A stretch of 64,000 nucleotides of DNA from Bdellovibrionales bacterium (GTDB lineage Bacteria; Bdellovibrionota; Bdellovibrionia; Bdellovibrionales; JAUICD01). Both the position numbers and the translations under genes were made by a program. Below, piece after piece: positions 1 to 64,000 of this stretch. Below the pieces are notes generated by a model. The model saw only the letters and a program-made list of their open reading frames with translations. It was not told where the DNA came from and searched no databases. The DNA is taken from NCBI GenBank assembly GCA_965262715.1, contig OZ253553.1, positions 2,720,001 to 2,784,000 on the forward strand. The letters run 5' to 3'. Positions within the stretch are counted from its first letter, which is position 1. Each line of letters starts with the position of its first letter.

Positions 1-301
1 GATTTCTTTGATTTAAAGATTGCCTACGACGTCGTTTTATTTGTTCTCTTCTCGCCTTTTCATGATCCAATAACTCTTGTTCGCGCAGGCTTTTTTGTTG
101 CCTGCGAGCTTGCTCTCTTAAGTCTTTCTCTCTTGAGAGATTTCGAGAATAATTAGTATAACCTTCATCTTCTGAAATTCTAATTTGTTCATCTATTTCA
201 TAATGATAATATTTGTTTTCAGCCGTAACTTTTCTAGAAGCTAAGGCGTGAAAAGTTACAAGAGTCATTAAAAAATAAAAAAAAGAATTAAAAGGTCTCA
301 T
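1..301 (-). CDS. Partial hypothetical protein with N-terminal signal peptide; runs off the window edge
   Basis: Hand translation from ATG 301 gives MRPFNSFFYFLMTLVTFHALASRKV..., open to base 1; not in the ORF track. Confidence 0.6.
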   Translation of the reverse strand, partial: MRPFNSFFYFLMTLVTFHALASRKVTAENKYYHYEIDEQIRISEDEGYTNYSRNLSREKDLREQARRQQKSLREQELLDHEKARREQIKRRRRQSLNQRN

Positions 302-418
302 TATACAGTTATCGGATAGAAACTTTTGAAAGCGTAAGGGTAAAAAAGAAATTTTTAAGCCAAGACAAAAGTCTAAATTTTACCTTAAATTTCAAGATGT
401 ATTTATAAGCGTATCTTT

Positions 419-1024
419 TTGTTTTTTGTGCACTCAAAAAGAGAATATACTTATAACATGCAAGATATTTTGTTAAAATCCCTTTTCTCCGTAGGATTAT
501 TCTTAATTATTTTTCACTCTATAATTTTTCATTTTGTAAGAGAAAAGCCTACTCAAAAATCAAATCACGTAGTAAAGCAACAGATAGAACAACCTAAAAA
601 GCTTATAAATCGTCCTTTGTCTCCTAAAGTTAAGATAAATGATAAAAAGAGTGTCATATCGCAAGTTGTATCAAATAAATCAAGAACTTATAAAAACAAC
701 AAAAAAAAATCTCAAATTCTTTCTAAAAAAAGAAGTGTGCAGGAAATATCTGACCAATATATAGAAACAATTTTAAATAAACAAAAAAGATTTTTTAAAA
801 CATGTTATATACGTCATCTTAAAAATAATTTTACGTCTAAAGGGTCTATTTTACTTTCTTTTAATATTCATTCACCAGGTACAGTCTCTGATGTGTCTAT
901 ACAAGGAGGGTCAATAAAGGATGTATTACTCCATAACTGTATGAAGAAAGTAGTAGAAAGAGTGACCTTTAGTCACTTTTCAGGTCCATTAACTAAAGTT
1001 TTTTATCCTATTGAATTTCATTGA
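419..1024 (+). CDS. AgmX/PglI C-terminal (TonB-C-like) domain membrane protein
   Basis: N-terminal TM, basic linker, then FKTCY...KGSILLSFNI...GTVSDV...LHNCMKKVVERVTF; start may be ATG 458. Confidence 0.65.
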   Translation: MFFVHSKREYTYNMQDILLKSLFSVGLFLIIFHSIIFHFVREKPTQKSNHVVKQQIEQPKKLINRPLSPKVKINDKKSVISQVVSNKSRTYKNNKKKSQILSKKRSVQEISDQYIETILNKQKRFFKTCYIRHLKNNFTSKGSILLSFNIHSPGTVSDVSIQGGSIKDVLLHNCMKKVVERVTFSHFSGPLTKVFYPIEFH

Positions 1025-1074
1025 GTACACCGAAATACATTACAAGTTATTTATAATGTATAAAGAGTACAAAA

Positions 1075-1332
1075 ATGAGACGAAAAAAAAAGCAAAAAGT
1101 ACCTATACTTGATTTGCACGGCCAGACAACAGACCAGGTTTTTGATTTGATAGAATATTTCTTAAGACAATACGGTCATCTACCGAAAATTAAGATTATG
1201 ACGGGTAAAGGAATGGGAGCTGTACTTAATAAAACAAAGGAATATCTTAAGATGGGATCCTATCCATGGGAATATGAAAAAAGCCCTAATGGAAAGGTCA
1301 ATACAGGAGTATTATTGGTTTTTTTAAAATAG
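1075..1332 (+). CDS. Smr/MutS2 C-terminal domain protein
   Basis: LDLHG, IMTGKG and NTGVLLV motifs. Confidence 0.85.
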   Translation: MRRKKKQKVPILDLHGQTTDQVFDLIEYFLRQYGHLPKIKIMTGKGMGAVLNKTKEYLKMGSYPWEYEKSPNGKVNTGVLLVFLK

Positions 1333-1389
1333 CTGAGGTGAAAGAAGACCTTTGGTTCTTAGAACATTACTTATTATAGGTGAACTTTT

Positions 1390-3033
1390 TTGAAATTTTT
1401 ATTATCTACTTTTTCATTTTTATTGATTTTCTTATCTTTTTTGATAGTTAACTTTGCGTGCTTAAAGGAATCAGTTGCACAGGCCAAAGTTATTGCAACC
1501 ATCAATAATGAAAACGTCACTATTAAAAAATTTAATCGAAGATACAATGAAGTTCTTGAAGGTGCTATTAATCCTCCTACTCCAAAACAATTTTTAGAAG
1601 ACTTGATTCGATTTAAGGTAGGGGTTCAGGAAGCTAAAAAGCAAAGTCGAAATCCAAACGCAGAACTGCGATCAGAAGTACGTAAGTTGCTTTATAGATG
1701 GTTATTAGAAGAAGATTTAAGTGGGCAAATTCAAAATATTAAAGTTTCAGAAAAAGAGATGAGAAGATATTATAGCAGAAATCCTGAAATCAAAATAGCT
1801 CATATTTTTCTTGAAATGCGATCTAATGCAACTCATCAGCAAAAACTTCAGTATCGTAAAAGAGCAAGACAGGTTTATGCAAAGGTGAGACAATCCAAAC
1901 GACCTTTTAAGGAGCTAGTAAGAATTTATACAGACGATTTGTCTACAAAGGAAATTGGAGGAGACTTAGGATGGCAAGGCCGTAATACGATGATTCCACA
2001 TTACTATGATACAGCCATTAAACAGCGTATAGGCAGGATAGCTCCTTTAATAGAAACTAAGTATGGTTTTCATATTATAAAGCTTGTAGGTAAAAACCCT
2101 TATGATAAAGCTAACAAAGAAACCCTACAACAAGCTGTCTTTGAAGGTAAGAAAAGAAGATTATTTAGTACTTATTTTGCAAAACTAAAGAAAAGTTACA
2201 GGGTCAATAAGAATCAAGTGTTGATGAACAGTTTAATAAAGCAACCTGTCAGTAGATCAAATCAAAAAAGATCAATTGCATCTGTGAACAAGAAAAGTAT
2301 TACATTTGGTACTTTTCAAAGAGAATATAAAAAGATCGTTGATGAAACAATTAATCCTCCAAATGAGAACAGATTTTTGGATGATTTGATCCAATTTGAG
2401 ATGGGGGCACAAGAGGCTGAAAAGAAAAATATAGCAGCTAATTTTAAAGTACAAAAAGAAATGGATAAATTGCTATATAGATGGTTGGTAGAAAAAGATT
2501 TAGGTCAAAAAGTTCAACAGATCAAAGTTTCAGCAGCTGAAATGAAGAGGTATTACAATAAAAATCCTGAAATAAGGACATCTCATATATTTATTGAATT
2601 AAATCCAGAAGCAACACAAGTACAAAAAGCTGCGACCAAAAAACGAGCTATGCAAATTTATTCAGCTGTTAAAAAATCTAAGCGATCTTTTGAGGAACTG
2701 GTTAAGTTATATACAGATGATGTGTTAACTAGAGAAACAGGTGGTGATTTAGGGTGGCAATCAAGTAATATTATGATTCCAGCTTATTATAATGCAGCTA
2801 TTAGACAGTCTGTAGGAAAAATAGCCTCTTTAGTTGAAACTCAATATGGCTTTCATATTTTGAAACTCACTGGTAAAAATAGTTATAAAAATGCACGTAA
2901 AGAGTACATTAGACTGGCTATTTTTGAACAAAAAAGAAAAAAGATATTTGATGCTTATTTTGATCAGCTGCAAAAATCCTATAAGATCAGAAGAAATCTT
3001 GCTCTTCTCCCAAAAGATCCTGTTAAAAGATAA
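1390..3033 (+). CDS. Exported PpiC/parvulin-type peptidyl-prolyl isomerase, internally duplicated
   Basis: Two copies of HIF..GGDLGW..ETxYGFHI; the two halves are clearly homologous; signal peptide. Confidence 0.9.
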   Translation: MKFLLSTFSFLLIFLSFLIVNFACLKESVAQAKVIATINNENVTIKKFNRRYNEVLEGAINPPTPKQFLEDLIRFKVGVQEAKKQSRNPNAELRSEVRKLLYRWLLEEDLSGQIQNIKVSEKEMRRYYSRNPEIKIAHIFLEMRSNATHQQKLQYRKRARQVYAKVRQSKRPFKELVRIYTDDLSTKEIGGDLGWQGRNTMIPHYYDTAIKQRIGRIAPLIETKYGFHIIKLVGKNPYDKANKETLQQAVFEGKKRRLFSTYFAKLKKSYRVNKNQVLMNSLIKQPVSRSNQKRSIASVNKKSITFGTFQREYKKIVDETINPPNENRFLDDLIQFEMGAQEAEKKNIAANFKVQKEMDKLLYRWLVEKDLGQKVQQIKVSAAEMKRYYNKNPEIRTSHIFIELNPEATQVQKAATKKRAMQIYSAVKKSKRSFEELVKLYTDDVLTRETGGDLGWQSSNIMIPAYYNAAIRQSVGKIASLVETQYGFHILKLTGKNSYKNARKEYIRLAIFEQKRKKIFDAYFDQLQKSYKIRRNLALLPKDPVKR

Positions 3034-3328
3034 CAGTTATTGAACTCAAATTGATCAAAGTAGTCGGACAGCCAGGTAAATAGAAATCAAGCAGATATAA
3101 CTATTCAAATTCTTTGTTCGACTTTATCAATAGAATGGAAATCTTAAGCTATATCAAAAAGAGACATTAGAGACATTATTTTGTACCAATTTTATGCTAA
3201 TTTACGCTCAAGTTAATTCAGACTTTTACCGAGTAATAAATTAAGAAAATTATTTTGTCTCGCTTTAATGCGAAAATGAAAATGAGGTCATATATACAAA
3301 CAGATACAAATGAAGGAGTATTTAAAAA

Positions 3329-5125
3329 ATGGAGAAGTTAAATAAAAAACATCTTAAAAATGTTGTCATTTTAACAAGTTGTTTGTTTGTATTGATTATT
3401 GGATTTCAGAATTGCGGAAAAAAGAAGACAAATCAAGAAGGGGGAGCTGAATTTGATTCAAGTATAGATTTAGAGGTCACAGGGATTGAAAATAGCACAA
3501 TACCTCGACAATCTTGGACATGGGATTGTAATAATGCCCCTTGTGAATTTCGTTTTGTTATTAATGAATCAAGTGCCCATGACAATGCTTTAGATGATGA
3601 AGCATACAGTAGTGACAATAATACGGCAGCAGGCTCAGATGCACCCGGTGAAGGAGAATATTACCTACACATTCAAGCTAAGAAAGATGTTGTTGAATCT
3701 GAAGTAAAGACTGTATCAATTGTTGTTGGACAAGAAGAAGTAACTCCTTCTCTTGTTGATCAAGTGGATACAAGTGGCTCTCACGCCTGTTCTTTAAAGG
3801 ATGGCTATGTAAAGTGCTGGGGTTTAAATGATAAAGGACAATTAGGTTATGGTGATACAGATAACCGTGGTGATGGACCAGATGAGATCAGTGGGCTTGC
3901 AGATGTTAGCGTTCATGAAACTATTATTAGTGGTGGCACTGAAGATGGCCATCTAACAAAATTTATAGCGACAGGAGACCAGCACACCTGCGCATTGCTT
4001 AAAAATGAGTGTGTGAAGTGTTGGGGAAACAATGAATATGGACAATTAGGTTATGGTGACACAGATAATCGTGGTGATGATGTTGATGAAATGGGAGATA
4101 ATCTTGATCCTGTTGGCAGTTTAGAGTTTAAAGTTAAAACAGTTGCTACAGGACTTGCTCACACTTGTAGCATTACAAAAACTGATACAGTTAGATGTTG
4201 GGGCGGCAATGATCAAGGTCAGTTAGGACAAGGTAGTACAGATAATTTGACTGAGCCAAGCCCTGATGTTGATATTCATAATGATCCTGATGAACAAGAT
4301 CAAGCAATAATAGCTGGGTTTTTACCAAAACATGTGGCAGCAGGGGCTAAGCACACTTGTGCAATGCTCAACAATGATTGTGTGAAGTGTTGGGGAGGAA
4401 ACGAATATGGCCAGCTAGGTTATGGTGATATGGAGAATCGTGGTGATGATGCTAATGATCTTGTGACTGAAGATGTTGATGAAGGAGAAATGGGACTGAA
4501 TCTTCTTCCTGTAGGCGGCATGGAGTTTAAAGTTAAAGCTATTGCAACAGGAGATTGGCATACTTGTGCCATTATGAAAAGTAATGATAGTGTACAATGC
4601 TGGGGATTGAATGATGAAGGACAATTAGGCGTAGGTTCTACACAAAATATTGGTGATGCTAAAGATGCTGAAGATAAAGTGGTGTTTGCTCCTGTTGATT
4701 TAGGAAATCAAAAAGCCAAGTCTATCACTGCAGGAGCTAGACATACATGTGTGACCTTAGAGGATGACAGCACAAAATGTTGGGGACTGAATAAATCAGG
4801 TCAACTAGGCCAAGGTTCTATAGCTAATATTGGTAGTGCTGATGGTGAAACTGGAACAAGTCTTCCAGCTATTCCAATTGAGGCATCTAGCATAGTTAAA
4901 GGATCTGTCGTTGCAGGTGGTGATAGTACATGTTTCAAGTTGGATGATGGCAAAGTGAAATGCTGGGGGAATAATGATAAGGGGCAGTTAGCAAAAGAAC
5001 ATATCTGTTCTCTTGGTAATGGTCTTGGTTATTCTGTAAGTTCTACTGATCAGTGTAATAGCTCAGATGCAGAAGATGTGGTGGGTACAACTGTAGATCA
5101 AATTGAATATCTCAGTTTTGAATAA
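3329..5125 (+). CDS. RCC1/BLIP-II repeat lipoprotein
   Basis: GFQNC lipoprotein-like motif; about 7 repeats of HTCA..VKCWGxNxxGQLG. Confidence 0.85.
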   Translation: MEKLNKKHLKNVVILTSCLFVLIIGFQNCGKKKTNQEGGAEFDSSIDLEVTGIENSTIPRQSWTWDCNNAPCEFRFVINESSAHDNALDDEAYSSDNNTAAGSDAPGEGEYYLHIQAKKDVVESEVKTVSIVVGQEEVTPSLVDQVDTSGSHACSLKDGYVKCWGLNDKGQLGYGDTDNRGDGPDEISGLADVSVHETIISGGTEDGHLTKFIATGDQHTCALLKNECVKCWGNNEYGQLGYGDTDNRGDDVDEMGDNLDPVGSLEFKVKTVATGLAHTCSITKTDTVRCWGGNDQGQLGQGSTDNLTEPSPDVDIHNDPDEQDQAIIAGFLPKHVAAGAKHTCAMLNNDCVKCWGGNEYGQLGYGDMENRGDDANDLVTEDVDEGEMGLNLLPVGGMEFKVKAIATGDWHTCAIMKSNDSVQCWGLNDEGQLGVGSTQNIGDAKDAEDKVVFAPVDLGNQKAKSITAGARHTCVTLEDDSTKCWGLNKSGQLGQGSIANIGSADGETGTSLPAIPIEASSIVKGSVVAGGDSTCFKLDDGKVKCWGNNDKGQLAKEHICSLGNGLGYSVSSTDQCNSSDAEDVVGTTVDQIEYLSFE

Positions 5126-5131
5126 TAGCTG

Positions 5132-5460
5132 TATCACTAAAAATGAACTGGCCTCTGTTTCACTAAAATACCTCTCGCCTCTGGCGACTTTTTGGCATTG
5201 TCCCCAAACGAGCTTACGCTGTTTGGCAAATAGGACAATGCCTAAAAAGCTTGAGGTATTTTAGTAGGAAGAATCTCTTTATTCTCTTATATCATGTTAG
5301 GGAAAATATTGTTGTTTACAAACCAACATGAAGGCTCACACCTTCAGTAAAATGCTGATTGCCTCATTTATCTACATGGGCAATCCTCAAAAAGGCTTGC
5401 CATTCGTTTATTTTTAGTAGGGAGGCTCTCTCTTCGTTTCTTTACACCATGTTAAGGAAA
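5132..5460 (+). repeat. Composite structured repeat (MITE/ERIC-like); inner 148-bp unit at 5158-5305 nested in an outer unit
   Basis: Ends T(T/A)TCACTAAAA...ATGTTA(G/A)GGAAA; homologous composite at 12520-12847. Confidence 0.85.
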
Positions 5461-5721
5461 TTTTCCTTCATCCTGCTTCTACTCAAAATGAATAGAAGAC
5501 AAGCCTCTCGAGGCTAGCCTTTTTGAGAATTGTCCATGAAATAAATCTAGGTACTGATCCGATGTCAAGAATAAGGTTTCCCTAACATTGTGTTAAGAAG
5601 CAAGAATATCCTCCCTACTAAAATGCATCAGGCTTTCTAGGTAGTCAGCTATTTGCTGACGATGTCAATCGTCAGGCTGACTACCAGAAAGTCGCCAGAG
5701 GCGAGATGCATTTTAGTGAAA
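5461..5721 (-). repeat. Inverted copy of the structured repeat (inner unit 5577-5721 plus the 3' part of the outer unit)
   Basis: Reverse complement reads TTTCACTAAAATGCATC...CAAATA...ATGTTAGGGAAA. Confidence 0.8.
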
Positions 5722-5827
5722 ATAATTGAGTCAAAATTTTCTTATAAAGTAAAATAAAAGTCTCTTTTATTTTTGTTGCTATTCACTGATTTTTGTAGAT
5801 AATCAAGTCAATTGAAGAGAGTGAAAA

Positions 5828-6784
5828 ATGCATCAAAAAAATACTTATTTTACCTTAACATTGTTTTTATTCTTAAGTTTCTTGTTTATAGGCTGTTTTA
5901 ATCAAAAAAGTGTACAAGATGTAATAATTGTGAAGGTTAATGACCATCATTTAACATCTAAAATGTTTGCGCAAAGACTTTCCATAAAGCTTAGGGCCCT
6001 TGATGTTTTACAAATCAAAGAGCCTCAAAATATTACAAAGATCAAAAAAAATGTTATTGATGAATTCATACATGAAACCATCATTACTAAATGGGCAAAA
6101 AATAAAAAAATAACTGTATCTCAACAGGAATTAGAAAGAAAAATGAAGCAAGTTATACAAGACTATCCTGATGATATAGCTTTTCGCAAAATTCTTGTAC
6201 AATCAAATAGAACAATGGAGACTTGGAAGAAAGACCTTCAAAAAAGGTTATTAGAAGAAAAAGTCTTTCAGTCTCTTCATCAAGACGTTAAACCACCTAC
6301 ATTAGATCATCTTAAGTCTTATTATGAAACTCACAAATCCTCTTTTGTAGAAAAAGAGAAGGTATACATAGAACAATTTTTATTAAAAACAAAAAATGAT
6401 GCTTATGATATCTATAATAAGCTAAAAGATAAACAGGCTTCCAGCAAACAGGTCAAAAACTCATATAAAATCAATCATAGTAAGTTATGGGTTGAAAGAG
6501 GGGTTTCTAATGTCTTTGAAAAGGCTTTTTTGATGAAAAAAGGGGTATGGAGCGACATATTAGAATCTCCTTATGGTTTTCATATTTACAAGGTTTTAGA
6601 TAGAAAAAGAAAAAACCATTGGACATTTAACGAGGCTAAGGGTAAAGTTCACAAGACTTTGATGGCTCAAAAGCAGCAAGCAAAATATGTTTCTTGGCTA
6701 GAGGATCAAGCAACTCATCTAGATGTATTTCTTAACGAACAAGCCATCTCAGACATATACATTGAAACTATGGGAGAGAAATAG
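5828..6784 (+). CDS. PrsA/PpiC-type foldase lipoprotein (SurA_N plus rotamase)
   Basis: FIGC lipobox; ESPYGFHIYKV motif. Confidence 0.85.
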   Translation: MHQKNTYFTLTLFLFLSFLFIGCFNQKSVQDVIIVKVNDHHLTSKMFAQRLSIKLRALDVLQIKEPQNITKIKKNVIDEFIHETIITKWAKNKKITVSQQELERKMKQVIQDYPDDIAFRKILVQSNRTMETWKKDLQKRLLEEKVFQSLHQDVKPPTLDHLKSYYETHKSSFVEKEKVYIEQFLLKTKNDAYDIYNKLKDKQASSKQVKNSYKINHSKLWVERGVSNVFEKAFLMKKGVWSDILESPYGFHIYKVLDRKRKNHWTFNEAKGKVHKTLMAQKQQAKYVSWLEDQATHLDVFLNEQAISDIYIETMGEK

Positions 6785-6830
6785 AGAGATTGTTTTTTAG
6801 AAAAACAAGGAAAAAATCTTTGAAAGCAAT

Positions 6831-6914
6831 GATTTGATATTTTAAGTCAAAGCCTCGAAGTCCTCGGGCTATTGCCCTGCGGAAGATCTCGTCTTTGGCT
6901 TAAAATATCAAATC
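6831..6914. repeat. Long hairpin (22-bp stem) with GTCCTC-hairpin-TGCGGAAGA core; REP-like
   Basis: GATTTGATATTTTAAGTCAAAG...CTTTGGCTTAAAATATCAAATC; core shared with 30960-31036. Confidence 0.7.
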
Positions 6915-6973
6915 TTTTGTTAGCTATAAAGATTTGGTGTGATTTGTAGGGAGAGGAGATAATAAGAGGAAAG

Positions 6974-7067
6974 TTTCCCTAACATGGTGTAAAATAATAA
7001 AGAGTATCTTTTTTTACTCAAAATGAACAGAGGCTCGCCTTGAGAGGCCAGACTATTTTTAGGGATA
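6974..7067 (-). repeat. Short (94 bp) version of the structured repeat
   Basis: Reverse complement reads TATCCCTAAAAATAG...ACCATGTTAGGGAAA. Confidence 0.7.
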
Positions 7068-7083
7068 CAGAAACGAGGTTATT

Positions 7084-8049
7084 ATGAGATTATTATTAGT
7101 TTTAACATTTTTATTTTTTACGACATCTGCTTCGAGCAGGGTGATTGAAAGCATTGTTGCTATTGTCAATGATGATATTATTATGCAAACTGATGTGCTT
7201 GATTACAAAAAGAAACTAAAAAGCAATCAATTTTTAGATGATACATTGGTTAGAAATCCTTCTGAATTACTAGAAAATCCTAAAGTGCTTATAGATCATT
7301 TGATCAATGAAAAATTGATAGACACAGAGGTAAAAAAACAAAATCTCACTGTAGCAGAGGAAAGAATTCAGCAAGAAATCCAAAAAATTGCTCAAGGTAA
7401 TCAAATTAGTAGAGGGCAGCTACTGCAAGCACTTAAAAGGGAAAATATTTCTTTTCAAGATTATAGGCAATTTCTTAAGACAAAACTAGAAAGACAAGCT
7501 CTTATAGAAAGGGTTATTATTCCTTATATACAGATATCAGATGAAGATATTGCCAATTATTATTATACGAGATTACAAAAGAGTAAATCTGGTAAAACAC
7601 CACGATTTGAATACGATATCCAACACATTTTATTTAACTGGGCTTCTCGAGAGCAAAAAGATATTCAGATGGCTAAATCACAAGCACAAAAAGCACACTC
7701 GCTTTTAGGATCAGGTACAAATTTTGACAGTTTAACCGAGGAGTACAACAAGAATAAAAACCCTCTAATATCAGGTGGATCACTTGGTACTTTCAAATCA
7801 AATGAACTATTAGCTAGTTTTAACGCAGCCGTACAAAGTCTTAAGCAAGGGCAAGCTTCTGAAGTGGTAAAAGGACCTAATGGCTTTCATATTTTAAAAT
7901 TGACAAGTAAAAGAGCGATTGAAGATCCCAACTTAACCAAAAGAAAACCTGAAATCCATAATGCTTTGTATCAAGAAGCTTTTAACAAAAGATTATCTCT
8001 TTGGTTAGATCAGAAGCGTCATCAATCTTTTATAAAAATTAATTCCTAA
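7084..8049 (+). CDS. surA: SurA-family periplasmic chaperone/PPIase
   Basis: IVAIVNDDII SurA N-domain, GGSLG..GFHILKL rotamase; directly upstream of pdxA. Confidence 0.8.
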   Translation: MRLLLVLTFLFFTTSASSRVIESIVAIVNDDIIMQTDVLDYKKKLKSNQFLDDTLVRNPSELLENPKVLIDHLINEKLIDTEVKKQNLTVAEERIQQEIQKIAQGNQISRGQLLQALKRENISFQDYRQFLKTKLERQALIERVIIPYIQISDEDIANYYYTRLQKSKSGKTPRFEYDIQHILFNWASREQKDIQMAKSQAQKAHSLLGSGTNFDSLTEEYNKNKNPLISGGSLGTFKSNELLASFNAAVQSLKQGQASEVVKGPNGFHILKLTSKRAIEDPNLTKRKPEIHNALYQEAFNKRLSLWLDQKRHQSFIKINS

Positions 8050-8067
8050 TCTTAATGGTGAAGATCA

Positions 8068-9024
8068 TTGCAAAAGCTTAAAGTTGCAATAACAACAGGG
8101 GATAGCGATGGTATTGGTAGTGAGATCACATCAAAAGCTCTTTGTAAACTAGGAGTCCAAGAAGAGATACAGTTTTTTATCTGGAGATCTCCTTCTTGTC
8201 CTTCGTCAGATATCGATCGTCTCATACAATCTCCATTGACCTATAAAAAGGTCTCAAGTTTACAAGAAGCTCTAAAAGTCCCATTTTCATACAATGTTGT
8301 TGATATTGAAAGCCAGCTCTCGCCAGTAAAATGGGTTGAAGAGTCTATTTTAGCTATACAAAACAAATATTTAGATTCTCTAGTAACAGCTCCTCTTTCT
8401 AAAGAGACAATTCATATCTCAAGCCCTTCTGATAAAGGTCATACGGATATCTTAAAAAGGGTTTGTCATACAAAGGATGTATTTATGTCCTTTGTAGGAG
8501 AAGGTTTTGCTGTTGTGCTTTTAACAGATCATATTCCGCTCTCTAAAGTTTCTGAAAGTCTATCAATTCAACGCATTAAAAAAGGGCTGTTTTTTGCTGA
8601 TCAGCTGCAAAAAGCGTTTTTTAAAAATACAAAACCTATTGGGCTTTTAGGGCTCAATCCGCATGCAGGAGAACAGGGTATTATAGGATCTGAAGAACAA
8701 AAGATTTTTGTGCCTGCACTGGATCAAGTGAAAAAAGAGCTCTTATTAGAGGTAGAAGGGCCATTGGTTCCAGATGTGGCTTTTCAAAATAAAAGCAGAC
8801 AAAACCATAATGTCTTTATGGCATGTTACCATGATCAAGGACTTATACCTTTTAAGGCACTTCATAAAAGTTACACAGGGGTACAAATCACAATGGGCTT
8901 GAACTTTGTAAGAACAAGTGTTGACCACGGAACAGCAAAGAATATCTTTGCTAAAAACAGAGCCAACCCAGAGTCTATAATCAATGCTATAAAATACAAC
9001 ATTCAACTTCTGAAAATGAAGTGA
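8068..9024 (+). CDS. pdxA: 4-hydroxythreonine-4-phosphate dehydrogenase
   Basis: TTGDSDGIG, GHTD, GLNPHAGE, YHDQGLIPFK and RTSVDHGTA motifs. Confidence 0.95.
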   Translation: MQKLKVAITTGDSDGIGSEITSKALCKLGVQEEIQFFIWRSPSCPSSDIDRLIQSPLTYKKVSSLQEALKVPFSYNVVDIESQLSPVKWVEESILAIQNKYLDSLVTAPLSKETIHISSPSDKGHTDILKRVCHTKDVFMSFVGEGFAVVLLTDHIPLSKVSESLSIQRIKKGLFFADQLQKAFFKNTKPIGLLGLNPHAGEQGIIGSEEQKIFVPALDQVKKELLLEVEGPLVPDVAFQNKSRQNHNVFMACYHDQGLIPFKALHKSYTGVQITMGLNFVRTSVDHGTAKNIFAKNRANPESIINAIKYNIQLLKMK

Positions 9025-9097
9025 AGTAAAACTACACTTTCATTTCAAGCTTCATTGAAATCACACATAGCCCCAGCTATGTTAAACCGTGTACAAA

Positions 9098-9328
9098 TTA
9101 GCTGACAATTCTGACTTTGATAGCACAAGGCCCTTTTCGACCTTGACCTACTTCAAATTCTACATTGTCACCATCTTTAGGCTCTGCTCCATTTGTCTCA
9201 GAGACATGGAAGAACAAATCCTGACCTGATTGCTGCTTAATAAAACCAAAACCTTTTGAAATGTTAAAAAATTTAACAGTTCCTTTTTGGCCCTTTTGGG
9301 CTTGAGTCTCATTATTATCCTTTTGCAT
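9098..9328 (-). CDS. Cold-shock protein (CspA family)
   Basis: GTVKFFN..KGFGFI..DLFFHVS..GRKGP motifs. Confidence 0.95.
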   Translation of the reverse strand: MQKDNNETQAQKGQKGTVKFFNISKGFGFIKQQSGQDLFFHVSETNGAEPKDGDNVEFEVGQGRKGPCAIKVRIVS

Positions 9329-9614
9329 GATCTATATCAATCCTTTTTAAATAAAATTAAGTTAAAAATAAAAGTATACAAGTTCCTATACAGTTTATCT
9401 ATATAGAAGGCTGTAATGAAAAATGAGTTTAAATATGAAACAGATATATTGTCAATAAAAATCCTCCGATATATTTCAAAAAGTTATTTCAAGTATGTAA
9501 AGTTTCAACAGGTGTCTTATATACCTTCAGTATCAAAGAGATACTAAGCCTACCATATCCATTATTTACCACTTTCATCAAGCATTTTTCGAATTTTACC
9601 CCTTTTTAGTCTTT

Positions 9615-9631
9615 TTGGCACCATTTTAGCA
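9615..9631 (+). promoter_or_regulatory. Putative sigma54 -24/-12 promoter
   Basis: TTGGCACCATTTTAGCA is GG-N10-GC, ~30 bp before ATG 9659. Confidence 0.45.
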
Positions 9632-9658
9632 CTTTTCAAATATGGATGGGGGTGAATT

Positions 9659-12514
9659 ATGCATAAGAAATACATTTTGAGTGTGGGTATATTATTTTTA
9701 GTGCTGATGGGTAATGGCTGTGGGCAGGAAGAACTTGATCTTAAAAGCACTTTGGATACAAATAATACGGCATCTTCTAATGTAGAGCAAAAACCTCCAG
9801 CTCCTCATGTTCCTATTCCAAACCCTGGATCTAACTCAAACCCTAAGTCTAACACAAATTCAAATGATGGCCAAAATAACGATTCAGATACTGGCTCTAA
9901 CAACAATGGTCAAAATAACGATCCAGATCAGGGTGATACTTCTCCAGAAAATGACTCATCTGGAGACAATATTGCGCCAAAAGTGCAAATCAAAGGTTTA
10001 TTGAATGAACAGATAGTGTCTTTAACTGTCAAAGATGAAAATGGAAATATCGTAGATTCTGTTCAGACAAACTATAATAAAAAAATTGATCTAAGCCAAT
10101 TAGACCTTAACCTAGGTGATACTTATACAGTAACAGCAGAAACTCCTGGCTATAGTGTTTCAGAGCCACAAAGTTTTGTTGCCAGTGAAGAGAGTCAAGA
10201 TATAGAGATTACCTTTGAAAAAATAGAAGATGATTTATTTCATTATCATTGGGAAAATGACTTTGCTAATAAAGAATATGAATACTCTTCTGAAGCTCCA
10301 TCGCCACCACAAATTGAATTTTTAGATGAAATTGTATCAACTCCAGATAATGCATCAGCTCAAATCTTACTTGATGATTACAATATTATTTTGAGTAATG
10401 AAGAACTTACTTGGACACAAGATTATACGAATCGTTTATACAAAACAATTAGCCGCATTCCACATGATGAAATAAAAAAAGCTAAGTTTGTTTTAAAGAA
10501 TGATCATTTAAGTGATGATATTGATATAGAAGTTCAAGATGGTCAAAAAATAGTCTCTATCAGCAAACATGCATTTAATAATGCAGAACCTAGACTTGTT
10601 CGTTTTAATGGAGCTAGAGGGCGCTTCTTTTCTCATCGTTTGTTTCATGCCTTGGTTTATTTTTATACAAATGGTGGTCAAAATAGAAGAGCTGTTGCAA
10701 AAATCCTTGAAGATAAGTTTCATCTCTCATTAACACCTTCTAATATTCAAGCACTTACAGGTGAAGATCCAGATAATTTTCAAAAGTTTCATCATGCAGA
10801 ATTATTGGATATTATAACTGCGCTTGCTGAGATGCCGGCAGGCTATTATGAAGTCCCTGGATTACGTTATTTTTTGAGAAGAAAGGATGGACATCCACAT
10901 CCTTTATATCCAGAAGCTCCTGCTGTTGCATGGCCTCGTGGTGCTGATTCAGACAGTTATGTTGAGTTTATGGATTCTGCATTTAGACAGCTTGGTGGTG
11001 TTGGTTCAAGCATTGATCAAATAAGAGATTATATTCATCGTCTCATTTTACATGAAAAAACTCACTTCATTTATAGAAATGTACTTTCTGATAAATTAAG
11101 ACAAGAATGGATTACAGTTGCTGGTTGGTATGAAAATGCAAATGATCCTGATGGTTGGTCGAATAAATACACTACATCCTTTGTGAGTCCTTATGCTCAT
11201 AAGAAGAATCCTAATGAAGATATGGCAGAAACTGTATCCTACTATATTTTAAATCCCAATAAGTTAAAATCTGTAGCACCAGCAAAGTTTGAATTCATCA
11301 AGAGTCATATTATGAGTGGTTATGAATATGTCTTAGAAGTCAGAGAAGATCTGAAGTTTGAGGTTCTCAATCTTTTCCCAGATTATGATTACCCTGGAAA
11401 GATCAAAAGAGTAGATGTATATGCTCGTGGTGCAAAAGATGAAGATAAAAACATAGAAGTTGAGATTGAACTTTTGAATAAGGAAGGTTTTGAAGATGGA
11501 GCAGCAGGAGCTATGACACGTATCTTTAGTCCAAATGGTACTTTCATAGATATGAGGCTATACCCAGTCAATGGTAACGAGCATATATTAAAAGGAACTG
11601 CTAAATTATCTAAGTATGTTAAAGCAGGATACTGGAAAGTAGATCAAATTACAGTTACTGATGAGCATAACAATGACCGCATGGAAGGTGTGGATGATTT
11701 TGGATTTAAACTTTACATCAATAACCAAACAGAAGATACCACTCCACCAAAGTATGTTAAAGACTCATTAGAGATTGAAGTGACTCCTATCACTGTTAAT
11801 GGGCACCAGATTCATAGAGTCACTATTGAGTGGGATATAGAAGAAGATATGGAAATGCAAAAACATTCAGGAGTCTATGTAAATTTTGTTTCATTAGATT
11901 ATGATGAAGCTTATGCTCTACAAGAGTATGGTGATGTTAATCTTAGCACGAATAGAGCTAAAGTAGTTATTGATGTGACTGAATACTTTCCAGCAGGAAG
12001 GTACATTGTGGCCTACTTACGTATGCAAGATAAGGCTTTAAATTCAGGGAGTCAGTATTTCTCTGAAGATAATCCTAATCATGAAGAGCCAGTTATTGTA
12101 GATATAGAAACAACTAATCATGATAGCGTAAAGCCTACATTAGATGTCAATCGTATATCTATCACTGCAGCACCTGTAAATCCAGACAATCCAGATGGAC
12201 AGACAAATGTCACTATCACATATTATGCAAAAGATGATAAGTCAGGTGTCGGGCTTGTTAATTATGTCTTAATCAATCCAACAGGAAGAACTTTCTTTGA
12301 ATATCATTATCATAGTAATTTTTACACACAGTTCTTTAAGGGAGATCCTACAGCTTACAGGAAGTATGTGATTCACCATGTATTACCTAAAGGATCTGCT
12401 TCTGGTACATGGGGATTGAAAGAAATGAATATTAACGATAAGGGTGGTAACACAAAGAATTATGATTTTACTGAAGTCATGCACTTCTCATTAGAAAATG
12501 AAGAAAGTGAATAA
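9659..12514 (+). CDS. Large lipoprotein with zinc metallopeptidase domain
   Basis: GNGC lipobox, N/D/S-rich linker, HEKTH (HExxH) plus NEDMAE, C-terminal beta-rich domains. Confidence 0.7.
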   Translation: MHKKYILSVGILFLVLMGNGCGQEELDLKSTLDTNNTASSNVEQKPPAPHVPIPNPGSNSNPKSNTNSNDGQNNDSDTGSNNNGQNNDPDQGDTSPENDSSGDNIAPKVQIKGLLNEQIVSLTVKDENGNIVDSVQTNYNKKIDLSQLDLNLGDTYTVTAETPGYSVSEPQSFVASEESQDIEITFEKIEDDLFHYHWENDFANKEYEYSSEAPSPPQIEFLDEIVSTPDNASAQILLDDYNIILSNEELTWTQDYTNRLYKTISRIPHDEIKKAKFVLKNDHLSDDIDIEVQDGQKIVSISKHAFNNAEPRLVRFNGARGRFFSHRLFHALVYFYTNGGQNRRAVAKILEDKFHLSLTPSNIQALTGEDPDNFQKFHHAELLDIITALAEMPAGYYEVPGLRYFLRRKDGHPHPLYPEAPAVAWPRGADSDSYVEFMDSAFRQLGGVGSSIDQIRDYIHRLILHEKTHFIYRNVLSDKLRQEWITVAGWYENANDPDGWSNKYTTSFVSPYAHKKNPNEDMAETVSYYILNPNKLKSVAPAKFEFIKSHIMSGYEYVLEVREDLKFEVLNLFPDYDYPGKIKRVDVYARGAKDEDKNIEVEIELLNKEGFEDGAAGAMTRIFSPNGTFIDMRLYPVNGNEHILKGTAKLSKYVKAGYWKVDQITVTDEHNNDRMEGVDDFGFKLYINNQTEDTTPPKYVKDSLEIEVTPITVNGHQIHRVTIEWDIEEDMEMQKHSGVYVNFVSLDYDEAYALQEYGDVNLSTNRAKVVIDVTEYFPAGRYIVAYLRMQDKALNSGSQYFSEDNPNHEEPVIVDIETTNHDSVKPTLDVNRISITAAPVNPDNPDGQTNVTITYYAKDDKSGVGLVNYVLINPTGRTFFEYHYHSNFYTQFFKGDPTAYRKYVIHHVLPKGSASGTWGLKEMNINDKGGNTKNYDFTEVMHFSLENEESE

Positions 12515-12519
12515 GTCTG

Positions 12520-12847
12520 TTTCCCTAAAAATAGACCAGCCTCTGTTTCACTAAAAATGCCTCTTGCCTCTGGCAACTTTCTGGCATTGCCCCCAAACGG
12601 CCCTGCGCCGTTTGGCAAATAAGGCAATGCCTAGAAAGCCTGAAGCATTTTTACTAGAAGGATATCCTCGTTTTTTAACACGATGTTAGGGAAACTGTTA
12701 TTATTTACCAGTCAGCATGAAGACTTACGTCTTCAAGAAAATGCTGATTGCCTCATTTATTTATATGGGCAATCTTCAAAGAAGCTTGCCATCTGTCTAT
12801 TTTTAGGAAGGAGACTCTTTTCGTTTCTTTACGAAATGTTAAGGAAA
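12520..12847 (+). repeat. Composite structured repeat (inner unit 12546-12694); a further partial unit begins at ~12858
   Basis: Homologous to 5132-5460 with compensatory stem changes. Confidence 0.85.
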
Positions 12848-13119
12848 TCGTTGACTAAATCACTAAAAATGCATCTAGCTGTTTTCTGGCAATACGGCAA
12901 GCAGATATGACCATTCAAGTTCAACTTTTTAGCACAATAATCTGATCCAAGCAGTAATGGTATATTTATAATTTTATTCATCATCTTTTGTGGTTTTTGC
13001 AAAAATAACATCATAAAGTTCTATAAAACATAACAAATCTCTTAATGCTAATTTAAAAACTTTAAGTAAATACACCTTATAAAAAACAAATAAAATAAAT
13101 GTCTGAAATCCGGATTCGA

Positions 13120-13201
13120 TGTCCAATTTGTCGGACAATATCTTGTATTTTAAATCTGAAACCTTGTTTATTCCTGTTTTTAGCTTGGCATATATCTTGC
13201 C
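13120..13201 (+). promoter_or_regulatory. Rpn leader: TGTCC-N8-GGACA palindrome plus sigma54-type promoter
   Basis: TGTCCAATTTGTCGGACA and TTGGCATATATCTTGC; the same leader precedes four other Rpn copies. Confidence 0.6.
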
Positions 13202-13243
13202 TGTATTCCTATTAGGTTTTTTCACTTTAGGAGGGCATAAATT

Positions 13244-13378
13244 ATGGATTCAAATGATCAATATAAGTTATTAGACATTGAAGAATTTTTAAAAAAGTCT
13301 CATTTTTTAAAATTAACAAATGATACAGCTCTTAAAGCCCATTTTAAAGGTAATGAAGAGGTTTTAAAGTCCCTTTGA
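13244..13378 (+). pseudogene. 5' fragment of an Rpn (PD-(D/E)XK_2-type) gene
   Basis: MDSNDQYKLLDIEEFLKKSHFLKLTND... matches the start of 33912-34868; stops after 44 aa. Confidence 0.85.
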
Positions 13379-13437
13379 ATATGCTAAAAGTTTAAATGCA
13401 AAACAAAAACTTGCTATATCGCCTGTATCTTAAAAAA

Positions 13438-13560
13438 TTATTTTCTAAGTTTTTGGAGTTGTTGGATTGAAAGATTTGTTATTTGAGCTATAAGTTGCAA
13501 TTCCATATTTTGCTCTAACATTCGCAAAGCCACGTTTTCCATTCCTTTCTCTATTCTCTC
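13438..13560 (-). pseudogene. Rpn C-terminal module fragment
   Basis: Encodes ..ENVALRMLEQNMELQLIAQITNLSIQQLQKLRK*, homologous to modules at 56.3-56.8 kb. Confidence 0.7.
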
Positions 13561-13846
13561 TTTTCTTCCTTTTGCAAAAATTATGGTTTATAAATATCCT
13601 TTATGATTTTGTGCTCTCTTAAAGCCCTTAAAATAGAGCTTTTTGACTATGAAAGTTAAGTGAGTTTTTCAATATCACGAGTGGAAAGCTTGAGATCAAC
13701 ATAAAGTTTCCGTAATATTTTAGAGTTTTTTTCTGGAGTGTTAAGAAGATGTGTAATAAATAAAGAGACATAGTTAGAGTCATAGTTGGAGATATCCAAT
13801 ATTGCACTTACTCCACCAATTTCTCTAGAAATTGAAACTTCTGAGT

Positions 13847-13953
13847 TTTTTAATGATAAGAATGATAAGTAAGAGAGGGATTATGAGGCAATCAATCTGA
13901 AAGTTAAATTAACGTTATTAAACTTTCGGTAACAAATATTCTGAGGCAATTCG
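13847..13953 (-). mobile_element. Solo diverged left end of the ISNCY-like element
   Basis: Reverse complement begins CGAATTGCCTCAGAATATTTGTTACCGA, matching 22406 onward. Confidence 0.75.
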
Positions 13954-14023
13954 TCTATTTGAATACTTACTGTTCTATGGTTCCATGTTTGACAATATAG
14001 ATTAAACCTTGTAATATAAAAAT

Positions 14024-14243
14024 ATGCCTTTAGCCGGAAAAGTCATTGTCGCCTTATTAAAGAAGTATGGTTGGAAGCATGTGAGAACTAGGGGAAGTCA
14101 CCATATTAATTATGGCAAAGGGAAAGAAAACAATTCCTGTGCCTGTACATGGGAACAAATCCTTAGGTAAGGGATTAGAAAGCAAGATTTTAAAAGAGGC
14201 AGGGATTAAAAAACAAAAAAAATCAAGGATTAAAAAGAAATGA
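14024..14243 (+). pseudogene. hicA: HicA toxin, frameshifted near 14108
   Basis: LKKYGW..RGSHH in one frame, IPVPVHGNKSLGKGLESKILKEAG in the +1 frame; TTGACA-N17-TAATAT at 13989-14017. Confidence 0.85.
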
Positions 14244-14665
14244 AATATTTTGCTCGTATCACCCAACAAAAAGATAAATCATACCTTATTGAATTTCCTG
14301 AACTTGAAGGGTGTTTTACTGAGGGAAAAACTCTTGCTAAAGCAAAAAAGAATGCATCGGAAGCCCTTAATGGATGGTTGGCTTCTTGTTGCGATCGTAA
14401 TCTTAATATTCCTTATCCTAAGCAGAGAAGAGGCAAAAACTTTTATCCAATAATGGTTGATTTTCAAATATCATTAGCCATTGTTTTGAAAAGAAAAAGA
14501 AAACAAAAGAGACTATCTCAGGTTCAAATTGCAAAAAAACTTGGCATAACTCAACAAACTTATACTAAATTAGAAGCTTCTCTAAAAACAAACTTGTCAC
14601 TTACTACTTTGCAAGAATTATTAAAAGCTCTAAATATAGAATCACACTTTGACATAGCTGCTTAG
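14240..14665 (+). CDS. hicB: HicB antitoxin with C-terminal XRE HTH
   Basis: FPELEGCFTEGKTL..A..AL HicB motif; LSQVQIAKKLGITQ HTH. Confidence 0.9.
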   Translation: MKYFARITQQKDKSYLIEFPELEGCFTEGKTLAKAKKNASEALNGWLASCCDRNLNIPYPKQRRGKNFYPIMVDFQISLAIVLKRKRKQKRLSQVQIAKKLGITQQTYTKLEASLKTNLSLTTLQELLKALNIESHFDIAA

Positions 14666-15343
14666 TCTTAGTCTATGGTATATCTAAATAATAACCCTTA
14701 TGAAAAGACACACCATATCTAAATCATTAGAAAGGTAGTTTTGTGCTAGTGAGTTTTTTAGCAAGGCCTTCTGGTTTTGACTCTCTTCATGGTTATTTTC
14801 TCAACATCAAATAAAAACTCTTTGGCAAAATAACCCGACCCTAATAGTAATGATATATTTATAATCAATTTAATGAGTGTCTCCACTTTTCCTCCTTTTG
14901 CAAAAATTATGGTTTATAAATATCCTTTATGATTTTATGCTTTCTTAAAGCCCTTAAAATAGAGCTTTTTGGCTATGAAAATTAAGTGAGTTTTTCAATA
15001 TCACGAGTGGAAAGCTTGAGATCAACATACAATTTTAAGTAAAATTTCTAAATTTTTTCATGGAACATTAAGAAAACGTGTAATAAATAAAGATACATAA
15101 CTAGAACTATCGGAGGAAATACCTATAAATATGGCTACTGAAATATTATAGATTTTCGTTTTCGACAATTTGTAGCAGTAGTGCCGCCATTTGCACCTAC
15201 ACAGTGCCATGTATAATGTGTATTTGTATCGGCTATAGCTGCATCATTTGCTCTACCAGCAGAGCAACCGTTTTGTTGACTCTCATCACAAACACTGTTT
15301 ACTGGACAGGTTTTTGAATGTTCCAGGAAAAAATTTAGAAATT

Positions 15344-18300
15344 TTACTTACGTTTGAAACATATTACTGTTCCACCGCCATTTGAACCTTCACAAAGCCA
15401 TCCGTAATGTGTATCTGTATCTGCAAACGCGCCGTCGTTTGCAGTGCCGGAAGAGCAGGTATTTCTTTGGTTTTCTTGACTCTGGGAGCTGCCACCACTA
15501 CAAGCACCGTGTATTGGTGGTTTCTGTATCTGACAATTTGTAGCAGTAGCACCGCCTTTTGCGCCCATACAGAGCCATGTATAATGTGTATCTGTATCAT
15601 CTATTGCGCCGTCGTCTGGAGTCCCAGAGCTGCAGCCATTTCGTTGGCTGTTATCACAAACTCCTTCGATGATACTTTTTAATCTGGTACAATTTTGATT
15701 TCTACCTCCATGCAAACCTTCACAAACCCATTCATAATAGTAAATATTGTACCCATCTAGAAATGCATTTGCAGTTCCAGAAGAACAACCATTTCTTTGA
15801 TTCTGATCACAAACGCCATCGATAGGTATTAGCTTTTGACAATCTATAGCAGTAGTGCCGAAATTTGCACCTATGCAGTACCATCTATAATGTGTATTTG
15901 TATCTGCAATAACGCCGTCGTTTGCAGTGCCGGAAGAGCAGCTATTTTGTTTACTGTTATCACAAACGCCATGGATAGGCTAGTTTTTGACAATTTTGTG
16001 CTGTAGTGCCGCCATTTGAACCTTCACAGTGCCATGTATAATGTGTATTTGTATCGGCTATTACGGCGTCGTTTGCTCTGCCAGCAGAGCAGCCATTTCG
16101 CTGACTGTTATTACAAACACCGTTTACTGGTGCAGGTTTTGCCTTTTGACAATTTTGTGCTGTAGTGCCGCCGTTTGCACCTACGCAGTACCATCTATAA
16201 TGTGTATTTGTATCTGCAATAGCGTTGTCATTAGCAGTACCAGCAGAGCAGCCATTTTGTTGGTTGTTATCACAAGCACCGTTAATAGATTTTGCCTTTT
16301 GACAATTTTGTGCAGTAGTGCCGCCATTTGCACCTACGCAGTGCCATCTATAATGTGTATTTGTATCGGCTATTGCACCATCGTTTGCAGTGCCCGAAGA
16401 ACAGTCATTTCTTTGAGCATTATTACAAGCACCGTTAATAGATTTTGCCTTTTGACAATTTTGTGTTGTAGTGCCGCCGTTTGCACCTATGCAGTACCAT
16501 CTATAATGTGTATTTGTATCTGTTATAGCTGAGTCATTAGCAGTACCAGCAGAGCAGCCATTTTGTTGGTTGTTATCACAAGCACCGTTAATAGGTTTTG
16601 CCTTTTGACAATTTGTAGCAGTAGTGCCGCCGTTTGCACCTACGCAGTGCCATCTATAATGTGTATTTGTATCTGCAATAGCGTTGTCATTAGCAGTACC
16701 AGCAGAGCAGCCATTTTGTTGGTTGTTATCACAAGCACCGTTAATAGGTTTTGCTTTTTAACAATTTTGTGCAGTAGTGCCGCCGTTCGCACCTACGCAG
16801 TGCCATCTATAATGTGTATTTGTATCGGCTATAACTGAATCATTTGCTGTGCCAGCAGAACAACCATTTTGTTGACTGTTATTACAAACGCCGTTTACTG
16901 GTGCAGATTTTGCTTTTTGACAATTTGTAGCTGTAGTGCCGCCATTTTTACCTACACAGTGCCATGTATAATGAGTATTTGTATCTGCTATTACGTCGTC
17001 ATTTGCAGTTCCAGAAGAACAGCTATTTCTTTGACTGTTATTACAAACGCCGTTTACCGGTGCAGATTTTGCTTTTTGACAATTTGTAGCAGTAGTGCCG
17101 CCATTTTTACCCACACAGTGCCATGTATAATGAGTATTTGTATCTGCTATCGCTGAGTCATTTGCAGTTCCAGAAGAACAACCATTTTGTTGACTGTTAT
17201 TACAAACGCCGTTTACCGGTGCAGATTTTGCTTTTTGACAATTTGTAGCAGTAGTGCCGCCATTTGAACCTACACAATGCCATGTATAATGAGTGCTTGT
17301 ATCTGCTATAGCTGAATCATTTCCTATACCCGAAGAGCAGCTATTTCTTCGACTGTTGTTACAGACGCCATTGACAGGGATAGCTTTTGTACAACTTGCT
17401 GTTGCACCACCATTTGAGCCAACACAATGCCATGTATAATGAGTACTTGTATCAGCTATTGCGCCGTCGTCTGGAGTCCCAGCAGTACAACCATTTCTGA
17501 TGGTGTCATCGCCGCAAACACCATTTATTGGTGCTGCTGTATCAATGGCCATACTGCAGCAACCTGTAGCATCAGTGCCATCGTTGGTACCTAAACACTG
17601 CCACTGATAATGAGTTTCTGAATCATCTATGTCATTTAAAGTACCTTGACTGCAACCATTCTTAACGGAGTTATTACATTCTCCATTTACGATTGAAGAT
17701 GGATTGCGTGTAACACTCTGGCTTAATATAGAATTGTCACAAGTCTGATAACTTAATGGACCAGGTAAAGGTCCGGAAAAATAACAATAACTGCCTCCTG
17801 ATGGACAGTAATTATAATAAAACTGTTCAACTATACCATCTACTGAAGTTTGACTATCTATAGTGGTAGAAGAAGAGGTTGAAGCTTGTATTGCTATAGT
17901 ACTTTTTACACATGATTCACTTGAAGTGATATCTATTACACCATCACTGCAATTTAGTACATCCTCACTGCCACTATCAATTTGAAGTTCACATTGATTC
18001 GCATTTTGAATATTTGTATGTAATGTCCAAGTTCCACCTTCAGGTCTTAAATACTTATAAATGTTATTATTTTCTAACATCACAGCAATTTCTTCATCAT
18101 TATGTTTAATAATTATTGGATTAAAATGAGGTTTAGAATTAGAGCTCACTTGCAAAACTTGTTTTCGATAGGTGAGGCAATCAGAATTGTCAGGATCTTC
18201 TGCAGACACCTCAATAGTAACAGAACCAGTAGATTCATCGGTAAAGTCTAATTCAATACTTTCACTATCATCTTCGTTTGTCTCCTCAGTTGAAGAAGGT

Positions 18301-18911
18301 AATGTGACTTTCCATATAATGTTCGAAAAATCTGTAGCATTCTTTAATTCAAAAGTGGCAGTCTGTCCAACAGTCAAAGAACCGCTTTCAAGAAAGATCT
18401 CTAAGACATCTGTTAATGAGCATTCCTCACCAATCACGAGTTTTTTACTGGCCACAGTTAACAAATCGGAGTTTTTATAAGATGTAGCAAAAATATCATA
18501 ACTTCCAGGTTTTTTAAATTGATATTGATATTCTGGTTCAGTTGTTGTCTCTTCTCCATCAGTAACAATTTCAAAGGCTCTAGTGATTTTCCATTTAAAA
18601 TCTTCAGAATCAGAATGACTATTCATAACCTTTAGTTTCACATCAGTATCAATTAGGAAATGATCTTCTATCGAGATGCTTTCATCTTCTGATGGTAAAT
18701 AAGCAATAATATAACCTTTATCATTAGATACCGTTTGTTCAGAAAACAGGTTAGGAGCTTGACTTACATTTGAACCGCAGTTTTGAAAAGCTAATAACAA
18801 GAAAAGTGAAGCCAATAGAATTATATAAAAAGTATTATTAAAACTTAACAAAAAATGCTTTTTTATGTTTCGTTTTTTTATAACCCTAAAGAATTTCATT
18901 ATTCTTGTCAT
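15344..18911 (-). pseudogene. Large Cys-rich tandem-repeat surface lipoprotein (~15 units of 51-53 aa), broken by a stop at 16758-16760 and a frameshift at ~15981
   Basis: FQNC motif; repeats PxNGxC..NGC.SG..DT.THY.W.C.G.NGG....C continue in frame past the TAA (CAA in sister repeats); a detached extra unit lies at ~15160-15310. Confidence 0.8.
16758..18911 (-). CDS. Intact 717-aa N-terminal portion of the Cys-rich repeat protein
   Basis: ORF track; signal/FQNC motif, beta-rich domains, first 6 repeats. Confidence 0.75.
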   Translation of the reverse strand: MTRIMKFFRVIKKRNIKKHFLLSFNNTFYIILLASLFLLLAFQNCGSNVSQAPNLFSEQTVSNDKGYIIAYLPSEDESISIEDHFLIDTDVKLKVMNSHSDSEDFKWKITRAFEIVTDGEETTTEPEYQYQFKKPGSYDIFATSYKNSDLLTVASKKLVIGEECSLTDVLEIFLESGSLTVGQTATFELKNATDFSNIIWKVTLPSSTEETNEDDSESIELDFTDESTGSVTIEVSAEDPDNSDCLTYRKQVLQVSSNSKPHFNPIIIKHNDEEIAVMLENNNIYKYLRPEGGTWTLHTNIQNANQCELQIDSGSEDVLNCSDGVIDITSSESCVKSTIAIQASTSSSTTIDSQTSVDGIVEQFYYNYCPSGGSYCYFSGPLPGPLSYQTCDNSILSQSVTRNPSSIVNGECNNSVKNGCSQGTLNDIDDSETHYQWQCLGTNDGTDATGCCSMAIDTAAPINGVCGDDTIRNGCTAGTPDDGAIADTSTHYTWHCVGSNGGATASCTKAIPVNGVCNNSRRNSCSSGIGNDSAIADTSTHYTWHCVGSNGGTTATNCQKAKSAPVNGVCNNSQQNGCSSGTANDSAIADTNTHYTWHCVGKNGGTTATNCQKAKSAPVNGVCNNSQRNSCSSGTANDDVIADTNTHYTWHCVGKNGGTTATNCQKAKSAPVNGVCNNSQQNGCSAGTANDSVIADTNTHYRWHCVGANGGTTAQNC

Positions 18912-19065
18912 TGCTCTATACTTTCATCATCGTTGTATTACGAACCTTCTTTTATGTGCTATGTGGTGCTAGTTGTCTAAAAACTTGAAAGGTAAAATAA
19001 GTAAAAATATCAAAAATGTAAATCTTTAAAACCAAGCCAAAAGACTGGGTTTTTAGCCTACCTGG

Positions 19066-19243
19066 ACTGTAACTTACGTACAAAAGTTACAGTATTAAGT
19101 TATTGAAATAACTACCGATACAGGTATTGAAGAGCTTTAATTGCTAATAGTCTTTGGTGTGGAAAATGACCAAAAACATCAATGATTTTAAGGGGTCAGG
19201 ACTGTAACTTATGTACGTAAGTTACACTATCAAGTTATTGATT
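19066..19243. promoter_or_regulatory. Two 28-bp 11-6-11 palindromes (19066-19093, 19201-19228), each followed by an IHF-like site
   Basis: ACTGTAACTTA-CGTACA-AAAGTTACAGT and ACTGTAACTTA-TGTACG-TAAGTTACACT; AAGTTATTGA follows both. Confidence 0.55.
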
Positions 19244-19504
19244 TCATTGAGCTATTCGGAATTTCTATCTTTTCTCGATATGGCATTAAGGTCATGTAAA
19301 GGTCTAGGACCGTTGCAAATTGATACAATATGTGCCTTTTTTGAAAATAACTCCTTATATTTTCTTTTTAGTGAAACAATGATTAATAATATGAAACAGA
19401 TATAAAAAACGTTCATCAAAAACATAAATTAATTCTCAAATGAGATTTTTCAATTTTTAAATGATACCCACAACTCTCTTACTTAATTTAATAAGAGTTA
19501 CGGG

Positions 19505-20227
19505 TTACGGAGTGGGGTTCTGTGATCTGATCACTGAATCAAAAGGCCCATTACAACTACCATACTTGTTATAGGCTATGCTTTCAGGTACCAAGACCCA
19601 TTGTAAGAGAAGACCACCTCCTATCGGCCGGTCAACAACACGACTGAGAGAGAGCCTAATTATAAGTTCATTAGAATGAATGAATTGAACGTTAGCTCTA
19701 GCAATCATATTAAAAGGTTCTAAAGCTATTGTACCTTCTATACCTTCACATTGAAAAAGCCGACAACCACGTTGACCTCTATTTATAAGATCCTGTTCTT
19801 TCCTAGTCAATTTTTCTGGATAACATTTCACAGAATTGCTATTAGTTTCTCTATTATTTTCTAAGAGCCACTGTTTATACTTATCAGAGATATAGTGCAA
19901 ATGTATAATTTCTATATTCGCAATTGATAATGGTACAGATAAAACCACAGTTTGATCATTTTGTGTTGCAGACGAACAATGCTCACAACTATTCAAGACA
20001 GTAGCTAATGCAGATGTAAAAGTTGAATCACCTCTATTTGCTTCAAAAAAGTTTTCAAAATCTTCACTTAAAAGATCACTCAAAGTACCAGAGCGACATT
20101 CTTTTAAAAAAACAGTATTATTATCTTCAATTAAGTAAACATCACCTTCTTCACATTGCTGAGCAAAAGATGGAAAACATACTAAATAAAGAAATAAAAA
20201 TAAACCTGTAATAATATAACTTTTCAT
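19505..20227 (-). CDS. Hypothetical secreted protein
   Basis: 240-aa ORF with a signal peptide ending SFA-Q. Confidence 0.7.
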   Translation of the reverse strand: MKSYIITGLFLFLYLVCFPSFAQQCEEGDVYLIEDNNTVFLKECRSGTLSDLLSEDFENFFEANRGDSTFTSALATVLNSCEHCSSATQNDQTVVLSVPLSIANIEIIHLHYISDKYKQWLLENNRETNSNSVKCYPEKLTRKEQDLINRGQRGCRLFQCEGIEGTIALEPFNMIARANVQFIHSNELIIRLSLSRVVDRPIGGGLLLQWVLVPESIAYNKYGSCNGPFDSVIRSQNPTP

Positions 20228-20888
20228 ATCAAACTTCCTATTGCTATCCTTAAATTTCTTAATTTAAAAAAAATATACTAAAAAACATATAATTCAAGTG
20301 TTAATTAAATTTAAAAATTAACTTCTTAAAGTGTCATGAACCAAAGTTTTTATAAATATCCAGAAATAAATATTTAGCTCTCTCATAATAATATTTTATT
20401 TTGTTTTGTTAAAATTTGGATGGTTTGAGTATTAAGACAATTTAGAAAATAGTTTTCAGAGATTTTGTTGCACAGATACTTGTATGTTTTAGTAGTGTTT
20501 TTTGATAGGCTTGCAAGCTAGTTCTTATCCAGTGCCTTAAAAGGTAAGGTCTTTATTGAAATATTTCATTCCATGATCAAATCATAAAATAACAGAAATG
20601 CAAGGCACGAAGACCCTCTGTTGAATGAAAATCCTGTCAAAAAACACTAATGGTAATCTTATGTAATAGGATCATATTTATACAACAAGACCATCATGAA
20701 ATATAAAATAAAGAATTTTAAAATTTTTAAACAATCTGCTAGTTAACAAGAGTGTTCGAATTTGATTATGACAATTATTTGAATTTACAAAGTTAAAAAC
20801 AAGTAAGACTTGACTTTTTTGCTTATAAGATATATTCTTTTAAGAAGATTTGTCTTGTTTTTTATAATGCAGTAGGACCAGCAAAATA

Positions 20889-21130
20889 ATGCCAACTATC
20901 TTAAGAAGGGATGGCTACAGATTTTTCTTTTATAGTAGAGAGGGTAAAGAGCTGTCCCATATTCATGTTATTGGGCATGAAGGTGAAATGAAAGTATGGC
21001 TTGAAAGTATGAAAATATGAATGTTGCAAATGTTTATCGTTTATCCCTAAGTAAACAAAAGAAGGTGTTAGAAATAATTCAGGAAAACAAAAAACTTTTC
21101 CAAGATACATGGAGAAAATTTCATGGGTGA
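20889..21130 (+). pseudogene. DUF4160-family putative toxin, interrupted
   Basis: MPTILRRDGYRFFFYSREG..HIHV..KVWL then a stop; the C-terminus ..TWRKFHG* lies downstream; TTGACT-N17-TATTCT at 20810-20838. Confidence 0.75.
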
Positions 21131-21368
21131 GCCAAATATACAAATAGATTTCACAATTCAATCCTTTTCAGTGAATCAAGATTTTTTAACTGCGAAGATC
21201 AACGATGGTCGAGTTATTTCAATTCCTATCAATTGGTTTGAACGTTTGAGGAAAGCTTCTATAGAACAACTTCAAAATTTTGAAGTTTCACCATCTGGTT
21301 ATGGTATTCATTGGCCAGAAATAGATGAAGATATTTCTATTCGATCATTTCTTTCACCTCAAAAGTAA
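21123..21368 (+). CDS. DUF2442-family putative antitoxin
   Basis: DGRVISIP..WFERL..AS..GIHWPEIDEDIS motif; overlaps the DUF4160 stop. Confidence 0.85.
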   Translation: MGEPNIQIDFTIQSFSVNQDFLTAKINDGRVISIPINWFERLRKASIEQLQNFEVSPSGYGIHWPEIDEDISIRSFLSPQK

Positions 21369-21370
21369 AG

Positions 21371-21709
21371 TCATTTATATGCCCTGTCAGATTTGAAAAT
21401 AATTCCCTCTGGTACAATTACTCCTGCTCGACCATTTAAACTCAAAAGCTCGGCAATGTAATCTACAAAAAGCACTTCTGACCTATTAGAAGTTACTGAA
21501 AATCTACTATGAGGACGAATGCCTCCTTTTGGACTCATAAAAGAATGATTAGCTAAAATTATGTCAAAATCATCATCCCAACGATGATCTGAAGTTAAAG
21601 TATCATATTCATAGATTTTGGGGTTTTTAAATTTATGAAGATACATGTTCACTAAAAGAAGCTTTACTATATCAGGAGAAATATCATAACCTACAATATT
21701 TTTTTGCAT
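21371..21709 (-). pseudogene. N6-adenine methyltransferase (HsdM-like) internal fragment
   Basis: DIILANHSF (degenerate NPPF), GRAGVIVPEGIIF; both ends are missing. Confidence 0.8.
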
Positions 21710-21773
21710 TTTCTTTCTCTCAAAAGATTTGAGTTCTTCTCTTTTATACCGATAAATTCAATATGAAACAATG

Positions 21774-21819
21774 CGTAACTTCAAATCGCAAGTGCAACTC
21801 TTTTGTGTTTATAGATATT
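21774..21819. mobile_element. Solo IS30 right end
   Basis: CGTAACTTCAAATCGCAAGTGCAACTCTTTTGTGTTTATAGATATT is the reverse complement of the end at 31176. Confidence 0.8.
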
Positions 21820-22405
21820 CTTAAGAACTGCTAGATTTACTTTTGATACTTATACAAATGAGCTTATGTATAAAAATATGGGCACTGCTCAACAGCAGCC
21901 TCAAAATAGAGTTGTATAAATGTATGTATTGTACAAGTCATATAATGATACGAGTACGTTATTGGCACTTGCTTTGAATTTGCAGAACTTCTTTTTCTGA
22001 AAGTCCTGTTGCTTTACTTATGGCTTGTATATCCATATCAGTTGTCTTTAGAAGATTTATAGCAACTTTCTGCAAACCTTTCTGCAATCCTTCTTGCAAT
22101 CCTTCCTGTCGAGCTTCTTGCCTTATACGATCTCTCATCATTTGTAATGCTGGCATTGTTCTCTTCTCCTCTGATACGTTTTTTTCTTCTATCTCTTGTA
22201 AAGTATTCCAAGTAAAGCTTGGATCACAGAGCTTCACACAATCAACTGCCCTTTCCATTAAAAAGACACGGTCTTCTTTATTGGCAAGCTTATTGGATAA
22301 CTTAAACAAATCTCCAATGACCTGCTCATCTAAGTTCCATACACTCTTTAGTATAAACAAAATCGTCCCAGATAGCAAGTCCTTTGAGCTTAATTCTGCC
22401 ATTCC

Positions 22406-23775
22406 CGAATTACCTCAGAATATGTGTTACCGAGAGTTGGTAATGTAATTTTGATTTTCGGATTGGTTGCCTCACAACCCCTCTCTTATTTATCATTAAA
22501 AATAACCAACAATTTTAATGAATTTAGCAAACAAGGGAGGGTATCATGAGTTACCATACTATCTTAGAATATATCAATGAATTAGCCAAGTACTACTTTG
22601 AAGCTCAGAGAGTTAAAAAGACTCAAATGTTGGATCATGCTACTGAAGTCACCGGACTTCACAGAAAAACTATCATCAGACAACTTAAAATCTCAAAGAG
22701 GAGTCAATTAGCCAATAATAAGAAAAGATGCGGCGCAAAGCAAAAATACCCTACAGAGTTACTTTTACCTCATATTGAATATCTGTGGAAACAAATGGAT
22801 CGGATATCTGCTAGAAGAATGAAAGCTGCTTTGAAAGATTGGCTGCCTTACTACAATGAAAATAATGTGAATGATCAAGTTAGAAGTCTTTTACAAAAGA
22901 TGAGTGTCTCTACCCTAGATCGCTTCTTAAATCTTCTTAGAAAGCGATACAGAAGCTCAAAAAAAGGAATTTCTTCCACATCTCCAGCTACTTACATGAA
23001 AAATAAAGTTCCTATCAATACTTTAGACTCCAGAGTCACTCGACCCGGATACACTCAAGCAGACACTGTAGCTCATTGTGGAGATAGGCTTATTGGTGAA
23101 TTTATGAACTCTATTACTATCACTGACATCTATTCTACATGGACTGAAAATAGAGCTTTATTCACTAAGAAAGCTTTAGAGGTAAGACGCTGTTTTAGTG
23201 ATATTCAAAGGCACTTGCCATTTAAACTTATTGCTATTAATACAGATTCAGGCAGTGAATTTCTTAATAAACCGGTCTTCAATCAATTCAAAAATAATAA
23301 AGTTATCTTTACACGTTCTAGGCCTTATAAGAAGAATGATAACTGCTATGTAGAACAGAAAAACTATACTCATGTCAGAGAGCTTTTTCACTATTATAGG
23401 ATTGAGAATAAGGAACTTAAATCAATAATGAATGACATTTATATCAATTGTTGGAATCCTTATCAAAATTACTTCATGCCTTCTTTTAAGTTAAAAAAGA
23501 AAACTCGAATCGGAGCTAAAATTAAAAAAGAATACGATGAACCAATGACTCCTTATAAAAGATTAATAACATCTTCTCATATATCCGAAAAGCAAAAGGA
23601 AGCTCTCATACAGAAGAAGAAAAAACTCAACCCATTTAAATTAGTTAAAGCTAGAGAAAAAAAACTATCTGAATTCTTTAAACTACTCAACTTATATAAT
23701 AAACAAAGGAAAAATAATGAATAACTTAACTCTTATACAAAAACTCTTGGTAACAATTTATTCTGAGGCAACACG
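22406..23775 (+). mobile_element. Insertion sequence, ISNCY-like DDE/rve type, 1370 bp, TSD TTCC
   Basis: Imperfect TIRs CGAATTACCTCAGAAT / CGTGTTGCCTCAGAAT; TTCC at 22402-22405 and 23776-23779. Confidence 0.9.
22546..23724 (+). CDS. DDE (integrase-core) transposase
   Basis: QADTVAHCG, TDSGSEF and FTRSRPYKKNDNCYVEQKN motifs. Confidence 0.9.
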   Translation: MSYHTILEYINELAKYYFEAQRVKKTQMLDHATEVTGLHRKTIIRQLKISKRSQLANNKKRCGAKQKYPTELLLPHIEYLWKQMDRISARRMKAALKDWLPYYNENNVNDQVRSLLQKMSVSTLDRFLNLLRKRYRSSKKGISSTSPATYMKNKVPINTLDSRVTRPGYTQADTVAHCGDRLIGEFMNSITITDIYSTWTENRALFTKKALEVRRCFSDIQRHLPFKLIAINTDSGSEFLNKPVFNQFKNNKVIFTRSRPYKKNDNCYVEQKNYTHVRELFHYYRIENKELKSIMNDIYINCWNPYQNYFMPSFKLKKKTRIGAKIKKEYDEPMTPYKRLITSSHISEKQKEALIQKKKKLNPFKLVKAREKKLSEFFKLLNLYNKQRKNNE

Positions 23776-24619
23776 TTCCTAAATCATTTAAGTTTAATAA
23801 TCTATACTTATAATTTAAAACATTCTCACCGAAAGCCTTTTTAAGCTCTAAAGACTTAAAGTTCAAGTAATCATGGAAGCTCAAAGGTAAATTCCATCCA
23901 CTTTTACCAGAATAAACCAACACAGGGATCACTATGGATGGAGCTTTACGTTTTCCACTCTTAACATCTTTACTGTCTTTCTCATAAATACTTGCTTGAT
24001 ACTTAAGAAGCTGTAAAAAAATATCCGAGTCATTATAGGATTTATGCTCAAAAAGAAAAATAATTTCTACAATCTCATCTGAATCTTTCATCTTCACTGA
24101 AAAAATCACATCAGCTCTCTGCTCCCTAAACACCTGATCTACAAAAACAGTCACTTTTGACTGTAGAGTCTTCCAATCAAAAAGATCAAATTCTTCAGGA
24201 GTTAAAACCAAACGAAACAAGTCTAAAACATACCGCTCCTTGCTATAAATTTCATAAAACAAATGATTGAAAATATGAAAAACTTCACGTTTTAACTCCT
24301 GTTTGTTTTTTGGAAGCTTTACCTTTTTATACTTAGATCTGACCATCACAAAACCTCTTAACTAGCTATGAACCTTATTAAACATAAAAACCTTAATCAA
24401 ATGAAAACTCCTGCTTGCATCATAATTTAATTTCAAAAATATAAAAAAATACTCATCAAAACCTCTCTAGATAAATCCTTCTGCAACAAGACCTCTGAAA
24501 AGTACAGTTCTTCGAGTCCATATTTCATTAGAAATAAAATGGTAAGGTATTAGTTTTTTAAGATTTTGTTTTGCTTTTTCTAAAAAACCAGTATTCTCTC
24601 TAAAACTCTCATATAAAAT

Positions 24620-25510
24620 CTATCGTTTAGATTTTTCTTGAAGCTTACAAATTTCTTCCTTTGAAAAACCAGTAACTTTAGATATTTTTTCTGCACTCAT
24701 ACCAGTGTTTAGAAGCTTTAATATAACTTCTGCTATCCCTTCCTGCCGTCCTTTTTCTATTCCTTCCTGTTGCCCTTCTCTTCGAGCTAGGTTTTCTGCG
24801 CTAATTCTATCTCTCTCTCTTTTATCAAGTGCATCTAAATATTCTTCTAAAATTTCATCTTGGGATAAGTTCCAAAACTTCTTTCCTGTTTTTGTTGTAT
24901 TTTTTCCTTTCATAGCTTCTCTAAGGTCTTCTAATCTTTTAAGTCCTTCTAATGCGTCCTTAGTAAATTTTGTAACATCAAGAATAATCTGAGTATCGAC
25001 TCCATTTTTTAGCATATTTAAAGCAACATTCTCACGTTCTTTATGTAGTCCTTTTATAACTCCTTCTTCAAATCCTTCTGTGTGAATGAGTTTTTCTCTA
25101 TTGACTCTATTCTTCTTTTTCTTTTCAAGGATATGTAGGTATTCACTTTCAATCTCTTTTTGAGAAATATCCCGGTAGTTCTCTACTTCCCTTGTTATGT
25201 CAATATCTTGACTCTTAAAATTCTTATACAAAATCTGCTGTTTAGCTTTTTCCTTAAATTCATAAATTTTTTCTTTTGAAAAACCAGTGACTTCAGATAT
25301 CCTTTCTATTTCTACACCAGAATCTAGAAACTTTAATATGGCTTCCTCTACTCCTTCCTGTTGTCCTTTCTTAAATCCATCCTCGACACCTACTTTATAA
25401 ACATGTTCTTCGCTACTAACTCTATCTCTTTCCATCTTGTCATAGGCATACAAGTATTCCTCTTCACCTTCTTTTTGGGAAAAATTCCAAAGTTTCTCTG
25501 TTTCTGCCAT
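24620..25510 (-). CDS. Protein made of three fused Rpn C-terminal (RpnS-like) modules, no nuclease domain
   Basis: Three W.xSQ.E..EY..D..ERDR..EG..KG..HTH-like units; own RBS GAGGAG-ACGAT-ATG. Confidence 0.8.
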   Translation of the reverse strand: MAETEKLWNFSQKEGEEEYLYAYDKMERDRVSSEEHVYKVGVEDGFKKGQQEGVEEAILKFLDSGVEIERISEVTGFSKEKIYEFKEKAKQQILYKNFKSQDIDITREVENYRDISQKEIESEYLHILEKKKKNRVNREKLIHTEGFEEGVIKGLHKERENVALNMLKNGVDTQIILDVTKFTKDALEGLKRLEDLREAMKGKNTTKTGKKFWNLSQDEILEEYLDALDKRERDRISAENLARREGQQEGIEKGRQEGIAEVILKLLNTGMSAEKISKVTGFSKEEICKLQEKSKR

Positions 25511-25550
25511 ATCGTCTCCTCAACCCTTAAAGTCCTCATATAAAGTTTAT

Positions 25551-25790
25551 TACTTAGACTTATCTTGAAATTTACAAATTTCTTCCTTTGAAAAACCAGT
25601 AACTTTAGACACTTCTTCTCCACTCATTACAACGCCTTAAAAGTTTCAATATAACTTCCTTTATTCTTTCTTGTTGTCTTTCTTTTTTACCTTTCTTAAT
25701 TCCTTTTTCTATCCATTCTTATCATCTTTCCAGATGTTCTTCTCTGTGAGCTAGATTGTCTGCACTAACCCTCTCTCTTTTAGAGATCCT
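25551..25790 (-). pseudogene. Degenerate RpnS-like module (same at 58091-58330)
   Basis: RERVSADNLAHREE..EKGIKKG..SKVTGFSKEEICKFQ with stops and a frameshift. Confidence 0.7.
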
Positions 25791-25803
25791 ATCTCTTTTG
25801 GAT

Positions 25804-26406
25804 TTATAGATATTTTTTAAGATGTTCTAATTTTTTAAGTCTTTCTAACTCGTCCTTAGTAAATTTTGTAACATCAAGAATAACCGGGGTATCAACTCCA
25901 ATCTTTACCATATTTAAAGTAATGTTCTCACGTTCTTTTTGTAGTCCTTTTATAAATCCTTCTTCAAATCCTTCTTTGCGAATGAGTTTCTCTCTATTGG
26001 CCCTATTCTTCTTTTTCCTTTCGAGAACATACAAGTGTTCACCTTCATCCTCTTCTTGAGAAACATCCCAATAGTTCTCTACTTCCTTTGTTATATCAAT
26101 GTTTTGATTCTTAAAATTCTTATACAAAATCTGTTGTTTAGTTTTTTCATGAAACTTATGAATTTTTTCTTTTGTAAAACCAGTAATTTCAGATACTTTT
26201 TCTATCTCCTCATCAGCATCTAAAAATTTTAATATAACTCCCTCCATTCCTTCTTGTCGTCCTTGCTCAAATCCATCCTCAACACCTTCTTTATAAACAA
26301 ATTCTTCTCTAGTTATTCTATCTCTTTCCATCTTGTCGTAGACAGATAAGTTTTTTTCTTCACCTTCTTTTTGAGAAAAGTCCCAAAAGTTTTCTGCCTT
26401 TGCCAT
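25804..26406 (-). CDS. Two fused RpnS-like modules
   Basis: MAKAENFWDFSQ..; own RBS GAGGAG; paralogue of 24620-25510. Confidence 0.8.
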   Translation of the reverse strand: MAKAENFWDFSQKEGEEKNLSVYDKMERDRITREEFVYKEGVEDGFEQGRQEGMEGVILKFLDADEEIEKVSEITGFTKEKIHKFHEKTKQQILYKNFKNQNIDITKEVENYWDVSQEEDEGEHLYVLERKKKNRANREKLIRKEGFEEGFIKGLQKERENITLNMVKIGVDTPVILDVTKFTKDELERLKKLEHLKKYL

Positions 26407-26445
26407 ATCGTCTCCTCAATCCTTAAGGTTCTTATATAAATTCTA

Positions 26446-27432
26446 TTATTTAGATCTTTCTTGAAACTTACAAATTTCTTCCCTTGAAAAACCGGTAACT
26501 TTAGACACTTCCTCTGCACTCATACCAGTATTTAGAAACTTTAATATAACTTCCGCTATCCCTTCCTGCCGTCCTTTTTCTATCCCTTTTTCTATTCCCT
26601 CCTGTTGTCCTTCTCTGCGGGCTAGGTTTTCTGCGCTAATTCTATCTCTTTCTCTTTTATCAAACGCATCTATATATTCTTGTAAAGCCTCATCTTGGGA
26701 TAAGTTCAAGAGATGTTTTACTGCTTTTGCCATATCTTCTCCTTTATTTTCCAAACTCTTATATTCAGTATCATTCATTTTATATGAATTCTTTAATAAA
26801 TAACACCATGACTCTCTTATATCATACAATTGCTTTACATTTTTATCAAATTTCCCTAACTCTGCTTTTTTCACTAAAAATGAACCAGCCGTCGAGGTGA
26901 GCCTCTCGAGGTGAGCCTCTGGCTGTTTTTGGGCAATGACCCCGACGGCTAATGCCCTCGGCAAATAGGTCATTGCCTCAAAAACCTGTTCATTTTTAGT
27001 AAGAAGATACTCTTCATTTTTTAATAAGATGCTAAGGGAATATTAAAGCCTACATGCATATACCAATGCTCTATCTGTAAAATAAGGTTTTGATACTGTT
27101 TGCATCTCTACATTTACAATCTCTGTTTCCTGGGTACCTGATTGTGTGTTCCTTTTTAAATGCATTCTCAAGTCGAGAACAAATCTTCTACCAGATTCTT
27201 CACCTTTTATAACAGAAGGAGTATCAGGATGAAGATCAGGATCTAAAACGTCTACTTTTATAACTTCTGAATGTTTTGGAAGTGGCAAAAAATGTGTGAG
27301 TAGTGATTTTAAAGCTTCTTCATTGCCTTTAAAATAGGTTTTAAAAGCTGCGTCATTTGTTAATTTTAAAAAATGAGACTTTTTTAAAAATTCTTCAATA
27401 TCTAATAACTGATGTTTATTACTTGAACCCAT
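26446..27432 (-). pseudogene. Rpn (PD-(D/E)XK_2) nuclease with its centre replaced by a structured repeat; internal RpnS-like ORF 26446-26733 is intact
   Basis: Matches intact 33912-34868 on both sides of 26864-27043. Confidence 0.9.
26869..27040 (+). repeat. Structured repeat unit (second copy 59409-59566 lacks a 14-bp internal duplication)
   Basis: ACTAAAAATGAAC/GTTCATTTTTAGT stem and CAAATA bulge as in the other copies. Confidence 0.85.
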
Positions 27433-27473
27433 AATTTACGCCCTCCTAAAATGAAAAATCTAATAGGAATACA

Positions 27474-27570
27474 AGCAAAATACATGCCAAGCTAAAAGCA
27501 GGAATAAACAAGGTTTCAGATTTAAAACATAGAATATTGTCCAACAATTTGGACATCGAATCCGGATTTC
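27474..27570 (-). promoter_or_regulatory. Rpn leader: sigma54-type promoter plus upstream palindromes
   Basis: TTGGCATGTATTTTGCT (GG-N10-GC); TGTCCAA-N4-TTGGACA at 27538-27555; AATCCGGATT. Confidence 0.65.
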
Positions 27571-27731
27571 ATACATCAAAACTAAATTGAAATAAAATAT
27601 TTAAATAAAAAAACTGACGCATTATTTCTTCACATTAATATTATTTAGAGACATCATCTAATAGCTTAAAATAGGTTGTTATATGGAAAGCTATTGTCGT
27701 CAATAAAAGTACTATAAATCGAGGAGTAAAA

Positions 27732-29198
27732 ATGAAAGAGGATCAACATGGTTTAGAATCTACCAATTCAAGTAAAGTGGATAAAGAGAATTTAGCAAAT
27801 AAAAAAATGACCTTTGAGGATTTTGATAAGTTAAATTTAAAGTTGTTTGGAGAAGACATTGTTAAAATTATAGAAAATGACAAAACTCTTTCTAATGATC
27901 AGAGGTCTTGCACAATAAGTTTAAATGCAGATTTTGGACAAGGAAAAACTACTTTTTTAGAGATGTTAAAGAACTTTATTGAAAAAGAAAAAGGTGATAA
28001 ATACACAGTTTTATTTATAGATGCTTGGAAAGGAGACTTTTTTAAAGAACCTATTATCACAATCCTTTCAGAGTTTTTAGAATATTTAGAGAAGAACAAG
28101 AAAGCTAAAGGTAAAAAAAACATTCTTAAAGTAATTGGAAAAGCTGGGGGTAACTTAACAAATCAATTATTAAAAAAATACACAGGCATTGACTCAAAGG
28201 AAGTGAGAAAAGAAATCAAAGAAGAAGAACTAGGAGAAAATATTTTTAAAGAATTTAAACAAAGGAAAGAAGTTTTAAAAGAGATTAAAAACATTATTTC
28301 AGATTACACTAAAGATGGTAAGAAGTTAGTGATTATTGTCGATGAATTAGATCGAGCAAGGCCTGATTATGCTGTTCATTTCCTTGAGGACATGAAACAT
28401 TTTTTTGATATTGAAAATATTGTCTTCATCTTTGGAGTTAATAAGGAACAAATGGAGGCCACTGTAAAGACTTTATATGGCAACAATCTCAAATTTGAGG
28501 GATATTATAGAAAATTTTTTAAGCATGAAAGAGACCTTCCTGACCCTGACCAAGAAGCCATAAACTTTATTAAGAGTTTATTAAAACAAACAAAAGCACA
28601 TCCAGAGCTTAACTCTGCAAATATTCATTTTTTATTTAAGGCATTCAAGTTAACATTAAGGGACTTATCTCGGTTTATAGAACATTGTGATGTTGTTCTT
28701 GCAAAAACTAAAAAAGATGATAAACGAAATTACAAATATAGTAATAGTGTTTTATTTTTTATTTGTTTGCTTCTAAAGAAACAAGATATTTTTAATAGAG
28801 TTTTAAATAATGAATTTAATCTAGATGATTTTTTAAATTTTATAGATAAAGAAAAAATACCTTATCACAGTAATGAGGAAAAAACTTTCCTAGCTGAAGT
28901 AGCTTTCTCTTTTTTAAAACCTGAATTTAAAGAGCTTATGGATGATATTCCTATCAATGATAAACTAAAACAAGAGATTGAAAACTTTGAACGTGGTAAA
29001 CAAGAAATAAAAGTAAAATTTGGCGAATATTTGATGAATAAAGCATTCTCATATCTATTTGATTCTCAACGGTCTTATATTATGAGAAAAGAGCCATGTT
29101 TAATCATTTGTGATGCTATACAACACCGAAAAGCATTTTATTTAAATAATTTAGGATTTCTGAAAATTACCCCTCAATACAATAGCTACTATAGTTAA
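27732..29198 (+). CDS. KAP-family P-loop NTPase
   Basis: LNADFGQGKTT Walker A, IDAW, VIIVDELDRARP Walker B, YYRKFF. Confidence 0.85.
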   Translation: MKEDQHGLESTNSSKVDKENLANKKMTFEDFDKLNLKLFGEDIVKIIENDKTLSNDQRSCTISLNADFGQGKTTFLEMLKNFIEKEKGDKYTVLFIDAWKGDFFKEPIITILSEFLEYLEKNKKAKGKKNILKVIGKAGGNLTNQLLKKYTGIDSKEVRKEIKEEELGENIFKEFKQRKEVLKEIKNIISDYTKDGKKLVIIVDELDRARPDYAVHFLEDMKHFFDIENIVFIFGVNKEQMEATVKTLYGNNLKFEGYYRKFFKHERDLPDPDQEAINFIKSLLKQTKAHPELNSANIHFLFKAFKLTLRDLSRFIEHCDVVLAKTKKDDKRNYKYSNSVLFFICLLLKKQDIFNRVLNNEFNLDDFLNFIDKEKIPYHSNEEKTFLAEVAFSFLKPEFKELMDDIPINDKLKQEIENFERGKQEIKVKFGEYLMNKAFSYLFDSQRSYIMRKEPCLIICDAIQHRKAFYLNNLGFLKITPQYNSYYS

Positions 29199-29349
29199 GA
29201 TTTTTCTTTTTTTACATCTTTAAAAGGTTCATCATCTGCTTTTTAGCCTATAAATCTACCAGTCTCAACATCTCTTTTTGCCCATTTACCATTTCATAAT
29301 CATAACAATAAGTTAAATCTTGTGAAAATCAATTTAAGTAGTTATGAAT

Positions 29350-29607
29350 CTAAAAGAAATATAGCACTCCAAAAATAATAAATCCTAAGACCTCTAGTAT
29401 GCTTGTTGTTAAAAGAAATATTTGTAATGCTCTAACTTTTTTCTCAAGAATCTGAGTTCTTTCTTCGACTTGTTTTGTGTATTCCTCAAATTCTTTTATA
29501 TACTCTTGAAGATGCTCTTTAGATTCAGAATCATCTTTTGTGAATTTTTTGACAATATTGTGAACAACAATAGGAGAGAGAAGTTCTAATAATACTTTCC
29601 CTATCAT
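29350..29607 (-). CDS. Small coiled-coil protein with C-terminal TM helix
   Basis: 85-aa ORF with AAGGAG RBS. Confidence 0.65.
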   Translation of the reverse strand: MIGKVLLELLSPIVVHNIVKKFTKDDSESKEHLQEYIKEFEEYTKQVEERTQILEKKVRALQIFLLTTSILEVLGFIIFGVLYFF

Positions 29608-29931
29608 TTTAACTCTCCTTTCTTTTAATAAAATGTGATTTCTATCTAGAATCTTTTTTAGTGAACTTCTATGATATGTTTATTATTTTGATTTCATGAT
29701 TAACCTATCGGTCAAAAAAATCAGTTTATCAATTAAACTTCATAAAGAAGATGATAATTTATTTTATTTTGAAAAGGGGTGTTACGTAATAGTAGCAAAA
29801 TAGCTTTTAAGGTAACTTTTTTGATTTATAGCTGTGGATTCAAGTCGTAAGTGCAACTCCTTGCATAGTTATTTAAAGCGGGTTAGAGGAATACTCTAAT
29901 CAATAGCTTTACATAATGAAAGGAGTATTCC

Positions 29932-30885
29932 ATGAGCAATTACACTCATCTAACCCAATATGAGAGATATCAGATTTCAGCTCTTTTGAGAAGTGGGAAA
30001 TCAATAAGTTCAATTTCAAAGCAGTTAGGTCGAGATAAAAGCACCTTATATAGGGAAATGAATCGTAATAAAGGTTTGCGTGGATATCGCGCTCACCAAG
30101 CCCATGAAAAAGCCTCTTATCGTCTGAAAAATTCTCATAGATATATAAAGATAACACAGAAAGTTATTGGTAAGATTGAAAGGTTTCTTGTTCGTGATTG
30201 GAGTCCGGAACAGATATGTGGTTATCTTCTTGAAAGAGGTTTATTTGTAAGTCACGAGAGTATTTACCAGCATATTCTAAAGGATAAGAAAGTAGGAGGT
30301 TCTCTCTACAAATTTTTAAGATGTCAGAAAAAACGGAAGAAGCGATATGATACAAGTAGATTTGATAAAAGGGGTCAGATACAGAATAGAGTGAGTATTG
30401 ATAAGAGGCCTAAGATAGTAGATAAGAAGCTTCGGATAGGAGATATAGCAGGTGATCTGATGATAGGAAGAAATCACAAGGGAGCTTTAGTGACTCTTGT
30501 AGATAGATGCTCTAAGAAGACGAGGATCGTCCAAATAGAATCTAAGAGATCTGAAGCCGTTTTTCATGCTATTTCTAAAGCTCTTAAAGGAGAGATTGTT
30601 CGTACAATGACTTTGGATAATGGTAAAGAGTTTTCATGTCATGAGAAGATCAGTGAATATACCGGATGTAAAGTTTATTTTGCACATCCTTACAGTTCTT
30701 ATGAGCGAGGTTTAAATGAGAACACAAATGGTTTAATCCGTCAGTATTTTCCAAAGAAGACAGATTTCAGAAAGATCACTCAAAAGGATGTAAAAAGAGT
30801 TGAAGTTCTTTTAAACCATCGTCCTCGTAAGAGTTTAGGTTATCTAAGTCCTAATGAGTTTCATAGACAGAAGATGATTTGCTGA
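29932..30885 (+). CDS. IS30 transposase
   Basis: WSPEQI, SHESIY, TLDNGKEF, ERGLNENTNGLIRQYFPK and LNHRPRK motifs. Confidence 0.95.
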   Translation: MSNYTHLTQYERYQISALLRSGKSISSISKQLGRDKSTLYREMNRNKGLRGYRAHQAHEKASYRLKNSHRYIKITQKVIGKIERFLVRDWSPEQICGYLLERGLFVSHESIYQHILKDKKVGGSLYKFLRCQKKRKKRYDTSRFDKRGQIQNRVSIDKRPKIVDKKLRIGDIAGDLMIGRNHKGALVTLVDRCSKKTRIVQIESKRSEAVFHAISKALKGEIVRTMTLDNGKEFSCHEKISEYTGCKVYFAHPYSSYERGLNENTNGLIRQYFPKKTDFRKITQKDVKRVEVLLNHRPRKSLGYLSPNEFHRQKMIC

Positions 30886-30959
30886 AGTCATTCATAGTTT
30901 ATCCATTTAATGTCACTTATATATAATAACTTCTGCTAATGAATATCTCATTTGACAGC

Positions 30960-31036
30960 TTGATGTTTATGGCAGAGGATCGTTCTTCCGCAGAGCTTTA
31001 GCTTGAGGACTACTTTGGCTTTGCCATAAACATCAA
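30960..31036. repeat. Long hairpin inside the IS30 3' region with the GTCCTC..TGCGGAAGA core (minus strand)
   Basis: TTGATGTTTATGGCAGAG...CTTTGCCATAAACATCAA. Confidence 0.7.
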
Positions 31037-31485
31037 AATACATTCATTCAAATTAAATAATTTACAATAATCTTTCATGATAATTAAAACTTTGTTGGAA
31101 TATTAATCCTAAAGTGATACAACTTTTAAAAATATCTATAAACACAAAAGAGTTGCACTTGCGATTTGAAGTTACGAGAACTTTTAATCCTATTTTTTGG
31201 ATTAAAGAGCTTCTTGACTTTATTGTTGGTATTCCTTTTTATTTCTTAAGAAAATCAGGCTTCAATAGTAGTTTGGAAGAAACTTTTCTAGCAAGAATCA
31301 TAAAACTTATAATGTATCTTGTTTCATTAATATCAGGAGTTTCGTTTATTGTAGATAAATTTTTGGGAATGTAAAAACAATTTATTGTAATTACTTTTTA
31401 ATGATTATAAGAATAATTAAAGTTTATTTTAAAGGCATATCAATATCACTTGCATGCTTTTTTGATTAAAGAAGGGATAATATTT

Positions 31486-32086
31486 ATGATTCAAGATCAT
31501 CAAGACAATCCATTAAAGGGTTTCTTAAAAGAGCCTAGAAATAAACAAGAAAGAATATTGTTAAAAGAATATAGACGAACTTTTCAAGGCAAGGAACTTA
31601 CTAAGAAGGGAATAGAACTTATATATGTTAATATTCTTGCTTTGTTGTATGAGAAGACTAGAACTACAGAAGAAATATCAGAAGAAACAAGTCTTAATCA
31701 ATATAAGCATCAAACTTCGATAGCTAAAACTTTCCTTAAGAATTTAAAAGATCAAAATCATGTTAATGAAAGAAAAAGAAGAAAGTTTATGGAAAATTAC
31801 AGATAAGGGCCATGAGTTTTTATCAAAACACAGACAAAAAAATGATCCATACAATAGCTATCAGTCTTATGTTAATTACTTCCTAAAGTTAGGTGAGCAA
31901 GAGCCGATACTTTTAAATCCATCACGTGTAACCAATAAAAAATCTCAGATAAGTTCAAGTACTAAAAGTCGATATAGAAAAGGAGTCAAGGACTTTTTAT
32001 TATTTTATGAGCATTATAAAGACCCAAATAATAGAAAGAAAAAAGAAGTTTTTGAGAAAGCAAAGGAAAAAAGGAAGGGCTTTTAG
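31486..32086 (+). pseudogene. Hypothetical protein split into two overlapping ORFs (probable frameshift at ~31780)
   Basis: ORFs 31450-31806 and 31760-32086 overlap; RBS before ATG 31486. Confidence 0.5.
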
Positions 32087-32230
32087 AATAAAGAACCACT
32101 TTGTTGTAAAATATTAGCTTTAATATTTTATTTTTATAAGTGTCGACTTAAAAAAAAATGTAAAAGAAAATATGTGGCAAAAACAATTAAGTATCTATCA
32201 TTTTACAAGGATAGCTTTTATATTCCGTCT

Positions 32231-33343
32231 TTATTGGCACTTGCTTTGAATTTGCAGGACTTCTTTTTCTGAAAGCCCTGTTGCTTTACTTATGGCTTGT
32301 ATATCCATATCAGTTGTTTTTAGAAGATTTACAGCAACTTTCTGCAATCCTTTCTGCAATCCTTCCTGTAAACCTTTCTGTAATCCTTTCTGTAAACCTT
32401 CCTGCAATCCTTTCTGCAATCCTTTCTGCAATCCTTTCTGCAATCCTTTCTGCAATCCTTTCTGCAATCCTTCCTGTTGAGCTTCTTGCCTTATGCGATC
32501 TCTCATCATTTGTAATGCTGGCATTGTTCTTTTCTCCTCTGATACATTCTTTTCTTCTATCTCTTGTAAAATATTCCAAGTAAAGCTTGGATCACAAAGT
32601 CTCACACAATCAACAGCCCTTTCCATTAAAAAGATACGGTCTTCTTTATTAGCAAGCTTATTGGATAACTTAAACAAATCTCCAATGATCTGCTCATCTA
32701 AGTTCCATACACTTTTTAGTATAAACAAAATCGTCCCAGATAGCAACTCCTTTGAGCTTAATTCCGCTATTCCTAAATCATTTAAGTTTAATAATCTATA
32801 CTTATAATTTAAAACATTCTCACCAAAAGCCTTTTTAAGCTCTAAAGACTTAAAATTCAAATAATCATGGAAACTCAAAGGCAAATTCCATCCACTTTTA
32901 CCAGAGTAAACCAACACAGGGATCACTATGGATGGAGCTTTACGTTTTCCACTCTTAACATCTTTACTGTCTTTCTCGTAAATACTTGTCTGATACTTAA
33001 GAAACTGTAAAAAAATATCTGAGTCATTATAGGATTTATGCTCAAAAAGGAAAATAATTTCTACAATCTCATCTGAATTTTTCATCTTCACTGAAAAAAT
33101 CACATCAGCTCTCTGCTCCCTAAACACTTTATCTACAAAGACAGTCACTTTTGACTGTAGAGTTTTCCAATCAAAAAGATCAAATTCTTCAGGAGTTAAA
33201 ACCAAACGAAACAGGTCTAAGACATACCGCTCTTTGCTATAAACTTCATAAAACAAATGATTGAAAATGTGAAAAACTTCACGTTTCAACTCTTGTTTGT
33301 TTTTTGGAAATTTTGTCTTTTTATACTTAGAGTTTGCCATCAC
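32231..33343 (-). CDS. Rpn/YhgA-like nuclease, intact; internal RpnS-like start at 32524
   Basis: RADVIFSV, LFEHKSY, IPVLVYSG..W motifs; 11 GLQ(K/E) repeats; AGAGG RBS before GTG 33343. Confidence 0.9.
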   Translation of the reverse strand: MMANSKYKKTKFPKNKQELKREVFHIFNHLFYEVYSKERYVLDLFRLVLTPEEFDLFDWKTLQSKVTVFVDKVFREQRADVIFSVKMKNSDEIVEIIFLFEHKSYNDSDIFLQFLKYQTSIYEKDSKDVKSGKRKAPSIVIPVLVYSGKSGWNLPLSFHDYLNFKSLELKKAFGENVLNYKYRLLNLNDLGIAELSSKELLSGTILFILKSVWNLDEQIIGDLFKLSNKLANKEDRIFLMERAVDCVRLCDPSFTWNILQEIEEKNVSEEKRTMPALQMMRDRIRQEAQQEGLQKGLQKGLQKGLQKGLQKGLQEGLQKGLQKGLQEGLQKGLQKVAVNLLKTTDMDIQAISKATGLSEKEVLQIQSKCQ

Positions 33344-33613
33344 AAAACCTCTTAACTGACTATGAACCTTATTAAATGTAAAATCCTTAATCAAATGAAA
33401 ACTTCTACTTGCATCATAACTTAATTTCAAAAATATAAAAAAATACTCATCAAAGCCTCTCTAGATAAATCCTTCTACAACAAGGCCTCTGAAAAGTACA
33501 GTTCTTCGAGTCCATATTTCATTAGAAATGAAATGGTAAGATATTAGTTTTTTAAGACTTTGTTTTGCTTTCTCTAAAAAAACAGTATTCTCTCTAAAAC
33601 TCTCATATAAAAT

Positions 33614-33900
33614 CTATTGTTTAGATTTTTCTTGGAGTTTGAATATTTTTTCTTTTGAGAAACCAGTGATTTCAAGTACTTTTTCTACACTCATATCAGC
33701 ATGTAGAAGCTTTAATAAAATTTTTTCGATTTCTTGCCTTCCTTTTTTGAAGACCTCTTCATGAATTTTGAGGGCTTCTTCACGGACAAAGTTTTCTCTA
33801 CTTAGCCCTATCCCTTTTCTTTCTTATCAATTGCTTCTAAATATTCTCTTAAAACCTCATCTTGAGATAGGTTCCAAAAATGTTTCACTGCTTTTGCCAT
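33614..33900 (-). pseudogene. Frameshifted stand-alone RpnS-like module
   Basis: AAAGGAAAAAGT-ATG MAKAVKHFWNLSQDEVLREY..; length is not a multiple of 3. Confidence 0.75.
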
Positions 33901-33911
33901 ACTTTTTCCTT

Positions 33912-34868
33912 TTATATTTCCCTAAGCTTTTCTAACTCTTCCTTACTCAGTTTTGTAGAATCAAGAATAACTTGAATATCAATCCCATTTTTTAACATAT
34001 TTAAGGCGACTTTCTCTATCCCTTTTTCTATTCCTTTCTGTTGTCCTTCTCTTCGGGCTAGATTTTCTGCGCTAATTCTATCTCTTTCTCTTTTATCAAA
34101 CGCATCTATATATTCTTGTAAAGCCTCATCTTGGGATAAGTTCCAAAGATGTTTCACTGCTTTTGCCATATCTTCTCCTTTATTTTCCAAACTCTTATAT
34201 TCAGTATCATTCATTTTATATGAATTCTTTAATAAATAACACCATGACTCTCTTATATCATACAATTGCTTCACATTTTTATCAAATTTCCCTAATTCTA
34301 TGATAACAAAACATAATCCATTTGACATTAATACATGAGGAGGAGTGATCCGACAAATGTTACAAATATGGTGGTAGTCTTTAACATTTTTAAATTCTTT
34401 TAAATTCTTCGTTATGAAAACTAATGAGTACACGGGAAGTAACTTATCATAATCACTACCTTTTTTTAATTGTTGAGAATAAAGCCTACATGCATATACC
34501 AATGCTCTATCTGTAAAATAAGGTTTTGATACTGTTTGCATCTCTACATTTACAATCTCTGTTTCCTGGGTACCTGATTGTGTGTTCCTTTTTAAATGCA
34601 TTCTCAAGTCGAGAACAAATCTTCTACCAGATTCTTCACCTTTTATAACAGAAGGAGTATCAGGATGAAGATCAGGATCTAAAACGTCTACTTTTATAAC
34701 TTCTGAATGTTTTGGAAGTGGCAAAAAATGTGTGAGTAGTGATTTTAAAGCTTCTTCATTGCCTTTAAAATAGGTTTTAAAAGCTGCGTCATTTGTTAAT
34801 TTTAAAAAATGAGACTTTTTTAAAAATTCCTCAATATCTAATAACTGATGTTGATTACTTGAACCCAT
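33912..34868 (-). CDS. Rpn family PD-(D/E)XK_2 nuclease, intact; internal RpnS-like start at 34169
   Basis: NDAAFK, LDL, NVEMQ, DRALVY, IELGKF motifs. Confidence 0.9.
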   Translation of the reverse strand: MGSSNQHQLLDIEEFLKKSHFLKLTNDAAFKTYFKGNEEALKSLLTHFLPLPKHSEVIKVDVLDPDLHPDTPSVIKGEESGRRFVLDLRMHLKRNTQSGTQETEIVNVEMQTVSKPYFTDRALVYACRLYSQQLKKGSDYDKLLPVYSLVFITKNLKEFKNVKDYHHICNICRITPPHVLMSNGLCFVIIELGKFDKNVKQLYDIRESWCYLLKNSYKMNDTEYKSLENKGEDMAKAVKHLWNLSQDEALQEYIDAFDKRERDRISAENLARREGQQKGIEKGIEKVALNMLKNGIDIQVILDSTKLSKEELEKLREI

Positions 34869-34909
34869 AATTTATGCCCTCCTAAAATGAAAAATCTAAT
34901 AGGAATACA

Positions 34910-35005
34910 AGCAAAATACATGCCAAGCTAAAAGCAGGAATAAACAAAGTTTCAGATTTAAAATACAAGATATTGTCCAACAACTTGGACATCGAATCCG
35001 GACTT
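34910..35005 (-). promoter_or_regulatory. Rpn leader: sigma54-type promoter plus upstream palindromes
   Basis: TTGGCATGTATTTTGCT; TGTCCAACAACTTGGACA at 34974-34991. Confidence 0.65.
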
Positions 35006-35080
35006 CATACATCCAATCATCCAAACACAAATTGTTTATTCGTCTTAGAACTAAAATAGGGAAGAATCAAACATTTATAA

Positions 35081-35096
35081 TTGACAAATTTGTCAA
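35081..35096. promoter_or_regulatory. Perfect 16-bp palindrome, likely operator of the downstream gene pair
   Basis: TTGACAAATTTGTCAA, ~55 bp before 35153. Confidence 0.5.
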
Positions 35097-35152
35097 GATT
35101 TAATAAAGTAAAATTGGACATATTATAACTGAGATAGAAATAAAGTTGAAAA

Positions 35153-35437
35153 ATGAGTATTAGGACTGAGTATGTATTAGCTGTGGAGATCAACAATCGA
35201 AGATTTTCACGAGTTATCATTGATCAACATTATCAATTAAATCATCCGGAGATGAATGATCATTTGATTCTTGAACTTCATGGAGGTCACTTTTTAATAG
35301 AAGAGAAAAAAGATGAATTTGAATATTTTACTGTTGAACCTATTTTTTATAAAAATAATCCTTATAGGCTGGTTCTTTTGTTACATGTCCATGATCATTT
35401 TTTAGGAGTTATTAATGCTTTTAAAGTTAGGAGATAA
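35153..35437 (+). CDS. Hypothetical protein, putative TA toxin
   Basis: 94 aa, 5 bp upstream of an HTH gene. Confidence 0.55.
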   Translation: MSIRTEYVLAVEINNRRFSRVIIDQHYQLNHPEMNDHLILELHGGHFLIEEKKDEFEYFTVEPIFYKNNPYRLVLLLHVHDHFLGVINAFKVRR

Positions 35438-35442
35438 TTAAT

Positions 35443-35754
35443 ATGAAAAAGTTTCCATCTGTTCGAGATACTGAATATGTTAGAAAAAAAATGGATAAAG
35501 GGATTGCTTCTCGTCCTCTTTCTAAAAATGCAAATAGTGTAGATAAAACTAAGTTTAAACTATGTGAAAAATTTGTTATTTATAAAAACACTCATAATAT
35601 TACTCAAAAAGCGTTAGCAGAAAAAATTGGTATTGATGAAGCTTTGGTCAGTAAAATTTTACACTATCATTTTGATGAGTTTTCTACAGACAGATTGATT
35701 AAATATTTATCAAAAATTTATCCAAAGATCGAATTAAAAATAGATGTCGCTTAA
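35443..35754 (+). CDS. XRE-family HTH protein, putative antitoxin
   Basis: ITQKALAEKIGIDEALVSKIL..FSTDRLIKYL. Confidence 0.8.
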   Translation: MKKFPSVRDTEYVRKKMDKGIASRPLSKNANSVDKTKFKLCEKFVIYKNTHNITQKALAEKIGIDEALVSKILHYHFDEFSTDRLIKYLSKIYPKIELKIDVA

Positions 35755-35857
35755 AAAAGTCATCTAATAATTTCAATATCAACGGTAGACTTGCTCACTA
35801 GCAACATATATGAACCTCAAAGCTACCTATTATTTTGTGTTTTGCATGAAGAATAAC

Positions 35858-36406
35858 CTAAGCAACTTTTTTGACTTTGAATTTATAGTCTTGATACCAT
35901 ACATTAAAATCATATTTAACATGCCGATAATATGTCTCTCGTGTTTTCTCATTTTGAGATGGCCTGCCACTGCTGTTTGTTGTTCTTTGTTTACCAGCTT
36001 TCTCTAGGAAATGGTTAATAGCACTGACATGGTCTCCACAGATTTCAGAATTTTGCCAGAAGTCTTTTTTATATTCTTCTACAATATCGTGTATTGTTTC
36101 ATCGGTTTGATCTAAAAAATGAGGATCAAGGGGATTATTTTCTTGAATTATACTTGTTTTTGAAGATTGTTTTGGCTGACGATTCAATAAATCTTGTAAC
36201 CACCAAATAGCAGATTGATGGTTTTGTTTAGTTGACTTAGCAAGGCTATTGTCTTCATTTATATAATCTTCTAACCTACGGTTTATGTCACTTTTATTTT
36301 GTTTAAGAAAGTCAAATAGTGTTTCATCTTCCTTTAGGCAAGACTTGATAAAACTAGGTAAATAATCATTAAAATAAGAATTAAGTGAGTTTTTTTGTAT
36401 TGTCAT
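35858..36406 (-). CDS. Hypothetical protein
   Basis: ORF with a 61-bp leader shared with gene 31486. Confidence 0.65.
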   Translation of the reverse strand: MTIQKNSLNSYFNDYLPSFIKSCLKEDETLFDFLKQNKSDINRRLEDYINEDNSLAKSTKQNHQSAIWWLQDLLNRQPKQSSKTSIIQENNPLDPHFLDQTDETIHDIVEEYKKDFWQNSEICGDHVSAINHFLEKAGKQRTTNSSGRPSQNEKTRETYYRHVKYDFNVWYQDYKFKVKKVA

Positions 36407-36560
36407 AAATATTACCCCTTCTTTAATCAAAAAAGCACACAAGTGATATTGATATGCCTTTAATTTGTAATTGTAAAATTATTTAAGAAATAAGCCATCA
36501 AGATGTACAGAACTGTTTTGCTCGACTTATCTTTTAATATAACATTTAAGATGTGATTTA

Positions 36561-36670
36561 GTCAACAATTTATTATGAGGCAACACGGGGTTACCCTTCC
36601 CTTCGAGCTAGATTTTCTGCGCTAATTCAAACGCATCTATATATTCTTGTAAAGCCTCATCTTGAGATAT
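36561..36670. mobile_element. Solo right end of the ISNCY-like element (36561-36587) abutting an Rpn C-terminal fragment
   Basis: AACAATTTATTATGAGGCAACACG matches the end at 23775; then CTTCGAGCTAGATTTTCTGCGCTAATTC.. Confidence 0.65.
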
Positions 36671-36840
36671 GATTTTCAATATCAAATTGAAAAACTGACC
36701 ACTAGAGGTATTAAAAAGAGAATTTTATCATCAGAAGAATTTAATTTTTATATCTTTGCATAAAAATTTGAAATACACTATAAACTTTAGTATTTTCTAT
36801 ATAGTTCGTATTTTAAAAAAAGAAGGCAGGTTAGAGAGTT

Positions 36841-38469
36841 ATGACAAAAGAGCAACCATTAGCAGGTATAGAAAAAGAGCTATGGCAAGCAGCAGATAAG
36901 TTGAGAGCTAACATGGATGCTTCTCAATATAAGGATATTGTTTTGGGGCTTATCTTTCTTAAGTATATTTCTGATAAATTTGATGAGTTTAGGGAAAAAC
37001 TTAAATCTGATCTTACAAATCCTCAACATGAGCACCATTTGCCTGATGCAAGTCAAGATGACATAGAGTTTGAATTAGAAGAGAGAGACTATTATAAGGC
37101 CAACACTATTTTTTGGGTACCTGCCCCTGCTAGATGGCATGGAAATAAAAATACAGAAGTAAAGGGTATTCAAGACAAGGCCAAGCAGTCAGATATTGGT
37201 AAAATCATTGATGATGCTATGGTAGCTATTGAAAGAGAAAATCCTAAATTAAAAAATGTACTTCCTAAAATTTTTACTCAGAGAGGAGTTAATATAAGGC
37301 TTGGAGAACTTATTGATTTGATCTCAAAGATTGGATTTAATAGCTCAGATCATCATGCGAAAGACATCTTAGGTCATGTTTACGAGTATTTTTTAGGACA
37401 ATTTGCTTCTGCTGAAGGCAAAAGAGGAGGACAGTTTTACACACCTAGGAGTGTGGTCAATTTAATTGTTGAATGTTTAGAACCTTATAACGGAAGAGTT
37501 TATGATCCAGCAGTTGGTTCTGGAGGTTTCTTTGTCTCTAGTAAACGGTTTATTGAATCTCATACAGATAAAAAGCATATCAACAAAGCTAAAAGGGACA
37601 TATCACTTTTTGGACAGGAGTCTAATCCTACCACTTGGAGACTTGCAGCTATGAATATGGCTATTCGTGGAATTGAGGTAGATTTAGGCAAACAAAATGC
37701 TGATACTTTTACAAATAATCAACATCTTGATTTAAAAGCTGACTTTGTGATGGCCAATCCTCCTTTCAATATGAGTGATTGGGGAGGGGATCAGCTAACT
37801 GATGATAGAAGGTGGAAATATGGTATGCCTCCCAAAGCGAATGCCAATTTTGCTTGGATTCAGCACATTATCTATCATCTCTCTCCTAGAGGCTATGCAG
37901 GAGTTGTCTTAGCTAATGGTTCAATGTCTTCTAATACGAGCAACGAGGGAGTTATTAGAAAAAATCTCCTTGAGGCTGATATTGTGGATTGTATGATTGC
38001 TTTGCCGGGACAATTATTTTTCAATACGCAAATTCCTGCTTGTATATGGATCATGGCCAAAGACAAGTCGGGGAAAAAGGATGATAGGCGCAGTAGAAAA
38101 AATGAAGTTCTTTTTATTGATGCTAGGAATATGGGGGAGATGATCAGTCGTGTTCAAAGGGCTTTTTCAGATAAAGATATTTTGCAGTTAGCTAGCATTT
38201 ATCATACTTGGCGTAATAAGGATAAGGGATATAGTGATCAGGCGGGGCTTTGTAAATCGGTCACATTAGAGGAGATCAAGTCTCATGATTATGTATTAAC
38301 TCCTGGAAGGTATGTTGGTATAGCGGAGGTCAAAGATGATGGTATTCCTTTTCATAAAAAGATGGAGAAATTGACTGGAGAGTTAAGAGATAGTTTTATT
38401 GAATCTAAAAAGTTAGAAAAGCAAATTAAGAAAAATCTTACAGGTATTGGGTTTAAGATAGATTTATGA
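36841..38469 (+). CDS. hsdM: Type I R-M methyltransferase subunit
   Basis: LWQAADKLR, GGQFYTP, YDPAVGSGGF and ANPPFN motifs. Confidence 0.95.
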   Translation: MTKEQPLAGIEKELWQAADKLRANMDASQYKDIVLGLIFLKYISDKFDEFREKLKSDLTNPQHEHHLPDASQDDIEFELEERDYYKANTIFWVPAPARWHGNKNTEVKGIQDKAKQSDIGKIIDDAMVAIERENPKLKNVLPKIFTQRGVNIRLGELIDLISKIGFNSSDHHAKDILGHVYEYFLGQFASAEGKRGGQFYTPRSVVNLIVECLEPYNGRVYDPAVGSGGFFVSSKRFIESHTDKKHINKAKRDISLFGQESNPTTWRLAAMNMAIRGIEVDLGKQNADTFTNNQHLDLKADFVMANPPFNMSDWGGDQLTDDRRWKYGMPPKANANFAWIQHIIYHLSPRGYAGVVLANGSMSSNTSNEGVIRKNLLEADIVDCMIALPGQLFFNTQIPACIWIMAKDKSGKKDDRRSRKNEVLFIDARNMGEMISRVQRAFSDKDILQLASIYHTWRNKDKGYSDQAGLCKSVTLEEIKSHDYVLTPGRYVGIAEVKDDGIPFHKKMEKLTGELRDSFIESKKLEKQIKKNLTGIGFKIDL

Positions 38470-38858
38470 ACATAACTTCTTTAAAACAATCAGTTCAAGA
38501 TTTAGAAAGAGCGTTAGAAATCTGTTATAAGAATACAGAAAACGGTGTACTTAAGGACGCTTGTATTTACAGATTTAAAAACACTTATGAGATCACTGTT
38601 AGAATGATAAAAAGGTATTTAAAGGAAACTTCAAGCAATCCTTTTGAAATTGAAAAACTAACTTTCAATCAAATGATCAGCAAAGCTTTTGAGGCTTCTA
38701 TTATTAAATTAGAGTTTGAAGATTGGAAAAAATTTAGGGATTGTCGCATAAAAGTTAGTGAAAGTTATCAAGAGGAAGTAGTAGATGAAATTTTAAAAGA
38801 GGTTCCATTTTTTTTAAAAGAAGTTAAGTACCTCATCAGTCGTCTTGACAAAAACTGA
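38466..38858 (+). CDS. HI0074-type HEPN protein lacking the R-X4-H motif
   Basis: DACIYRFKNTYE..W..FRDCRIKVSESY; ATGA overlap with hsdM. Confidence 0.8.
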   Translation: MNITSLKQSVQDLERALEICYKNTENGVLKDACIYRFKNTYEITVRMIKRYLKETSSNPFEIEKLTFNQMISKAFEASIIKLEFEDWKKFRDCRIKVSESYQEEVVDEILKEVPFFLKEVKYLISRLDKN

Positions 38859-38876
38859 AACAGGAGGAACAAAGCA

Positions 38877-39284
38877 ATGAATAAATACGAAAAGTTTCAA
38901 AAAGCTTTAAAGCATTTAGAGCGAAGAAATACAGAATATAAGAACATAGATGAACAGTCTCAATGGATAAGGGAATCTATTATAGAATCTGTTATCCAAA
39001 GGTTTGAAGTTTGTTGTGATTGTTTGTAGAAGGCTTTGAAGGCTTATTTAGAAGAGAATTTAAAAGATTCTAAGATTCCAAATAGCCCTAAACCAATTTT
39101 TGAAATAGTTTGTGAAAAAAACATTTTAAGTGTGCCTAAAGAACAATGGCATAAATATATAGATATGAGAGATGCCACTAGCCATGACTACAATCATCAA
39201 AAAGCTCAAAGAGCAATAGATATAATAGATGGTTTTACTGATGATACCACTGGTCTTTATCAAACAATGACAGGTCAAACATAG
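38877..39284 (+). pseudogene. HI0074-type HEPN protein with an in-frame TAG at 39027
   Basis: ESVIQRFEVC..*KALK..RDATSHDY; AGGAGG RBS. Confidence 0.8.
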
Positions 39285-39292
39285 GAGTTAAA

Positions 39293-39712
39293 ATGCTTAA
39301 TTTATCATCATTAGAGAGTGCTATCAATGAGCTTGAATATTTTTTAAATTCTTATGACTCTAAGGAACATCAAGGAGATCCAAAAATAGTACGTATAGCA
39401 GCTATTAAAGCTTTTGAGTTTACTTATGAGCTAACTTTTAAAATGATGGAGCGTTATTTAAGGGAGAGCGCAGCAAGTGTTGATGATTTTAAAAGCGCAA
39501 CTTTTAAATTAATTATTCGAAAGGCTTATGCAGCCTCTATCACAAGTAAGGCAATTGAAGAATGGGAGGAATTTAGAGAAAATAGGAACAAAACAAGCCA
39601 TACATATAAAGAGAAGATAGCAATAGAAGTTTTTGAAAAGATTCCTGCTTTTTTAGAGGAAGCTCGGTATATATTAAAACAGTTAAAAGAGAGGATAAAA
39701 CATCTTGAGTAA
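39293..39712 (+). CDS. HI0074-type HEPN RNase toxin with intact motif
   Basis: AAIKAFEFTYEL..W..RENRNKTSHTY (R-X4-H). Confidence 0.85.
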   Translation: MLNLSSLESAINELEYFLNSYDSKEHQGDPKIVRIAAIKAFEFTYELTFKMMERYLRESAASVDDFKSATFKLIIRKAYAASITSKAIEEWEEFRENRNKTSHTYKEKIAIEVFEKIPAFLEEARYILKQLKERIKHLE

Positions 39713-41462
39713 GCCTGATATTCGCCCTGATCATCTTAAGATTGTGCAAGACATTTTGAATAAGAGCCTTTCAAGTGATATAAAGGTGTGGGTTTATGGT
39801 AGTCGTGCCAAGTGGACCACTCTTGATTCTTCTGATTTGGATTTAGCTTTAGAGAGCAAAGACAAAATTGATTATGAAGTGATGAATCGCTTAAACTGTG
39901 ATTTTGAAGAAAGCAATTTGCCTTATGAAGTGGACGTTGTAGATATAAATACAGTGCAGCTTTTTTTTAGAGATATTATCAATAAAGACAAAGTTTTATT
40001 AGATCGTTATACTTCGATGAAAGGAAAGAAGACTATTCCAAAAGGTTGGCAAGAAGTAAGATTAGGTGATGTTATTTTTGTAAATCCATTGGAGGTAATT
40101 CCAAAAGATAATACTAGAAAAAAAGTCTTAATGGATGATTTAACTCCTTTTAGAAAGAAAATTTCTAATTATACTAATGACATATATAAAGGAGGATCAA
40201 GATTCAGAAATGGAGATACTTTATTAGCTAGAATAACACCTTGCTTAGAAAATGGAAAAACAGCTTTTGTTGATGTTCTAGAAAAAGATGAAGTAGGATT
40301 CGGTTCGACAGAATTTATTGTTATGAGAAGTAAGCCACATTTAACTGATAAGCATTTTTTATTTTACCTTGCTATCTCTCCTTACTTCAGAAATCTAGCC
40401 ATTAAATCTATGACAGGTTCTTCAGGAAGGCAGAGGGTTCAGACTGACGAAATTATGAATATTAAAGTTTTTTTACCACCACTTCCAGAGCAGAAAGCAA
40501 TTGCAGAAATATTATCAAGTTTAGATGACAAGATAGAGCAAAATCAAAATATGAATAAGATATTGGAGGAGATGGCACAAGCTATTTTCAAGTCATGGTT
40601 TGTTGATTTTGATCCTATTTATGCAAAAAGGATGGCTTTAGAAGCAGGATTAGCAGGAGGTCAAGCTGAACGAGCAGCAATGGCAGTGATTGCTGGAGTG
40701 TGTAGTCCTAAGCAATTTGCAGAGAATTTCAGGCAGATGGATCGTAGCTTAGGTGAAAAGTTCTTTAAGATAAATGAAAGTGCGAAGTATGAATTAATTT
40801 ATAAGGCGTCATTATTTCCAAGTGAGTTTGTAGATAGCAAACTTGGTCTCATCCCAAAGAGCTGGAATATTTGCAAAATTGGAGAAAAAATTGATTTTAA
40901 TCCGACAACTCTTTTAAAAAAAGGAACAGCTGCAAATTATGTTGATATGAAGTCATTACCAACTTCTGGACATAGAATCAAACAAGTTGTAAGGAGAATA
41001 TTTAAATCAGGAACTAAATTTCAAAATGGTGATACTCTAATAGCTCGTATTACGCCATATTTAGAAAATGGAAAAACAGCTTATGTGGATCGTTTGGAAA
41101 ATGAAGAAGTAGCATGGGGATCAACAGAGTTTATTGTAATGAGGTCAAAAAAAGATGTATTTGGTATCTGGACATATTTGCTTAGTAGAAATGATGATTT
41201 TAGACGTTTCGCTATATCTAATATGTCTGGAACAAGTGGGAGACAAAGAGTTTCAGCAGATCTCTTATCTCAATATGAAATACCATTGGCAAGCATTAAG
41301 ATTTTAAGTAATTTCAATAGGGTAGTCACATCATTTTTTGAAAAAATGAAAAAGAATAGTGTTGAAAGTTCCTATCTTGAAGGTTGTCGAGACATTTTAT
41401 TGCCTAAGCTTTTATCAGGAGAGATTGATATCTCCAAAATCAAAACAAAGGAAAAATTATGA
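39705..41462 (+). CDS. hsdS: MNT nucleotidyltransferase fused to a type I specificity subunit
   Basis: VYGSRA..SDLDL..YEVDVVD (~100 aa), then IPKGW, two TRDs, LPPLPEQKAIA and RDILLPKLLSGEI. Confidence 0.9.
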   Translation: MSKPDIRPDHLKIVQDILNKSLSSDIKVWVYGSRAKWTTLDSSDLDLALESKDKIDYEVMNRLNCDFEESNLPYEVDVVDINTVQLFFRDIINKDKVLLDRYTSMKGKKTIPKGWQEVRLGDVIFVNPLEVIPKDNTRKKVLMDDLTPFRKKISNYTNDIYKGGSRFRNGDTLLARITPCLENGKTAFVDVLEKDEVGFGSTEFIVMRSKPHLTDKHFLFYLAISPYFRNLAIKSMTGSSGRQRVQTDEIMNIKVFLPPLPEQKAIAEILSSLDDKIEQNQNMNKILEEMAQAIFKSWFVDFDPIYAKRMALEAGLAGGQAERAAMAVIAGVCSPKQFAENFRQMDRSLGEKFFKINESAKYELIYKASLFPSEFVDSKLGLIPKSWNICKIGEKIDFNPTTLLKKGTAANYVDMKSLPTSGHRIKQVVRRIFKSGTKFQNGDTLIARITPYLENGKTAYVDRLENEEVAWGSTEFIVMRSKKDVFGIWTYLLSRNDDFRRFAISNMSGTSGRQRVSADLLSQYEIPLASIKILSNFNRVVTSFFEKMKKNSVESSYLEGCRDILLPKLLSGEIDISKIKTKEKL

Positions 41463-42502
41463 ATACTCTTGAATATAGATGCCCAATATGGAGTAACTCA
41501 AATGAACAACAAACACTTGATGCTAAGAGTTCATATAATAAAGATAAAAGGTGGTATGAGGTGGATTCACCAAGAGCTGGAGGTAAATATCGCATTTTAT
41601 GTGAAGCTGAGAAGAAGCTTAATCCCTCACTTGGAGATTCAGGTAATACAGATGATATTACACATCAAATAAGTTATGGTTTTAGAGCAAAGCTTACTAC
41701 ATGGCTTATTGAACAAAGAAAACAAGGAGATAAAAGCCCTTTAATTACTGATGAAGTATTAGAACAGATCCATAGTAAAAAAGACATTCCTATACAAGAA
41801 AGAATTAATAATGTTTTAAAATATATCTACGAAAAAAATCAGGAACATAAAAATAAATATTCACACTTTGATGAAATTCCTATAAATGTTGATGAGCTAA
41901 AAGCCTATGCCGAATGTGCCAATAATGATGATTTGCAGATCATACTCGATTATTTGAAACAAAACCAACTTATCAACATAGATGATAATCAACGTATAGA
42001 ACAGTTCTTAGAGATTACTTTGAATGTTAAAGGACTAGAAAGATTAGAATCTCTTGAAACCAATAAAGACAGCAGACAAGCTTTTGTTGCCATGTGGTTT
42101 GATGAAAGCATGAATAATATTTATGATAAAGCCATACAGCCGGCTATTGAAGAATTGGGTTATCAGGCGATGAGGATTGATAAAAAAGAGCATAACAACA
42201 AAATTGATGATGAGATCATAGCAGAAATTAAAAGATCAAAGTTTCTAATTGCTGATTTTTCTTATGGTAAGGATGGCATAAGAGGAGGTGTTTATTACGA
42301 AGCTGGTTTTGCTCACGGCTTAGGTATTCCGGTTATTTTCACTTGCCGTGAAGGAGATGAAAATAAATTACATTTTAACACTCGTCAATTCAAGCATCTT
42401 CTTTGGAAAGATGCAGAAGATTTAAAAAAGCAGCTAAAAGATCATATAGGAGCAACCCTTGGTGATGGCCCATTAAAATCAATAAATTACAAGCCTAAGT
42501 AA
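41459..42502 (+). CDS. Putative defence protein with C-terminal nucleoside 2-deoxyribosyltransferase/TIR-like domain
   Basis: AFVAMWF..RID..IDDEI..IADF..GGVYYEAGFAHGLGIPVIFTC; ATGA overlap with hsdS. Confidence 0.7.
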   Translation: MNTLEYRCPIWSNSNEQQTLDAKSSYNKDKRWYEVDSPRAGGKYRILCEAEKKLNPSLGDSGNTDDITHQISYGFRAKLTTWLIEQRKQGDKSPLITDEVLEQIHSKKDIPIQERINNVLKYIYEKNQEHKNKYSHFDEIPINVDELKAYAECANNDDLQIILDYLKQNQLINIDDNQRIEQFLEITLNVKGLERLESLETNKDSRQAFVAMWFDESMNNIYDKAIQPAIEELGYQAMRIDKKEHNNKIDDEIIAEIKRSKFLIADFSYGKDGIRGGVYYEAGFAHGLGIPVIFTCREGDENKLHFNTRQFKHLLWKDAEDLKKQLKDHIGATLGDGPLKSINYKPK

Positions 42503-42603
42503 AGCGAATTTCTGCTCCTCTTTCATGTAATTAGTTGATTTTATCAGTTCAAAATTTATAAATTAAAAATAATTAAGAGATTCTAAGTTTATATCTGATA
42601 GGA

Positions 42604-45600
42604 ATGAATATGTTTAAGAAACTTTTTAATTCATCATCGTCATCACCTCAAAAGCTTTGTACTCAAACCACTTTAACAGAAAAAAACAATATGCGATCTC
42701 AACTTATAAAAGCTGTTTCTGAAATACTTCCAACACATTACATTTCTGAAGAAACACTTCAATCATGGCTGGAAAAGTTAGGAGCTTCAAAAGCATTAAA
42801 GCTATTGAAGCAAAAGCTACCAGAAGATAAAAAAAAGAATTCCGGTGATCTGGGGGAAATCTTAGCCACAGAATATGTAAATCATGAGCTGGAATATGAA
42901 GTGCCTATTAAAAAACTAAGATGGAAAGACTCACGAGAACAATCACTCCGTGGAGATGATCTTATTGGCTTTATTGATAAAGAAAATGTTTTAAAAATTT
43001 TAAAAGGTGAAGTTAAAAGCAGTGTTTATATAACACTATCCATTATAAAAAAGCTAGAGAAACAATTAAATTCTAATGAGGGAAGACCAAATCGACACTC
43101 AATCCTCTTTATAACTGAAAGGCTTCGTGAACTAGGAAACACACCTCTTGCAAATAAAATAGAGAGAATTATTGCTGAAGAGAGTATAAAGCGAGAAAAT
43201 ATTGAACATCTAGGATTTACTTTTTCGGGAAATTGTCCAAAAGAAATTCATTTAAAAAGTCTTAATAAATATAATGGTACAATTAAACGAATTTTTGTCG
43301 GTTTACATATTAGAGATCATCAAGATTTTATCAAGACAGTTTACCAAGAAGCTGTAACAGAAAAACCAATAAGACAGATAGTAAATAGAGAAATGAAAGA
43401 TGAAGAAAAACATCTGTCTTTAGAAGAACTGACTAAACCTGAATTTCGTGGACGTTTACTTGCAAGGGGCTTGGCCCGTGGAATGATATGGAAAGATGGT
43501 CGATCGCCAGAAGATGGGCCTAAATTTTCTAAAGAATTAACTGAAGATTTATTAGATTACGGATATGCTCTGTTTTCCATTGGACTAAAAAAACTAGAAT
43601 CCGAAACTGACAAGACTCTCTTAAAGAAAACTTTTCTTATAGCTGGTGAATCTATTGAGTCTGTTGTAAGAAAAGGTAACCCATTAGACCCTTATCGAGG
43701 TTATCATACTGTTGCATCTGCTATAGCATTTCATTTAGCAGGTTATTCTGCTCGTTCATACTGTATGATACCAGAAGATTTTAAAACATCATTAAATATC
43801 TCACATATTGAACTTGGTCTGATATATTTGTTACGTAGAGATTTATTCCAACTAAGAACATGGATTGAGGAAGTTTTTAATAAAGATACTTCATTTAAAG
43901 GAGACGATGAAGTTTCAAATGATGATCTCATACAACAATTTGCAATAGAAAATAACTTTTTGTCTGCTATGGCTTATTTAGAATTTGCTTTACAAACGGG
44001 TGATAACTCATTGATAGAAAATGCCTTTTCAAAATTAGATAATGGTATTTCTGTATCAAAAGATTTTTCTCACGTTCCAATGTGGTGGCAGAATTTTATA
44101 ACTAAATTCTTAGTAAAAGACTTGTGGAAACACACACTGCATGAAGTTATACCAAAAGGGCAAGAAACTAAATGGAATCAACTAAGACAGCTTTTTATTT
44201 CACTACTATATATGCGTGAAAAATCAGAGGTTGACCTTTGGCCCTCTCAACTTGAAGCAGGCAAACGATGTGTTGATGAAAAAGATGACCTTGTAGCGAC
44301 TTTACCTACGAGTGCGGGGAAAACTCGTATTGCTGAAATGTGTATTTTAAGAACTCTTTCACTTGAAAAAAGAGTCATTTATATTACACCGTTGAGAGCT
44401 TTATCAGCACAGACAGAACAAACTCTATCTGATACCTTTACTCCATTAGGCTTTACAGTTTCATCTCTTTATGGTGCTATTGGATCAACAAAAACTGATA
44501 TAGATACACTTAAAAGTCAAAATATCGTTGTATCCACTCCAGAAAAGTTAAGCTTTGCTCTTAAAAACGATCCTCAGATTTTAAATGATGTTGGGTTAGT
44601 CATCTTTGATGAGGCTCATACCCTCGGCTTGAATGAAAGAGAAATCAATTATGAAATTCTTATTCAGAAAATATTAAAGCGAAAAGATGCTGACAATCGT
44701 CGATTGGCTTGCCTTTCTGCGATGTTTCCTCAAGGACAAGAATTAAATAATTTTTTAAGTTGGATTCGACAAGACCAACCAGGTGAAGCTATTCAATCTG
44801 ATTGGAAACCTACACGTCAAAGATTTGGAGTTATTGAATGGAAAGACACTTATGCTCGCTTAGATTTTACAGTGGATTCGGAAAAACCATTTATTCCCAA
44901 ATTTATAGAAGGAAAACCTCCAAAATCAAGAAAAGGAAACTTTTTTCCTCAAAATAAAAATAAACTAGTTTTAGTTTCTGCATGGAAACAAGTCAGTGAA
45001 GGTCACAGAGTATTAATATATTGCCCACAACGTAGATCAGTAGAAGCCCTCGCAAAACTAGCTTTAGATTTGTGTAATAAAGACCATTTACAATCATTGA
45101 TTGAAAGTACTGAAACATCATCAAAGAGTTTAATTGATGATACCATTCAATCTGGAAAAGAATGGTTAGGTGAAGATCATATTGCTATTACATGTCTTAA
45201 ATTAGGTATAGCTGTGCATCATGCCGGATTGCCAAGGCCTTTTTTACATTCAATAGAAAGACTTATCAGGAAAAATATTTGTAAGATTATTATATCTTCA
45301 CCAACTTTAGCTCAAGGATTAAATTTATCTGCAAGTTGTCTTATTGTACACTCAATATACCGTAAAGGAAAGCCCGTGCCAAAAAAAGAATTTTTAAATG
45401 TTATTGGTAGGGTAGGAAGGGCTTTTATAGATATTGATGGGATTATATTATTTCCAGTTTATGAATCTGACAAAAGAAAAAGAGATAAACAAATTCTAGA
45501 ATGGAGACAACTTACAAGCTCTCAAATAGAAAATATTCAAAGTGGACTTTTTCTTTTGGTTGAGAAACTCATTACTCTTATTTCAAAGTACAGAGGATAC

Positions 45601-46860
45601 AGTAAAGACAATCTGCTGGAATACCTTTTTTCAAATCAAGAAATATGGAAAATTCCCACTCGTAATATATCAGAAGACGACGTAGAAAATTGGCCAAAAT
45701 ATCTATCCTATCTTGACTCAGCTATTCTTTCTTTAGCAGATGACTTAGATGCCAATGTTGACAAGATATCTCAAATTTTAGATAACATTTTAAAAGGTTC
45801 ACTTTGGCAACGTCAAATGAATTTAATATCTGAAGGAGATCAAAGACTTCATCAAGAGATACTCAGACAAAGAGCTTCCTGGATTTGGGCCCATACAAAC
45901 TCTAAAGAACGTAGGGGATATTTTGCTGCTGGTGTTGGCTTAGAGTGTGGAAAGTATATTGATAATAATGAAGAAATGATCAGAAATCTTATAAATGCTG
46001 AAGATTATATACAATCAAGAGAAAAAGAAAAGTTTCTAGAAGCCATAATAAATTTTGCTGACTTGGCTTTCCAACAACCTTCTTTCAAACCTTATAAATA
46101 TTGTGATTGTTGGCAAGATGTATTGAAAGAATGGCTCTTAGGTAAACCTGTATCAGAGATTATCCAAATAGGTGGAAAAGAGACAGTTCCTTTTATTCAA
46201 GATGCATTGATCTATAAGTTAGTCTGGGCAATAGAGGCTGTATTCAATCAATCCAAACATACAAAAAAATTCAAAGATATACGACCTAAAAAAATCACAG
46301 ATATAAAAACTGAAAATTCAATTTTTAATGATACACTAGATAGTTTATTAAATGATATGGACTTTACAGATATTGAAATCAAAGACATTTCTTTAGCTAT
46401 AGAATGTGGCTCTCTCAATTTGTCTGAATGCACTCTTATCAAGGCAGGTTTAAATTCAAGAGTTGTAGCAAGAGAAGCTGTCAGAAAAGAACAAGGAAGA
46501 TTTCAAGATCATGATAGTATGAGGGCATGGTTAAAAGAACTACCTCGCGATGAAAACTGGCCAACTCCAGAAACAGCAAAGGAATGGAAAAAATTCATCG
46601 AGAGAACTTCTGAAAAAGAAAAGAAACTTGAAATCAAAACATGGGAAGCTTCATGCAAATGGTCAGATCAGCTTGATAGAATTCCTCAAGTTGACTGCAA
46701 ATTAAGAGTCAAAGTATCAAGAAAAAACCTCTCTATTTACTCTCCTGATTTTAAGCTCCTAGGAAATATCTCTAACAATAGAGATGATATTTCGACATCT
46801 GCAAATATTTGGGCTACTGTTATTTCTGAAGACAAGCTTGAGATTACACATATTGGATAA
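42604..46860 (+). CDS. Hachiman-like HamA (DUF1837 nuclease) - HamB (Ski2-like DEAH helicase) fusion
   Basis: SGDLGEILA..KLRWKD..RGDD..KGEVKS, then LPTSAGKT, DEAH, HHAGL, TLAQGLN, GRVGR. Confidence 0.8.
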   Translation: MNMFKKLFNSSSSSPQKLCTQTTLTEKNNMRSQLIKAVSEILPTHYISEETLQSWLEKLGASKALKLLKQKLPEDKKKNSGDLGEILATEYVNHELEYEVPIKKLRWKDSREQSLRGDDLIGFIDKENVLKILKGEVKSSVYITLSIIKKLEKQLNSNEGRPNRHSILFITERLRELGNTPLANKIERIIAEESIKRENIEHLGFTFSGNCPKEIHLKSLNKYNGTIKRIFVGLHIRDHQDFIKTVYQEAVTEKPIRQIVNREMKDEEKHLSLEELTKPEFRGRLLARGLARGMIWKDGRSPEDGPKFSKELTEDLLDYGYALFSIGLKKLESETDKTLLKKTFLIAGESIESVVRKGNPLDPYRGYHTVASAIAFHLAGYSARSYCMIPEDFKTSLNISHIELGLIYLLRRDLFQLRTWIEEVFNKDTSFKGDDEVSNDDLIQQFAIENNFLSAMAYLEFALQTGDNSLIENAFSKLDNGISVSKDFSHVPMWWQNFITKFLVKDLWKHTLHEVIPKGQETKWNQLRQLFISLLYMREKSEVDLWPSQLEAGKRCVDEKDDLVATLPTSAGKTRIAEMCILRTLSLEKRVIYITPLRALSAQTEQTLSDTFTPLGFTVSSLYGAIGSTKTDIDTLKSQNIVVSTPEKLSFALKNDPQILNDVGLVIFDEAHTLGLNEREINYEILIQKILKRKDADNRRLACLSAMFPQGQELNNFLSWIRQDQPGEAIQSDWKPTRQRFGVIEWKDTYARLDFTVDSEKPFIPKFIEGKPPKSRKGNFFPQNKNKLVLVSAWKQVSEGHRVLIYCPQRRSVEALAKLALDLCNKDHLQSLIESTETSSKSLIDDTIQSGKEWLGEDHIAITCLKLGIAVHHAGLPRPFLHSIERLIRKNICKIIISSPTLAQGLNLSASCLIVHSIYRKGKPVPKKEFLNVIGRVGRAFIDIDGIILFPVYESDKRKRDKQILEWRQLTSSQIENIQSGLFLLVEKLITLISKYRGYSKDNLLEYLFSNQEIWKIPTRNISEDDVENWPKYLSYLDSAILSLADDLDANVDKISQILDNILKGSLWQRQMNLISEGDQRLHQEILRQRASWIWAHTNSKERRGYFAAGVGLECGKYIDNNEEMIRNLINAEDYIQSREKEKFLEAIINFADLAFQQPSFKPYKYCDCWQDVLKEWLLGKPVSEIIQIGGKETVPFIQDALIYKLVWAIEAVFNQSKHTKKFKDIRPKKITDIKTENSIFNDTLDSLLNDMDFTDIEIKDISLAIECGSLNLSECTLIKAGLNSRVVAREAVRKEQGRFQDHDSMRAWLKELPRDENWPTPETAKEWKKFIERTSEKEKKLEIKTWEASCKWSDQLDRIPQVDCKLRVKVSRKNLSIYSPDFKLLGNISNNRDDISTSANIWATVISEDKLEITHIG

Positions 46861-47143
46861 AAGCCTAATATTAATAAAAGGGTTACAGTGTAAACAATTA
46901 AAGATATCTTTTAGAACATTATCTGTTTAGTTTGAATATTTGATATTCCCTTCTCATAGTAAGTCTGGATTTGTTAATTAGCTCGAATTCTTCATTGATA
47001 TTTTCTTTTTTTGTGATTCTCAAAATTGAAACTAATTTTAACTTTTCAAGCACACCATTCCATTTGACATTGATTTATAAAAGAAGTAAATGAAGGGCTT
47101 AAATCATCTGTTTTAAGTAATTTTAAAGAGGAGAAAAAGAATT

Positions 47144-47937
47144 ATGGATGGAAATGAAAATAATTGGCAATGTCCTTATTGTGGATGTTTCCAGCTGCTT
47201 AGTAGTAATTTGAGGAAAAAAGAAACTCATGAATTAACTTCTATGAGCAAATATGGCCAAATTGGAGTTCGATTGCTTAGTATTCTTGCTTAAGTTGCAA
47301 AGAATTGACTCTTAAAATTGATTTAGCTAACAGTAAGACTTATTCAAGTCGTCCTATAGGCCATTCAGTTATTAACCGTTGCTTGGAAGATTCTATTAAA
47401 TCGTGGTCTTTGATGCCTGATTCTAGGGCTAAACCTCAACCAGATTATATTCCTAGACATGTTGTAGTAGACTATGAAGAAGCTTGTAAAATCGCTGACT
47501 TGAGTCCCAGGGCTTCTGCCATGCTTGCTAGACGATGTTTGGAAGGTATGATTAAAGACTTTTGTAAAATTAAAAGTTCAAGAACTCTGGCTAAAATGAT
47601 AGATCAAATACGGGAAAAGGCTACCACTGAAATGAAAGAAGTTACAGAAGAATCAATAGAAGCTATTGAGTATATAAGAAAACAAGGTAATATAGCGGCA
47701 CATATACAAAAACCAACAAATGAAATGATAGATGACATAAATAAAGAAGATTCTGATTTATTGATTAAGCTTTTAGAAATGTTATTTGAGGACTGGTATA
47801 TTGCTAGTCATAAGAAGAAAGAAAGGCTAGAAAAAATAAAAAAGCCAAAAGAAAACACTACTTCTTCTACAACCAAGCCTACAAAAAAAAAGAATGAGTT
47901 GATTCAGATCTCTCAGAGTCAAACAGCTAATAAATAA
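47144..47937 (+). pseudogene. DUF4145 (HEPN-like) protein with Zn ribbon, frameshifted at ~47283
   Basis: WQCPYC after an AGAGGAG RBS; then DYEEA..SPRASA..RRCLEGMI..RKQGNIAAH in another frame (47305-47937). Confidence 0.7.
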
Positions 47938-48050
47938 GTTATGAGTCTTAAAAAAATTTGAAGTTTTCTTATTTACAGTTTGGTTTGTGGCATTATTGAG
48001 ATAATGTTACAAAGAATCATCTACAGAGAAGAAAACATTAGAGGTACAGA

Positions 48051-48260
48051 GTGAACATCTTTATATTTATGTTTTTTTTAATTATTTCTTTAATTATATT
48101 CTTTATTTTTACTGTTTTGGTCATGATAAGCTATGCTAAAACAGCAGTAGTTTTTTTATTTGATTTTTTAAAAAATGATTTTTACCAGGAAGATAAGGGT
48201 AAAACACTGAAGTATTTTAACAAGCTTAAAGAACACCAAGATTGGAACTTTAAAGCTTAA
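48051..48260 (+). CDS. Small hydrophobic hypothetical protein
   Basis: 69-aa ORF, AGAGG before GTG. Confidence 0.4.
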   Translation: MNIFIFMFFLIISLIIFFIFTVLVMISYAKTAVVFLFDFLKNDFYQEDKGKTLKYFNKLKEHQDWNFKA

Positions 48261-48321
48261 CAGGTTAGATGAAGCGCGTTTTATGGTGATTGGCGATTTG
48301 TCTTTATACTATAAGGATTGA

Positions 48322-48927
48322 TTGTTTATGATATGGGAGTTTTTTAAATGTTTTTGGGAATATTTAAAAAGTACAGCTTGGTTTTGGCAAACAATAGCAA
48401 CTCTTGCTATCCCTTTATATTTTATATGGAGAGATCGAAAGCTTAAAAAAGATCAACTGAGGTATATATCAGAAGTGATCTCTAATTTTATTGAGCAGCA
48501 TAAGAAAGAAGATAGTGGAGATATTTATAAAGACCATGAGCTTTTAAGAAATAAAGATTCTAATGTAAGAGATGCAATGGTTAAACAAGCAAATTTTAAT
48601 TCTTTTTTAGATCGGTTAGATGGTATTTTAAAAAATAGAGCATTTAATATAGATTATAAAATATCTTTTATTTTAGAAGAGTTTTTAAGAACTGCTAGAT
48701 TTACTTTTGATACTTATACAAATTGGTTTATGTACAAAAATATGGGCCATGCTCAACCACCGCCTCAAAGTATAGAACAAATTGGACTTCCTGACCTGTT
48801 GCCCATTGATTTTTATAAGCCTTATATAGGAACGTTGGAACAAATACAAAACGAATATCTGATTGAAAAAACTTTATGGCAAAAGATAAAAAAGCTTTTA
48901 GAAGAACTAAAGCGGACTATCTTTTAA
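48322..48927 (+). CDS. Hypothetical protein with N-terminal TM; fragments of paralogues at ~21820-21905 and ~49695-49870
   Basis: ORF track plus visible DNA homology. Confidence 0.65.
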   Translation: MFMIWEFFKCFWEYLKSTAWFWQTIATLAIPLYFIWRDRKLKKDQLRYISEVISNFIEQHKKEDSGDIYKDHELLRNKDSNVRDAMVKQANFNSFLDRLDGILKNRAFNIDYKISFILEEFLRTARFTFDTYTNWFMYKNMGHAQPPPQSIEQIGLPDLLPIDFYKPYIGTLEQIQNEYLIEKTLWQKIKKLLEELKRTIF

Positions 48928-49388
48928 ACCACTTGAGATAAAAAATTTTCTAGTAGTGAAGATGAAGGTGATGATTTGATATTGTTCCATGTCTTATTCA
49001 TTCTATCTGAATTAAACTCTTTAAAGAGGCATGCATATTTCTTCAGTCTCTCTATATCTTCTTTTGAAAAGAGGGCTTCATTAAAATTCTCTTTAGGTCG
49101 ATAATCTTCTCGAATGAGATTATTTTTTTTATTGGTTCTTGGGATTATTTCAATCTTTTGATATAAATCTTCATTATGTTGTTCTGTCATTTCTTTAAAA
49201 ACCTTGTGTTGAGGTCCGTATCTTCCAGAGCTGTATTCGCTATTATTTTTTATAAACTCTTTTATTTCTTTAACTGGTCTAGCACCAAAATCAAAATAGA
49301 AAAGAAGGCAATAAAGTTTTGTTCTATGACAATGCATTGTATTTTTGATAAAATAAATTGCAATATGGATCATTTTTTCATTATCCAT
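48924..49388 (-). CDS. Panacea/DUF4065 (SocA-like) antitoxin, possibly degenerate
   Basis: IYF..TKLYCLLFYFDF..YGP pattern. Confidence 0.55.
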   Translation of the reverse strand: MDNEKMIHIAIYFIKNTMHCHRTKLYCLLFYFDFGARPVKEIKEFIKNNSEYSSGRYGPQHKVFKEMTEQHNEDLYQKIEIIPRTNKKNNLIREDYRPKENFNEALFSKEDIERLKKYACLFKEFNSDRMNKTWNNIKSSPSSSLLENFLSQVV

Positions 49389-49415
49389 TAATACCCCTTC
49401 TTGTTTTTATATAGA

Positions 49416-49465
49416 CGTAACTTCAAATAGCAAATGCAACACTTTTGAATTTATAGATACTTTTG
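49416..49465. mobile_element. Diverged solo IS30 end
   Basis: CGTAACTTCAAATAGCAAATGCAAC. Confidence 0.7.
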
Positions 49466-49899
49466 ACTAATAAGCTATTTTCAGCTGGAATAAACAGAGA
49501 TCGGAGAATATGAAGTATTTCTAAATATCTTAATGGTATGGTTTTAGTGGGAGTTTTTAAGTCTAAACAGAGAAAAGTCTAGAGTCTATAAATAAGATTA
49601 TTGACAGTATTGCATTAAGAACTCAAAGCTTAGAAATCTAGATAGAGTATGTTTTAGTGATTTGTTATTTTCATATATGAGGATTTATTACTGATGATAT
49701 GGGAGTTTTTTAAATGTTTTTGGGAATATTTTAAAAATACAGCTTGGTTTTGGCAAATAATGGCAACTGCTGCTATTCCTTTCTATTTCATGTACAGAGA
49801 TCAAAAACTTAAAAAAGCTCAACTGAAGCATATATCAGAAGTAGTCTCTAATTTTATTGAGTAGCATCAAATTTGATTAATAACTCAAGTGGTATTTTC

Positions 49900-50106
49900 T
49901 TAAGAACACTTATTTAATGAAATTTCTAATGTTCCGTCATCAAGAAATTTAACTTCAATATCTTTCTTTGAATCACCTTTCTTAAATAAGACAAAATCTG
50001 CTTCTTTAAGACCTATTTCCATTAGAGAACCCCTGAATTTTATACCATAGTCTTTGGCTTTTGCGGCTATTTCTTTTATTTGATGTTCAAGGTCATTTTT
50101 TGCCAT
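49900..50106 (-). CDS. Small hypothetical protein directly downstream of Rpn
   Basis: 68 aa, AAAGGGG RBS. Confidence 0.6.
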   Translation of the reverse strand: MAKNDLEHQIKEIAAKAKDYGIKFRGSLMEIGLKEADFVLFKKGDSKKDIEVKFLDDGTLEISLNKCS

Positions 50107-50117
50107 ATTTTCCCCTT

Positions 50118-51071
50118 TTATTTATGTTTCTTAAGCTGTTCTAGCTCTTCTCTACTTAATTTTGTAGAATCAAGAATAACTTGGATATCAATTTTATTTT
50201 TCAGCATATTTAAAGCAATTTCTCTGCGTTCTTTCTCTATTCCTTCTTTAAGAACAAATTCTTCTCTACTTACCCTATCCCTTTCTTTTTTATCGATTGC
50301 TTCTAAATATTCTCTTAAAACCTCATTTTGAGAGAGGTTCCAAAGATGTTTCACTGCTTTTGCCATATCGCCTCCTTGATCTTTAAAAGTCTTGTACTCC
50401 ATAAGACCTACATTGTAGGAATTCTTCAAAAGATAACACCACGACTCCTTTGTATTATACAACTGTTTTATGCTTTTATCAAATTTCCGCAATTCTACAA
50501 TAACAAAACATAAACCATGCGACATTAGGACTTCCGGTGACTTTGTTCTGCGGATATTGCAAATATGATAATAGTCTTTAATATGCTCAAAAGCTTTTAA
50601 GTTTTCATTTATAAAAGCTAATGAGTACACAGGAAATAACTTGTCATAATTACTGCCTTTTTCAATCTGCCGTGAATAAAGCCTACAGGAATAAGCTAAA
50701 GTTCTATCTGTAAAATAAGGTTCTGATATGGTTTGCATCTCCACATTTACAAATTCCGTCTGATAACTGCCTGTTGGAGTTCTTCTTTCGAAACTTGCTC
50801 TTAAATCAAGGATAAAGTTTTTACCAGATTTTTCTCCTTCTTTTATAGAAAGAATATCTGGAGGGATTTCTGGATCAAGTATTTCTATATCTGTAATAAT
50901 GGAACCAGTGGGAAGTGGTAAAAAATTTGTTAAAAGAGATATTAAAAGCTCTTTGTTGAACTTAAAATAAGCTTTAAAAGCTGCGTCATTAGTGAGTTTT
51001 AGAAAATGAGTTTCTTTTAAAAATTCACTAATATGTGAAAACTGCTTTTTATCATGATGGCTGGATTTCAT
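50118..51071 (-). CDS. Rpn family PD-(D/E)XK_2 nuclease, intact divergent paralogue; internal start at 50366
   Basis: NDAAFK, LDL, NVEMQ, VELRKF; internal AAGGAGG-CGAT-ATG. Confidence 0.9.
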   Translation of the reverse strand: MKSSHHDKKQFSHISEFLKETHFLKLTNDAAFKAYFKFNKELLISLLTNFLPLPTGSIITDIEILDPEIPPDILSIKEGEKSGKNFILDLRASFERRTPTGSYQTEFVNVEMQTISEPYFTDRTLAYSCRLYSRQIEKGSNYDKLFPVYSLAFINENLKAFEHIKDYYHICNIRRTKSPEVLMSHGLCFVIVELRKFDKSIKQLYNTKESWCYLLKNSYNVGLMEYKTFKDQGGDMAKAVKHLWNLSQNEVLREYLEAIDKKERDRVSREEFVLKEGIEKERREIALNMLKNKIDIQVILDSTKLSREELEQLKKHK

Positions 51072-51114
51072 ATCACTTATACCCTTCTAAAATGAAAAAT
51101 CTAATAGGAATATA

Positions 51115-51215
51115 AGCAAAATACATGCCATGTTAAAACAGCGATAAAAGTGGGTTTGAGACTTGAAATGTAAAATATTGTCCGACAAATCGGACAGAAA
51201 ATCCGGATTTTAGAC
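51115..51215 (-). promoter_or_regulatory. Rpn leader: sigma54-type promoter plus upstream palindromes
   Basis: ATGGCATGTATTTTGCT; TGTCCGA-N4-TCGGACA at 51179-51196; AAAATCCGGATTTT. Confidence 0.65.
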
Positions 51216-51531
51216 ATTAAAACCAGATTAAAAGAAAATACTTCATTGAGACAAACTTAATACCTTATTCTTATCGATTACAAAATAAAAATAATTACGA
51301 GATAAGTCGAAAATCAGTTTTTTATTTGTATTGTAAATCCAAATTTTAGATGCAATTTACAAAACCTTGTTTCTAATTAAAGTATTGTTATGGGACAAGT
51401 TGGTGATTATAAAGTTAATTTTAGAACTTCTTAACATTTACCGATAAAATGAAATCTATATCAGTGTAAAGAAGCACAATAAATCTTATCTTTTGTAAAA
51501 ATGTCAATCCAACTGAAATAAGAGCACTCTA

Positions 51532-54500
51532 ATGACAGAAAGAGACTTAGAACAACAATGTATTGACTGGTTCAAAGAAATTGGATGGAACTACCATCGT
51601 GGATATGACATCGCTCCTGATACAGACAATCCCAAACGTACAGATTATAGGCAAGTTGCATTAGAGGAATATTTATCTGAGTCCTTAGAAAGAATCAATC
51701 CTGATATTCCAAAAGAAAACATTAATGAGATCATTATAAAATTGACTCGACTTGATGCGTCCTCTGTTGAGTTCAATAATCGACAATTTCATAGATATAT
51801 TAATAATGGTATCCCTATTGAAATAAGAACAGATGAAGGTATGAAAAATGATATCGTTAGAATTATCGACTTTGAAAATCTACATAATAACCATTTTCTT
51901 GTAGTCAATCAGTTTACTGTTCAAGGAAACAATGGAAATCGAAGACCTGATATAGTTGTTTTTATCAATGGACTGCCTATCGTTGTTATTGAATTAAAAG
52001 ACCCTTTTGATGAAAATGAAGACATCTGGGAAGCCTATAAACAAATGGAAACTTATAAAGAAGAACTAACTGATCTCTTCGCCTACAATTTAGCCTGTGT
52101 GATCTCGGATGGATCAAATGCTAGAATAGGTTCCATTACAGCAGGAAAAGAAAGATACGGATTTTGGAGAACATTAAAAACAGAAAAAGATTGTCCAAAT
52201 TTTGAGTTTGAAATTGAAACTGTGATTAAAGGTTTTTTTGATAAAGAACTTCTTCTTGATTATCTTCGTTACTTTGTTGTTTTTGAAGAAAATGCAGGAA
52301 ACATTACAAAAAAAATTGCAAACTACCATCAATTTCATGCTGTACGTCAAGCCATTAATAGTACAATTGCTGCTACTTGTGATGTCAAAGATGGTAAATG
52401 TGGGGTGGTTTGGCATACTCAAGGTAGTGGAAAATCTATTTCTATGTGCTGCTATGCTGCTAAGCTCATGTCTCATGAAAGAATGAATAATCCCACTTTA
52501 GTTGTTGTCACAGATCGAAATGATCTTGATGGTCAACTCTATGAAACTTTTTGTAATGCCAGTGAACTTTTAAAAGAACATCCTCAACAGGCTGAGAATC
52601 GAAACAAGTTAAGACAACTTCTTAATCGACCATCAGGAGGGATTATTTTTACTACCATTCAAAAGTTTTCTCTTTTAAATGGTGAACATAAATTTCCAAA
52701 ACTGACTGATCGAAGTAATGTTGTTGTTATTTCTGATGAAGCTCACAGAAGCCAATATGGATTAAAAGCGAAGATTCGAGAAATCGATGGTAGAATAGTC
52801 TATGGTTATGCAAAACATTTGAGAGATGCCTTGCCAAATGCTGGGTTTATTGGTTTTACAGGAACACCCATATCAAAACAAGATAGAGATACTGTAGCTG
52901 TCTTTGGTGATTATGTTTCTATCTATGATATTAAACAAGCAGTTAAAGATTGTGCCACAGTTCCAATTTACTATGAGTCCAGGCTAGCTCAACTTCAGCT
53001 AGTTCAAGAAGCAAATGAGATTGATGCTGAAGTGGATGAAATTATGGAACAGTCCAATAATGGCTCAGACACCTATATCAATAAACAAAAAAGAAAATGG
53101 GCTGCGCTGGAAAAGTTAGTGACTACTGAGTCACGAATGAAACAAATTGCTGAAAATATTATTGAACACTGGGAAAAAAGACTAAATATTATGGATGGGA
53201 AAGCTATGATTGTTTGCATCTCAAGACAAGCTTGTGTGCAGATGTATAATGAGATTATTCATCTTAAACCTGAATGGGTTGGAACAACTGATAAAGTTGG
53301 TCGACCTCACCTGCAAAATGGTGTGATCAGAGTTGTGATGACAGGAAGTGCTAGCGATGAAAAGTTTCTTCGCACTCATGTCTATGACAAAAAGGGACGT
53401 AAAAGCTTGGAAAACCGCTTTAAAGATCCAAGTGACTCTTTGAAGATTGTTATTGTAAGAGATATGTGGCTGACAGGTTTTGATGCTCCTATTTTACATA
53501 CTATGTACATTGATAAACCCATGAGAGGAGCTAACCTCATGCAAGCCATTGCTCGTGTCAATAGAGTTTTTGAAGAGAAGCCAGGTGGTCTTATAGTTGA
53601 TTATCTTGGTATTGCTAATGATCTTAAAGATGCTCTTAAAACCTATATCCAAGCTGGAGGGAAATCAAAACCAACAATTGATATCTATGAGGTATTAGGA
53701 GTTCTTCAAGGTAAAATAGATTATGTAAGGGATATGCTCAAAAACATTAACTACTTGGAATATAAAGATCCTAAGAAAATTTTCTCTATCATTACTGATG
53801 CCTGTGATTATCTTTTGGAAACAGAAGATAGAAAGAAAACATTTTGTGATACTGTCTTAGCTATGACAAAAGCCAATGCTTTATGCGGCGTTGTTCCTGA
53901 AGCTGTAGAGCTTCAGGATGAAATAGCTTTTTTTCAAGCTGTTAGAGTAGCTCTTACTAAAAAAGATCGTCTTCAAGAAAGTATTTCTGATGAGCAAGTA
54001 CAAAATGCTCTTAGACAAGTGGTTTCCAATGCTATTGTCTCAGATAAGATTATTGATATTTTTGAAGCAGCAGGACTTCATAAACCAGATATTTCAATTT
54101 TATCTGAAGAATTTCTAGAAGAAATTAAAAATATAAAACAAAAAAATTTAGCAGTAGAAATGCTTTCTCGTCTCCTCAAAGAAGAATTTAAATCAAAGAT
54201 AGCAACGAATATTATCCAACAAAAAAAATACTCTCAATTGCTCACTGATGCATTGAACAAGTATAGAAATCGTACTATTGAGACATCTCAAGTCATTGAG
54301 GAGCTAATACAAATGGCTAAAGATTTTAGAACAGAAAAAGATAGAGGACAAAGTCTTGGGTTGAACAATGATGAATTAGCCTTTTACGATGCTCTTTCTG
54401 ATAACGATTCTGCAAAAGAAGTCTTAGGAGATGAAATTCTTAAAAAAATGGCGAATGAACTTACAGAGCAATTGAGAAAAAGTGTAACAATCGATTGGGC

Positions 54501-54645
54501 TAAAAGAGAAAGTGTGCGTGCTAATATTCGGCTCAAGATTAGAAGATTATTAAAAAAATATAAGTATCCACCTGACAAAGAAGATGCTGCTGTAAAGTTA
54601 GTGCTTGAGCAAGCAGAAACTTTATCACAAAGCTGGATTCATTAA
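51532..54645 (+). CDS. hsdR: Type I R-M restriction subunit
   Basis: RPDIVVFING..IELK, HTQGSGKS, DEAHRSQY, FTGTP, QAIARVNR. Confidence 0.95.
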   Translation: MTERDLEQQCIDWFKEIGWNYHRGYDIAPDTDNPKRTDYRQVALEEYLSESLERINPDIPKENINEIIIKLTRLDASSVEFNNRQFHRYINNGIPIEIRTDEGMKNDIVRIIDFENLHNNHFLVVNQFTVQGNNGNRRPDIVVFINGLPIVVIELKDPFDENEDIWEAYKQMETYKEELTDLFAYNLACVISDGSNARIGSITAGKERYGFWRTLKTEKDCPNFEFEIETVIKGFFDKELLLDYLRYFVVFEENAGNITKKIANYHQFHAVRQAINSTIAATCDVKDGKCGVVWHTQGSGKSISMCCYAAKLMSHERMNNPTLVVVTDRNDLDGQLYETFCNASELLKEHPQQAENRNKLRQLLNRPSGGIIFTTIQKFSLLNGEHKFPKLTDRSNVVVISDEAHRSQYGLKAKIREIDGRIVYGYAKHLRDALPNAGFIGFTGTPISKQDRDTVAVFGDYVSIYDIKQAVKDCATVPIYYESRLAQLQLVQEANEIDAEVDEIMEQSNNGSDTYINKQKRKWAALEKLVTTESRMKQIAENIIEHWEKRLNIMDGKAMIVCISRQACVQMYNEIIHLKPEWVGTTDKVGRPHLQNGVIRVVMTGSASDEKFLRTHVYDKKGRKSLENRFKDPSDSLKIVIVRDMWLTGFDAPILHTMYIDKPMRGANLMQAIARVNRVFEEKPGGLIVDYLGIANDLKDALKTYIQAGGKSKPTIDIYEVLGVLQGKIDYVRDMLKNINYLEYKDPKKIFSIITDACDYLLETEDRKKTFCDTVLAMTKANALCGVVPEAVELQDEIAFFQAVRVALTKKDRLQESISDEQVQNALRQVVSNAIVSDKIIDIFEAAGLHKPDISILSEEFLEEIKNIKQKNLAVEMLSRLLKEEFKSKIATNIIQQKKYSQLLTDALNKYRNRTIETSQVIEELIQMAKDFRTEKDRGQSLGLNNDELAFYDALSDNDSAKEVLGDEILKKMANELTEQLRKSVTIDWAKRESVRANIRLKIRRLLKKYKYPPDKEDAAVKLVLEQAETLSQSWIH

Positions 54646-54703
54646 TGAAAATAGGGTTGTATAAATGTATGTATTGTACAAGTCATATAATGATACGAGT
54701 ACG

Positions 54704-55756
54704 TTATTGGCACTTGCTTTGAATTTGCAAGACTTCTTTTTCTGAAAGCCCTGTTGCTTTACTTATGGCTTGTATATCCATATCAGTTGTCTTTAGAAGA
54801 TTTATAGCAACTTTCTGCAATCCTTTCTGCAAACCTTTCTGCAAACCTTTCTGTAAACCTTCCTGCAATCCTTCCTGCAACCCTTCCTGTAGACCTTCTT
54901 GCCTTATGCGATCTCTCATCATTTGTAATGGTGGCATTGTTCTCTTCTCCTTTGATACATTCTTTTCTTCTATCTCTTGTAAAGTATTCCAAGTAAAGTT
55001 TGGATCACAAAGTCTCACACAATCAACTGCCCTGTCCATTAAAAAAATACGGTCTTCTTTACTGGAAAGCTTATTGGACAACTTAAACAAATCTGAAATG
55101 ACCTGCTCATCTAAGTTCCATACACTCTTTAGTATAAACAAAATCGTCCCAGATAGCAAGTCCTTTGAGCTTAATTCTGCCATTCCTAAATCATTTAAGT
55201 TTAATAATCTATACTTATAATTTAAAACATTCTCGCCGAAAGCCTTTTTAAGCTCTAAAGACTTAAAATTCAAGTAATCATGGAAACTCAAAGGCAAATT
55301 CCATCCTCTTTTACCAGAGTAAACCAACACAGGGATCACTATGGATGGAGCTTTACGTTTTCCACTCTTAACATCTTTACTGTCTTTCTCATAAATACTT
55401 GCTTGATACTTAAGAAGCTGTAAAAAAATATCCGAGTCATTATAGGATTTATGCTCAAAAAGAAAAATAATTTCTACAATCTCATCTGAATCTTTCATCT
55501 TCACTGAAAAAATCACATCAGCTCTCTGCTCCCTAAACACCTGATCTACAAAAACAGTCACTTTTGACTGTAGAGTCTTCCAATCAAAAAGATCAAATTC
55601 TTCAGGAGTTAAAACCAAACGAAACAAGTCTAAAACATACCGCTCCTTGCTATAAATTTCATAAAACAAATGATTGAAAATATGAAAAACTTCACGTTTT
55701 AACTCCTGTTTGTTTTTTGGAAGCTTTACCTTTTTATACTTAGATCTGACCATCAC
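54704..55756 (-). CDS. Rpn/YhgA-like nuclease, intact; internal start at 54937
   Basis: Same motifs as 32231-33343; 7 GLQ(K/E) repeats. Confidence 0.9.
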   Translation of the reverse strand: MMVRSKYKKVKLPKNKQELKREVFHIFNHLFYEIYSKERYVLDLFRLVLTPEEFDLFDWKTLQSKVTVFVDQVFREQRADVIFSVKMKDSDEIVEIIFLFEHKSYNDSDIFLQLLKYQASIYEKDSKDVKSGKRKAPSIVIPVLVYSGKRGWNLPLSFHDYLNFKSLELKKAFGENVLNYKYRLLNLNDLGMAELSSKDLLSGTILFILKSVWNLDEQVISDLFKLSNKLSSKEDRIFLMDRAVDCVRLCDPNFTWNTLQEIEEKNVSKEKRTMPPLQMMRDRIRQEGLQEGLQEGLQEGLQKGLQKGLQKGLQKVAINLLKTTDMDIQAISKATGLSEKEVLQIQSKCQ

Positions 55757-56026
55757 AAAACCTCTTAACTAGCTATGAACCTTATTAAACATAAAAACCT
55801 TAATCAAATGAAAACTCCTGCTTGCATCATAATTTAATTTCAAAAATATAAAAAAATACTCATCAAAACCTCTCTAGATAAATCCTTCTGCAACAAGACC
55901 TCTGAAAAGTACAGTTCTTCGAGTCCATATTTCATTAGAAATAAAATGGTAAGGTATTAGTTTTTTAAGATTTTGTTTTGCTTTTTCTAAAAAACCAGTA
56001 TTCTCTCTAAAACTCTCATATAAAAT

Positions 56027-56566
56027 CTATCGTTTAGATTTTTCTTGAAGCTTACAAATTTCTTCCTTTGAAAAACCAGTAACTTTAGATATTTTTTCTG
56101 CACTCATACCAGTGTTTAGAAGCTTTAATATAACTTCTGCTATCCCTTCCTCTATTCCTTCCTTAAGCCCTTGTACAATCCCCTCTAGTTGTCCTTCTCT
56201 GCGGGCTAGGTTTTCTGCACTAATCCCATTTCTTTCTTTTATATTGATTGCTTCTAAGTATTCTCTTAAAACTTCATCTTGAGATAATTTCCAAAGCTTC
56301 ATCCTTGTTTTTGCTGTATTTTTTCCTTTCATAGCTTCTCTAAGGTCTTCTAATTTTTTAAGTCTTTGAGATTGTTGGATTGAAAGTTTTGTTATCTGAG
56401 CAATAAGCTGCAATTCCATATTTTGCTCTAACATCCGTAAAGCTATTTCTGCCCTCTCTTTCTCTATCCCTTTCTCCATACCTTCCTCTATAATTTCCTC
56501 TATAACTTTCTCTATAACTCTCTCCATAACCTTCTCCATGCCTTTCTCTATACCTTCATCAATCAA
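56027..56566 (-). CDS. RpnS-like modules (partial plus full)
   Basis: EGIEKG..IALRMLEQNM..LSIQQ, then LWKLSQDEVLREY..GMSAEKISKVTG; start codon uncertain. Confidence 0.6.
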   Translation of the reverse strand: MIDEGIEKGMEKVMERVIEKVIEEIIEEGMEKGIEKERAEIALRMLEQNMELQLIAQITKLSIQQSQRLKKLEDLREAMKGKNTAKTRMKLWKLSQDEVLREYLEAINIKERNGISAENLARREGQLEGIVQGLKEGIEEGIAEVILKLLNTGMSAEKISKVTGFSKEEICKLQEKSKR

Positions 56567-56569
56567 TCA

Positions 56570-57147
56570 TAAGTGCTTTTTATTTTTTGACCTTCCTTAC
56601 TTTTAATAACTTCACTTTCAATCTTTACAAATTCCTTCTTTAAGAGCATTTAAATTTTTTGAGTGCGATATCAAGATCATGAAATTATTTTTTAAGTTTT
56701 TCAAGTTGCTGAATGGAAAGTTTTGTTATCTGGGCAATAAGTTGTAATTCCATATTTTGCTCTAACATTCGCAAAGCCACTTCTACCCTCTCTTTCTCTA
56801 TCCCTTTCTCCATACCTTCATCAATCAATTGATCATAAGTGCTCTTCATTATTTGATTCTCCTTACTTTTAATAATCTCATCTTCTATTTTTATAAAACC
56901 CTCTCTCGAGTAATCTGTAGCCTGAAGTATATATCTTCCTAAAATATCAGCACTTTCTTGATAATTTGGATCCTTACCATTTTGTCGTAAACAGATAAGT
57001 TTTTTTCTTCATCTTCTTTTTGAGAAAAGTCCCAAAAGTTCTCTGTGCTAATTCTATCTCTTTCTCTTTTATCGAATGCATCTATATATTCTTGTAAAAC
57101 CTCATCTTGAGATAAGTTCAAGAGATGTTTCACTGCTTTTGCTATAC
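56570..57147 (-). pseudogene. Decayed RpnS-like modules
   Basis: AKAVKHLLNLSQDEVLQEY with ATA in place of ATG; a second VALRMLEQNMELQLIAQ copy at ~56690-56830. Confidence 0.7.
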
Positions 57148-57156
57148 TTCTTCCTT

Positions 57157-58050
57157 TTATATTTCCTTAAGCTTTTCTAACTCTTCTCTACTCAGCTTTG
57201 TAGAATCAAGAATAACTTGAATATCAACTCCACTTTTTAGCATATTTAAAGCAATTTCTCTGCATTCTTTCTCAATCCCTTTCTCTATCTCCTTCTCTAT
57301 CCCTTCTTGTTGTCCTTCTCTTCGAGCTAAGTTTTCTGCACTAATTCTATCTCTCTCTTGTTTATCGATTGCTTCTAAATATTCTATTAAAACTTCATCT
57401 TGAGATAAGTTCCAAAACTTCTTTCCTGTTCTTGCTATATTTCTTCCTTTCATAGCTTCTCTAAGGTCTTCTAATCTTTTAAGTCCTTCTAATGCGTCCT
57501 TAGTAAATTTTGTAACATCAAGAATAATCTGAGTATCGACTCCATTTTTTAGCATATTTAAAGCAACATTCTCACGTTCTTTATGTAGTCCTTTTATAAC
57601 TCCTTCTTCAAATCCTTCTGTGTGAATGAGTTTTTCTCTATTGACTCTATTCTTCTTTTTCTTTTCAAGGATATGTAGGTATTCACTTTCAATCTCTTTT
57701 TGAGAAATATCCCGGTAGTTCTCTACTTCCCTTGTTATGTCAATATCTTGACTCTTAAAATTCTTATACAAAATCTGCTGTTTAGCTTTTTCCTTAAATT
57801 CATAAATTTTTTCTTTTGAAAAACCAGTGACTTCAGATATCCTTTCTATTTCTACACCAGAATCTAGAAACTTTAATATGGCTTCCTCTACTCCTTCCTG
57901 TTGTCCTTTCTTAAATCCATCCTCGACACCTACTTTATAAACATGTTCTTCGCTACTAACTCTATCTCTTTCCATCTTGTCATAGGCATACAAGTATTCC
58001 TCTTCACCTTCTTTTTGGGAAAAATTCCAAAGTTTCTCTGTTTCTGCCAT
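57157..58050 (-). CDS. Three fused RpnS-like modules
   Basis: Identical to 24620-25510 for ~200 aa, with a different third module. Confidence 0.8.
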   Translation of the reverse strand: MAETEKLWNFSQKEGEEEYLYAYDKMERDRVSSEEHVYKVGVEDGFKKGQQEGVEEAILKFLDSGVEIERISEVTGFSKEKIYEFKEKAKQQILYKNFKSQDIDITREVENYRDISQKEIESEYLHILEKKKKNRVNREKLIHTEGFEEGVIKGLHKERENVALNMLKNGVDTQIILDVTKFTKDALEGLKRLEDLREAMKGRNIARTGKKFWNLSQDEVLIEYLEAIDKQERDRISAENLARREGQQEGIEKEIEKGIEKECREIALNMLKSGVDIQVILDSTKLSREELEKLKEI

Positions 58051-58343
58051 ATCGTCTCCTCAACCCTTAAAGTCCTCATATAAAGTTTATTACTTAGACT
58101 TATCTTGAAATTTACAAATTTCTTCCTTTGAAAAACCAGTAACTTTAGACACTTCTTCTCCACTCATTACAACGCCTTAAAAGTTTCAATATAACTTCCT
58201 TTATTCTTTCTTGTTGTCTTTCTTTTTTACCTTTCTTAATTCCTTTTTCTATCCATTCTTATCATCTTTCCAGATGTTCTTCTCTGTGAGCTAGATTGTC
58301 TGCACTAACCCTCTCTCTTTTAGAGATCCTATCTCTTTTGGAT

Positions 58344-58946
58344 TTATAGATATTTTTTAAGATGTTCTAATTTTTTAAGTCTTTCTAACTCGTCCTTAGT
58401 AAATTTTGTAACATCAAGAATAACCGGGGTATCAACTCCAATCTTTACCATATTTAAAGTAATGTTCTCACGTTCTTTTTGTAGTCCTTTTATAAATCCT
58501 TCTTCAAATCCTTCTTTGCGAATGAGTTTCTCTCTATTGGCCCTATTCTTCTTTTTCCTTTCGAGAACATACAAGTGTTCACCTTCATCCTCTTCTTGAG
58601 AAACATCCCAATAGTTCTCTACTTCCTTTGTTATATCAATGTTTTGATTCTTAAAATTCTTATACAAAATCTGTTGTTTAGTTTTTTCATGAAACTTATG
58701 AATTTTTTCTTTTGTAAAACCAGTAATTTCAGATACTTTTTCTATCTCCTCATCAGCATCTAAAAATTTTAATATAACTCCCTCCATTCCTTCTTGTCGT
58801 CCTTGCTCAAATCCATCCTCAACACCTTCTTTATAAACAAATTCTTCTCTAGTTATTCTATCTCTTTCCATCTTGTCGTAGACAGATAAGTTTTTTTCTT
58901 CACCTTCTTTTTGAGAAAAGTCCCAAAAGTTTTCTGCCTTTGCCAT
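58344..58946 (-). CDS. Two fused RpnS-like modules
   Basis: Identical protein to 25804-26406. Confidence 0.8.
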   Translation of the reverse strand: MAKAENFWDFSQKEGEEKNLSVYDKMERDRITREEFVYKEGVEDGFEQGRQEGMEGVILKFLDADEEIEKVSEITGFTKEKIHKFHEKTKQQILYKNFKNQNIDITKEVENYWDVSQEEDEGEHLYVLERKKKNRANREKLIRKEGFEEGFIKGLQKERENITLNMVKIGVDTPVILDVTKFTKDELERLKKLEHLKKYL

Positions 58947-59944
58947 ATCGTCTCCTCAATCCTTAAGGTTCTTATATAAATTCTATTATTTAGATCTTTC
59001 TTGAAACTTACAAATTTCTTCCCTTGAAAAACCGGTAACTTTAGACACTTCCTCTGCACTCATACCAGTATTTAGAAACTTTAATATAACTTCCGCTATC
59101 CCTTCCTGCCGTCCTTTTTCTATCCCTTTTTCTATTCCCTCCTGTTGTCCTTCTCTGCGGGCTAGGTTTTCTGCGCTAATTCTATCTCTTTCTCTTTTAT
59201 CAAACGCATCTATATATTCTTGTAAAGCCTCATCTTGGGATAAGTTCAAGAGATGTTTTACTGCTTTTGCCATATCTTCTCCTTTATTTTCCAAACTCTT
59301 ATATTCAGTATCATTCATTTTATATGAATTCTTTAATAAATAACACCATGACTCTCTTATATCATACAATTGCTTTACATTTTTATCAAATTTCCCTAAC
59401 TCTGCTTTTTTCACTAAAAATGAACCAGCCGTCGAGGTGAGCCTCTGGCTGTTTTTGGGCAATGACCCCGACGGCTAATGCCCTCGGCAAATAGGTCATT
59501 GCCTCAAAAACCTGTTCATTTTTAGTAAGAAGATACTCTTCATTTTTTAATAAGATGCTAAGGGAATATTAAAGCCTACATGCATATACCAATGCTCTAT
59601 CTGTAAAATAAGGTTTTGATACTGTTTGCATCTCTACATTTACAATCTCTGTTTTCTGGGTACCTGATTGTGTGTTCCTTTTTAAATGCATTCTCAAGTC
59701 GAGAACAAATCTTCTACCAGATTCTTCACCTTTTATAACAGAAGGAGTATCAGGATGAAGATCAGGATCTAAAACGTCTACTTTTATAACTTCTGAATGT
59801 TTTGGAAGTGGCAAAAAATGTGTGAGTAGTGATTTTAAAGCTTCTTCATTGCCTTTAAAATAGGTTTTAAAAGCTGCGTCATTTGTTAATTTTAAAAAAT
59901 GAGACTTTTTTAAAAATTCTTCAATATCTAATAACTGATGTTTA

Positions 59945-61351
59945 GAGGTTGTCCCATAGATCGGTGAAATTTTCTTATAGAAATTAGAAGAAAGTAGAGC
60001 TCCCGGCTATCCTAAGTGGTCTAGCCGTTGTTTACTGTTTTTATTTTATCAGGAAATAGATAACAGAAAGGAGCTATTATGAAGAGTAGTAAGAATGGTT
60101 ATTCAATTCAAGTTTTATCATCTGAGTCAAATGAGATTCGAGAGATCCTAGAGCATCGCATGAGATCAATGGTTATTAATATGATCCATGATTTCTTTGA
60201 GGATGAGTTATTATCACTGTGTGGTAAGCGTCATGTTCGTGGTCGTGATACAAGATATTACAGAGCGGGTAGTGATTCTGGGAGTGTTCTTGCACAAGGT
60301 CAAAGGCTTCAGGTGAGGAAGCCTAGGGTGAAGGAGAAGGGAGGTTCTGATATTAAGCTGCGGTCTTATTCAGTGCTTCAAAAGTATGACATACTTTGTG
60401 ATAAAGTTTTGAGTCATGCTATGAGAGGGGTATCTTGTCGTAATTACAATGAACTTCTTGATGATATTGTAGGAGGGACGGGTCTTTCTAAGAGTACAGT
60501 GAGCAGAGTCTTTAATAAGTCATCTAGGAAGTTTCTTGAATCTTTAAATGGTCGTGATCTGAGTAAGGATAAGTTTTCATCAATTATGATTGATGGTGTT
60601 GTTTTTGGATCAAGGACAGTGGTTGTAGCTCTTGGCATCACAGTTGAAGGTAAGAAGTTAGTTCTGGGTCTTAGAGAGGGTCATACAGAGAACTGGGAAG
60701 TTTGCAAGGACTTATTAGAGAGTTTAATAGCAAGAGGTCTTTGTTCAGATAAGCCTTACCTTTTTGTAATTGATGGTAGCAGATCTTTAAGGACAGCTAT
60801 TAATAGAGTTTTTGGTAAGAGAGCAGTAGTTCAACGCTGTATTCACCACAAGGAGAGGAACGTTTTAAGTTATTTACCTCAGGAACGTCATTTAGAGTTT
60901 AAGCGTCGCTGGAAGATGGTGCATGGTTTTAATGATTATGATTCTGCTCAGAGAGAATACAATAAGTTACTGAGTTGGTTAAGCAGGATTAATTATGCAG
61001 CATTGGCTTCACTTAAGGAAGCAAAGGAGGAGACACTGACAGTTATCAAGTTGAAGGTATCTCCACTGCTAAGGAGAACCTTATCTTCTACAAATCCTAT
61101 TGAGTCTGCCTTTTCTATTGTAAGTGATAAAGTCAGCAGGGTTAAGAACTGGAGAAGTTCTCCAGATCAGGTTATGAGATGGGCTGCTGCTTCTTTAGTT
61201 GAAGCTGAAAAAAAGTTTAGAGCTATTAAAGGGTATAAAGATTTAAATACAATGGAAGAAAATTTAAACCTATTGACTAACAATAGAAACAGGCGTAGCA
61301 AAACATCAAGCTCTGCTTAACTTCAATTTCACCGAAACGTGGGACATCCTC
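59945..61351 (+). mobile_element. IS256-family insertion sequence, 1407 bp, 8-bp TSD GATGTTTA
   Basis: TIRs GAGGTTGTCCCATAGATCGGTGAAATT / GAGGATGTCCCACGTTTCGGTGAAATT; TSD at 59937-59944 and 61352-61359. Confidence 0.95.
60079..61320 (+). CDS. IS256 (Mutator-type) transposase
   Basis: IMIDG, VIDG, QRCIHHK and STNPIES motifs. Confidence 0.95.
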   Translation: MKSSKNGYSIQVLSSESNEIREILEHRMRSMVINMIHDFFEDELLSLCGKRHVRGRDTRYYRAGSDSGSVLAQGQRLQVRKPRVKEKGGSDIKLRSYSVLQKYDILCDKVLSHAMRGVSCRNYNELLDDIVGGTGLSKSTVSRVFNKSSRKFLESLNGRDLSKDKFSSIMIDGVVFGSRTVVVALGITVEGKKLVLGLREGHTENWEVCKDLLESLIARGLCSDKPYLFVIDGSRSLRTAINRVFGKRAVVQRCIHHKERNVLSYLPQERHLEFKRRWKMVHGFNDYDSAQREYNKLLSWLSRINYAALASLKEAKEETLTVIKLKVSPLLRRTLSSTNPIESAFSIVSDKVSRVKNWRSSPDQVMRWAAASLVEAEKKFRAIKGYKDLNTMEENLNLLTNNRNRRSKTSSSA

Positions 61352-61414
61352 GATGTTTATTACTTGAACCCATAATTTACGCCCTCCTAAAATGAAAAAT
61401 CTAATAGGAATACA

Positions 61415-61510
61415 AGCAAAATACATGCCAAGCTAAAAGCAGGAATAAACAAGGTTTCAGATTTAAAACATAAGATATTGTCCAACAACTTGGACATCGA
61501 ATCCGGATTT
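61415..61510 (-). promoter_or_regulatory. Rpn leader: sigma54-type promoter plus upstream palindromes
   Basis: Same motifs as 27474-27570. Confidence 0.65.
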
Positions 61511-61765
61511 CATACATTTATTTTATTTGTTTTTGTAAGACATACTTATTTAAAGTTTTTATTTAATGTTGAAAGACTAACTGTTAAGAGGATTAAAAAG
61601 AGGCCTTTATTGTCAAAAGAACTTGCCAGAAAACTCACTAGCACGAAGCTAAATATTTAAAATTTATTTTTTATAGCCCTGCACAAAAATTTGAAATACA
61701 CTATAAACTTTAGTATTTTCTATATAGTTCGTATTTTAAAAAAAAGAAGATAGGGTAAGAAATTT

Positions 61766-61900
61766 ATGACAAAAGAACCATCATTAGCAAATATGGAGAA
61801 ACTGACTGGAGAGTTAAGAGATAGCTTTATTGAATCTAAAAAGTTAGAAAAGCAAATTAAAGAAAACTTAGCAGGTATTGGTTTTAAGATAAGCTTATGA
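61766..61900 (+). CDS. 44-aa mini-HsdM (N-terminal ~9 aa joined in frame to the C-terminal 35 aa of HsdM)
   Basis: MTKEPSLANMEKLTGELRDSFIESKKLEKQIKENLAGIGFKISL*; upstream 61681-61745 duplicates the hsdM upstream region ~36758-36822. Confidence 0.75.
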   Translation: MTKEPSLANMEKLTGELRDSFIESKKLEKQIKENLAGIGFKISL

Positions 61901-64000
61901 ATATAACTTTTTTAGAGCAATCCATTCAAAATTTAGAAAAAGCCTTAGACAGATACCATAAACATAAAGAGGATAAAAGCACGTTAAAGGATATTTTTAA
62001 AGATTCTTGTATTTACAGATTTAAAAACACTTATGAAATTACTTTTAAAATGATGAAAAGGTATTTAAAGGAAGCTTCCAGCAATCCTTTTGAAATTGAA
62101 AAATTAACATTCAATCAAATAATCGAAGAAGCTTTTACAGCTTCTATTATTAAGTTGGAGGTTAAAGATTGGAAAAAGTTTAGAGAGCACTGCATAAGGA
62201 TGAGTGAATTTTATAAAGAAGACGAGGGTGATGAAGTTTTAAAAGAAATTCCACTTTTTTTAGAAGATGTTAAATACTTCATTAGCCGTCTTAATGAAAG
62301 CTTATCACCGGAGAAAGAAATAACGAATAAGCATGATAAGCCTGATATTCACCCCGGTCATCTTAAAATTGTTCAAGACATTTTGAATAAGACCCTTTCA
62401 AGTGATGTAAAGGTATGGGTTTATGGCAATCGTGCTAAGTGGGCCACTCTTGATTCTTCTGATCTGGATTTAGCTTTAGAGGGTACAGGTAAAATTGATA
62501 ATAACACTATAAGTCAACTGGAACATGATTTTGAAGAGAGTGACCTACCTTATGAAGTGGATATTGTGGATATAGCAGTAGTACAGCCTTTTTTCAAGGA
62601 TGTTATCAATAAAGATAAAGTTTTATTAGATCGTTATGCTTCAATGAAAAAAAAGAAGACTATTCCAAAAGGTTGGCGAAAAGTGAGATTAGGGGATTTA
62701 ATTGATATTAAACATGGTTATGCATTTGATGGCAAACATATAACAAATGACGTTAACGAAAATATTTTAGTAACTCCAGACAACTTTCATATTGGAGGAG
62801 GATTTAAATCTTCAAAATTAAAATATTGCAATGGTGATATTCCAGCAGATTACATCTTAAGTGAAGGTGATAAAATTGTAACAATGACAGATTTAAGTAA
62901 AGAAGGAGATACACTTGGTTATTCTGCAAAAATTCCTAAAAGCAAAAATGGTGAAATATATTTACATAATCAAAGAATAGGATTACTTCAATACCAATCA
63001 AAAGATGTTTATGAAGACTTTATTTATTGGATAATGAGGAGTAATAAGTATCAACAATTTATAGTTAGTGCTGCTACTGGTACTTCTGTAAGACATACAT
63101 CCCCAACAGCTATTAAAAAATACAAATTTTATTTGCCACCTCTTCCTGAGCAGAAAGCAATTACAGAAATATTATCAAGTTTAGATCACAAGATAGAGCA
63201 AAATCAAAATATAAATAAGGCATTGGATGAAATGACACAAGCTATTTTCAAGTCATGGTTTGTTGATTTTGACCCTGTTCATGCAAAAAAGATGGTTTTA
63301 GAGGCAGGGTTATCAAAAAAGAAGGCAGAGCGAGCAGCAATGGCAGTGATTACTGGAATGTGCAGTCCCAAGCTGTTTATAGAAAATATTAAGCAGATGG
63401 ATCACAGTTTAAGTGAAAAGTTATCTAAGATGAGTCAAAACAAGAGAGATAAGTTATCTTACACAGCATCATTATTTCCAAATGAGTTTGTAGACAGCAA
63501 CCTTGGCCTCATCCCTAAAGATTGGTCTTGTAAATCTATAGGCAACATTGCAACTGTTATAGAAGGAGGAACTCCTGCAACCAAAAATAAAAAATATTAT
63601 TGTAACAAAGGGGAGGGAATTCCATGGTTGACACCAAAGGATCTCTCTAGATATTCATGGAAATATATCTCCAGTGGAGCAATAGACATAACTGAGTCTG
63701 GGTTAATAAATTCGGGCGCAAAAATAGTACTTAAAGGGACTGTACTGATTTCCTCGAGAGATCCAATTGGTTATATAGCAATTGCTGAAAATAAATTGTC
63801 TATAAATCAAAATTTTAAGTGTTTAGTTCCTCATATTGATACTCAATTTCTTTATTACTGGGCAAAAAGTAATATTGATAACATAGAAGCTGCAGCTACA
63901 ACAGGTCTTACGTTCAAAAAGATAACCAGAAGGAATATAGAAAATCTTAAACTTGTAGTGCCAAATAGAGATATCATGAACCAATTTAATCGATTCACAG
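61897..64000 (+). CDS. hsdS: HEPN-MNT-HsdS triple fusion, partial (runs off the window)
   Basis: Hand translation is open from ATG 61897 to the end: DSCIYRFKNTYE (HEPN), VYGNRA..SDLDL (MNT), IPKGW..LPPLPEQKAI..second TRD. Confidence 0.9.
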   Translation, partial: MNITFLEQSIQNLEKALDRYHKHKEDKSTLKDIFKDSCIYRFKNTYEITFKMMKRYLKEASSNPFEIEKLTFNQIIEEAFTASIIKLEVKDWKKFREHCIRMSEFYKEDEGDEVLKEIPLFLEDVKYFISRLNESLSPEKEITNKHDKPDIHPGHLKIVQDILNKTLSSDVKVWVYGNRAKWATLDSSDLDLALEGTGKIDNNTISQLEHDFEESDLPYEVDIVDIAVVQPFFKDVINKDKVLLDRYASMKKKKTIPKGWRKVRLGDLIDIKHGYAFDGKHITNDVNENILVTPDNFHIGGGFKSSKLKYCNGDIPADYILSEGDKIVTMTDLSKEGDTLGYSAKIPKSKNGEIYLHNQRIGLLQYQSKDVYEDFIYWIMRSNKYQQFIVSAATGTSVRHTSPTAIKKYKFYLPPLPEQKAITEILSSLDHKIEQNQNINKALDEMTQAIFKSWFVDFDPVHAKKMVLEAGLSKKKAERAAMAVITGMCSPKLFIENIKQMDHSLSEKLSKMSQNKRDKLSYTASLFPNEFVDSNLGLIPKDWSCKSIGNIATVIEGGTPATKNKKYYCNKGEGIPWLTPKDLSRYSWKYISSGAIDITESGLINSGAKIVLKGTVLISSRDPIGYIAIAENKLSINQNFKCLVPHIDTQFLYYWAKSNIDNIEAAATTGLTFKKITRRNIENLKLVVPNRDIMNQFNRFT

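Follow-up and report, generated by a model that had tools for sequence, protein, structure and literature searches.

What kind of element scatters folded, non-coding DNA over a bacterial chromosome, and by what route does it move? The question is raised by a 64,000-nucleotide stretch of a Bdellovibrionales genome (contig OZ253553.1, positions 2,720,001 to 2,784,000 of the forward strand; hereafter the window), which holds several copies of a non-coding element of about 145 bases. To our knowledge many bacterial repeats, RPE, bcr1-like repeats and heptamer cassettes among them, have no known mover. The present family is young and abundant and resides in two closed, complete chromosomes, so its junctions can be read. 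Below, G000 is the genome that contains the window, G001 is a congener, and G002, G003 and G004 are other genomes of the order.

The element is most easily described on the strand that reads TTTCAC...GGAAA, referred to here as the written strand. Along it lie the basal helix P1 (13-14 bp), the side hairpin P2 (5 bp), the stem P3 (6 bp), a single bulged base and the stem P4 (10 bp), with an A-rich bulge and an apical hairpin (P5) beyond P4 and a 40-base tail that terminates in ATGTTARGGAAA. P1, P2 and P3 form a three-way junction, and the 5' box pairs within the fold with a third, internal copy of the box. The side hairpin expands in exact 14-nt steps (6, 20, 34, 48, 62). The end of the tail had been described as an imperfect inverted repeat of the 5' end; the two ends do match at 10 of 12 bases, forming an imperfect 12-bp terminal inverted repeat, but two of the window copies, D and E, terminate differently, in ATGCTAAGGGAA.

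All five copies reported in the first-pass annotation of this DNA are present at the positions and on the strands it gave. Copies A (5158..5305, plus strand; fold, score 147.5 bits), B (5577..5721, minus strand; fold, 161.4 bits) and C (12546..12694, plus strand; fold, 129.7 bits) are full elements, copy A running from P1 through P2, P3, the bulge, P4 and P5 to the tail and its terminal box. Both A and C are nested in older copies. Copy A was joined into the side-hairpin loop of its host, whose 5' module (a P1 arm and half of P2) aligns at 5132..5157 and whose T-rich linker and 3' remainder occupy 5306..5460, all on the plus strand (5342-5460 scores 40.7 bits). The host of copy C, also on the plus strand, consists of a 5' module aligned at 12520..12545 and a linker with 3' remainder at 12695..12847 (match 12774-12847). 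An internally deleted copy on the minus strand (6974..7067, 45.7 bits) has lost P3-P5 and retained both ends. Copy D (26869..27040, plus strand), with two 14-nt expansions in the side hairpin, lies inside an Rpn-type (PD-(D/E)XK) gene. Copy E (59409..59566, plus strand), with one such expansion, belongs with D to a single segmental duplication, in which 24.6-27.3 kb is repeated at 57.1-59.9 kb. The paralogous site is empty at 34300..34479, within an intact Rpn-type gene (33912-34868), and it is these 180 bases whose place D and E have taken.

Several other features of the window deserve mention. A second structured repeat, a long AT-rich hairpin of about -55 kcal/mol, lies at 6789-6965; it has 66 matches in G000 (38 of at least 100 bases) and none in G001, is often found between copies of the main element, and has a terminal box resembling the main element's 5' box. 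Rpn-type genes (Transposase_31, PDDEXK_2) and their fragments, with 12-base coding repeats, occur at 23726-27432, 32231-34868, 50118-51071 and 54704-59462, and a 290-base repeat spans the start of PDDEXK_2 genes together with the sequence upstream of it, in either orientation, at 13082-13374, 27302-27576, 34738-35012, 51095-51218 and 61395-61534. The Rpn nucleases were considered as a mover and rejected, as 16 copies are also present in G003, a genome without the element. A 717-aa ORF at 16758-18911 is built of 153-159-base repeats and has no Pfam match; there are about ten such genes in G000. The window also contains a KAP NTPase at 27732 and a defence island at 36841-54645, with type I restriction genes, nucleotidyltransferase pairs and a 1,418-aa HamA-helicase fusion.

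The folding z-scores of the window copies range from -5.6 to -9.0, and none of 200 shuffles was equally good. The geometry originally proposed, with 10-bp arms, a 6-bp stem, a single bulged T, CAAATA and C(C/T)T, is found in five of the five, with one mismatch in the 10-bp stem of copy C. The accompanying idea that the fold rather than the sequence is conserved was half right: the fold is kept, but the sequence is also 70-80% identical among window copies. Across the family, two supposedly constant motifs proved variable. CAAATA occurs in only 65 of 190 parsed G000 copies and lies outside the ten commonest hexamers in G001, while the C(C/T)T linker appears as CCT, TCC, CTT or TCT across the parsed copies.

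Pairing was followed in an alignment of 54 copies from a set of 58 distinct ones of canonical length; the four excluded were two whose ends were cut, an aberrant copy and a chimeric one. In this diverse set 96.5% of 2,040 cells pair, compared with 33-45% in slid controls; both sides have changed at 29 of 38 pairs, and double Watson-Crick swaps fill 457 cells against 18 with one-sided change. The earlier claim that paired strands change together is borne out in this larger alignment. Helix modules are also shuffled between copies, and at an orthologous site P4-P5 was exchanged in situ with pairing preserved. In quasi-palindromes, arm-to-arm copying gives double swaps without wobble intermediates, so that hairpin gene conversion, named at the outset as a weakness of any functional claim, could by itself yield such double changes. 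However, it would erase the one-base bulge between P3 and P4, and this bulge is retained in 187 of 190 parsed copies in G000 and 602 of 602 in G001 (789 of 792) while both stems change; the bulged base is T on the written strand in 186 and 576 of them, respectively. The conserved bulge therefore argues for selection, and the fold is likely under it.

Conservation of the bulge while both stems change also supports the suggestion that a folded single strand is read by its geometry, but the strand in question is probably the opposite one, and the evidence on RNA or DNA points both ways. The folded strand is probably the complement of the strand first written, and the bulge there is an A. Among copies with a single mismatch in P3 or P4, counted as distinct events, A.C exceeds G.T on the written strand by 35:16 (p = 0.011) and 30:12 (p = 0.008), and the A.C variants alone have spread to many copies. 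Since an A.C mismatch in the written orientation corresponds to G.T or G.U on the complement, the complement is favoured as the folded strand; deamination of an exposed strand would indicate the same one. The complementary-strand apical loop reads G-N-N-A in 508 of 607 G001 copies (333 GNRA and 175 GNYA) and in 92 of 197 in G000, where bulges confuse the parsing. GNRA is a stable RNA loop and cGNNAg a stable DNA loop. The GNRA majority suits RNA; the share of GNYA loops, the low frequency of wobble pairs (1-3% of cells, with G.U scarce on either strand) and the excess of double over one-sided changes (457 against 18) lean towards DNA without deciding the matter.

A family of hundreds of copies was confirmed by genome-wide scans. 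A first HMM gave 451 matches in G000, of which 433 (96%) lie outside long ORFs and 18 inside. With a second HMM there were 454 matches in G000, covering 2.0% of the genome, 277 of them near full; in G001 there were 1,332, covering 5.9%, 740 of them near full. Both strands carry scattered copies, and where copies cluster they mostly follow one another head to tail. A covariance model, with 21 candidates scored per genome, was positive in 3 of 151 genomes of the order and gave no family match in the other 148. The apparent third host, G004, was set aside: its matches lie on contigs C1, C4 and C11, apparently mis-binned, whose proteins have 89-93% median identity to G000 compared with 45% for the main contigs, and the family is therefore known from one genus. 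These three contigs are syntenic to G000, one carries the S10-spc ribosomal operon, and their source is apparently a close congener. A pattern scan returned at least 80 loci, and among the matches listed all fell in one Bdellovibrionales MAG record, a result uninformative on other phyla. Viral contigs gave no pattern matches, and none of four metagenome pattern matches was scored by the element HMM. Rfam 15 produced no hit at the gathering score in the window, and none over the copies at E <= 1 or E <= 10. No description of the repeat family was found in the open-access article texts searched. The family is real and probably undescribed.

That the element moves is plain from its flanks. Eight identical 145-mers sit at eight G001 loci with differing 5' flanks, and sites empty in G000 carry copies in congener contigs. 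An empty paralogous site was found for 8 of 96 isolated copies in G000 and 13 of 127 in G001, or 21 events, some of which, like the junction counts, share history, so that not all are independent. At 19 of the 21, between 0 and 343 target bases were lost on insertion; the other two show target duplications, of 25 and 41 bases. Extra bases at the junctions number 0-12 on the 5' side (median 3) and 0-46 on the 3' side (median 16). There is no constant target duplication at these sites, and neither end is base-precise. The trinucleotide (C/T)TG commonly precedes the 5' end, yet it is found among the extra bases, and so is not simply a target. Such junctions rule out the marks that a transposase usually leaves, and they point to a strand selected for its structure being pasted in by repair-type joining.

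The element favours hairpin-forming sites: in older copies the side-hairpin loop and the terminal box, and elsewhere tRNA ends and CRISPR repeats. In the two genomes, 6 of 38 and 4 of 37 tRNAs have an element within 8 bases. Copies lie in or beside two types of CRISPR repeat (G000:C1:476744, 482122, 490461 and 2607210), and one of these arrays has what we take to be a Cas12a-like repeat. Tandem arrays reach 16 and 8 units; they consist of the element and a 6-300-base spacer, as at G000:C1:558527-562298, and one of them re-copies part of a tRNA-Arg.

The 3' flank co-travels with the element over variable lengths. In G001, 222 copies bear a heptamer-rich 3' flank, and 25 extend into its source, a four-helix-bundle gene. 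Many tails begin with an inverted copy (at least 5 nt) of the element end, a fold-back seen at 35% of 886 junctions in G001 (5.7% in shuffled sequence) and 19% of 310 in G000 (10.6% shuffled). Tails track the downstream target (AMI 0.47) rather than the body (0.10), a pattern that fits young bodies overwriting old copies. By eye the 3' tail had suggested a degenerate target duplication, but a permutation test spoke against it: over 17 events the 3' extras were no closer to the target than chance (score 11.4, with 11.5 for permuted pairs; p = 0.53). Nor was there support for adenine-specific, DGR-like mutagenesis in the tail, where C columns are the most variable.

Orientation gives few clues. 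There is no bias with respect to the replication strand (76:76 and 135:146, with GC skew partly scrambled) or the direction of transcription (48:36 and 84:74), and no terminator role was seen for the element. G001 has almost no GC skew. The polarity of fragments, judged by HMM from 5' and 3' fragments with unique flanks, is inconsistent between the genomes (33:75 in G000, 96:69 in G001).

The cognate RAYT/HUH or DDE transposase with the same ends that had been anticipated was not found in G000 or G001. The only Y1 enzyme in G000 is one IS200 TnpA, whose 3.4-kb locus contains no element copy, and the same genome has two group II intron RTs and one St85-type retron RT. The retron RT, a 590-aa protein fused to an effector domain (G000:C1:2650522-2652294), adjoins a tRNA-Asp that has an element copy at its 3' end. 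In G001, the more active genome and the one with the youngest copies, no RT was found by RVT_1 (Pfam), phmmer or a motif scan, and no Y1/RAYT by Pfam or a custom profile (best E 0.03); G004 has no RVT_1 match. Neither G000 nor G001 has a match to Ku, Y-family polymerase, AEP primase, IS110, MOBP relaxase or PolX, and Y2 gave no match in either, but its positive control was also silent. G000 holds many IS30, IS1634, IS5, IS256 and IS3-like genes; over 16 gene families in the two genomes, 0-2 copies per family are bracketed by element boxes. Markers put the completeness of the two genomes at 90-93%, and an enzyme could therefore reside on a replicon that is missing.

One PolA and MutS are present in all five genomes, as is ExoVII, and SbcD_C has a match in G000 and none in G001. 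RecJ was found in G002 and, with two models, not in G000, G001, G003 or G004. Its loss is not sufficient, because G003 and G004 also appear to lack it and no copies are seen on the chromosomes that are their own. In Acinetobacter, loss of recJ and exoX is described as raising single-strand patch mutations about 30-fold (10.1101/2024.07.02.601687). Plant organellar PolI-type enzymes are described as joining ends by microhomology, which Klenow does poorly (PMC6451138), and by analogy a role for host PolA in joining is possible.

The nearest gene association involves an Avd-like four-helix-bundle family (PF05635/TIGR02436), with 34 matches in G000, 33 in G001 and 24 in G004. In G001 an element lies within 200 bases downstream of 25 of 28 four-helix-bundle C-termini, as against 96 of 1,548 other genes, in an orientation that puts the complementary strand in the mRNA. 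The link shrinks to 1 of 26 in G000 and 0 of 5 viewed loci in G004. The gene family itself is present in 58 of 151 genomes, some of which have 10-18 copies yet lack the element. As the mover itself the protein was accordingly judged a weak candidate; it is a lead, and its partnership with the element is putative. In the leader of these genes a hairpin masks the ribosome site, and heptamer arrays flank the genes (for example G000:C1:157286-157582, 304069-304365 and 660282-660578); their codons 66-69 are a hot spot of element insertion. No description of TIGR02436 elements was found in the open-access article texts searched.

How, then, does the family compare with known systems? No membership in a described MITE, REP or Rfam family was found. 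Like the REPIN/REP/BIME repeats and their RAYT (TnpA-REP) enzymes, it comprises hundreds of intergenic hairpin repeats with mutual insertion and tandem arrays, and those systems, as outlined in the sources, also use a required bulge and a single-strand substrate (PMC3116915, PMC8266576). Unlike REPINs, the element is one asymmetric three-way junction with a tail rather than a REP doublet, its junctions are ragged with target loss, and the genome with the youngest copies has no RAYT that we could find. The REP analogy drawn initially fails on this point and on the position of GTAG: GTAG/GTRG stands directly 5' of the hairpin in 0 of 226 copies in G000 and 0 of 682 in G001, on either strand. The attC analogy fares no better. 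The boxes RYYYAAC ... GTTRRRY are absent from the same 226 and 682 copies, copies are dispersed on both strands, and the two tyrosine recombinases of G000 are best matched by Xer-type profiles, with scores of 75 and 52 bits where the integron cut-off is 265 bits.

Other parallels are partial. In SPDIR of Acinetobacter baylyi, single-stranded DNA is described as replacing a chromosomal stretch without a dedicated enzyme, a process favoured without RecJ (10.1101/2024.07.02.601687); it is there a rare mutation involving arbitrary fragments and extended microhomologies, whereas here one conserved 145-base fold is involved hundreds of times. At unique sites there is no sign of the extended microhomology on which SPDIR depends, because the 3' extras match the target at chance level, and homology joining was observed solely inside resident copies. 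With MITEs and the Rickettsia palindromic elements (ERIC, Correia, RPE) the element shares a length of about 150 bases, a lack of coding capacity, a stable stem-loop, lineage restriction and terminal inverted similarity (PMC10969869). It differs in having no fixed duplication, no IS with matching ends and inner helices that covary around fixed bulges, and it is mostly intergenic, in contrast to the in-frame positions in genes described in that source (PMC10969869). DGR spacer RNA with Avd offers a 140-150-nt structured strand 3' of an Avd-like gene, which is the arrangement in G001 only, and a conserved unpaired A (PMC6182149), but there is no DGR RT, G000 does not show the link, and hundreds of copies of the element lie scattered over the genome.

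Several rival explanations have to be weighed against repair-type pasting. The element could be a SINE-like retroposon, an account we think rather unlikely, in which a trans-acting RT would start at the 3' end of a processed complementary-strand RNA and copy it at a break in the target, with variable truncation of the far end; in one variant the Avd-like protein could be an RNA-binding helper. One near-fixed and one variable end, the carry-over of 3' flank, the fact that a single strand bears the GNRA majority, the bulged A and the wobble tilt, the four-helix-bundle link in G001 and the three RTs of G000 all speak for it, and the 144-nt spacer downstream of avd and TR in Bordetella DGRs is described as priming from an internal A (PMC6182149). 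Yet the holder of the youngest copies has no RT that was found, the four-helix-bundle link does not extend to G000 or G004 and its genes are common without the element, G.U pairs are rare on both strands, and a bias in transcription direction is lacking. Improbable too is a REPIN-like element whose mover would be an unrecognised single-strand transposase of the HUH type, reading the bulge and end boxes, with read-through at one end. Bulged stems, self-targeting, clusters and tandem arrays do resemble REP/REPIN biology as described (PMC8266576, PMC3116915), (C/T)TG usually stands before the 5' end, and arrays of 16 and 8 units occur; but the junctions are imprecise at either end, G001 has no Y1, the sole Y1 of G000 is an IS200 enzyme with no copy nearby, there is no MOBP relaxase, and neither GTRG 5' of the stem on either strand nor a replichore bias is seen.

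Accounts that need no mobility of its own do not do well either. We give a low probability to a host-useful RNA element (acting in stability, processing or as a protein-binding site) or a neutral palindrome arm-matched by template switching, spread in either case by ordinary recombination. It would suit the position of 433 of 451 matches outside long ORFs, the double swaps without wobble intermediates expected of arm-to-arm copying, and the exchange of inner modules in place at orthologous copies. Against it stand insertions into genes and CRISPR repeats, presence or absence between congeners and the indifference to transcription; a host-functional structured RNA, one form of the structured RNA first proposed, is unlikely on the same grounds, with congeners differing in occupied sites and genes and CRISPR repeats disrupted. 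For a neutral palindrome, template switching would erase the bulge kept in nearly every parsed copy, and placement at unrelated sites is not achieved by ordinary recombination. Finally, a classical MITE moved by a resident DDE transposase through the 12-bp terminal inverted repeat is largely refuted and very improbable: the ends match and IS genes abound, but the 21 empty sites show no constant target duplication, the 16 gene families have next to no bracketed copies, and a MITE has no need of the inner fold.

With somewhat less than even confidence, we therefore favour a selfish folded single strand, probably of DNA, that is pasted by repair-type joining. The complementary strand would fold as single-stranded DNA into the bulged three-way junction and would spread when host repair patches it into breaks or gaps, with no transposase involved. 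We infer that the released fragment has limits set by the fold, with a few bases past P1 on one side and from none to tens, sometimes more, on the other. One end would be joined near TTTC; the other may be joined at a variable place or be resolved by homology in a resident copy, and such resolution would overwrite old bodies and shuffle helices. The short and long variable overhangs could be what remains on the complement in a host with a 3'-acting but no RecJ-type 5'-acting exonuclease; without RecJ, the folded strand would keep its long 5' tail. Pure repair, however, leaves the invariant boxes and bulge unexplained, and the even distribution over replication strands and the lack of target similarity in the 3' extras also count against this reading. 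The invariant bulge and end boxes imply a putative binding protein.

A bolder version, possible but doubtful, is that no mobile enzyme is needed at all: the fold would survive nucleases, host repair would capture the strand at breaks, and in a lineage that has lost RecJ the element would have come to fill up to 6% of a chromosome, overwriting older copies and probably driving the scrambling of gene order. More generally, the element is a non-autonomous structured repeat, and there is a fair chance that its mode of spread is new. If repair-type pasting is true, it would be a testable way for repeats to spread when no transposase is involved, and it would supply a natural blueprint for single-strand inserts that resist nucleases. 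For the organisms themselves, gene order is heavily scrambled between G000 and G001, and the spread of the element may explain why 817 of about 1,435 shared genes have no conserved neighbour.

Follow-up and report, generated by a model that had tools for sequence, protein, structure and literature searches.

We analyzed a 64,000-nucleotide window of a Bdellovibrionales genome (GCA_965262715.1, contig OZ253553.1) that carries Rpn nuclease cassettes trailed by open reading frames (ORFs) resembling the Rpn C-terminus; features lie on the reverse strand unless stated otherwise. The gene heading the array (26446-27432), which a preliminary description had listed as a PD-(D/E)XK_2 Rpn gene, is a pseudogene of the PDDEXK_2 type. 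Its 5' part (27043-27432) is near-identical to the 5' part of an intact gene at 33912-34868, reaches a stop after codon 129, and matches PF12784 only over positions 2-92. A 181-bp palindromic dispersed repeat (26864-27044, unstranded) replaces 180 bp of the nuclease gene, and neither the array-heading gene nor its duplicate encodes a complete nuclease. The repeat has 474 nhmmer hits genome-wide and a fold z of -8.4. Targeting of Rpn genes by the repeat was rejected: in this genome, 10 of the 474 hits lay no more than 300 bp from an Rpn feature, where 9.0 were expected. A predicted promoter-like site (TTGATA-17-TATGAT, 26821-26849), which sits in coding DNA some 90 nt before the internal start, escaped the replacement, and its position is common to all five PDDEXK_2 copies retaining the region. 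This site scored best in a promoter scan (10 of 12), although we rejected the scan as standalone evidence because it returned 12 sites versus 12.0 in shuffles. The intragenic RpnS of the broken gene (26446-26733; 95 aa) retains an SD (GGAGA), an ATG, and a G-type tail.

Behind this gene, the module ORFs proved real. A spacer with in-frame stops and an SD (26407-26445), homologous to the coding sequence that precedes the internal start, leads to a two-module ORF of 200 aa (25804-26406), in which module 1 (G-type tail) is joined by a read-through linker to module 2 (K-type tail). Next come a frameshifted relic of a third module (25540-25803), confirmed in reads, and a three-module ORF of 296 aa (24620-25510) that consists of the two-module unit and a near-copy of the 33912-type RpnS. 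The YhgA-type (PF04754) Rpn reported downstream is present but split by an IS-like transposase on the forward strand (22546-23724; rve and IS481 hits, both below cut-off) into a 5' part at 23726-24349 and a 3' part at 21959-22402. The neighborhood is a defense island with type I RM, Hachiman, and a KAP NTPase.

Each ORF had been credited with its own GAGGAG start, which holds for the first modules of the 200- and 296-aa ORFs, where an SD and start codon are present, but not for the trailing module at 33614-33900. The sequence GAGGAGACGATATG occurs exactly four times in the 2.94-Mb genome, at the starts of these two ORFs and their duplicates, and both SD and ATG are lost in modules 2 and 3. As the preliminary description had noticed, the spacers between ORFs resemble coding DNA near the internal start: they are in-frame homologues of the DNA preceding it in full-length Rpn, and the read-through codons of the linker align with stop, spacer, SD, and ATG. 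Contigs from X1 and X2, runs that belong to two studies and of which one may be the source sample, showed 0 differences over 24958-25601, 25580-25880, and 25854-26633, so the frameshifts are not assembly errors. An X1 contig likewise bridged the repeat junction in the nuclease gene with 0 differences, and assembly error was ruled out for the broken nuclease as well.

The layout had been said to recur elsewhere in the window with one module and with about ten. The single module at 33614-33900 is broken by a TAG after 29 codons and a frameshift; an intact YhgA-type Rpn lies at 32231-33430. The larger locus is not independent, being mostly a segmental duplicate (57293-59944; 98.7% identity to 24753-27418) plus relics. 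The duplicate has ORFs at 58344-58946 and 57157-58050 and encodes an identical 200-aa protein, and IS256 at 60079-61320 truncates the duplicate at its 5' end. Among four module-like stretches below the duplicate, only 56685-56849 has both its own start and an open frame; this intact 54-aa RpnS-like ORF has its own SD and belongs to a different, YhgA-type Rpn family. A chimeric relic module at 56957-57145 has lost its start codon, a two-module frame at 56027-56566 has lost its native start and has a stop just upstream, and an intact YhgA-type Rpn (54704-55756) closes this third cassette. The apparent expansion consists of a single 896-bp duplication, a single segmental copy at 98.7% identity, and relics.

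The module ORFs show Rpn C-terminal homology without the nuclease part, as separate RpnSs genes do, and match the Rpn C-terminus of TIGR01784 above cut-off. Together with the linker alignment, this upholds the proposed RpnS-like identity and origin by duplication of the internal-start region. Unlike the one small module per gene of RpnSs, the modules here form fusions of 200 and 296 aa. Their nearest Atlas clusters include PF27070 HTH_Rpn_C, with recognition below threshold. A structural model of the 200-aa protein contained two units of a long helix plus HTH, at a mean pLDDT of 64. The top VIA match of this model among 27 aligned chains was E. coli RpnA-S (7TH0), a weak match at Z 4.6 and rmsd 1.7 over 46/46 residues. 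Foldseek with the model returned nothing at E ≤ 0.001 (E 7 in the comparison with the 7TH0 fold), and a PDB sequence search returned nothing below E 0.08. Complex prediction for two copies of the 33912-34868 RpnL with the 200-aa protein scored 0.02, the fold of the partner being uncertain, and counts neither for nor against binding.

Two PDDEXK_2-type RpnL genes in the window are intact, namely 33912-34868, a candidate target with an internal SD and ATG at 34169, and 50118-51071, with the internal SD and ATG at 50366 and the RpnS helix closest to module 1. Both encode a complete PD-(D/E)XK domain, exceed the TIGR01784 and PF12784 cut-offs, and retain D27, D87, E109, Q111, R121, and Y125, which are invariant in 22 aligned relatives. 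By a loose test, an SD-like motif and ATG occupy the corresponding internal position in all 17 intact-frame Rpn genes of the genome.

There are three module types in all, every one of local origin, and the 296-aa protein unites three distinct RpnS types. The module 1 helix is nearest that of 50118 (55-73% across homologues), and the module 3 helix is nearest that of 33912 (82-88%, with 79-85% to the upstream RpnS). Module 2 forms its own clade, and its helix has 27-48% identity to any of the genome's four PDDEXK_2-type RpnS, which counts against an antitoxin role. In trees built on about 30 columns, module 3 grouped with the RpnS of the upstream gene, and modules 1 and 2 (27-48% helix identity to it) did not. 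Four-residue repeats are present in modules 1 and 2, but not in the variable number characteristic of RpnSs: the tetrad spacer is 16 residues in 18/18 first and second modules (9 proteins, two of them duplicates). In contrast, it is 12, 8, and 4 residues in the three intact PDDEXK_2 RpnL, a mismatch that also weighs against an antitoxin role. The spacer ranges from 4 to 32 in RpnL of the same lineage and is 8, 16, or 20 in third modules.

Other assemblies encode four two-module proteins (P0003-P0006, part of 9 hits in 1753 candidates) that aligned gap-free over ~190 residues, compared as proteins from a database that favors intact ORFs. A 200-aa and a 288-aa form are each listed on a contig of 10,872 bases, which is probably one and the same. 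Elsewhere, we found 16 further proteins with multi-tail ORFs. A search for longer fused forms (505-2000 aa) gave no hit among 7993 scored candidates, which is weak evidence, and a shorter search (30-104 aa) yielded 3/157, none a plain fragment of the two-module gene; lengths of 105-161 and >518 were covered in part.

The raw NG86 omega of 0.41 was rejected as a measure of selection against 1, given that the neutral median here is 0.64 and values ≤ 0.41 were reached in 2.8% of neutral runs. We therefore used maximum likelihood (ML) codon models instead. The preliminary description had suggested looking for purifying selection on the modules, and the two-module unit showed some (omega 0.50-0.60 over 200 codons, p 0.012-0.035), with module 1 at 0.34-0.44 (p about 0.01), whereas module 2 alone was indistinguishable from neutral (0.74-0.83, p > 0.4), which disfavors an antitoxin role. 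Both the nuclease (0.05-0.18) and the RpnL tails (0.06-0.27) are under far stronger selection than the two-module unit. Both ORFs remained open in 1.4% of 4000 neutral simulations. Across five lineages with ~72% identity the frames are open and gap-free, and all five stayed open in 0-2 of 600 neutral runs. Substitutions among five diverged copies had a mean BLOSUM score of 0.42, higher than in any of 3600 neutral simulations, for which the median lay near -0.15 and the maximum was 0.34. Invariant columns (90/190) showed no excess over neutral (~87), again to the disadvantage of an antitoxin role. In strain X6, 20 differences fell in the 293 bp of relic and spacers, and 311 bp of the 296-aa ORF contained 3 (Fisher p 1.6e-4). 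Pointing the other way, the 200-aa ORF had 21 differences in 525 bp, not significantly below the relic (p 0.09), with 17 listed differences divided into 11 non-synonymous and 6 synonymous (40/43 were listed overall), and all three differences in the 296-aa ORF were non-synonymous. Judged from these sequence comparisons, the two-module unit is under weak purifying selection.

We give roughly even chances to the explanation that the modules are duplication-derived RpnSs copies, one lineage of which may have been kept as a single-chain, trans-acting antitoxin among the 17 intact-frame Rpn paralogues. Recombination between the look-alike DNA right after the stop and right before the internal start would have duplicated the RpnS region. 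Modules would then have been fused in frame by TAG-to-CAG read-through, the second SD and ATG being lost. Transcription could proceed from the spared internal promoter, which is a prediction, and the two modules might pair with each other in place of an RpnS homodimer. The fused unit would bind and damp in trans the intact Rpn nucleases from other loci of the genome, while most other modules in the window would be decaying by-products of the same recombination. Why a spare would be needed is not obvious, since every intact RpnL already carries an RpnS of its own. A broader version strikes us as rather unlikely: the 200- and 296-aa proteins could be single-chain, multi-specific antitoxins that covalently link two or three different RpnS types, replacing the RpnS homodimer, and buffer several of the 17 intact-frame Rpn in trans, with the multi-tail ORFs elsewhere being convergent.

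It is somewhat unlikely that the modules are by-products alone, debris of a recombination-prone Rpn cassette in which the fused ORF has no role and survives owing to its recent ancestry, to gene conversion, and to mild selection against product that misfolds. The broken nuclease, relics, and IS insertions on all sides would fit such an origin, as would the three collapsed cassette copies at G000 2784824-2796422, which lack any module, and the near-neutral module 2. Nine of the 10 multi-tail proteins checked from elsewhere are singletons, and no two-module orthologue was found among 40 relatives. This account sits poorly with the gap-free open frames in five lineages, the conservative substitutions among diverged copies, the module 1 omega significantly below 1, and the LEHLKKYL end point common to three 200-aa proteins. 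We considered it improbable that the modules matter chiefly as donors in recombination that exchanges RpnL tails, or that the fused protein has acquired a different function, for instance as an HTH protein regulating the locus. Tails have been swapped even across both nuclease families (9 gene pairs with 12-14% nuclease versus 77-90% tail identity), the broken gene joins a 33912-type helix (97%) to the other tail type (31%), and third modules vary between copies in tail and repeat number. Fusions of rpn N-termini to rpnSs are noted in Zhong 2023 (PMC10400941), and release from cognate binding would be consistent with both the frozen tetrads and the divergence of module 2. However, a donor could do without an open 200-codon frame and without an SD of its own, and no RpnL in the comparison has a module-2-type helix.

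Orphan immunity arrays of polymorphic toxins and T6SS place tandem modules behind a toxin gene, possibly as recombination donors. The preliminary description had likened the locus to these, as a sensor repertoire or an expandable library of antitoxins to counter diverse or incoming Rpn toxins, which our results do not support and which we regard as very unlikely. In its favor are the combination of three RpnS types in one protein, the intact YhgA-family module added at the third locus, and the defense-island setting. Yet, rather than many intact, diverse, acquired modules, we found local paralogues of three or four types (three local types for the modules proper), a duplicate locus, and relics. 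Expansion reduces to the one duplication and the one copy, most of the added modules are broken, none of foreign origin was seen, and the otherwise variable tetrads are frozen in modules 1 and 2. An anti-addiction role has been proposed for orphan antitoxins, but their common use in this way is still to be demonstrated according to PMC7354431. As in that source, antitoxin-like ORFs occur here without an adjacent live toxin, and many orphans are remnants; unlike those type II antitoxins, the modules are polyproteins made of the duplicated tail of the toxin itself.

The claim that no such arrays had been described was too strong. Zhong 2023 (PMC10400941) reports separate rpnSs genes downstream of rpn that are translated in E. 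coli, rpn arrays arising by tandem duplication, and an rpnD pseudogene with an assayed RpnS. It describes E. coli RpnS as a dimer, specificity in RpnC as set by tetrad count, and neutralization in E. coli as abolished by one extra tetrad, and presents separate rpnS copies without a test of their action. In the literature covered, which left most subscription papers outside its scope, RpnS was found only there and in Koonin's commentary (PMC10400984); PMC13617665 has no passage on 'Rpn' or 'orphan'. In-frame fusion of modules by stop read-through was not found in this literature, though Zhong's Dataset S1 may list multi-module genes. Like the E. coli rpnSs genes (ypaA/rpnESs, rpnCSs, rpnFSs, rpnP1Ss) and stand-alone DUF4351 genes, the modules are Rpn C-terminus copies downstream of rpn, with their own start, local rpn origin, tetrad repeats, and a predicted long helix plus HTH. 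In contrast to the one trailing module described there, up to six are present here, two or three share one frame, the fused unit has a frozen number of tetrads, modules 1 and 2 appear distant from the upstream RpnS, and the nuclease is PF12784-type and broken. The window also resembles the RpnL/RpnS gene-within-gene toxin-antitoxin system (TIGR01784; 7TH0) in its two intact RpnL, their invariant residues and internal starts, and its defense island, but the array-heading gene is dead, and toxicity, internal translation, and anti-phage activity are putative properties of this lineage's RpnL. An in-frame fused, conserved two-module RpnS would be a modest extension of the known system rather than a new immunity library.

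The module ORFs exceed the TIGR01784 cut-off and would be annotated as nucleases or transposases. The fused two-module RpnS with frozen repeats offers a test of trans action by separate RpnS copies on paralogues, and of the generality of the tetrad rule for specificity. If no neutralization occurs, the locus would be a case of Rpn loci producing and shedding C-terminal modules. If several RpnL are neutralized, it would represent a poly-antitoxin made from the toxin's own tail, and, were the multi-specific reading true, buffering in trans would let the Rpn family expand and swap tails.

Module-only ORFs with their own starts downstream of an Rpn gene, as claimed in the preliminary description, were borne out at two positions. 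The ORF at 25804-26406 encodes 200 aa comprising two Rpn C-terminal (RpnS) modules, and the ORF at 24620-25510 encodes 296 aa comprising three, with a frameshifted relic between them (25540-25803). Their start motif occurs four times genome-wide, at these two ORFs and at their duplicates, and contigs from two studies match most of the array with no differences. However, the nuclease gene said to head the array is dead, having a stop after codon 129 and, in place of 180 bp of its sequence, 181 bp of a dispersed palindromic repeat, and the YhgA-type (PF04754) gene downstream is split by an IS-like element. A predicted promoter-like site 5' of the internal start outlasts the nuclease break. The presumed one-module recurrence at 33614-33900 contains a broken module. 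The supposed recurrence with about ten modules is instead, in large part, a duplicate (57293-59944) of the first locus, 98.7% identical and with an identical 200-aa product. Of four module-like stretches below it, only 56685-56849 has both an intact reading frame and a start of its own.

The dispersed repeat is about 190 bp long (fold z -8.4; window copy at 26864-27044), with 474 matches in the source genome and many in loci L013-L026 and L032 of a relative (G001). It interrupts or replaces several Rpn genes 5' of the internal start, giving rise to orphan RpnS frames, and shows no enrichment at Rpn genes in the source genome. That genome contains one Y1_Tnp gene, at 1839505.

In frame and codon for codon, the spacers, like the linker joining module 1 to module 2, align with two kinds of DNA: that preceding the internal start in full-length genes, and that immediately after a tail's stop. 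Recombination between such similar stretches would put a unit of SD, ATG and module behind a gene. The fused ORFs have CAG in place of the stop codon and lack the second SD and ATG. The 200- and 296-aa ORFs go back to a three-module unit that was duplicated once (896 bp), and in whose first copy the third module has decayed. Judging from sequence, such recombination is also visible elsewhere as tail exchange, collapsed cassettes and trailing modules in relatives. Nine pairs have swapped tails across the PF04754 and PF12784 families, with nuclease identity of 12-14% and tail identity of 77-90%, which points to exchange of the shared HTH tails through the four-residue (tetrad) repeats. Genome-wide examples of tail sharing are 1098637 with 662967 and 1002859 with window position 50118. 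Of 20 stretches of relatives picked for tail matches, five (L013, L014, L015, L027 and L030) carry between one and three trailing modules. Three more collapsed PDDEXK_2-Rpn to YhgA-Rpn cassettes, free of modules, lie 3' of the window (G000:C1:2784824-2797947), interleaved with candidate defence genes, among them a second KAP NTPase copy and a second copy of the 41459-type gene. Directly 3' of the intact Rpn at 50118 is a 68-aa ORF without a family match (49900-50106, minus strand), whose start context ATGGCAAAA is that of the trailing module at 33900, possibly as recombination microhomology.

We give roughly even odds to the arrays being duplication-derived copies of RpnSs, the separate downstream RpnS gene, one fused unit having been retained as a putative trans-acting antitoxin. 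That the array and fused ORFs are solely a by-product is a less probable reading, and evidence on selection bears on both. A pairwise comparison of the two window copies gave an ML omega of 0.50-0.60 (p 0.012-0.035), or 0.34-0.44 when restricted to module 1, compared with 0.05-0.18 for nuclease controls; module 2 alone (0.74-0.83) did not depart significantly from neutrality. Neutral simulations kept both frames open in 1.4% of cases. Across five diverged copies, substitutions were more conservative than in all 3600 neutral runs, with no excess of invariant columns over neutral expectation. In strain X6, the relic region had 20 differences in 293 bp versus 3 over 311 bp within the 296-aa ORF, a cluster that may alternatively stem from recombination. 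In this strain, conservation of the 200-aa ORF did not significantly exceed that of the relic (p 0.09), and 14 of 20 listed differences within ORFs were non-synonymous (40 of 43 differences shown). Four two-module proteins from other assemblies, aligning without gaps, were among 9 matches from 1753 candidates in a protein database biased toward intact ORFs; a 200-aa and a 288-aa form were each listed with a 10,872-base contig, probably one and the same. Only 2 clusters among 1.84 billion representatives fell below 1e-30, and 40 relatives gave matches at module level but no two-module match. We conclude that the fused gene is under weak but real purifying selection and restricted to a narrow lineage.

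All 18 first and second modules have a tetrad-holding spacer of 16 residues, versus 4-32 in RpnL (full-length Rpn) of the lineage and 12, 8 and 4 in the three intact PF12784 genes of the genome. According to the text of Zhong 2023 (PMC10400941), one extra tetrad repeat abolishes neutralisation in E. coli RpnC, and thus a simple cognate match is not evident for modules 1-2. The module 1 helix is closest to the RpnS of the intact gene at 50118-51071 (55-73%) and that of module 3 to the RpnS of 33912-34868 (82-88%); module 2 forms a separate clade (support 95/96, on 33 columns). An AlphaFold model contains two units of long helix and HTH (pLDDT 64, pTM 0.54), and its top structural match, a weak one, is RpnA-S. 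We consider it unlikely that the modules are a donor cassette or the fused protein has a new role, and more doubtful still that the array is an expandable library. Near-identical full-length Rpn proteins of 317, 329 and 341 aa (P0012-P0014, each listed on a 77,804-base contig) vary chiefly in how many tetrads they have and may be paralogues or alternative calls.

The source genome (G000) is a single 2.94-Mb contig (33.6% GC), in which the window is C1:2720001-2784000. Its intact-frame Rpn genes number 17, of which 14 belong to the PF04754 type and three to the PF12784 type; by a loose test, all carry an SD-like motif and ATG at the matching internal position. The window is a defence island: besides a type I RM system it encodes a KAP NTPase and a HamA-HamB fusion, and there are weaker matches of TIR-like and PD-T7-4-like kind. 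A single 1418-aa ORF (42604-46860, plus strand) joins HamA to HamB, the Hachiman nuclease and helicase, and lies between hsdS (39705-41462), which has an additional N-terminal region of about 105 aa, and hsdR (51532-54645). Two to three HI0074-type nucleotidyltransferase substrate-binding genes lie between hsdM and hsdS (38466-39712, plus strand), of which two match TIGR01987, one above cut-off. On the minus strand (15148-18911), a Cys-rich tandem repeat of about 153 bp lies within a 717-aa ORF with a signal-peptide-like start; its frame is broken at 16758, and further repeats lie in 15344-15715.

The text of Zhong 2023 describes RpnL/RpnS together with separate rpnSs genes downstream, stand-alone DUF4351 genes and arrays of tandem rpn genes, and Koonin's commentary (PMC10400984) mentions second RpnS copies. 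Fused or several trailing RpnS modules were not found in the text and SI legends of the former, whose figures and Dataset S1 may bear on the point, nor in the commentary or literature searches. The fused ORFs would work like RpnSs, but known RpnSs have one module and variable repeats, and the fused ORFs, differing in both, are therefore not plain members. Among the 150 best representative matches, 19 have at least two tails and no match to two nuclease profiles, three being of this lineage. Of the 16 others, 15 match TIGR01784 (E <= 0.001); part of the Rpn N-terminal region is present in one, and an XRE-type HTH in one. Given these 16 cases outside the lineage, and that 9 of 10 looked up are singletons, multi-tail ORFs arise repeatedly and, for the most part, seem to be short-lived.

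Follow-up and report, generated by a model that had tools for sequence, protein, structure and literature searches.

A predicted HEPN–MNT toxin–antitoxin cassette in a type I restriction–modification operon, with its antitoxin domain fused to HsdS

We have identified, in a 64,000-nucleotide stretch of a Bdellovibrionales genome (contig OZ253553.1; hereafter the window), a predicted HEPN–MNT pair of the HI0074/HI0073 type that occupies the space between hsdM and hsdS and has its MNT joined in frame to HsdS. We put the odds at about even (roughly 0.5) that the hsdM–hsdS slot houses a type VII toxin–antitoxin cassette whose antitoxin supply is likely tied to HsdS and would serve addiction or back-up. 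This interpretation is built on the order of the genes, their intact motifs and purifying selection, the recurrence of the fusion in several phyla and TRD1 swaps behind a constant MNT, all read from sequence. HEPN/MNT toxin–antitoxin pairs and their embedding in type I operons are known; the fusion of an MNT to HsdS did not turn up in the literature searched, and Figure 5 of PMC3710099 (label 'RM_TRD') or its supplement may list the architecture.

All genes of the locus lie on the forward strand. hsdM (36841–38469) encodes a type I methyltransferase of 542 aa with motif I (DPAVGSGGF) and NPPF intact, and its end overlaps, via ATGA, the start of HEPN1 (38466–38858), which is followed by HEPN2 (38877–39284) and HEPN3 (39293–39712), all single-domain ORFs of 130–139 aa. 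The HEPN3 stop overlaps the TTG start of a 585-aa ORF (39705–41462) that comprises an HI0073-type MNT domain (39705–40007), a short flexible linker (40008–40040) and a complete HsdS part (40041–41462) arranged as TRD1, conserved helices, TRD2 and conserved helix. The ORF list and profile searches bear out the gene order proposed in an earlier sequence-only reading, namely hsdM, three HI0074-type HEPN genes and a single MNT–HsdS ORF. An intact hsdR (51532–54645; 1037 aa) lies 10 kb downstream of the MNT–HsdS ORF; the interval includes a TIR/NDT-like gene and a Hachiman gene. This hsdR shares 71% identity with the hsdR inside the matching operon of G174, from another family of the same phylum, versus 22–28% with the other hsdR genes of the source genome, and we infer that it is the probable cognate restriction subunit of the hsdM/MNT–HsdS locus. 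The type I complement therefore includes HsdM with SAM-binding and NPPF motifs, a two-TRD HsdS with conserved helical regions, and HsdR.

The catalytic residues of the MNT domain are intact (G32-S33-X10-D44-X-D46, the GSX10DXD motif at 39798–39842, and the third Asp, D77), and the domain continues in frame into HsdS, as the sequence-only reading had it. PF18765/PF01909 match residues 20–101 (45.8 against a cut-off of 26.9 for PF18765; 26.9 against a cut-off of 21 for PF01909) and Methylase_S matches beyond residue 112; PADLOC Specificity_I matches the HsdS part with E 4e-125. An AlphaFold model of the 585-aa ORF (mean pLDDT 87.5) has both parts folded around a low-confidence linker at residues 104–108, and Foldseek matched it to the HsdS structures 1yf2 and 7vs4 and to HI0073, the last (1no5) also being the nearest solved structure of the MNT domain (E 1e-29). 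All three HEPN proteins exceed the PF08780 cut-off. HEPN3, which scores 93.4 bits against a cut-off of 31.8, also passes TIGR01987 (HI0074; 76.2 versus 55.8 bits), is closest among solved structures to HI0074 (1jog; E 1e-19) and carries an intact RX4HXY motif (RNKTSHTY at residues 98–105, that is R98-X4-H103-X-Y105, codons 39584–39607); it is the predicted RNase toxin. The locus shares an RX4HXY HEPN beside a GSX10DXD MNT with HI0074/HI0073 of Haemophilus influenzae (1jog, 1no5) and with class I HepT/MntA (type VII; PMC7641770). It differs in that HsdS carries the MNT as its N-terminal domain, a type I operon encloses the pair, and further HEPN genes are stacked in front of it. The locus also falls below the equivalog cut-offs that define HepT/MntA in the narrow NCBIfam sense (pair NF047751/NF047752, 60 bits): the MNT domain scores 40.1 bits on the MntA model and HEPN3 has no match to the HepT model.

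Class I HEPN/MNT pairs, PF08780/PF01909 included, consist of a toxin and an AMPylating antitoxin (PMC7641770). In our preferred reading, the fused MNT likely silences HEPN3 by AMPylation of Tyr105, and antitoxin supply would thereby be tied to making and keeping HsdS. The fusion protein would assemble into the methylase/restriction complex; a whole HsdM fused N-terminally to HsdS is still active (PMC6158711). If the operon were lost or silenced, or the fusion degraded or no longer made (through host shut-off or a failure to assemble), the HEPN left unmodified would be free to cut RNA. As AMPylation is covalent, toxin release would need new or under-modified HEPN, and HEPN under-modification has been reported for a Legionella pair (PMC11586414). 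In that way the cassette would make the restriction–modification locus addictive and provide a second-line, growth-arresting defence, with coupling by dosage and stability and not by a dedicated sensor. For the locus, the earlier suggestion of addiction fits the data; for hsdS itself it fits only in part, because the MNT precedes HsdS in the chain and HsdS is truncated in 5 of 95 complete fused ORFs, with the HEPN/MNT pair retained. A complex prediction with two HEPN3 copies and the MNT domain scored 0.00 twice, its controls likewise failing to fold.

The possibility raised earlier that HsdS is translated separately, from about 40017, does not hold for the window. The internal ATG at 40017, in the linker, has no Shine–Dalgarno site (0 kcal/mol, versus −5.8 for the TTG start) and is Met in just 1 of the 11 closest homologues; the internal hsdS start has been lost in the window's own fusion clade. 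Elsewhere, an internal start with a Shine–Dalgarno site is retained in 18/62 fusions, versus 6% of control windows, and vestigial hsdS starts persist in many linkers. This test omitted 14 of the 76 distinct fusions, which have no Trp anchor, and its positive control was crude (a start was detected in only 16/32 unfused hsdS genes), so that a lack of internal starts in other fused loci is not established.

The fusion is no one-off, as the sequence-only reading had allowed it might be, but is widespread across several bacterial phyla. The source genome has four MNT–HsdS fusions. Among the best 150 profile matches, 120 are HsdS-fused; the two homologue searches, with length filters that exclude stand-alone MNTs, show abundance only. 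In metagenomes, one MNT clade comprises 65 fused forms, 1 split form in the same slot and 7 free forms. GSX10DXD is kept in 118/120 fused homologues and in all 81 of 81 metagenome MNT ORFs. Where there was room to look, an RX4HXY HEPN lies directly upstream in 57/60 fusions, hsdM upstream in 40/44 fused loci and hsdR downstream in 21/23. Relatives of this MNT in viral contigs gave 29 pattern matches, 0 of them confirmed, and none was confirmed in a phage collection.

A fusion-blind, HEPN-anchored sample indicates how the fused layout ranks within the family. About 1 in 9 sampled HI0074-family loci (22/189) has the form that is embedded in a restriction–modification operon and fused to HsdS, and a split layout was found at 5, a count of 22:5 that consists of non-independent events. 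A GTDB scan by whole-protein alignment, with 20 fused ORFs in 80 loci, was diluted by its HsdS-derived pattern and was left out of this ratio because its ranking favours fusions. These fusions are hidden in databases as 'restriction endonuclease subunit S'. They provide a concrete setting for type VII toxin–antitoxin pairs, whose triggers are largely unknown, and may represent a second route, besides PrrC, to backing up a type I enzyme or making it addictive.

The fused excess of about 4 to 1 could also suggest a PrrC-like guard, in which the tethered MNT restrains HEPN only while the restriction–modification complex is intact and free, and Ocr, ArdA or Stp-like proteins that bind or distort this complex unleash the RNase. 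Consistent with such a guard, the fusion recurs in several MNT clades and with two HsdS/HsdM classes, and one MNT clade is almost confined to the HsdS-fused role (120 of 150 representatives). HEPN guards of restriction–modification systems have been proposed generally (PMC3710099), PrrC and PARIS set a precedent (PMC12707154), and in a solved chain with the name Cmr1-MntA (9z7q) MntA is fused to another defence complex. However, the linker (3–57 residues, of low pLDDT) has no conserved sequence across fused loci, unrelated HEPN/MNT pairs plug into close restriction–modification backbones, and split forms occupy the same slot. The retained internal starts, the HEPN/MNT pairs kept beside truncated HsdS and the slowness with which a covalent AMPylation would be undone also argue against it, as does the profile search, in which no sensor domain comparable to the ABC ATPase of PrrC came up. 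We regard a guard as possible but doubtful. No more than tentative, too, is a broader version: a widespread, convergent class of guarded type I systems in which an HsdS-borne AMP-transferase would hold a HEPN RNase off, anti-restriction proteins of phages or plasmids would trigger RNA destruction on binding, blocking or destabilizing the enzyme, the threshold would be set by stacked and catalytically dead HEPNs, and the MNT gene would be a specificity-switching recombination arm.

Like PrrC–EcoprrI (PMC3710099, PMC12707154), the locus has a HEPN RNase gene within a type I hsd operon, plausibly as a second-line defence. Unlike PrrC, it has no ABC ATPase, its predicted control is an MNT enzyme fused to HsdS, and its HEPN family lies mostly outside restriction–modification loci: in 158/190 sampled PF08780 loci, the stretch examined held no restriction–modification gene. 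It resembles the 'guilt-by-embedding' genes of type I operons (bioRxiv 10.1101/2024.01.29.577857) in being co-oriented, exchangeable cargo between hsd genes, whereas here one piece of the cargo has become fused to a core subunit; the main text of that preprint has no MNT or nucleotidyltransferase, and its supplements may list MNT–HsdS. Cmr1-MntA (PDB 9z7q, 9z7v, 9z7x), on which the literature searches returned no paper, is alike, as judged by chain name only, in having an MntA domain on a subunit of another defence complex, a type III CRISPR subunit there and HsdS here.

Across 33 loci, HEPN distances track MNT distances (rho 0.68) more closely than either tracks those of HsdM (0.34 and 0.36); an HsdM at 92% identity can carry HEPNs only 24% identical, and unrelated HEPN/MNT pairs have been exchanged on close hsdM backbones. 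On the MNT tree the fused or split state changes 17 times, at least 5 of them forced, which indicates that the fusion has been gained or lost repeatedly, in several MNT clades. DNA identity stops after the MNT or linker and returns at the central conserved region in 10/14 close pairs; in Acetobacter pairs the break lies inside the MNT 3′ end in 6/6. TRD1 has been swapped while HEPN and MNT stay, and across 12 hand-picked close pairs dN/dS was 0.08–0.34 for MNT and 0.04–0.21 for HEPN (11 unsaturated). In our preferred reading the MNT gene also provides the upstream arm for the crossovers that exchange TRD1, and this would account for the interconversion of fused and split junctions.

Another reading is an independent toxin–antitoxin pair riding in a known type I insertion slot, where recombination at the MNT–TRD1 junction yields the fusion as a by-product that is tolerated. 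Type I operons commonly harbour embedded genes (bioRxiv 10.1101/2024.01.29.577857), most sampled PF08780 loci have no restriction–modification gene nearby, crossover points lie in the linker or towards the 3′ end of the MNT, many linkers carry vestigial hsdS starts, and fused and split states interconvert on the tree. Against this, chance would give a junction that is in frame and free of stops in at most 1/3 of cases, and 22/27 are fused (binomial p 4e-7 if the junctions were independent, which they are not); the loss of the internal start in the window's own clade also speaks against a mere by-product. We consider it unlikely that the fusion has no regulatory meaning.

Cultured bacteria carry both states of the junction. 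Zymomonas mobilis ATCC 10988 has a fused locus on pZMOB01 (hsdM, HEPN, MNT–hsdS and hsdR; WP_014466388/389/390/415), and Acetobacter plasmids, for example NZ_CP021512, have a split junction in the same hsdM–hsdS slot within complete operons (4/4 examined). As split junctions persist in these complete operons, fusion is not required. With fused and split versions on close hsdM backbones, the role of tethering is directly testable. A deletion of hsdSp in Zymomonas ZM4 has been described (PMC8432527); we considered it as an existing test of MNT–HsdS and set it aside, as no nucleotidyltransferase is mentioned there and the plasmid is not among our matches.

The sequence-only reading had described the HEPN trio as motif-less, nonsense-interrupted and intact, and so it proved. 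HEPN1 has no RX4HXY and is predicted to be catalytically dead, yet dN/dS values of 0.24–0.26 (3 unsaturated pairs) indicate that it is conserved under purifying selection and not decaying; RX4H is absent in 8/8 homologues. HEPN2, of another HI0074-type subfamily, keeps the motif (RDATSHDY) but is interrupted by a TAG at 39027–39029 in the source strain, and its sequence-cognate MNT type is absent from the locus. One Logan contig from the probable source run spans 38561–40605 with zero differences, and a run from a second study likewise shows no difference at the TAG or over 39785–40029; given this agreement, the HEPN2 stop and the MNT frame are unlikely to be assembly errors, and we rejected an artefact as their cause. 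The TAG is strain-level, with a sense codon in three runs from three other studies.

We also considered that a HEPN without a cognate MNT must be broken. Upstream, displaced HEPNs are broken or without RX4HXY in 8/10 cases; the idea is weakened by the HEPN2 read-through in runs of three studies and by RX4HXY-intact HEPNs without a sequence-cognate MNT in G174 and G264. Given these intact orphans, and an uninterrupted HEPN2 in relatives with a contig collinear to the single-MNT locus, such HEPNs are either cross-neutralized or not very toxic, which counts against our preferred reading.

HEPN1 might instead be a step towards a domesticated module, in which HEPN is a substrate-binding partner and not a toxin, and the tethered MNT nucleotidylates the restriction–modification complex or another target. 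HEPN-MNT domestication has been described (PMC3710099), HEPN1 is retained without RX4H as far afield as G174, and in G174 and G301 an intact MNT adjoins a HEPN whose own motif has been lost, a further point against the toxin–antitoxin reading. Yet RX4HXY is whole in 95/99 single-HEPN fused loci, and the HEPN1-like motif-less type was found only in the source lineage (8 matches; 1/61 genomes), which makes this reading highly improbable.

A second, diverged copy of the locus lies at 61661–64000, also on the forward strand, and consists of an internally deleted hsdM remnant followed by a 746-aa HEPN–MNT–HsdS triple fusion that starts at 61897 and runs past the window end. FhepTA, a fused MNT–HEPN (PMC13000451), likewise has its MNT antitoxin within a larger polypeptide, with altered stability; there the MNT is joined to its toxin, whereas at the main locus it is joined to HsdS and the HEPN genes are separate. 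Only the second copy has HEPN, MNT and HsdS in one chain, in the opposite order to FhepTA and with degenerate motifs: its HEPN is motif-less, GN replaces GS in its MNT, and its TRDs differ from those of the main locus.

We find that a HEPN-MNT pair is built into a type I R-M operon of the window, with gene order, overlaps and motifs as the sequence-only reading had described them. The hsdM ORF (36841-38469, forward strand, as are the next four genes) is followed by three tandem HI0074-type HEPN genes, all PF08780: HEPN1 (38466-38858), HEPN2 (38877-39284, with a TAG at 39027-39029) and HEPN3 (39293-39712), which passes the HI0074 model and carries R98-X4-H103-X-Y105. A single ORF of 585 codons comes next (39705-41462), in which domain profiles place an MNT, the predicted antitoxin, at residues 20-101 (GSX10DXD and a third Asp) and a full HsdS thereafter; genes overlap at the hsdM/HEPN1, HEPN3/fusion and fusion/next-gene junctions. 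Both parts of the fusion fold in an AlphaFold model (mean pLDDT 87.5, pTM 0.75) with an ill-defined linker at 104-108, and Foldseek matches this model to HsdS structures and to HI0073. One Logan contig, probably from the source run, reproduces 38561-40605 without difference, and in a second study's sequencing run the stop codon and most of the MNT are identical to the window. An intact hsdR (51532-54645) shares 71% identity with the hsdR inside the operon at the corresponding locus of genome G174, versus 22-28% with the other hsdR genes of the window's genome.

Other genes lie in and around this locus. A 347-aa gene (41459-42502, forward) overlaps the hsdS stop and ends in a nucleoside-deoxyribosyltransferase/TIR-like domain (PF05014 weak, PADLOC PDLC00733); it has a copy at 2786590-2787702 of the contig, occurs at loci L059, L230 (genome G301) and L233 (G174), and comes after the fusion in several relatives. 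Between hsdS and hsdR, Hachiman HamA and HamB form one 1418-aa ORF (42604-46860, forward; PF08878 at 33-203, PADLOC HamB at 269-1414 with E 0). The locus is flanked by many Rpn/YhgA-like (PF04754, PF12784) genes or fragments (32231-34868 and 50118-59800, reverse), which carry repeated C-terminal 'EGLQK'-type units.

The fusion, which might have been a one-off, recurs within the genome, in metagenomes and across several phyla. The window's genome holds four (contig positions 2759705, 2781897, 2922498 on the reverse strand, and 1392954), each preceded by a PF08780 HEPN, and one free HEPN-MNT pair. Searches with two MNT domains of this genome, under length filters that left out free MNTs, returned 627 and 148 long proteins, and for each query PF18765 and PF01420 occurred together in 120 of 120 proteins among the matches listed; with no length filter applied, HsdS-fused proteins made up 120 of the top 150 representatives (50% identity). 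When metagenomes were scanned using only the MNT, the 80 loci kept held 81 MNT ORFs, all with GSX10DXD: 65 were fused, 8 run off the contig and 8 stand alone, one of these being a split form (MNT and hsdS separate) in the hsdM-hsdS slot. Where the fused loci left room, an RX4HXY HEPN lay directly 5' in 57/60, hsdM 5' in 40/44 and hsdR 3' in 21/23. Records assign the GTDB loci to Chloroflexota, Acidobacteriota, Spirochaetota, Pseudomonadota, Thermodesulfobacteriota and Poribacteria, and a cultured example, plasmid pZMOB01 of Zymomonas mobilis ATCC 10988, has its fusion annotated merely as subunit S. In a Spirochaetia MAG (L046, 1607-16460), three consecutive hsdM/HEPN/MNT-HsdS cassettes with two MNT clades stand within 15 kb, and in one hsdM continues in frame into HEPN.

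So as not to select for fusion, we also drew loci by PF08780 alone from three phyla (401, 301 and 120 genomes), reading 190 loci (the best 110 of 209 matches, 46 of 46, and 34 of 70). No hsd gene lay in the 2-5 kb stretch read at 158 of these; MNT-HsdS fusions accounted for 23 (22 once the centre genome, picked because it has one, is set aside), MNT and hsdS were neighbours yet unfused at 5, hsdM-HEPN-MNT came with no hsdS seen at 2, and 2 had hsdR alone alongside. Thus 22 of 27 are fused, well in excess of the chance expectation of at most 1/3 for a random junction, with kin among them not independent. In a tree of 153 MNT domains (97 columns only, unrooted) the fused state switches 17 times, at least 5 of these forced by strongly supported branches. 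Judged from sequence, fusion is favoured but not required, because most of the sampled MNT-hsdS junctions are fused yet Acetobacter plasmids keep a separate MNT in the same slot (4 of 4 inspected, among 23 Acetobacter matches); hsdM DNA of those four is 88-91% identical to that of Zymomonas. That the fusion is a passenger without meaning seems improbable. Purifying selection acts on both the MNT and the HEPN domains.

The sequence-only reading had allowed for separate translation of HsdS from an internal Met near 40017. ATG 40017 is the sole in-frame start found within 39960-40075; because it has no Shine-Dalgarno site and its position is Met in only 1 of the 11 closest homologues (Ile in 5, Val or Leu in 5, at protein level with Val/Leu codons not seen), the window's HsdS is most likely produced only as part of the fusion. 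The TTG start of the fusion has a Shine-Dalgarno-like site (-5.8 kcal/mol). Across the wider family, a linker start with such a site is kept in 18 of 62 testable distinct fusions, versus 6% of 2354 control windows; these may make both products, or their fusion may be recent.

HEPN and MNT co-vary more closely with each other than with HsdM. Across 33 loci with full hsdM, the HEPN-MNT distance correlation is 0.68, versus 0.34-0.36 for either against HsdM, and HsdM pairs 82-92% identical can bear HEPNs only 24-35% identical. Where MNTs are 80-99% identical, the first target recognition domains (TRD1) are 12-30% identical in 20 of 21 pairs. Of 14 close pairs picked by hand, 10 stay alike in DNA across MNT and linker, diverge at TRD1 and match again from the central conserved region, the other 4 being similar throughout; in Acetobacter pairs the match ends within the final fifth of the MNT gene. 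The MNT gene may therefore serve as the upstream arm for TRD1 exchange, which would explain recurrent fusion and fission. TRD1 (40041-40475) and TRD2 (40854-41294) of the window's HsdS are 47% identical, and this TRD1 is closely related to that of the contig's fusion at 2921080-2922498, whose MNT is of another clade.

PMC7641770 describes class I HEPN/MNT pairs, including PF08780, in which the HEPN is an RNase toxin and AMPylation of its motif Tyr switches it off; according to three further papers, modification can stay incomplete for MNTs without the last helix (PMC11586414), neutralisation in fused forms is set by MNT stability (PMC13000451), and HsdS can carry a large fusion partner at its N-terminus (PMC6158711). 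We suggest, at roughly even odds (about 0.5), that the fusion enters the R-M complex and HsdS synthesis and survival would set the amount of antitoxin; such coupling would make the locus addictive and provide back-up arrest upon operon loss, silencing or decay of its products. A guard sensing anti-restriction proteins is possible but unlikely: it must account for the variable linker, plug-in exchange of unrelated HEPN/MNT pairs, split versions, and truncated HsdS in 5 of 95 fused ORFs. A domesticated modifier is highly improbable. The PrrC guard idea, type VII pairs and R-M-linked HEPN genes appear in PMC3710099, PMC2701414 and PMC12707154, and cargo embedded within type I operons in bioRxiv 10.1101/2024.01.29.577857. 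The fusion with its HEPN is real, common and joins two known kinds of system, and is apparently uncharacterised: a literature search, mostly without subscription papers, found no account of it (a figure or supplements may list the architecture), nor did the portions consulted of PMC12839542, PMC8266594 and PMC8432527. A PDB chain named Cmr1-MntA (9z7q, 9z7v, 9z7x; no paper found in that search) is apparently a type III CRISPR subunit with MntA fused to it, and its name points to a similar arrangement in a CRISPR complex.

The stacked HEPNs differ among themselves. The motif missing from HEPN1 is absent in 8 of 8 homologues found, dN/dS is ~0.25, and a further family of the phylum has a counterpart; HEPN1 is a conserved HEPN predicted to be catalytically dead, possibly a damping heterodimer partner. 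HEPN2 is of a different subfamily, its matching MNT type is missing from the locus, and its stop codon is strain-level. In 8 multi-HEPN fused loci, RX4HXY is missing or the gene is broken in 8 of the 10 copies lying upstream, versus 4 of 99 in single-HEPN loci; judged by RX4H alone, 6 of the 10 have lost it or are broken. Motif loss in displaced HEPNs fits their being toxic, and is not absolute, as G174 and G264 hold intact orphans. Some homologues have two dissimilar MNTs in tandem before HsdS (proteins P0005, P0013-P0015, P0018, P0029 and P0068; loci L316, L317 and L230), and in L230 of G301 the second MNT is stop-interrupted and hsdM is a 63-codon remnant. Also in the window, at 61661-64000, is a diverged second copy in which hsdM carries a deletion and HEPN, MNT and HsdS form a triple fusion whose motifs are degenerate. 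This partial duplicate, beside a Mutator-family transposase (60079-61320), continues at contig 2784328-2787702; its hsdM is cut to about 9 N-terminal and 40 C-terminal codons, and the region also holds an hsdR tail and another remnant in which the start of hsdM is linked to the end of hsdS. Proteins P0009 and P0010 are similar triple fusions.

Follow-up and report, generated by a model that had tools for sequence, protein, structure and literature searches.

The stretch analysed here, referred to as the window, covers 64,000 nucleotides (G000:C1:2720001-2784000) of a 2.94 Mb host genome that is assembled as one contig. At its downstream end lies a cassette that consists, in order, of a copy of the promoter region of a type I restriction-modification operon, an hsdM stub (mini-HsdM), a single gene in which HEPN, MNT and HsdS are fused, and an hsdR 3' stub (Table 1). 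The cassette runs beyond the window, where the fusion is followed by an 81-aa ORF, the hsdR stub and an Rpn gene, a gene of this kind also standing behind the primary hsdR. Full hsdM and hsdR genes of the same family are present 25 and 10 kb upstream of the cassette, whereas the cassette itself is flanked by stubs only. As the promoter copy, the stubs and the order of the Rpn gene all mirror the primary operon, the cassette corresponds to a copy of the whole operon minus the interior of hsdM and most of hsdR. Within a defence island bounded by Rpn genes, it represents a second type I operon allele that has collapsed.

Nine sequencing runs from four studies contain the stretch wholly or partly, six of them half of it or more, and five of the nine were examined. 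None of the runs listed is of RNA, which carries no information on expression. In one sample from a different study (X5/X6) the whole cassette is tiled and the fusion frame is open, and as the contigs of this second study carry identical junctions an assembly artefact is unlikely.

Table 1. Features of the cassette, its flanks and the primary operon (window positions unless L001 is given; L001 positions lie outside the window)
Feature	Position	Strand	Remarks
Full HsdM	36841..38469	+	inferred trans partner
Three tandem HEPN genes	38466..39712	+	His-less 38466-38858; stop-broken 38877-39284; intact RX4HXY 39293-39712
Primary MNT-HsdS	39705..41462	+	intact GS-X10-DLD
Full HsdR	51532..54645	+	
Mutator-family (IS256-like) transposase	60079..61320	+	directly upstream of the cassette, between pieces of an Rpn gene
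Copy of hsdM upstream region	61661..61765	+	60-bp perfect core 61685-61744; putative promoter
Mini-HsdM, 44 aa	61766..61900	+	ATGA overlap with next gene; also present in the second strain (P0139)
HEPN-MNT-HsdS fusion, 746 aa	61897..64000	+	window-equivalent 61897-64137; whole gene G000:C1:2781897-2784137
HEPN-M (HI0074-like) domain	61897..62295	+	RX4HXY without R and H; Tyr kept
Linker	62296..62337	+	like the natural HEPN1 tail of relatives, then like the beginning of the following HEPN gene (TNKHDK vs MNKYEK); common to P0005
MNT domain	62338..62637	+	GN-X10-DLD instead of GS-X10-DXD
TRD1	62680..63132	+	type not present in primary hsdS; 84% identity with TRD1 of P0002
HsdS central conserved region	63136..63525	+	first long helix and helical insert
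TRD2	63526..63966	+	type not present in primary hsdS; 78% identity with TRD2 of P0002 and P0003
81-aa ORF	L001:5131-5376		no known family; joined in frame to the hsdR stub in the second strain
hsdR 3' stub	L001:5333-5765		3'-terminal 434 nt of hsdR, at 96% identity with 54212-54645
Rpn-like gene	L001:5824-6816	-	

The HEPN-MNT-HsdS fusion

An earlier note, made from the window only, had described one open frame joining a HEPN without its motif, an MNT with GN in place of GS and an HsdS whose two TRDs differ from those of the primary hsdS, and Pfam, motif and block alignments all agree with that description. When the contig was extended, as the note had proposed, the frame proved complete, with a normal end 137 bases past the window that rules out a truncation just beyond it. 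Across the 746 residues Pfam recognises NTase_sub_bind (4-133), Polbeta (171-246) and two stretches of Methylase_S, and PADLOC assigns Specificity_I to residues 260-738 (E 1.7e-99). The AlphaFold model, with a mean pLDDT of 66.8 (the TRD loops being low) and a pTM of 0.46, matches HsdS structures, HI0073/MNT and HI0074, with HsdS structures as the best Foldseek matches; the two TRDs are separated and trailed by the long conserved HsdS helices, at 416-453 and 691-731.

At the position of the type VII motif the HEPN domain of the fusion reads CIRMSEFY, where the intact HEPN gene at 39293 reads RNKTSHTY. The domain is a paralogue (67% aa) of the standalone HEPN at 38466-38858, which is itself already without the histidine, and the missing motif was therefore not caused by the fusion.

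The altered residue of the MNT domain is rare among its kin, the position in GSX10DXD being S in 174 of the 184 MNT-bearing homologues, N in one (the copy in the sister strain), G in one and unmatched in eight, and the MntA model scores the fusion at 24.6 bits against a cut-off of 60. This serine binds the ATP phosphates in MntA according to the published text, where a GS double mutant abolishes adenylylation (PMC7641770); by analogy AMP transfer has probably been lost from the fusion, the precedent being that double mutant and not a single S-to-N change. An inactive MNT would fit a chain that has no live toxin of its own.

In an alignment with the primary hsdS (39705-41462), matches are confined to the MNT block (82.9% nt) and the central block (82.2%), and the TRDs do not align. 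The first of the conserved helices that bind HsdM is identical to that of the primary HsdS at 41 of 47 positions.

Duplicated units and the origin of the fusion

The cassette is not the only collapsed copy in the island. Behind it lies a third unit that has the same upstream region, followed by an 85-aa ORF in which the start of hsdM is joined in frame to the end of hsdS. Next in this unit come a paralogue of the TIR-like gene found after the primary hsdS, further cargo, one more hsdR end and one more Rpn gene. The hsdS end in this third unit has 91% identity with that of the primary hsdS; hsdS itself has been deleted there, and the hsdR stub of the unit is unfused. The whole region from ~22 to 96 kb is an array of partly duplicated units bounded by Rpn genes, and many genes in the island are broken. 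Four deletion junctions were examined and three of these are in frame, one of the three in the second strain only. Each unit has lost what the primary operon already provides, and the deletions in the cassette leave its non-redundant gene whole.

The synonymous distance to the primary operon is large, with a dS of 0.47-0.84 for the hsdM stub and the HEPN, MNT and HsdS blocks and of 0.15 for the hsdR stub, and for this reason the cassette would appear to be a diverged allele or a mosaic, rather than a recent duplicate.

The linker between the first two domains of the fusion follows the HEPN1 tail of the relatives P0125 and P0126 and then comes to resemble the start of the second HEPN gene before the MNT is reached; the two HEPN genes that carry the motif would seem to have been deleted. 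The linker had also been considered as the product of a lost HEPN1 stop codon, which was dropped as HEPN1 of relatives normally runs on through that stretch.

The fusion is rare. It is found in two of the best 120 full-length homologues (P0001, from the sister strain, and P0005) and, as one partial case (P0273), among the best 150 representatives; it is absent from all 37 locus rows, and no stop-free match running from HEPN to MNT was seen among 400 other genomes of the phylum. Alignment-based scans of two collections recovered 12 and 14 related loci, none with the triple fusion, and scans for related loci with single proteins recovered nothing in two collections. In P0005 the linker is the same, GS is intact and both TRDs differ from those seen here. 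P0005 apparently lies beside a full 542-aa HsdM, as P0003 apparently lies beside a full HsdM, the placement in both cases coming from matching longest-contig values (25073 and 46161) and not from a reading of the DNA. If this co-location holds, the fusion apparently predates the collapse and would act in P0005 as the principal S subunit within an intact operon.

Possible selection on the fusion

The evidence for selection on the fusion is split, and it is here that a reading of the cassette as a decaying relic or passive reservoir of TRDs has to be weighed. Under such a reading function was lost when the operon collapsed, the frame has been open for a short time only and the future use of the gene would be as a donor of TRDs. 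Between the two strains the fusion has accumulated 18 changes, 12 non-synonymous and 6 synonymous, for an omega of 0.5-0.9 that lies close to neutrality (p 0.16-0.53 against neutral), with changes at sites that are near-invariant in kin (R152H, D431H and L729F here; L217I and P727S in the other strain). Both of these points speak for a relic, however HsdM diverges equally between what are apparently the same two strains, at 13 of 542 residues compared with 12 of 746 in the fusion (p=0.32). HsdR was rejected as a control for divergence, the HsdR of the other strain differing at 90 of 1037 residues and so being a different allele.

A similar balance is seen at conserved sites. The fusion departs from the lineage at 15 of 150 conserved positions outside the TRDs, which together with a GS to GN change confined to one of the 184 homologues would again suggest decay, but 11 departures at conserved sites are common to both strains. 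Departures at the same positions number 0-3 in five close kin, 6 and 9 in two others and 21-34 in three more distant ones. The stem branch of the fusion is long, at 0.19 compared with mostly 0.05-0.11, one of the kin reaching 0.20. Measured against the primary operon, every block has a dN/dS of 0.20-0.31, a range that may predate the collapse. When changes are polarised on the same-genus genome G001, the ratio of synonymous to non-synonymous changes is 41:69 (37%) in the fusion lineage and 29:44 (40%) in the primary lineage (p=0.76), with the central block leaning towards an excess of replacement (5:19 vs 13:16, p=0.085).

No stop or indel is present across the 746 codons in the two strains. 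A simulated neutral gene at this strain distance stays open in 56-76% of runs, and the open frame is therefore weak evidence of selection; at 0.05-0.1 neutral substitutions per site the frame is open in 3% to 0% of simulations, which, along with a promoter core that is perfectly preserved, counts against a relic. A visibly decayed version does exist in G001, where there is an hsdM remnant with stops, a stop within an MNT-MNT-HsdS gene and no matching hsdR in the 60 kb read, and the identical TRD2 of P0002 and P0003 shows that the swaps required of a reservoir do occur. Taken together, a relic is the main alternative, a possible, if tentative, account of the cassette.

The promoter copy and mini-HsdM

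The duplication of the hsdM upstream region, claimed in the earlier note, is borne out, positions 36738-36833 and 61661-61757 being 90.7% identical over 97 nt (86.5% over 141 nt when the first codons are included). One match to the consensus TTGAAA-17-TATTTT is found in the copy, however consensus sites of this kind number 15 compared with 15.9 in shuffled sequence and the match alone is no evidence. The reduction of hsdM was also correctly described: an in-frame deletion has left the first ~9 and the last 35 codons, joined at a microhomology (I-E-K / M-E-K) and with the ATGA coupling kept.

It had further been suggested that mini-HsdM may be more than a leader peptide. Half of the argument stands, as the C-terminal tail that contacts HsdS has been kept: the 35 residues align with the tails of the M subunits of PacII and EcoR124, and those of PacII form a four-helix bundle with HsdS that is required for assembly, which is disrupted when the tail is deleted (PMC9613975, from the published text). 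Against this, an equivalent in-frame stub that carries the end of hsdS is present in the next cassette, and the peptide has no homologues outside its own two-member cluster in a search of proteins of 24-77 aa. A search of the PDB with the 44-aa stub returned chance matches only. The simpler reading is that mini-HsdM would be a deletion scar that retains the promoter and coupling, because the last 35 codons are those that overlap the next start, the next unit has its hsdS-end stub and no other mini-HsdM was found.

The same evidence bears on a regulatory role for the whole module, in which the peptide would bind the coiled coil of HsdS and tune or block M2S assembly, whilst the dead HEPN would poison or tether the active HEPN dimer. 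The retained tail segment would suit such a role, as would a dN/dS of 0.20 over the 37 codons compared with hsdM, but that low value may predate the deletion, the retained codons are exactly those the overlap requires and stubs of hsdS and hsdR equivalent to that of hsdM occur within the same array. For the HEPN half, a His-less HEPN1 is kept in several relatives and motif-less and intact HEPNs also stand in tandem at the loci L030 and L050. The earlier note had the fused HEPN recruiting or sequestering the active one; since the primary operon already encodes a standalone HEPN without the motif, the fusion would add nothing unique in this respect. A regulatory module is, on this balance, distinctly unlikely.

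Shuffling of the TRDs

Combinations of TRDs have been shuffled among relatives of the fusion. P0003 and P0012 have near-identical conserved blocks and a TRD1 that is 97% identical, yet their TRD2s are unrelated; the TRD2s of P0003 and P0002 are 100% identical; and P0005 has a TRD2 with 99% identity to that of P0009, a protein with a TRD1 that is in turn 94% identical to that of the primary hsdS here. Given this shuffling, and as kin share both identity and odd residues with the fusion TRDs, the latter are circulating alleles. Substitutions in the TRDs had been considered as signs of decay, a candidate that was dropped when P0002 and P0003 were found to carry them too: the unusual residues are common to P0002 (and P0003).

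The proposal that the cassette is a partner for TRD exchange divides in two: exchange across the lineage is supported, a switch operating in the genome today is not. Three conserved blocks are common to the two hsdS genes, which lie 22 kb apart, and this with the shuffled TRDs would favour an active, shufflon-like phase-variable switch between them; they are on the same + strand with ~82% identity and a longest perfect (direct) match of 37 bp, whereas the published text on known inverting hsdS systems defines these by 100% inverted repeats (PMC7394358). Comparison of the two copies gave no sign of recent TRD exchange within the genome, and at 97% likeness no joint within the cassette is seen in the second-strain contigs (from which rare variants would be dropped). 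Such a switch is very improbable. The 26 proteins scanned, which are part of the island ORFs, include IS transposases and Rpn proteins, and no tyrosine or serine recombinase family was seen among them.

A proposed specificity subunit that would borrow its partners

In place of relic, regulator or switch, the reading that is preferred here, with a probability of roughly 0.55, is that the cassette is a collapsed operon copy whose one intact gene would be an orphan specificity subunit with a disarmed passenger, borrowing the primary HsdM and HsdR. The earlier suggestion of an alternative specificity subunit for the same HsdM/HsdR is plausible.

A sequence of events can be proposed. A diverged allele of the whole operon would have been added in tandem, and deletions at short microhomologies may then have taken out the redundant hsdM and hsdR, the stub that was left presumably retaining the promoter, start and ATGA coupling needed for translation of the fusion. 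Transcription would proceed from the copied promoter with translation coupled to the stub, and the fusion is predicted to pair with the primary HsdM through its conserved helices, creating a second site for methylation and restriction. The HEPN-MNT head would be a disarmed passenger, lacking the RNase motif and probably unable to transfer AMP, and toxin control would therefore rest on the primary MNT-HsdS. The two extra TRDs may double as a reservoir from which domains are swapped at a slow pace. An active gene would illustrate a cheap route to a second specificity: an operon allele is taken in whole, its redundant enzyme genes are deleted in frame, and what stays is the promoter with a coupling stub.

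The MNT-HsdS module and known systems

The cassette derives from a module that is far from rare, although it is itself rare and probably disarmed. MNT-HsdS makes up 85 of the 150 best representatives and occurs in 20 of the 37 locus rows, with an intact RX4HXY HEPN upstream in 18 of those 20 (some rows being near-duplicates), and two further modules of HEPN plus MNT-HsdS are present in this genome. No description of MNT-HsdS or of the triple fusion was found in the literature searched, figures and subscription papers lying outside it, and the text supplement of one survey (PMC3710099; 4,325 characters) held no match. This widespread module, an antitoxin tethered to a restriction enzyme as a possible guard, is the stronger lead. 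An extended scheme would make MNT-HsdS a widespread "guarded specificity subunit", in which RM loss or phage inhibition frees the upstream HEPN RNase, and the cassette an add-on specificity uncoupled from the toxin, its dead HEPN binding the live toxin and its 44-aa HsdM tail peptide choosing which S subunit loads onto HsdM; as a whole this is an unlikely scheme.

Fusions of HEPN and MNT are known, and fused HEPNs are typically without catalytic residues according to the text of the 2013 survey (PMC3710099; PMC2701414), the fused FhepTA of Shewanella being described as an active, regulated exception (PMC13000451). Like the fusion, FhepTA has both HEPN and MNT in one polypeptide; the fusion differs in its order (HEPN-MNT and not MNT-HEPN), in having no toxin motif and in the HsdS that comes next. 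With HepT/MntA of type VII it has in common a PF08780 HEPN by a minimal nucleotidyltransferase, with the acceptor Tyr and the DXD kept, but R and H of RX4HXY are missing, GN replaces GS and the two domains share a single chain with HsdS. The text of the 2013 survey also has HEPNs linked to R-M systems fusing to nucleases, helicases and ATPases, not to methylases (PMC3710099); a HEPN on a predicted S subunit is an exception to this published rule of no fusion to the modification side.

Defence genes embedded in type I RM operons, including PrrC, are comparable in that they, too, belong to a defence island, with a HEPN nuclease gene and other cargo placed among the hsd genes (Payne et al. bioRxiv 10.1101/2024.01.29.577857 and PMC3710099, in their available text). 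In the parent module of the cassette, however, the antitoxin is covalently part of HsdS, and in the cassette there is no toxin motif and the hsd core is reduced to stubs; the fusion is furthermore unlike PrrC in that its 746 aa have no ATPase domain and no HEPN motif. Inverting hsdS loci such as SpnD39III, as described in PMC7394358, likewise have two hsdS genes with distinct TRDs within 30 kb, but those of the cassette and the primary operon are in direct orientation, their shared blocks have diverged and no sign of recent exchange within the genome is seen.

The closest parallel is with the orphan HsdS of lactococci (PMC12418389), which the published text describes as a full two-TRD subunit apart from a complete hsdM/hsdR, with a predicted partner in trans, and among which orphan S subunits are common and are reported to methylate and protect. 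The fusion lacks a complete hsdM or hsdR within its unit and has a pair elsewhere in the genome, its compatibility with that pair being suggested by the helix identity noted above. Where the lactococcal subunits are found on plasmids as well as chromosomes, the cassette is chromosomal, arose from the collapse of a whole operon, lies behind an hsdM stub and has HEPN-MNT at the N-terminus of its HsdS. It is probably a variant of the orphan HsdS, its rare triple fusion likely inherited from an intact operon.

Specificity subunits carrying an antitoxin

In several bacterial groups, type I operons carry an HEPN gene and, next in order, a gene that fuses MNT to HsdS; in all of these loci, the primary operon of the window included, the specificity subunit incorporates the antitoxin (MNT). 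Searches of the openly accessible literature found no description of this layout, and the module is a candidate guard or addiction device. Within the genome under study (G000) it is also found in a different type I family, and at a further site neither hsdM nor hsdR was found in the 11 kb read around the pair, with the TRD1 of its MNT-HsdS having 79% DNA identity to that of the primary hsdS.

Location of features (window positions unless prefixed; L, DNA loci read)
Feature	Location	Remark
HEPN, then MNT-HsdS, in type I operons	39293-41462; L023, L026-L030, L034-L043, L021, L058
Tandem HEPN genes	38466-39712	His-less, stop-broken (stop 39027-39029), intact
HEPN with intact motif, MNT-HsdS	G000:C1:2921080-2923036	minus strand
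hsdM-HEPN-MNT-HsdS, other type I family	G000:C1:1391080-1394384
Decayed operon, same-genus genome G001	L018:14876-18433	G001:C1:1959876-1963433
Promoter core, 60 bp	36762-36821 / 61685-61744	perfect
Third collapsed copy	L001:7411-8702	window-equivalent 66411-67702
SocA-like gene, then 634-aa protein	L001:9140-11630	third unit
Array of Rpn-bordered units	21900-64000, on to about 96000	two Rpn-like families
Duplication, 2.7 kb	24753-27418 / 57293-59944	98.7%
HamA-helicase protein	42604-46860	1418 aa
Four-gene set	L002:4981-12571	membrane coiled-coil, MotB-like, middle gene, SNF2 helicase

Copies, decay and exchange

The first of the three HEPN genes in the primary operon ends 6-9 residues short of its relatives P0125 and P0126; motif-less and intact HEPNs likewise stand in tandem at L030 and L050. 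The decayed version in G001 has an hsdM remnant bearing stops, two HEPNs that are both motif-less, and an MNT-MNT-HsdS broken by a stop.

The promoter core shared by the primary operon and the second copy contains an imperfect inverted repeat (ACTATA...TATAGT), and its conservation is far above that of the flanking genes; it is possibly an operator, or the trace of recent gene conversion. The primary operon is a mosaic, since HsdR (51532-54645) differs from the allele on a second-strain contig (P0136) at 90 of 1037 residues whereas the adjoining HsdM differs at 13 of 542. The hsdR stub has four differences, two of them common to the P0136 allele.

In the third collapsed copy the start of HsdM is joined in frame to the end of HsdS as an 85-aa stub, which recurs in the second strain (P0414) and precedes a paralogue, 83% identical, of the TIR-like gene at 41459-42502. 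The 176-aa SocA-like gene of the third unit is assigned by a weak NCBIfam match, and the 634-aa protein, whose C-terminal stretch is hydrophobic, gave no match in PADLOC.

The two Rpn-like families that border the units of the array gave 8 and 11 tblastn matches in the first 100 kb, and these genes may act as recombination anchors; a KAP NTPase region is also duplicated within the array.

Neighbouring defence genes

The HamA domain and DEAD-box helicase found in one chain are a Hachiman A-B pair as a single protein, inside the restriction-modification operon. The four-gene set, whose SNF2 helicase has an HNH-like motif at its C-terminus, presumably resembles Zorya, a putative likeness based on architecture.
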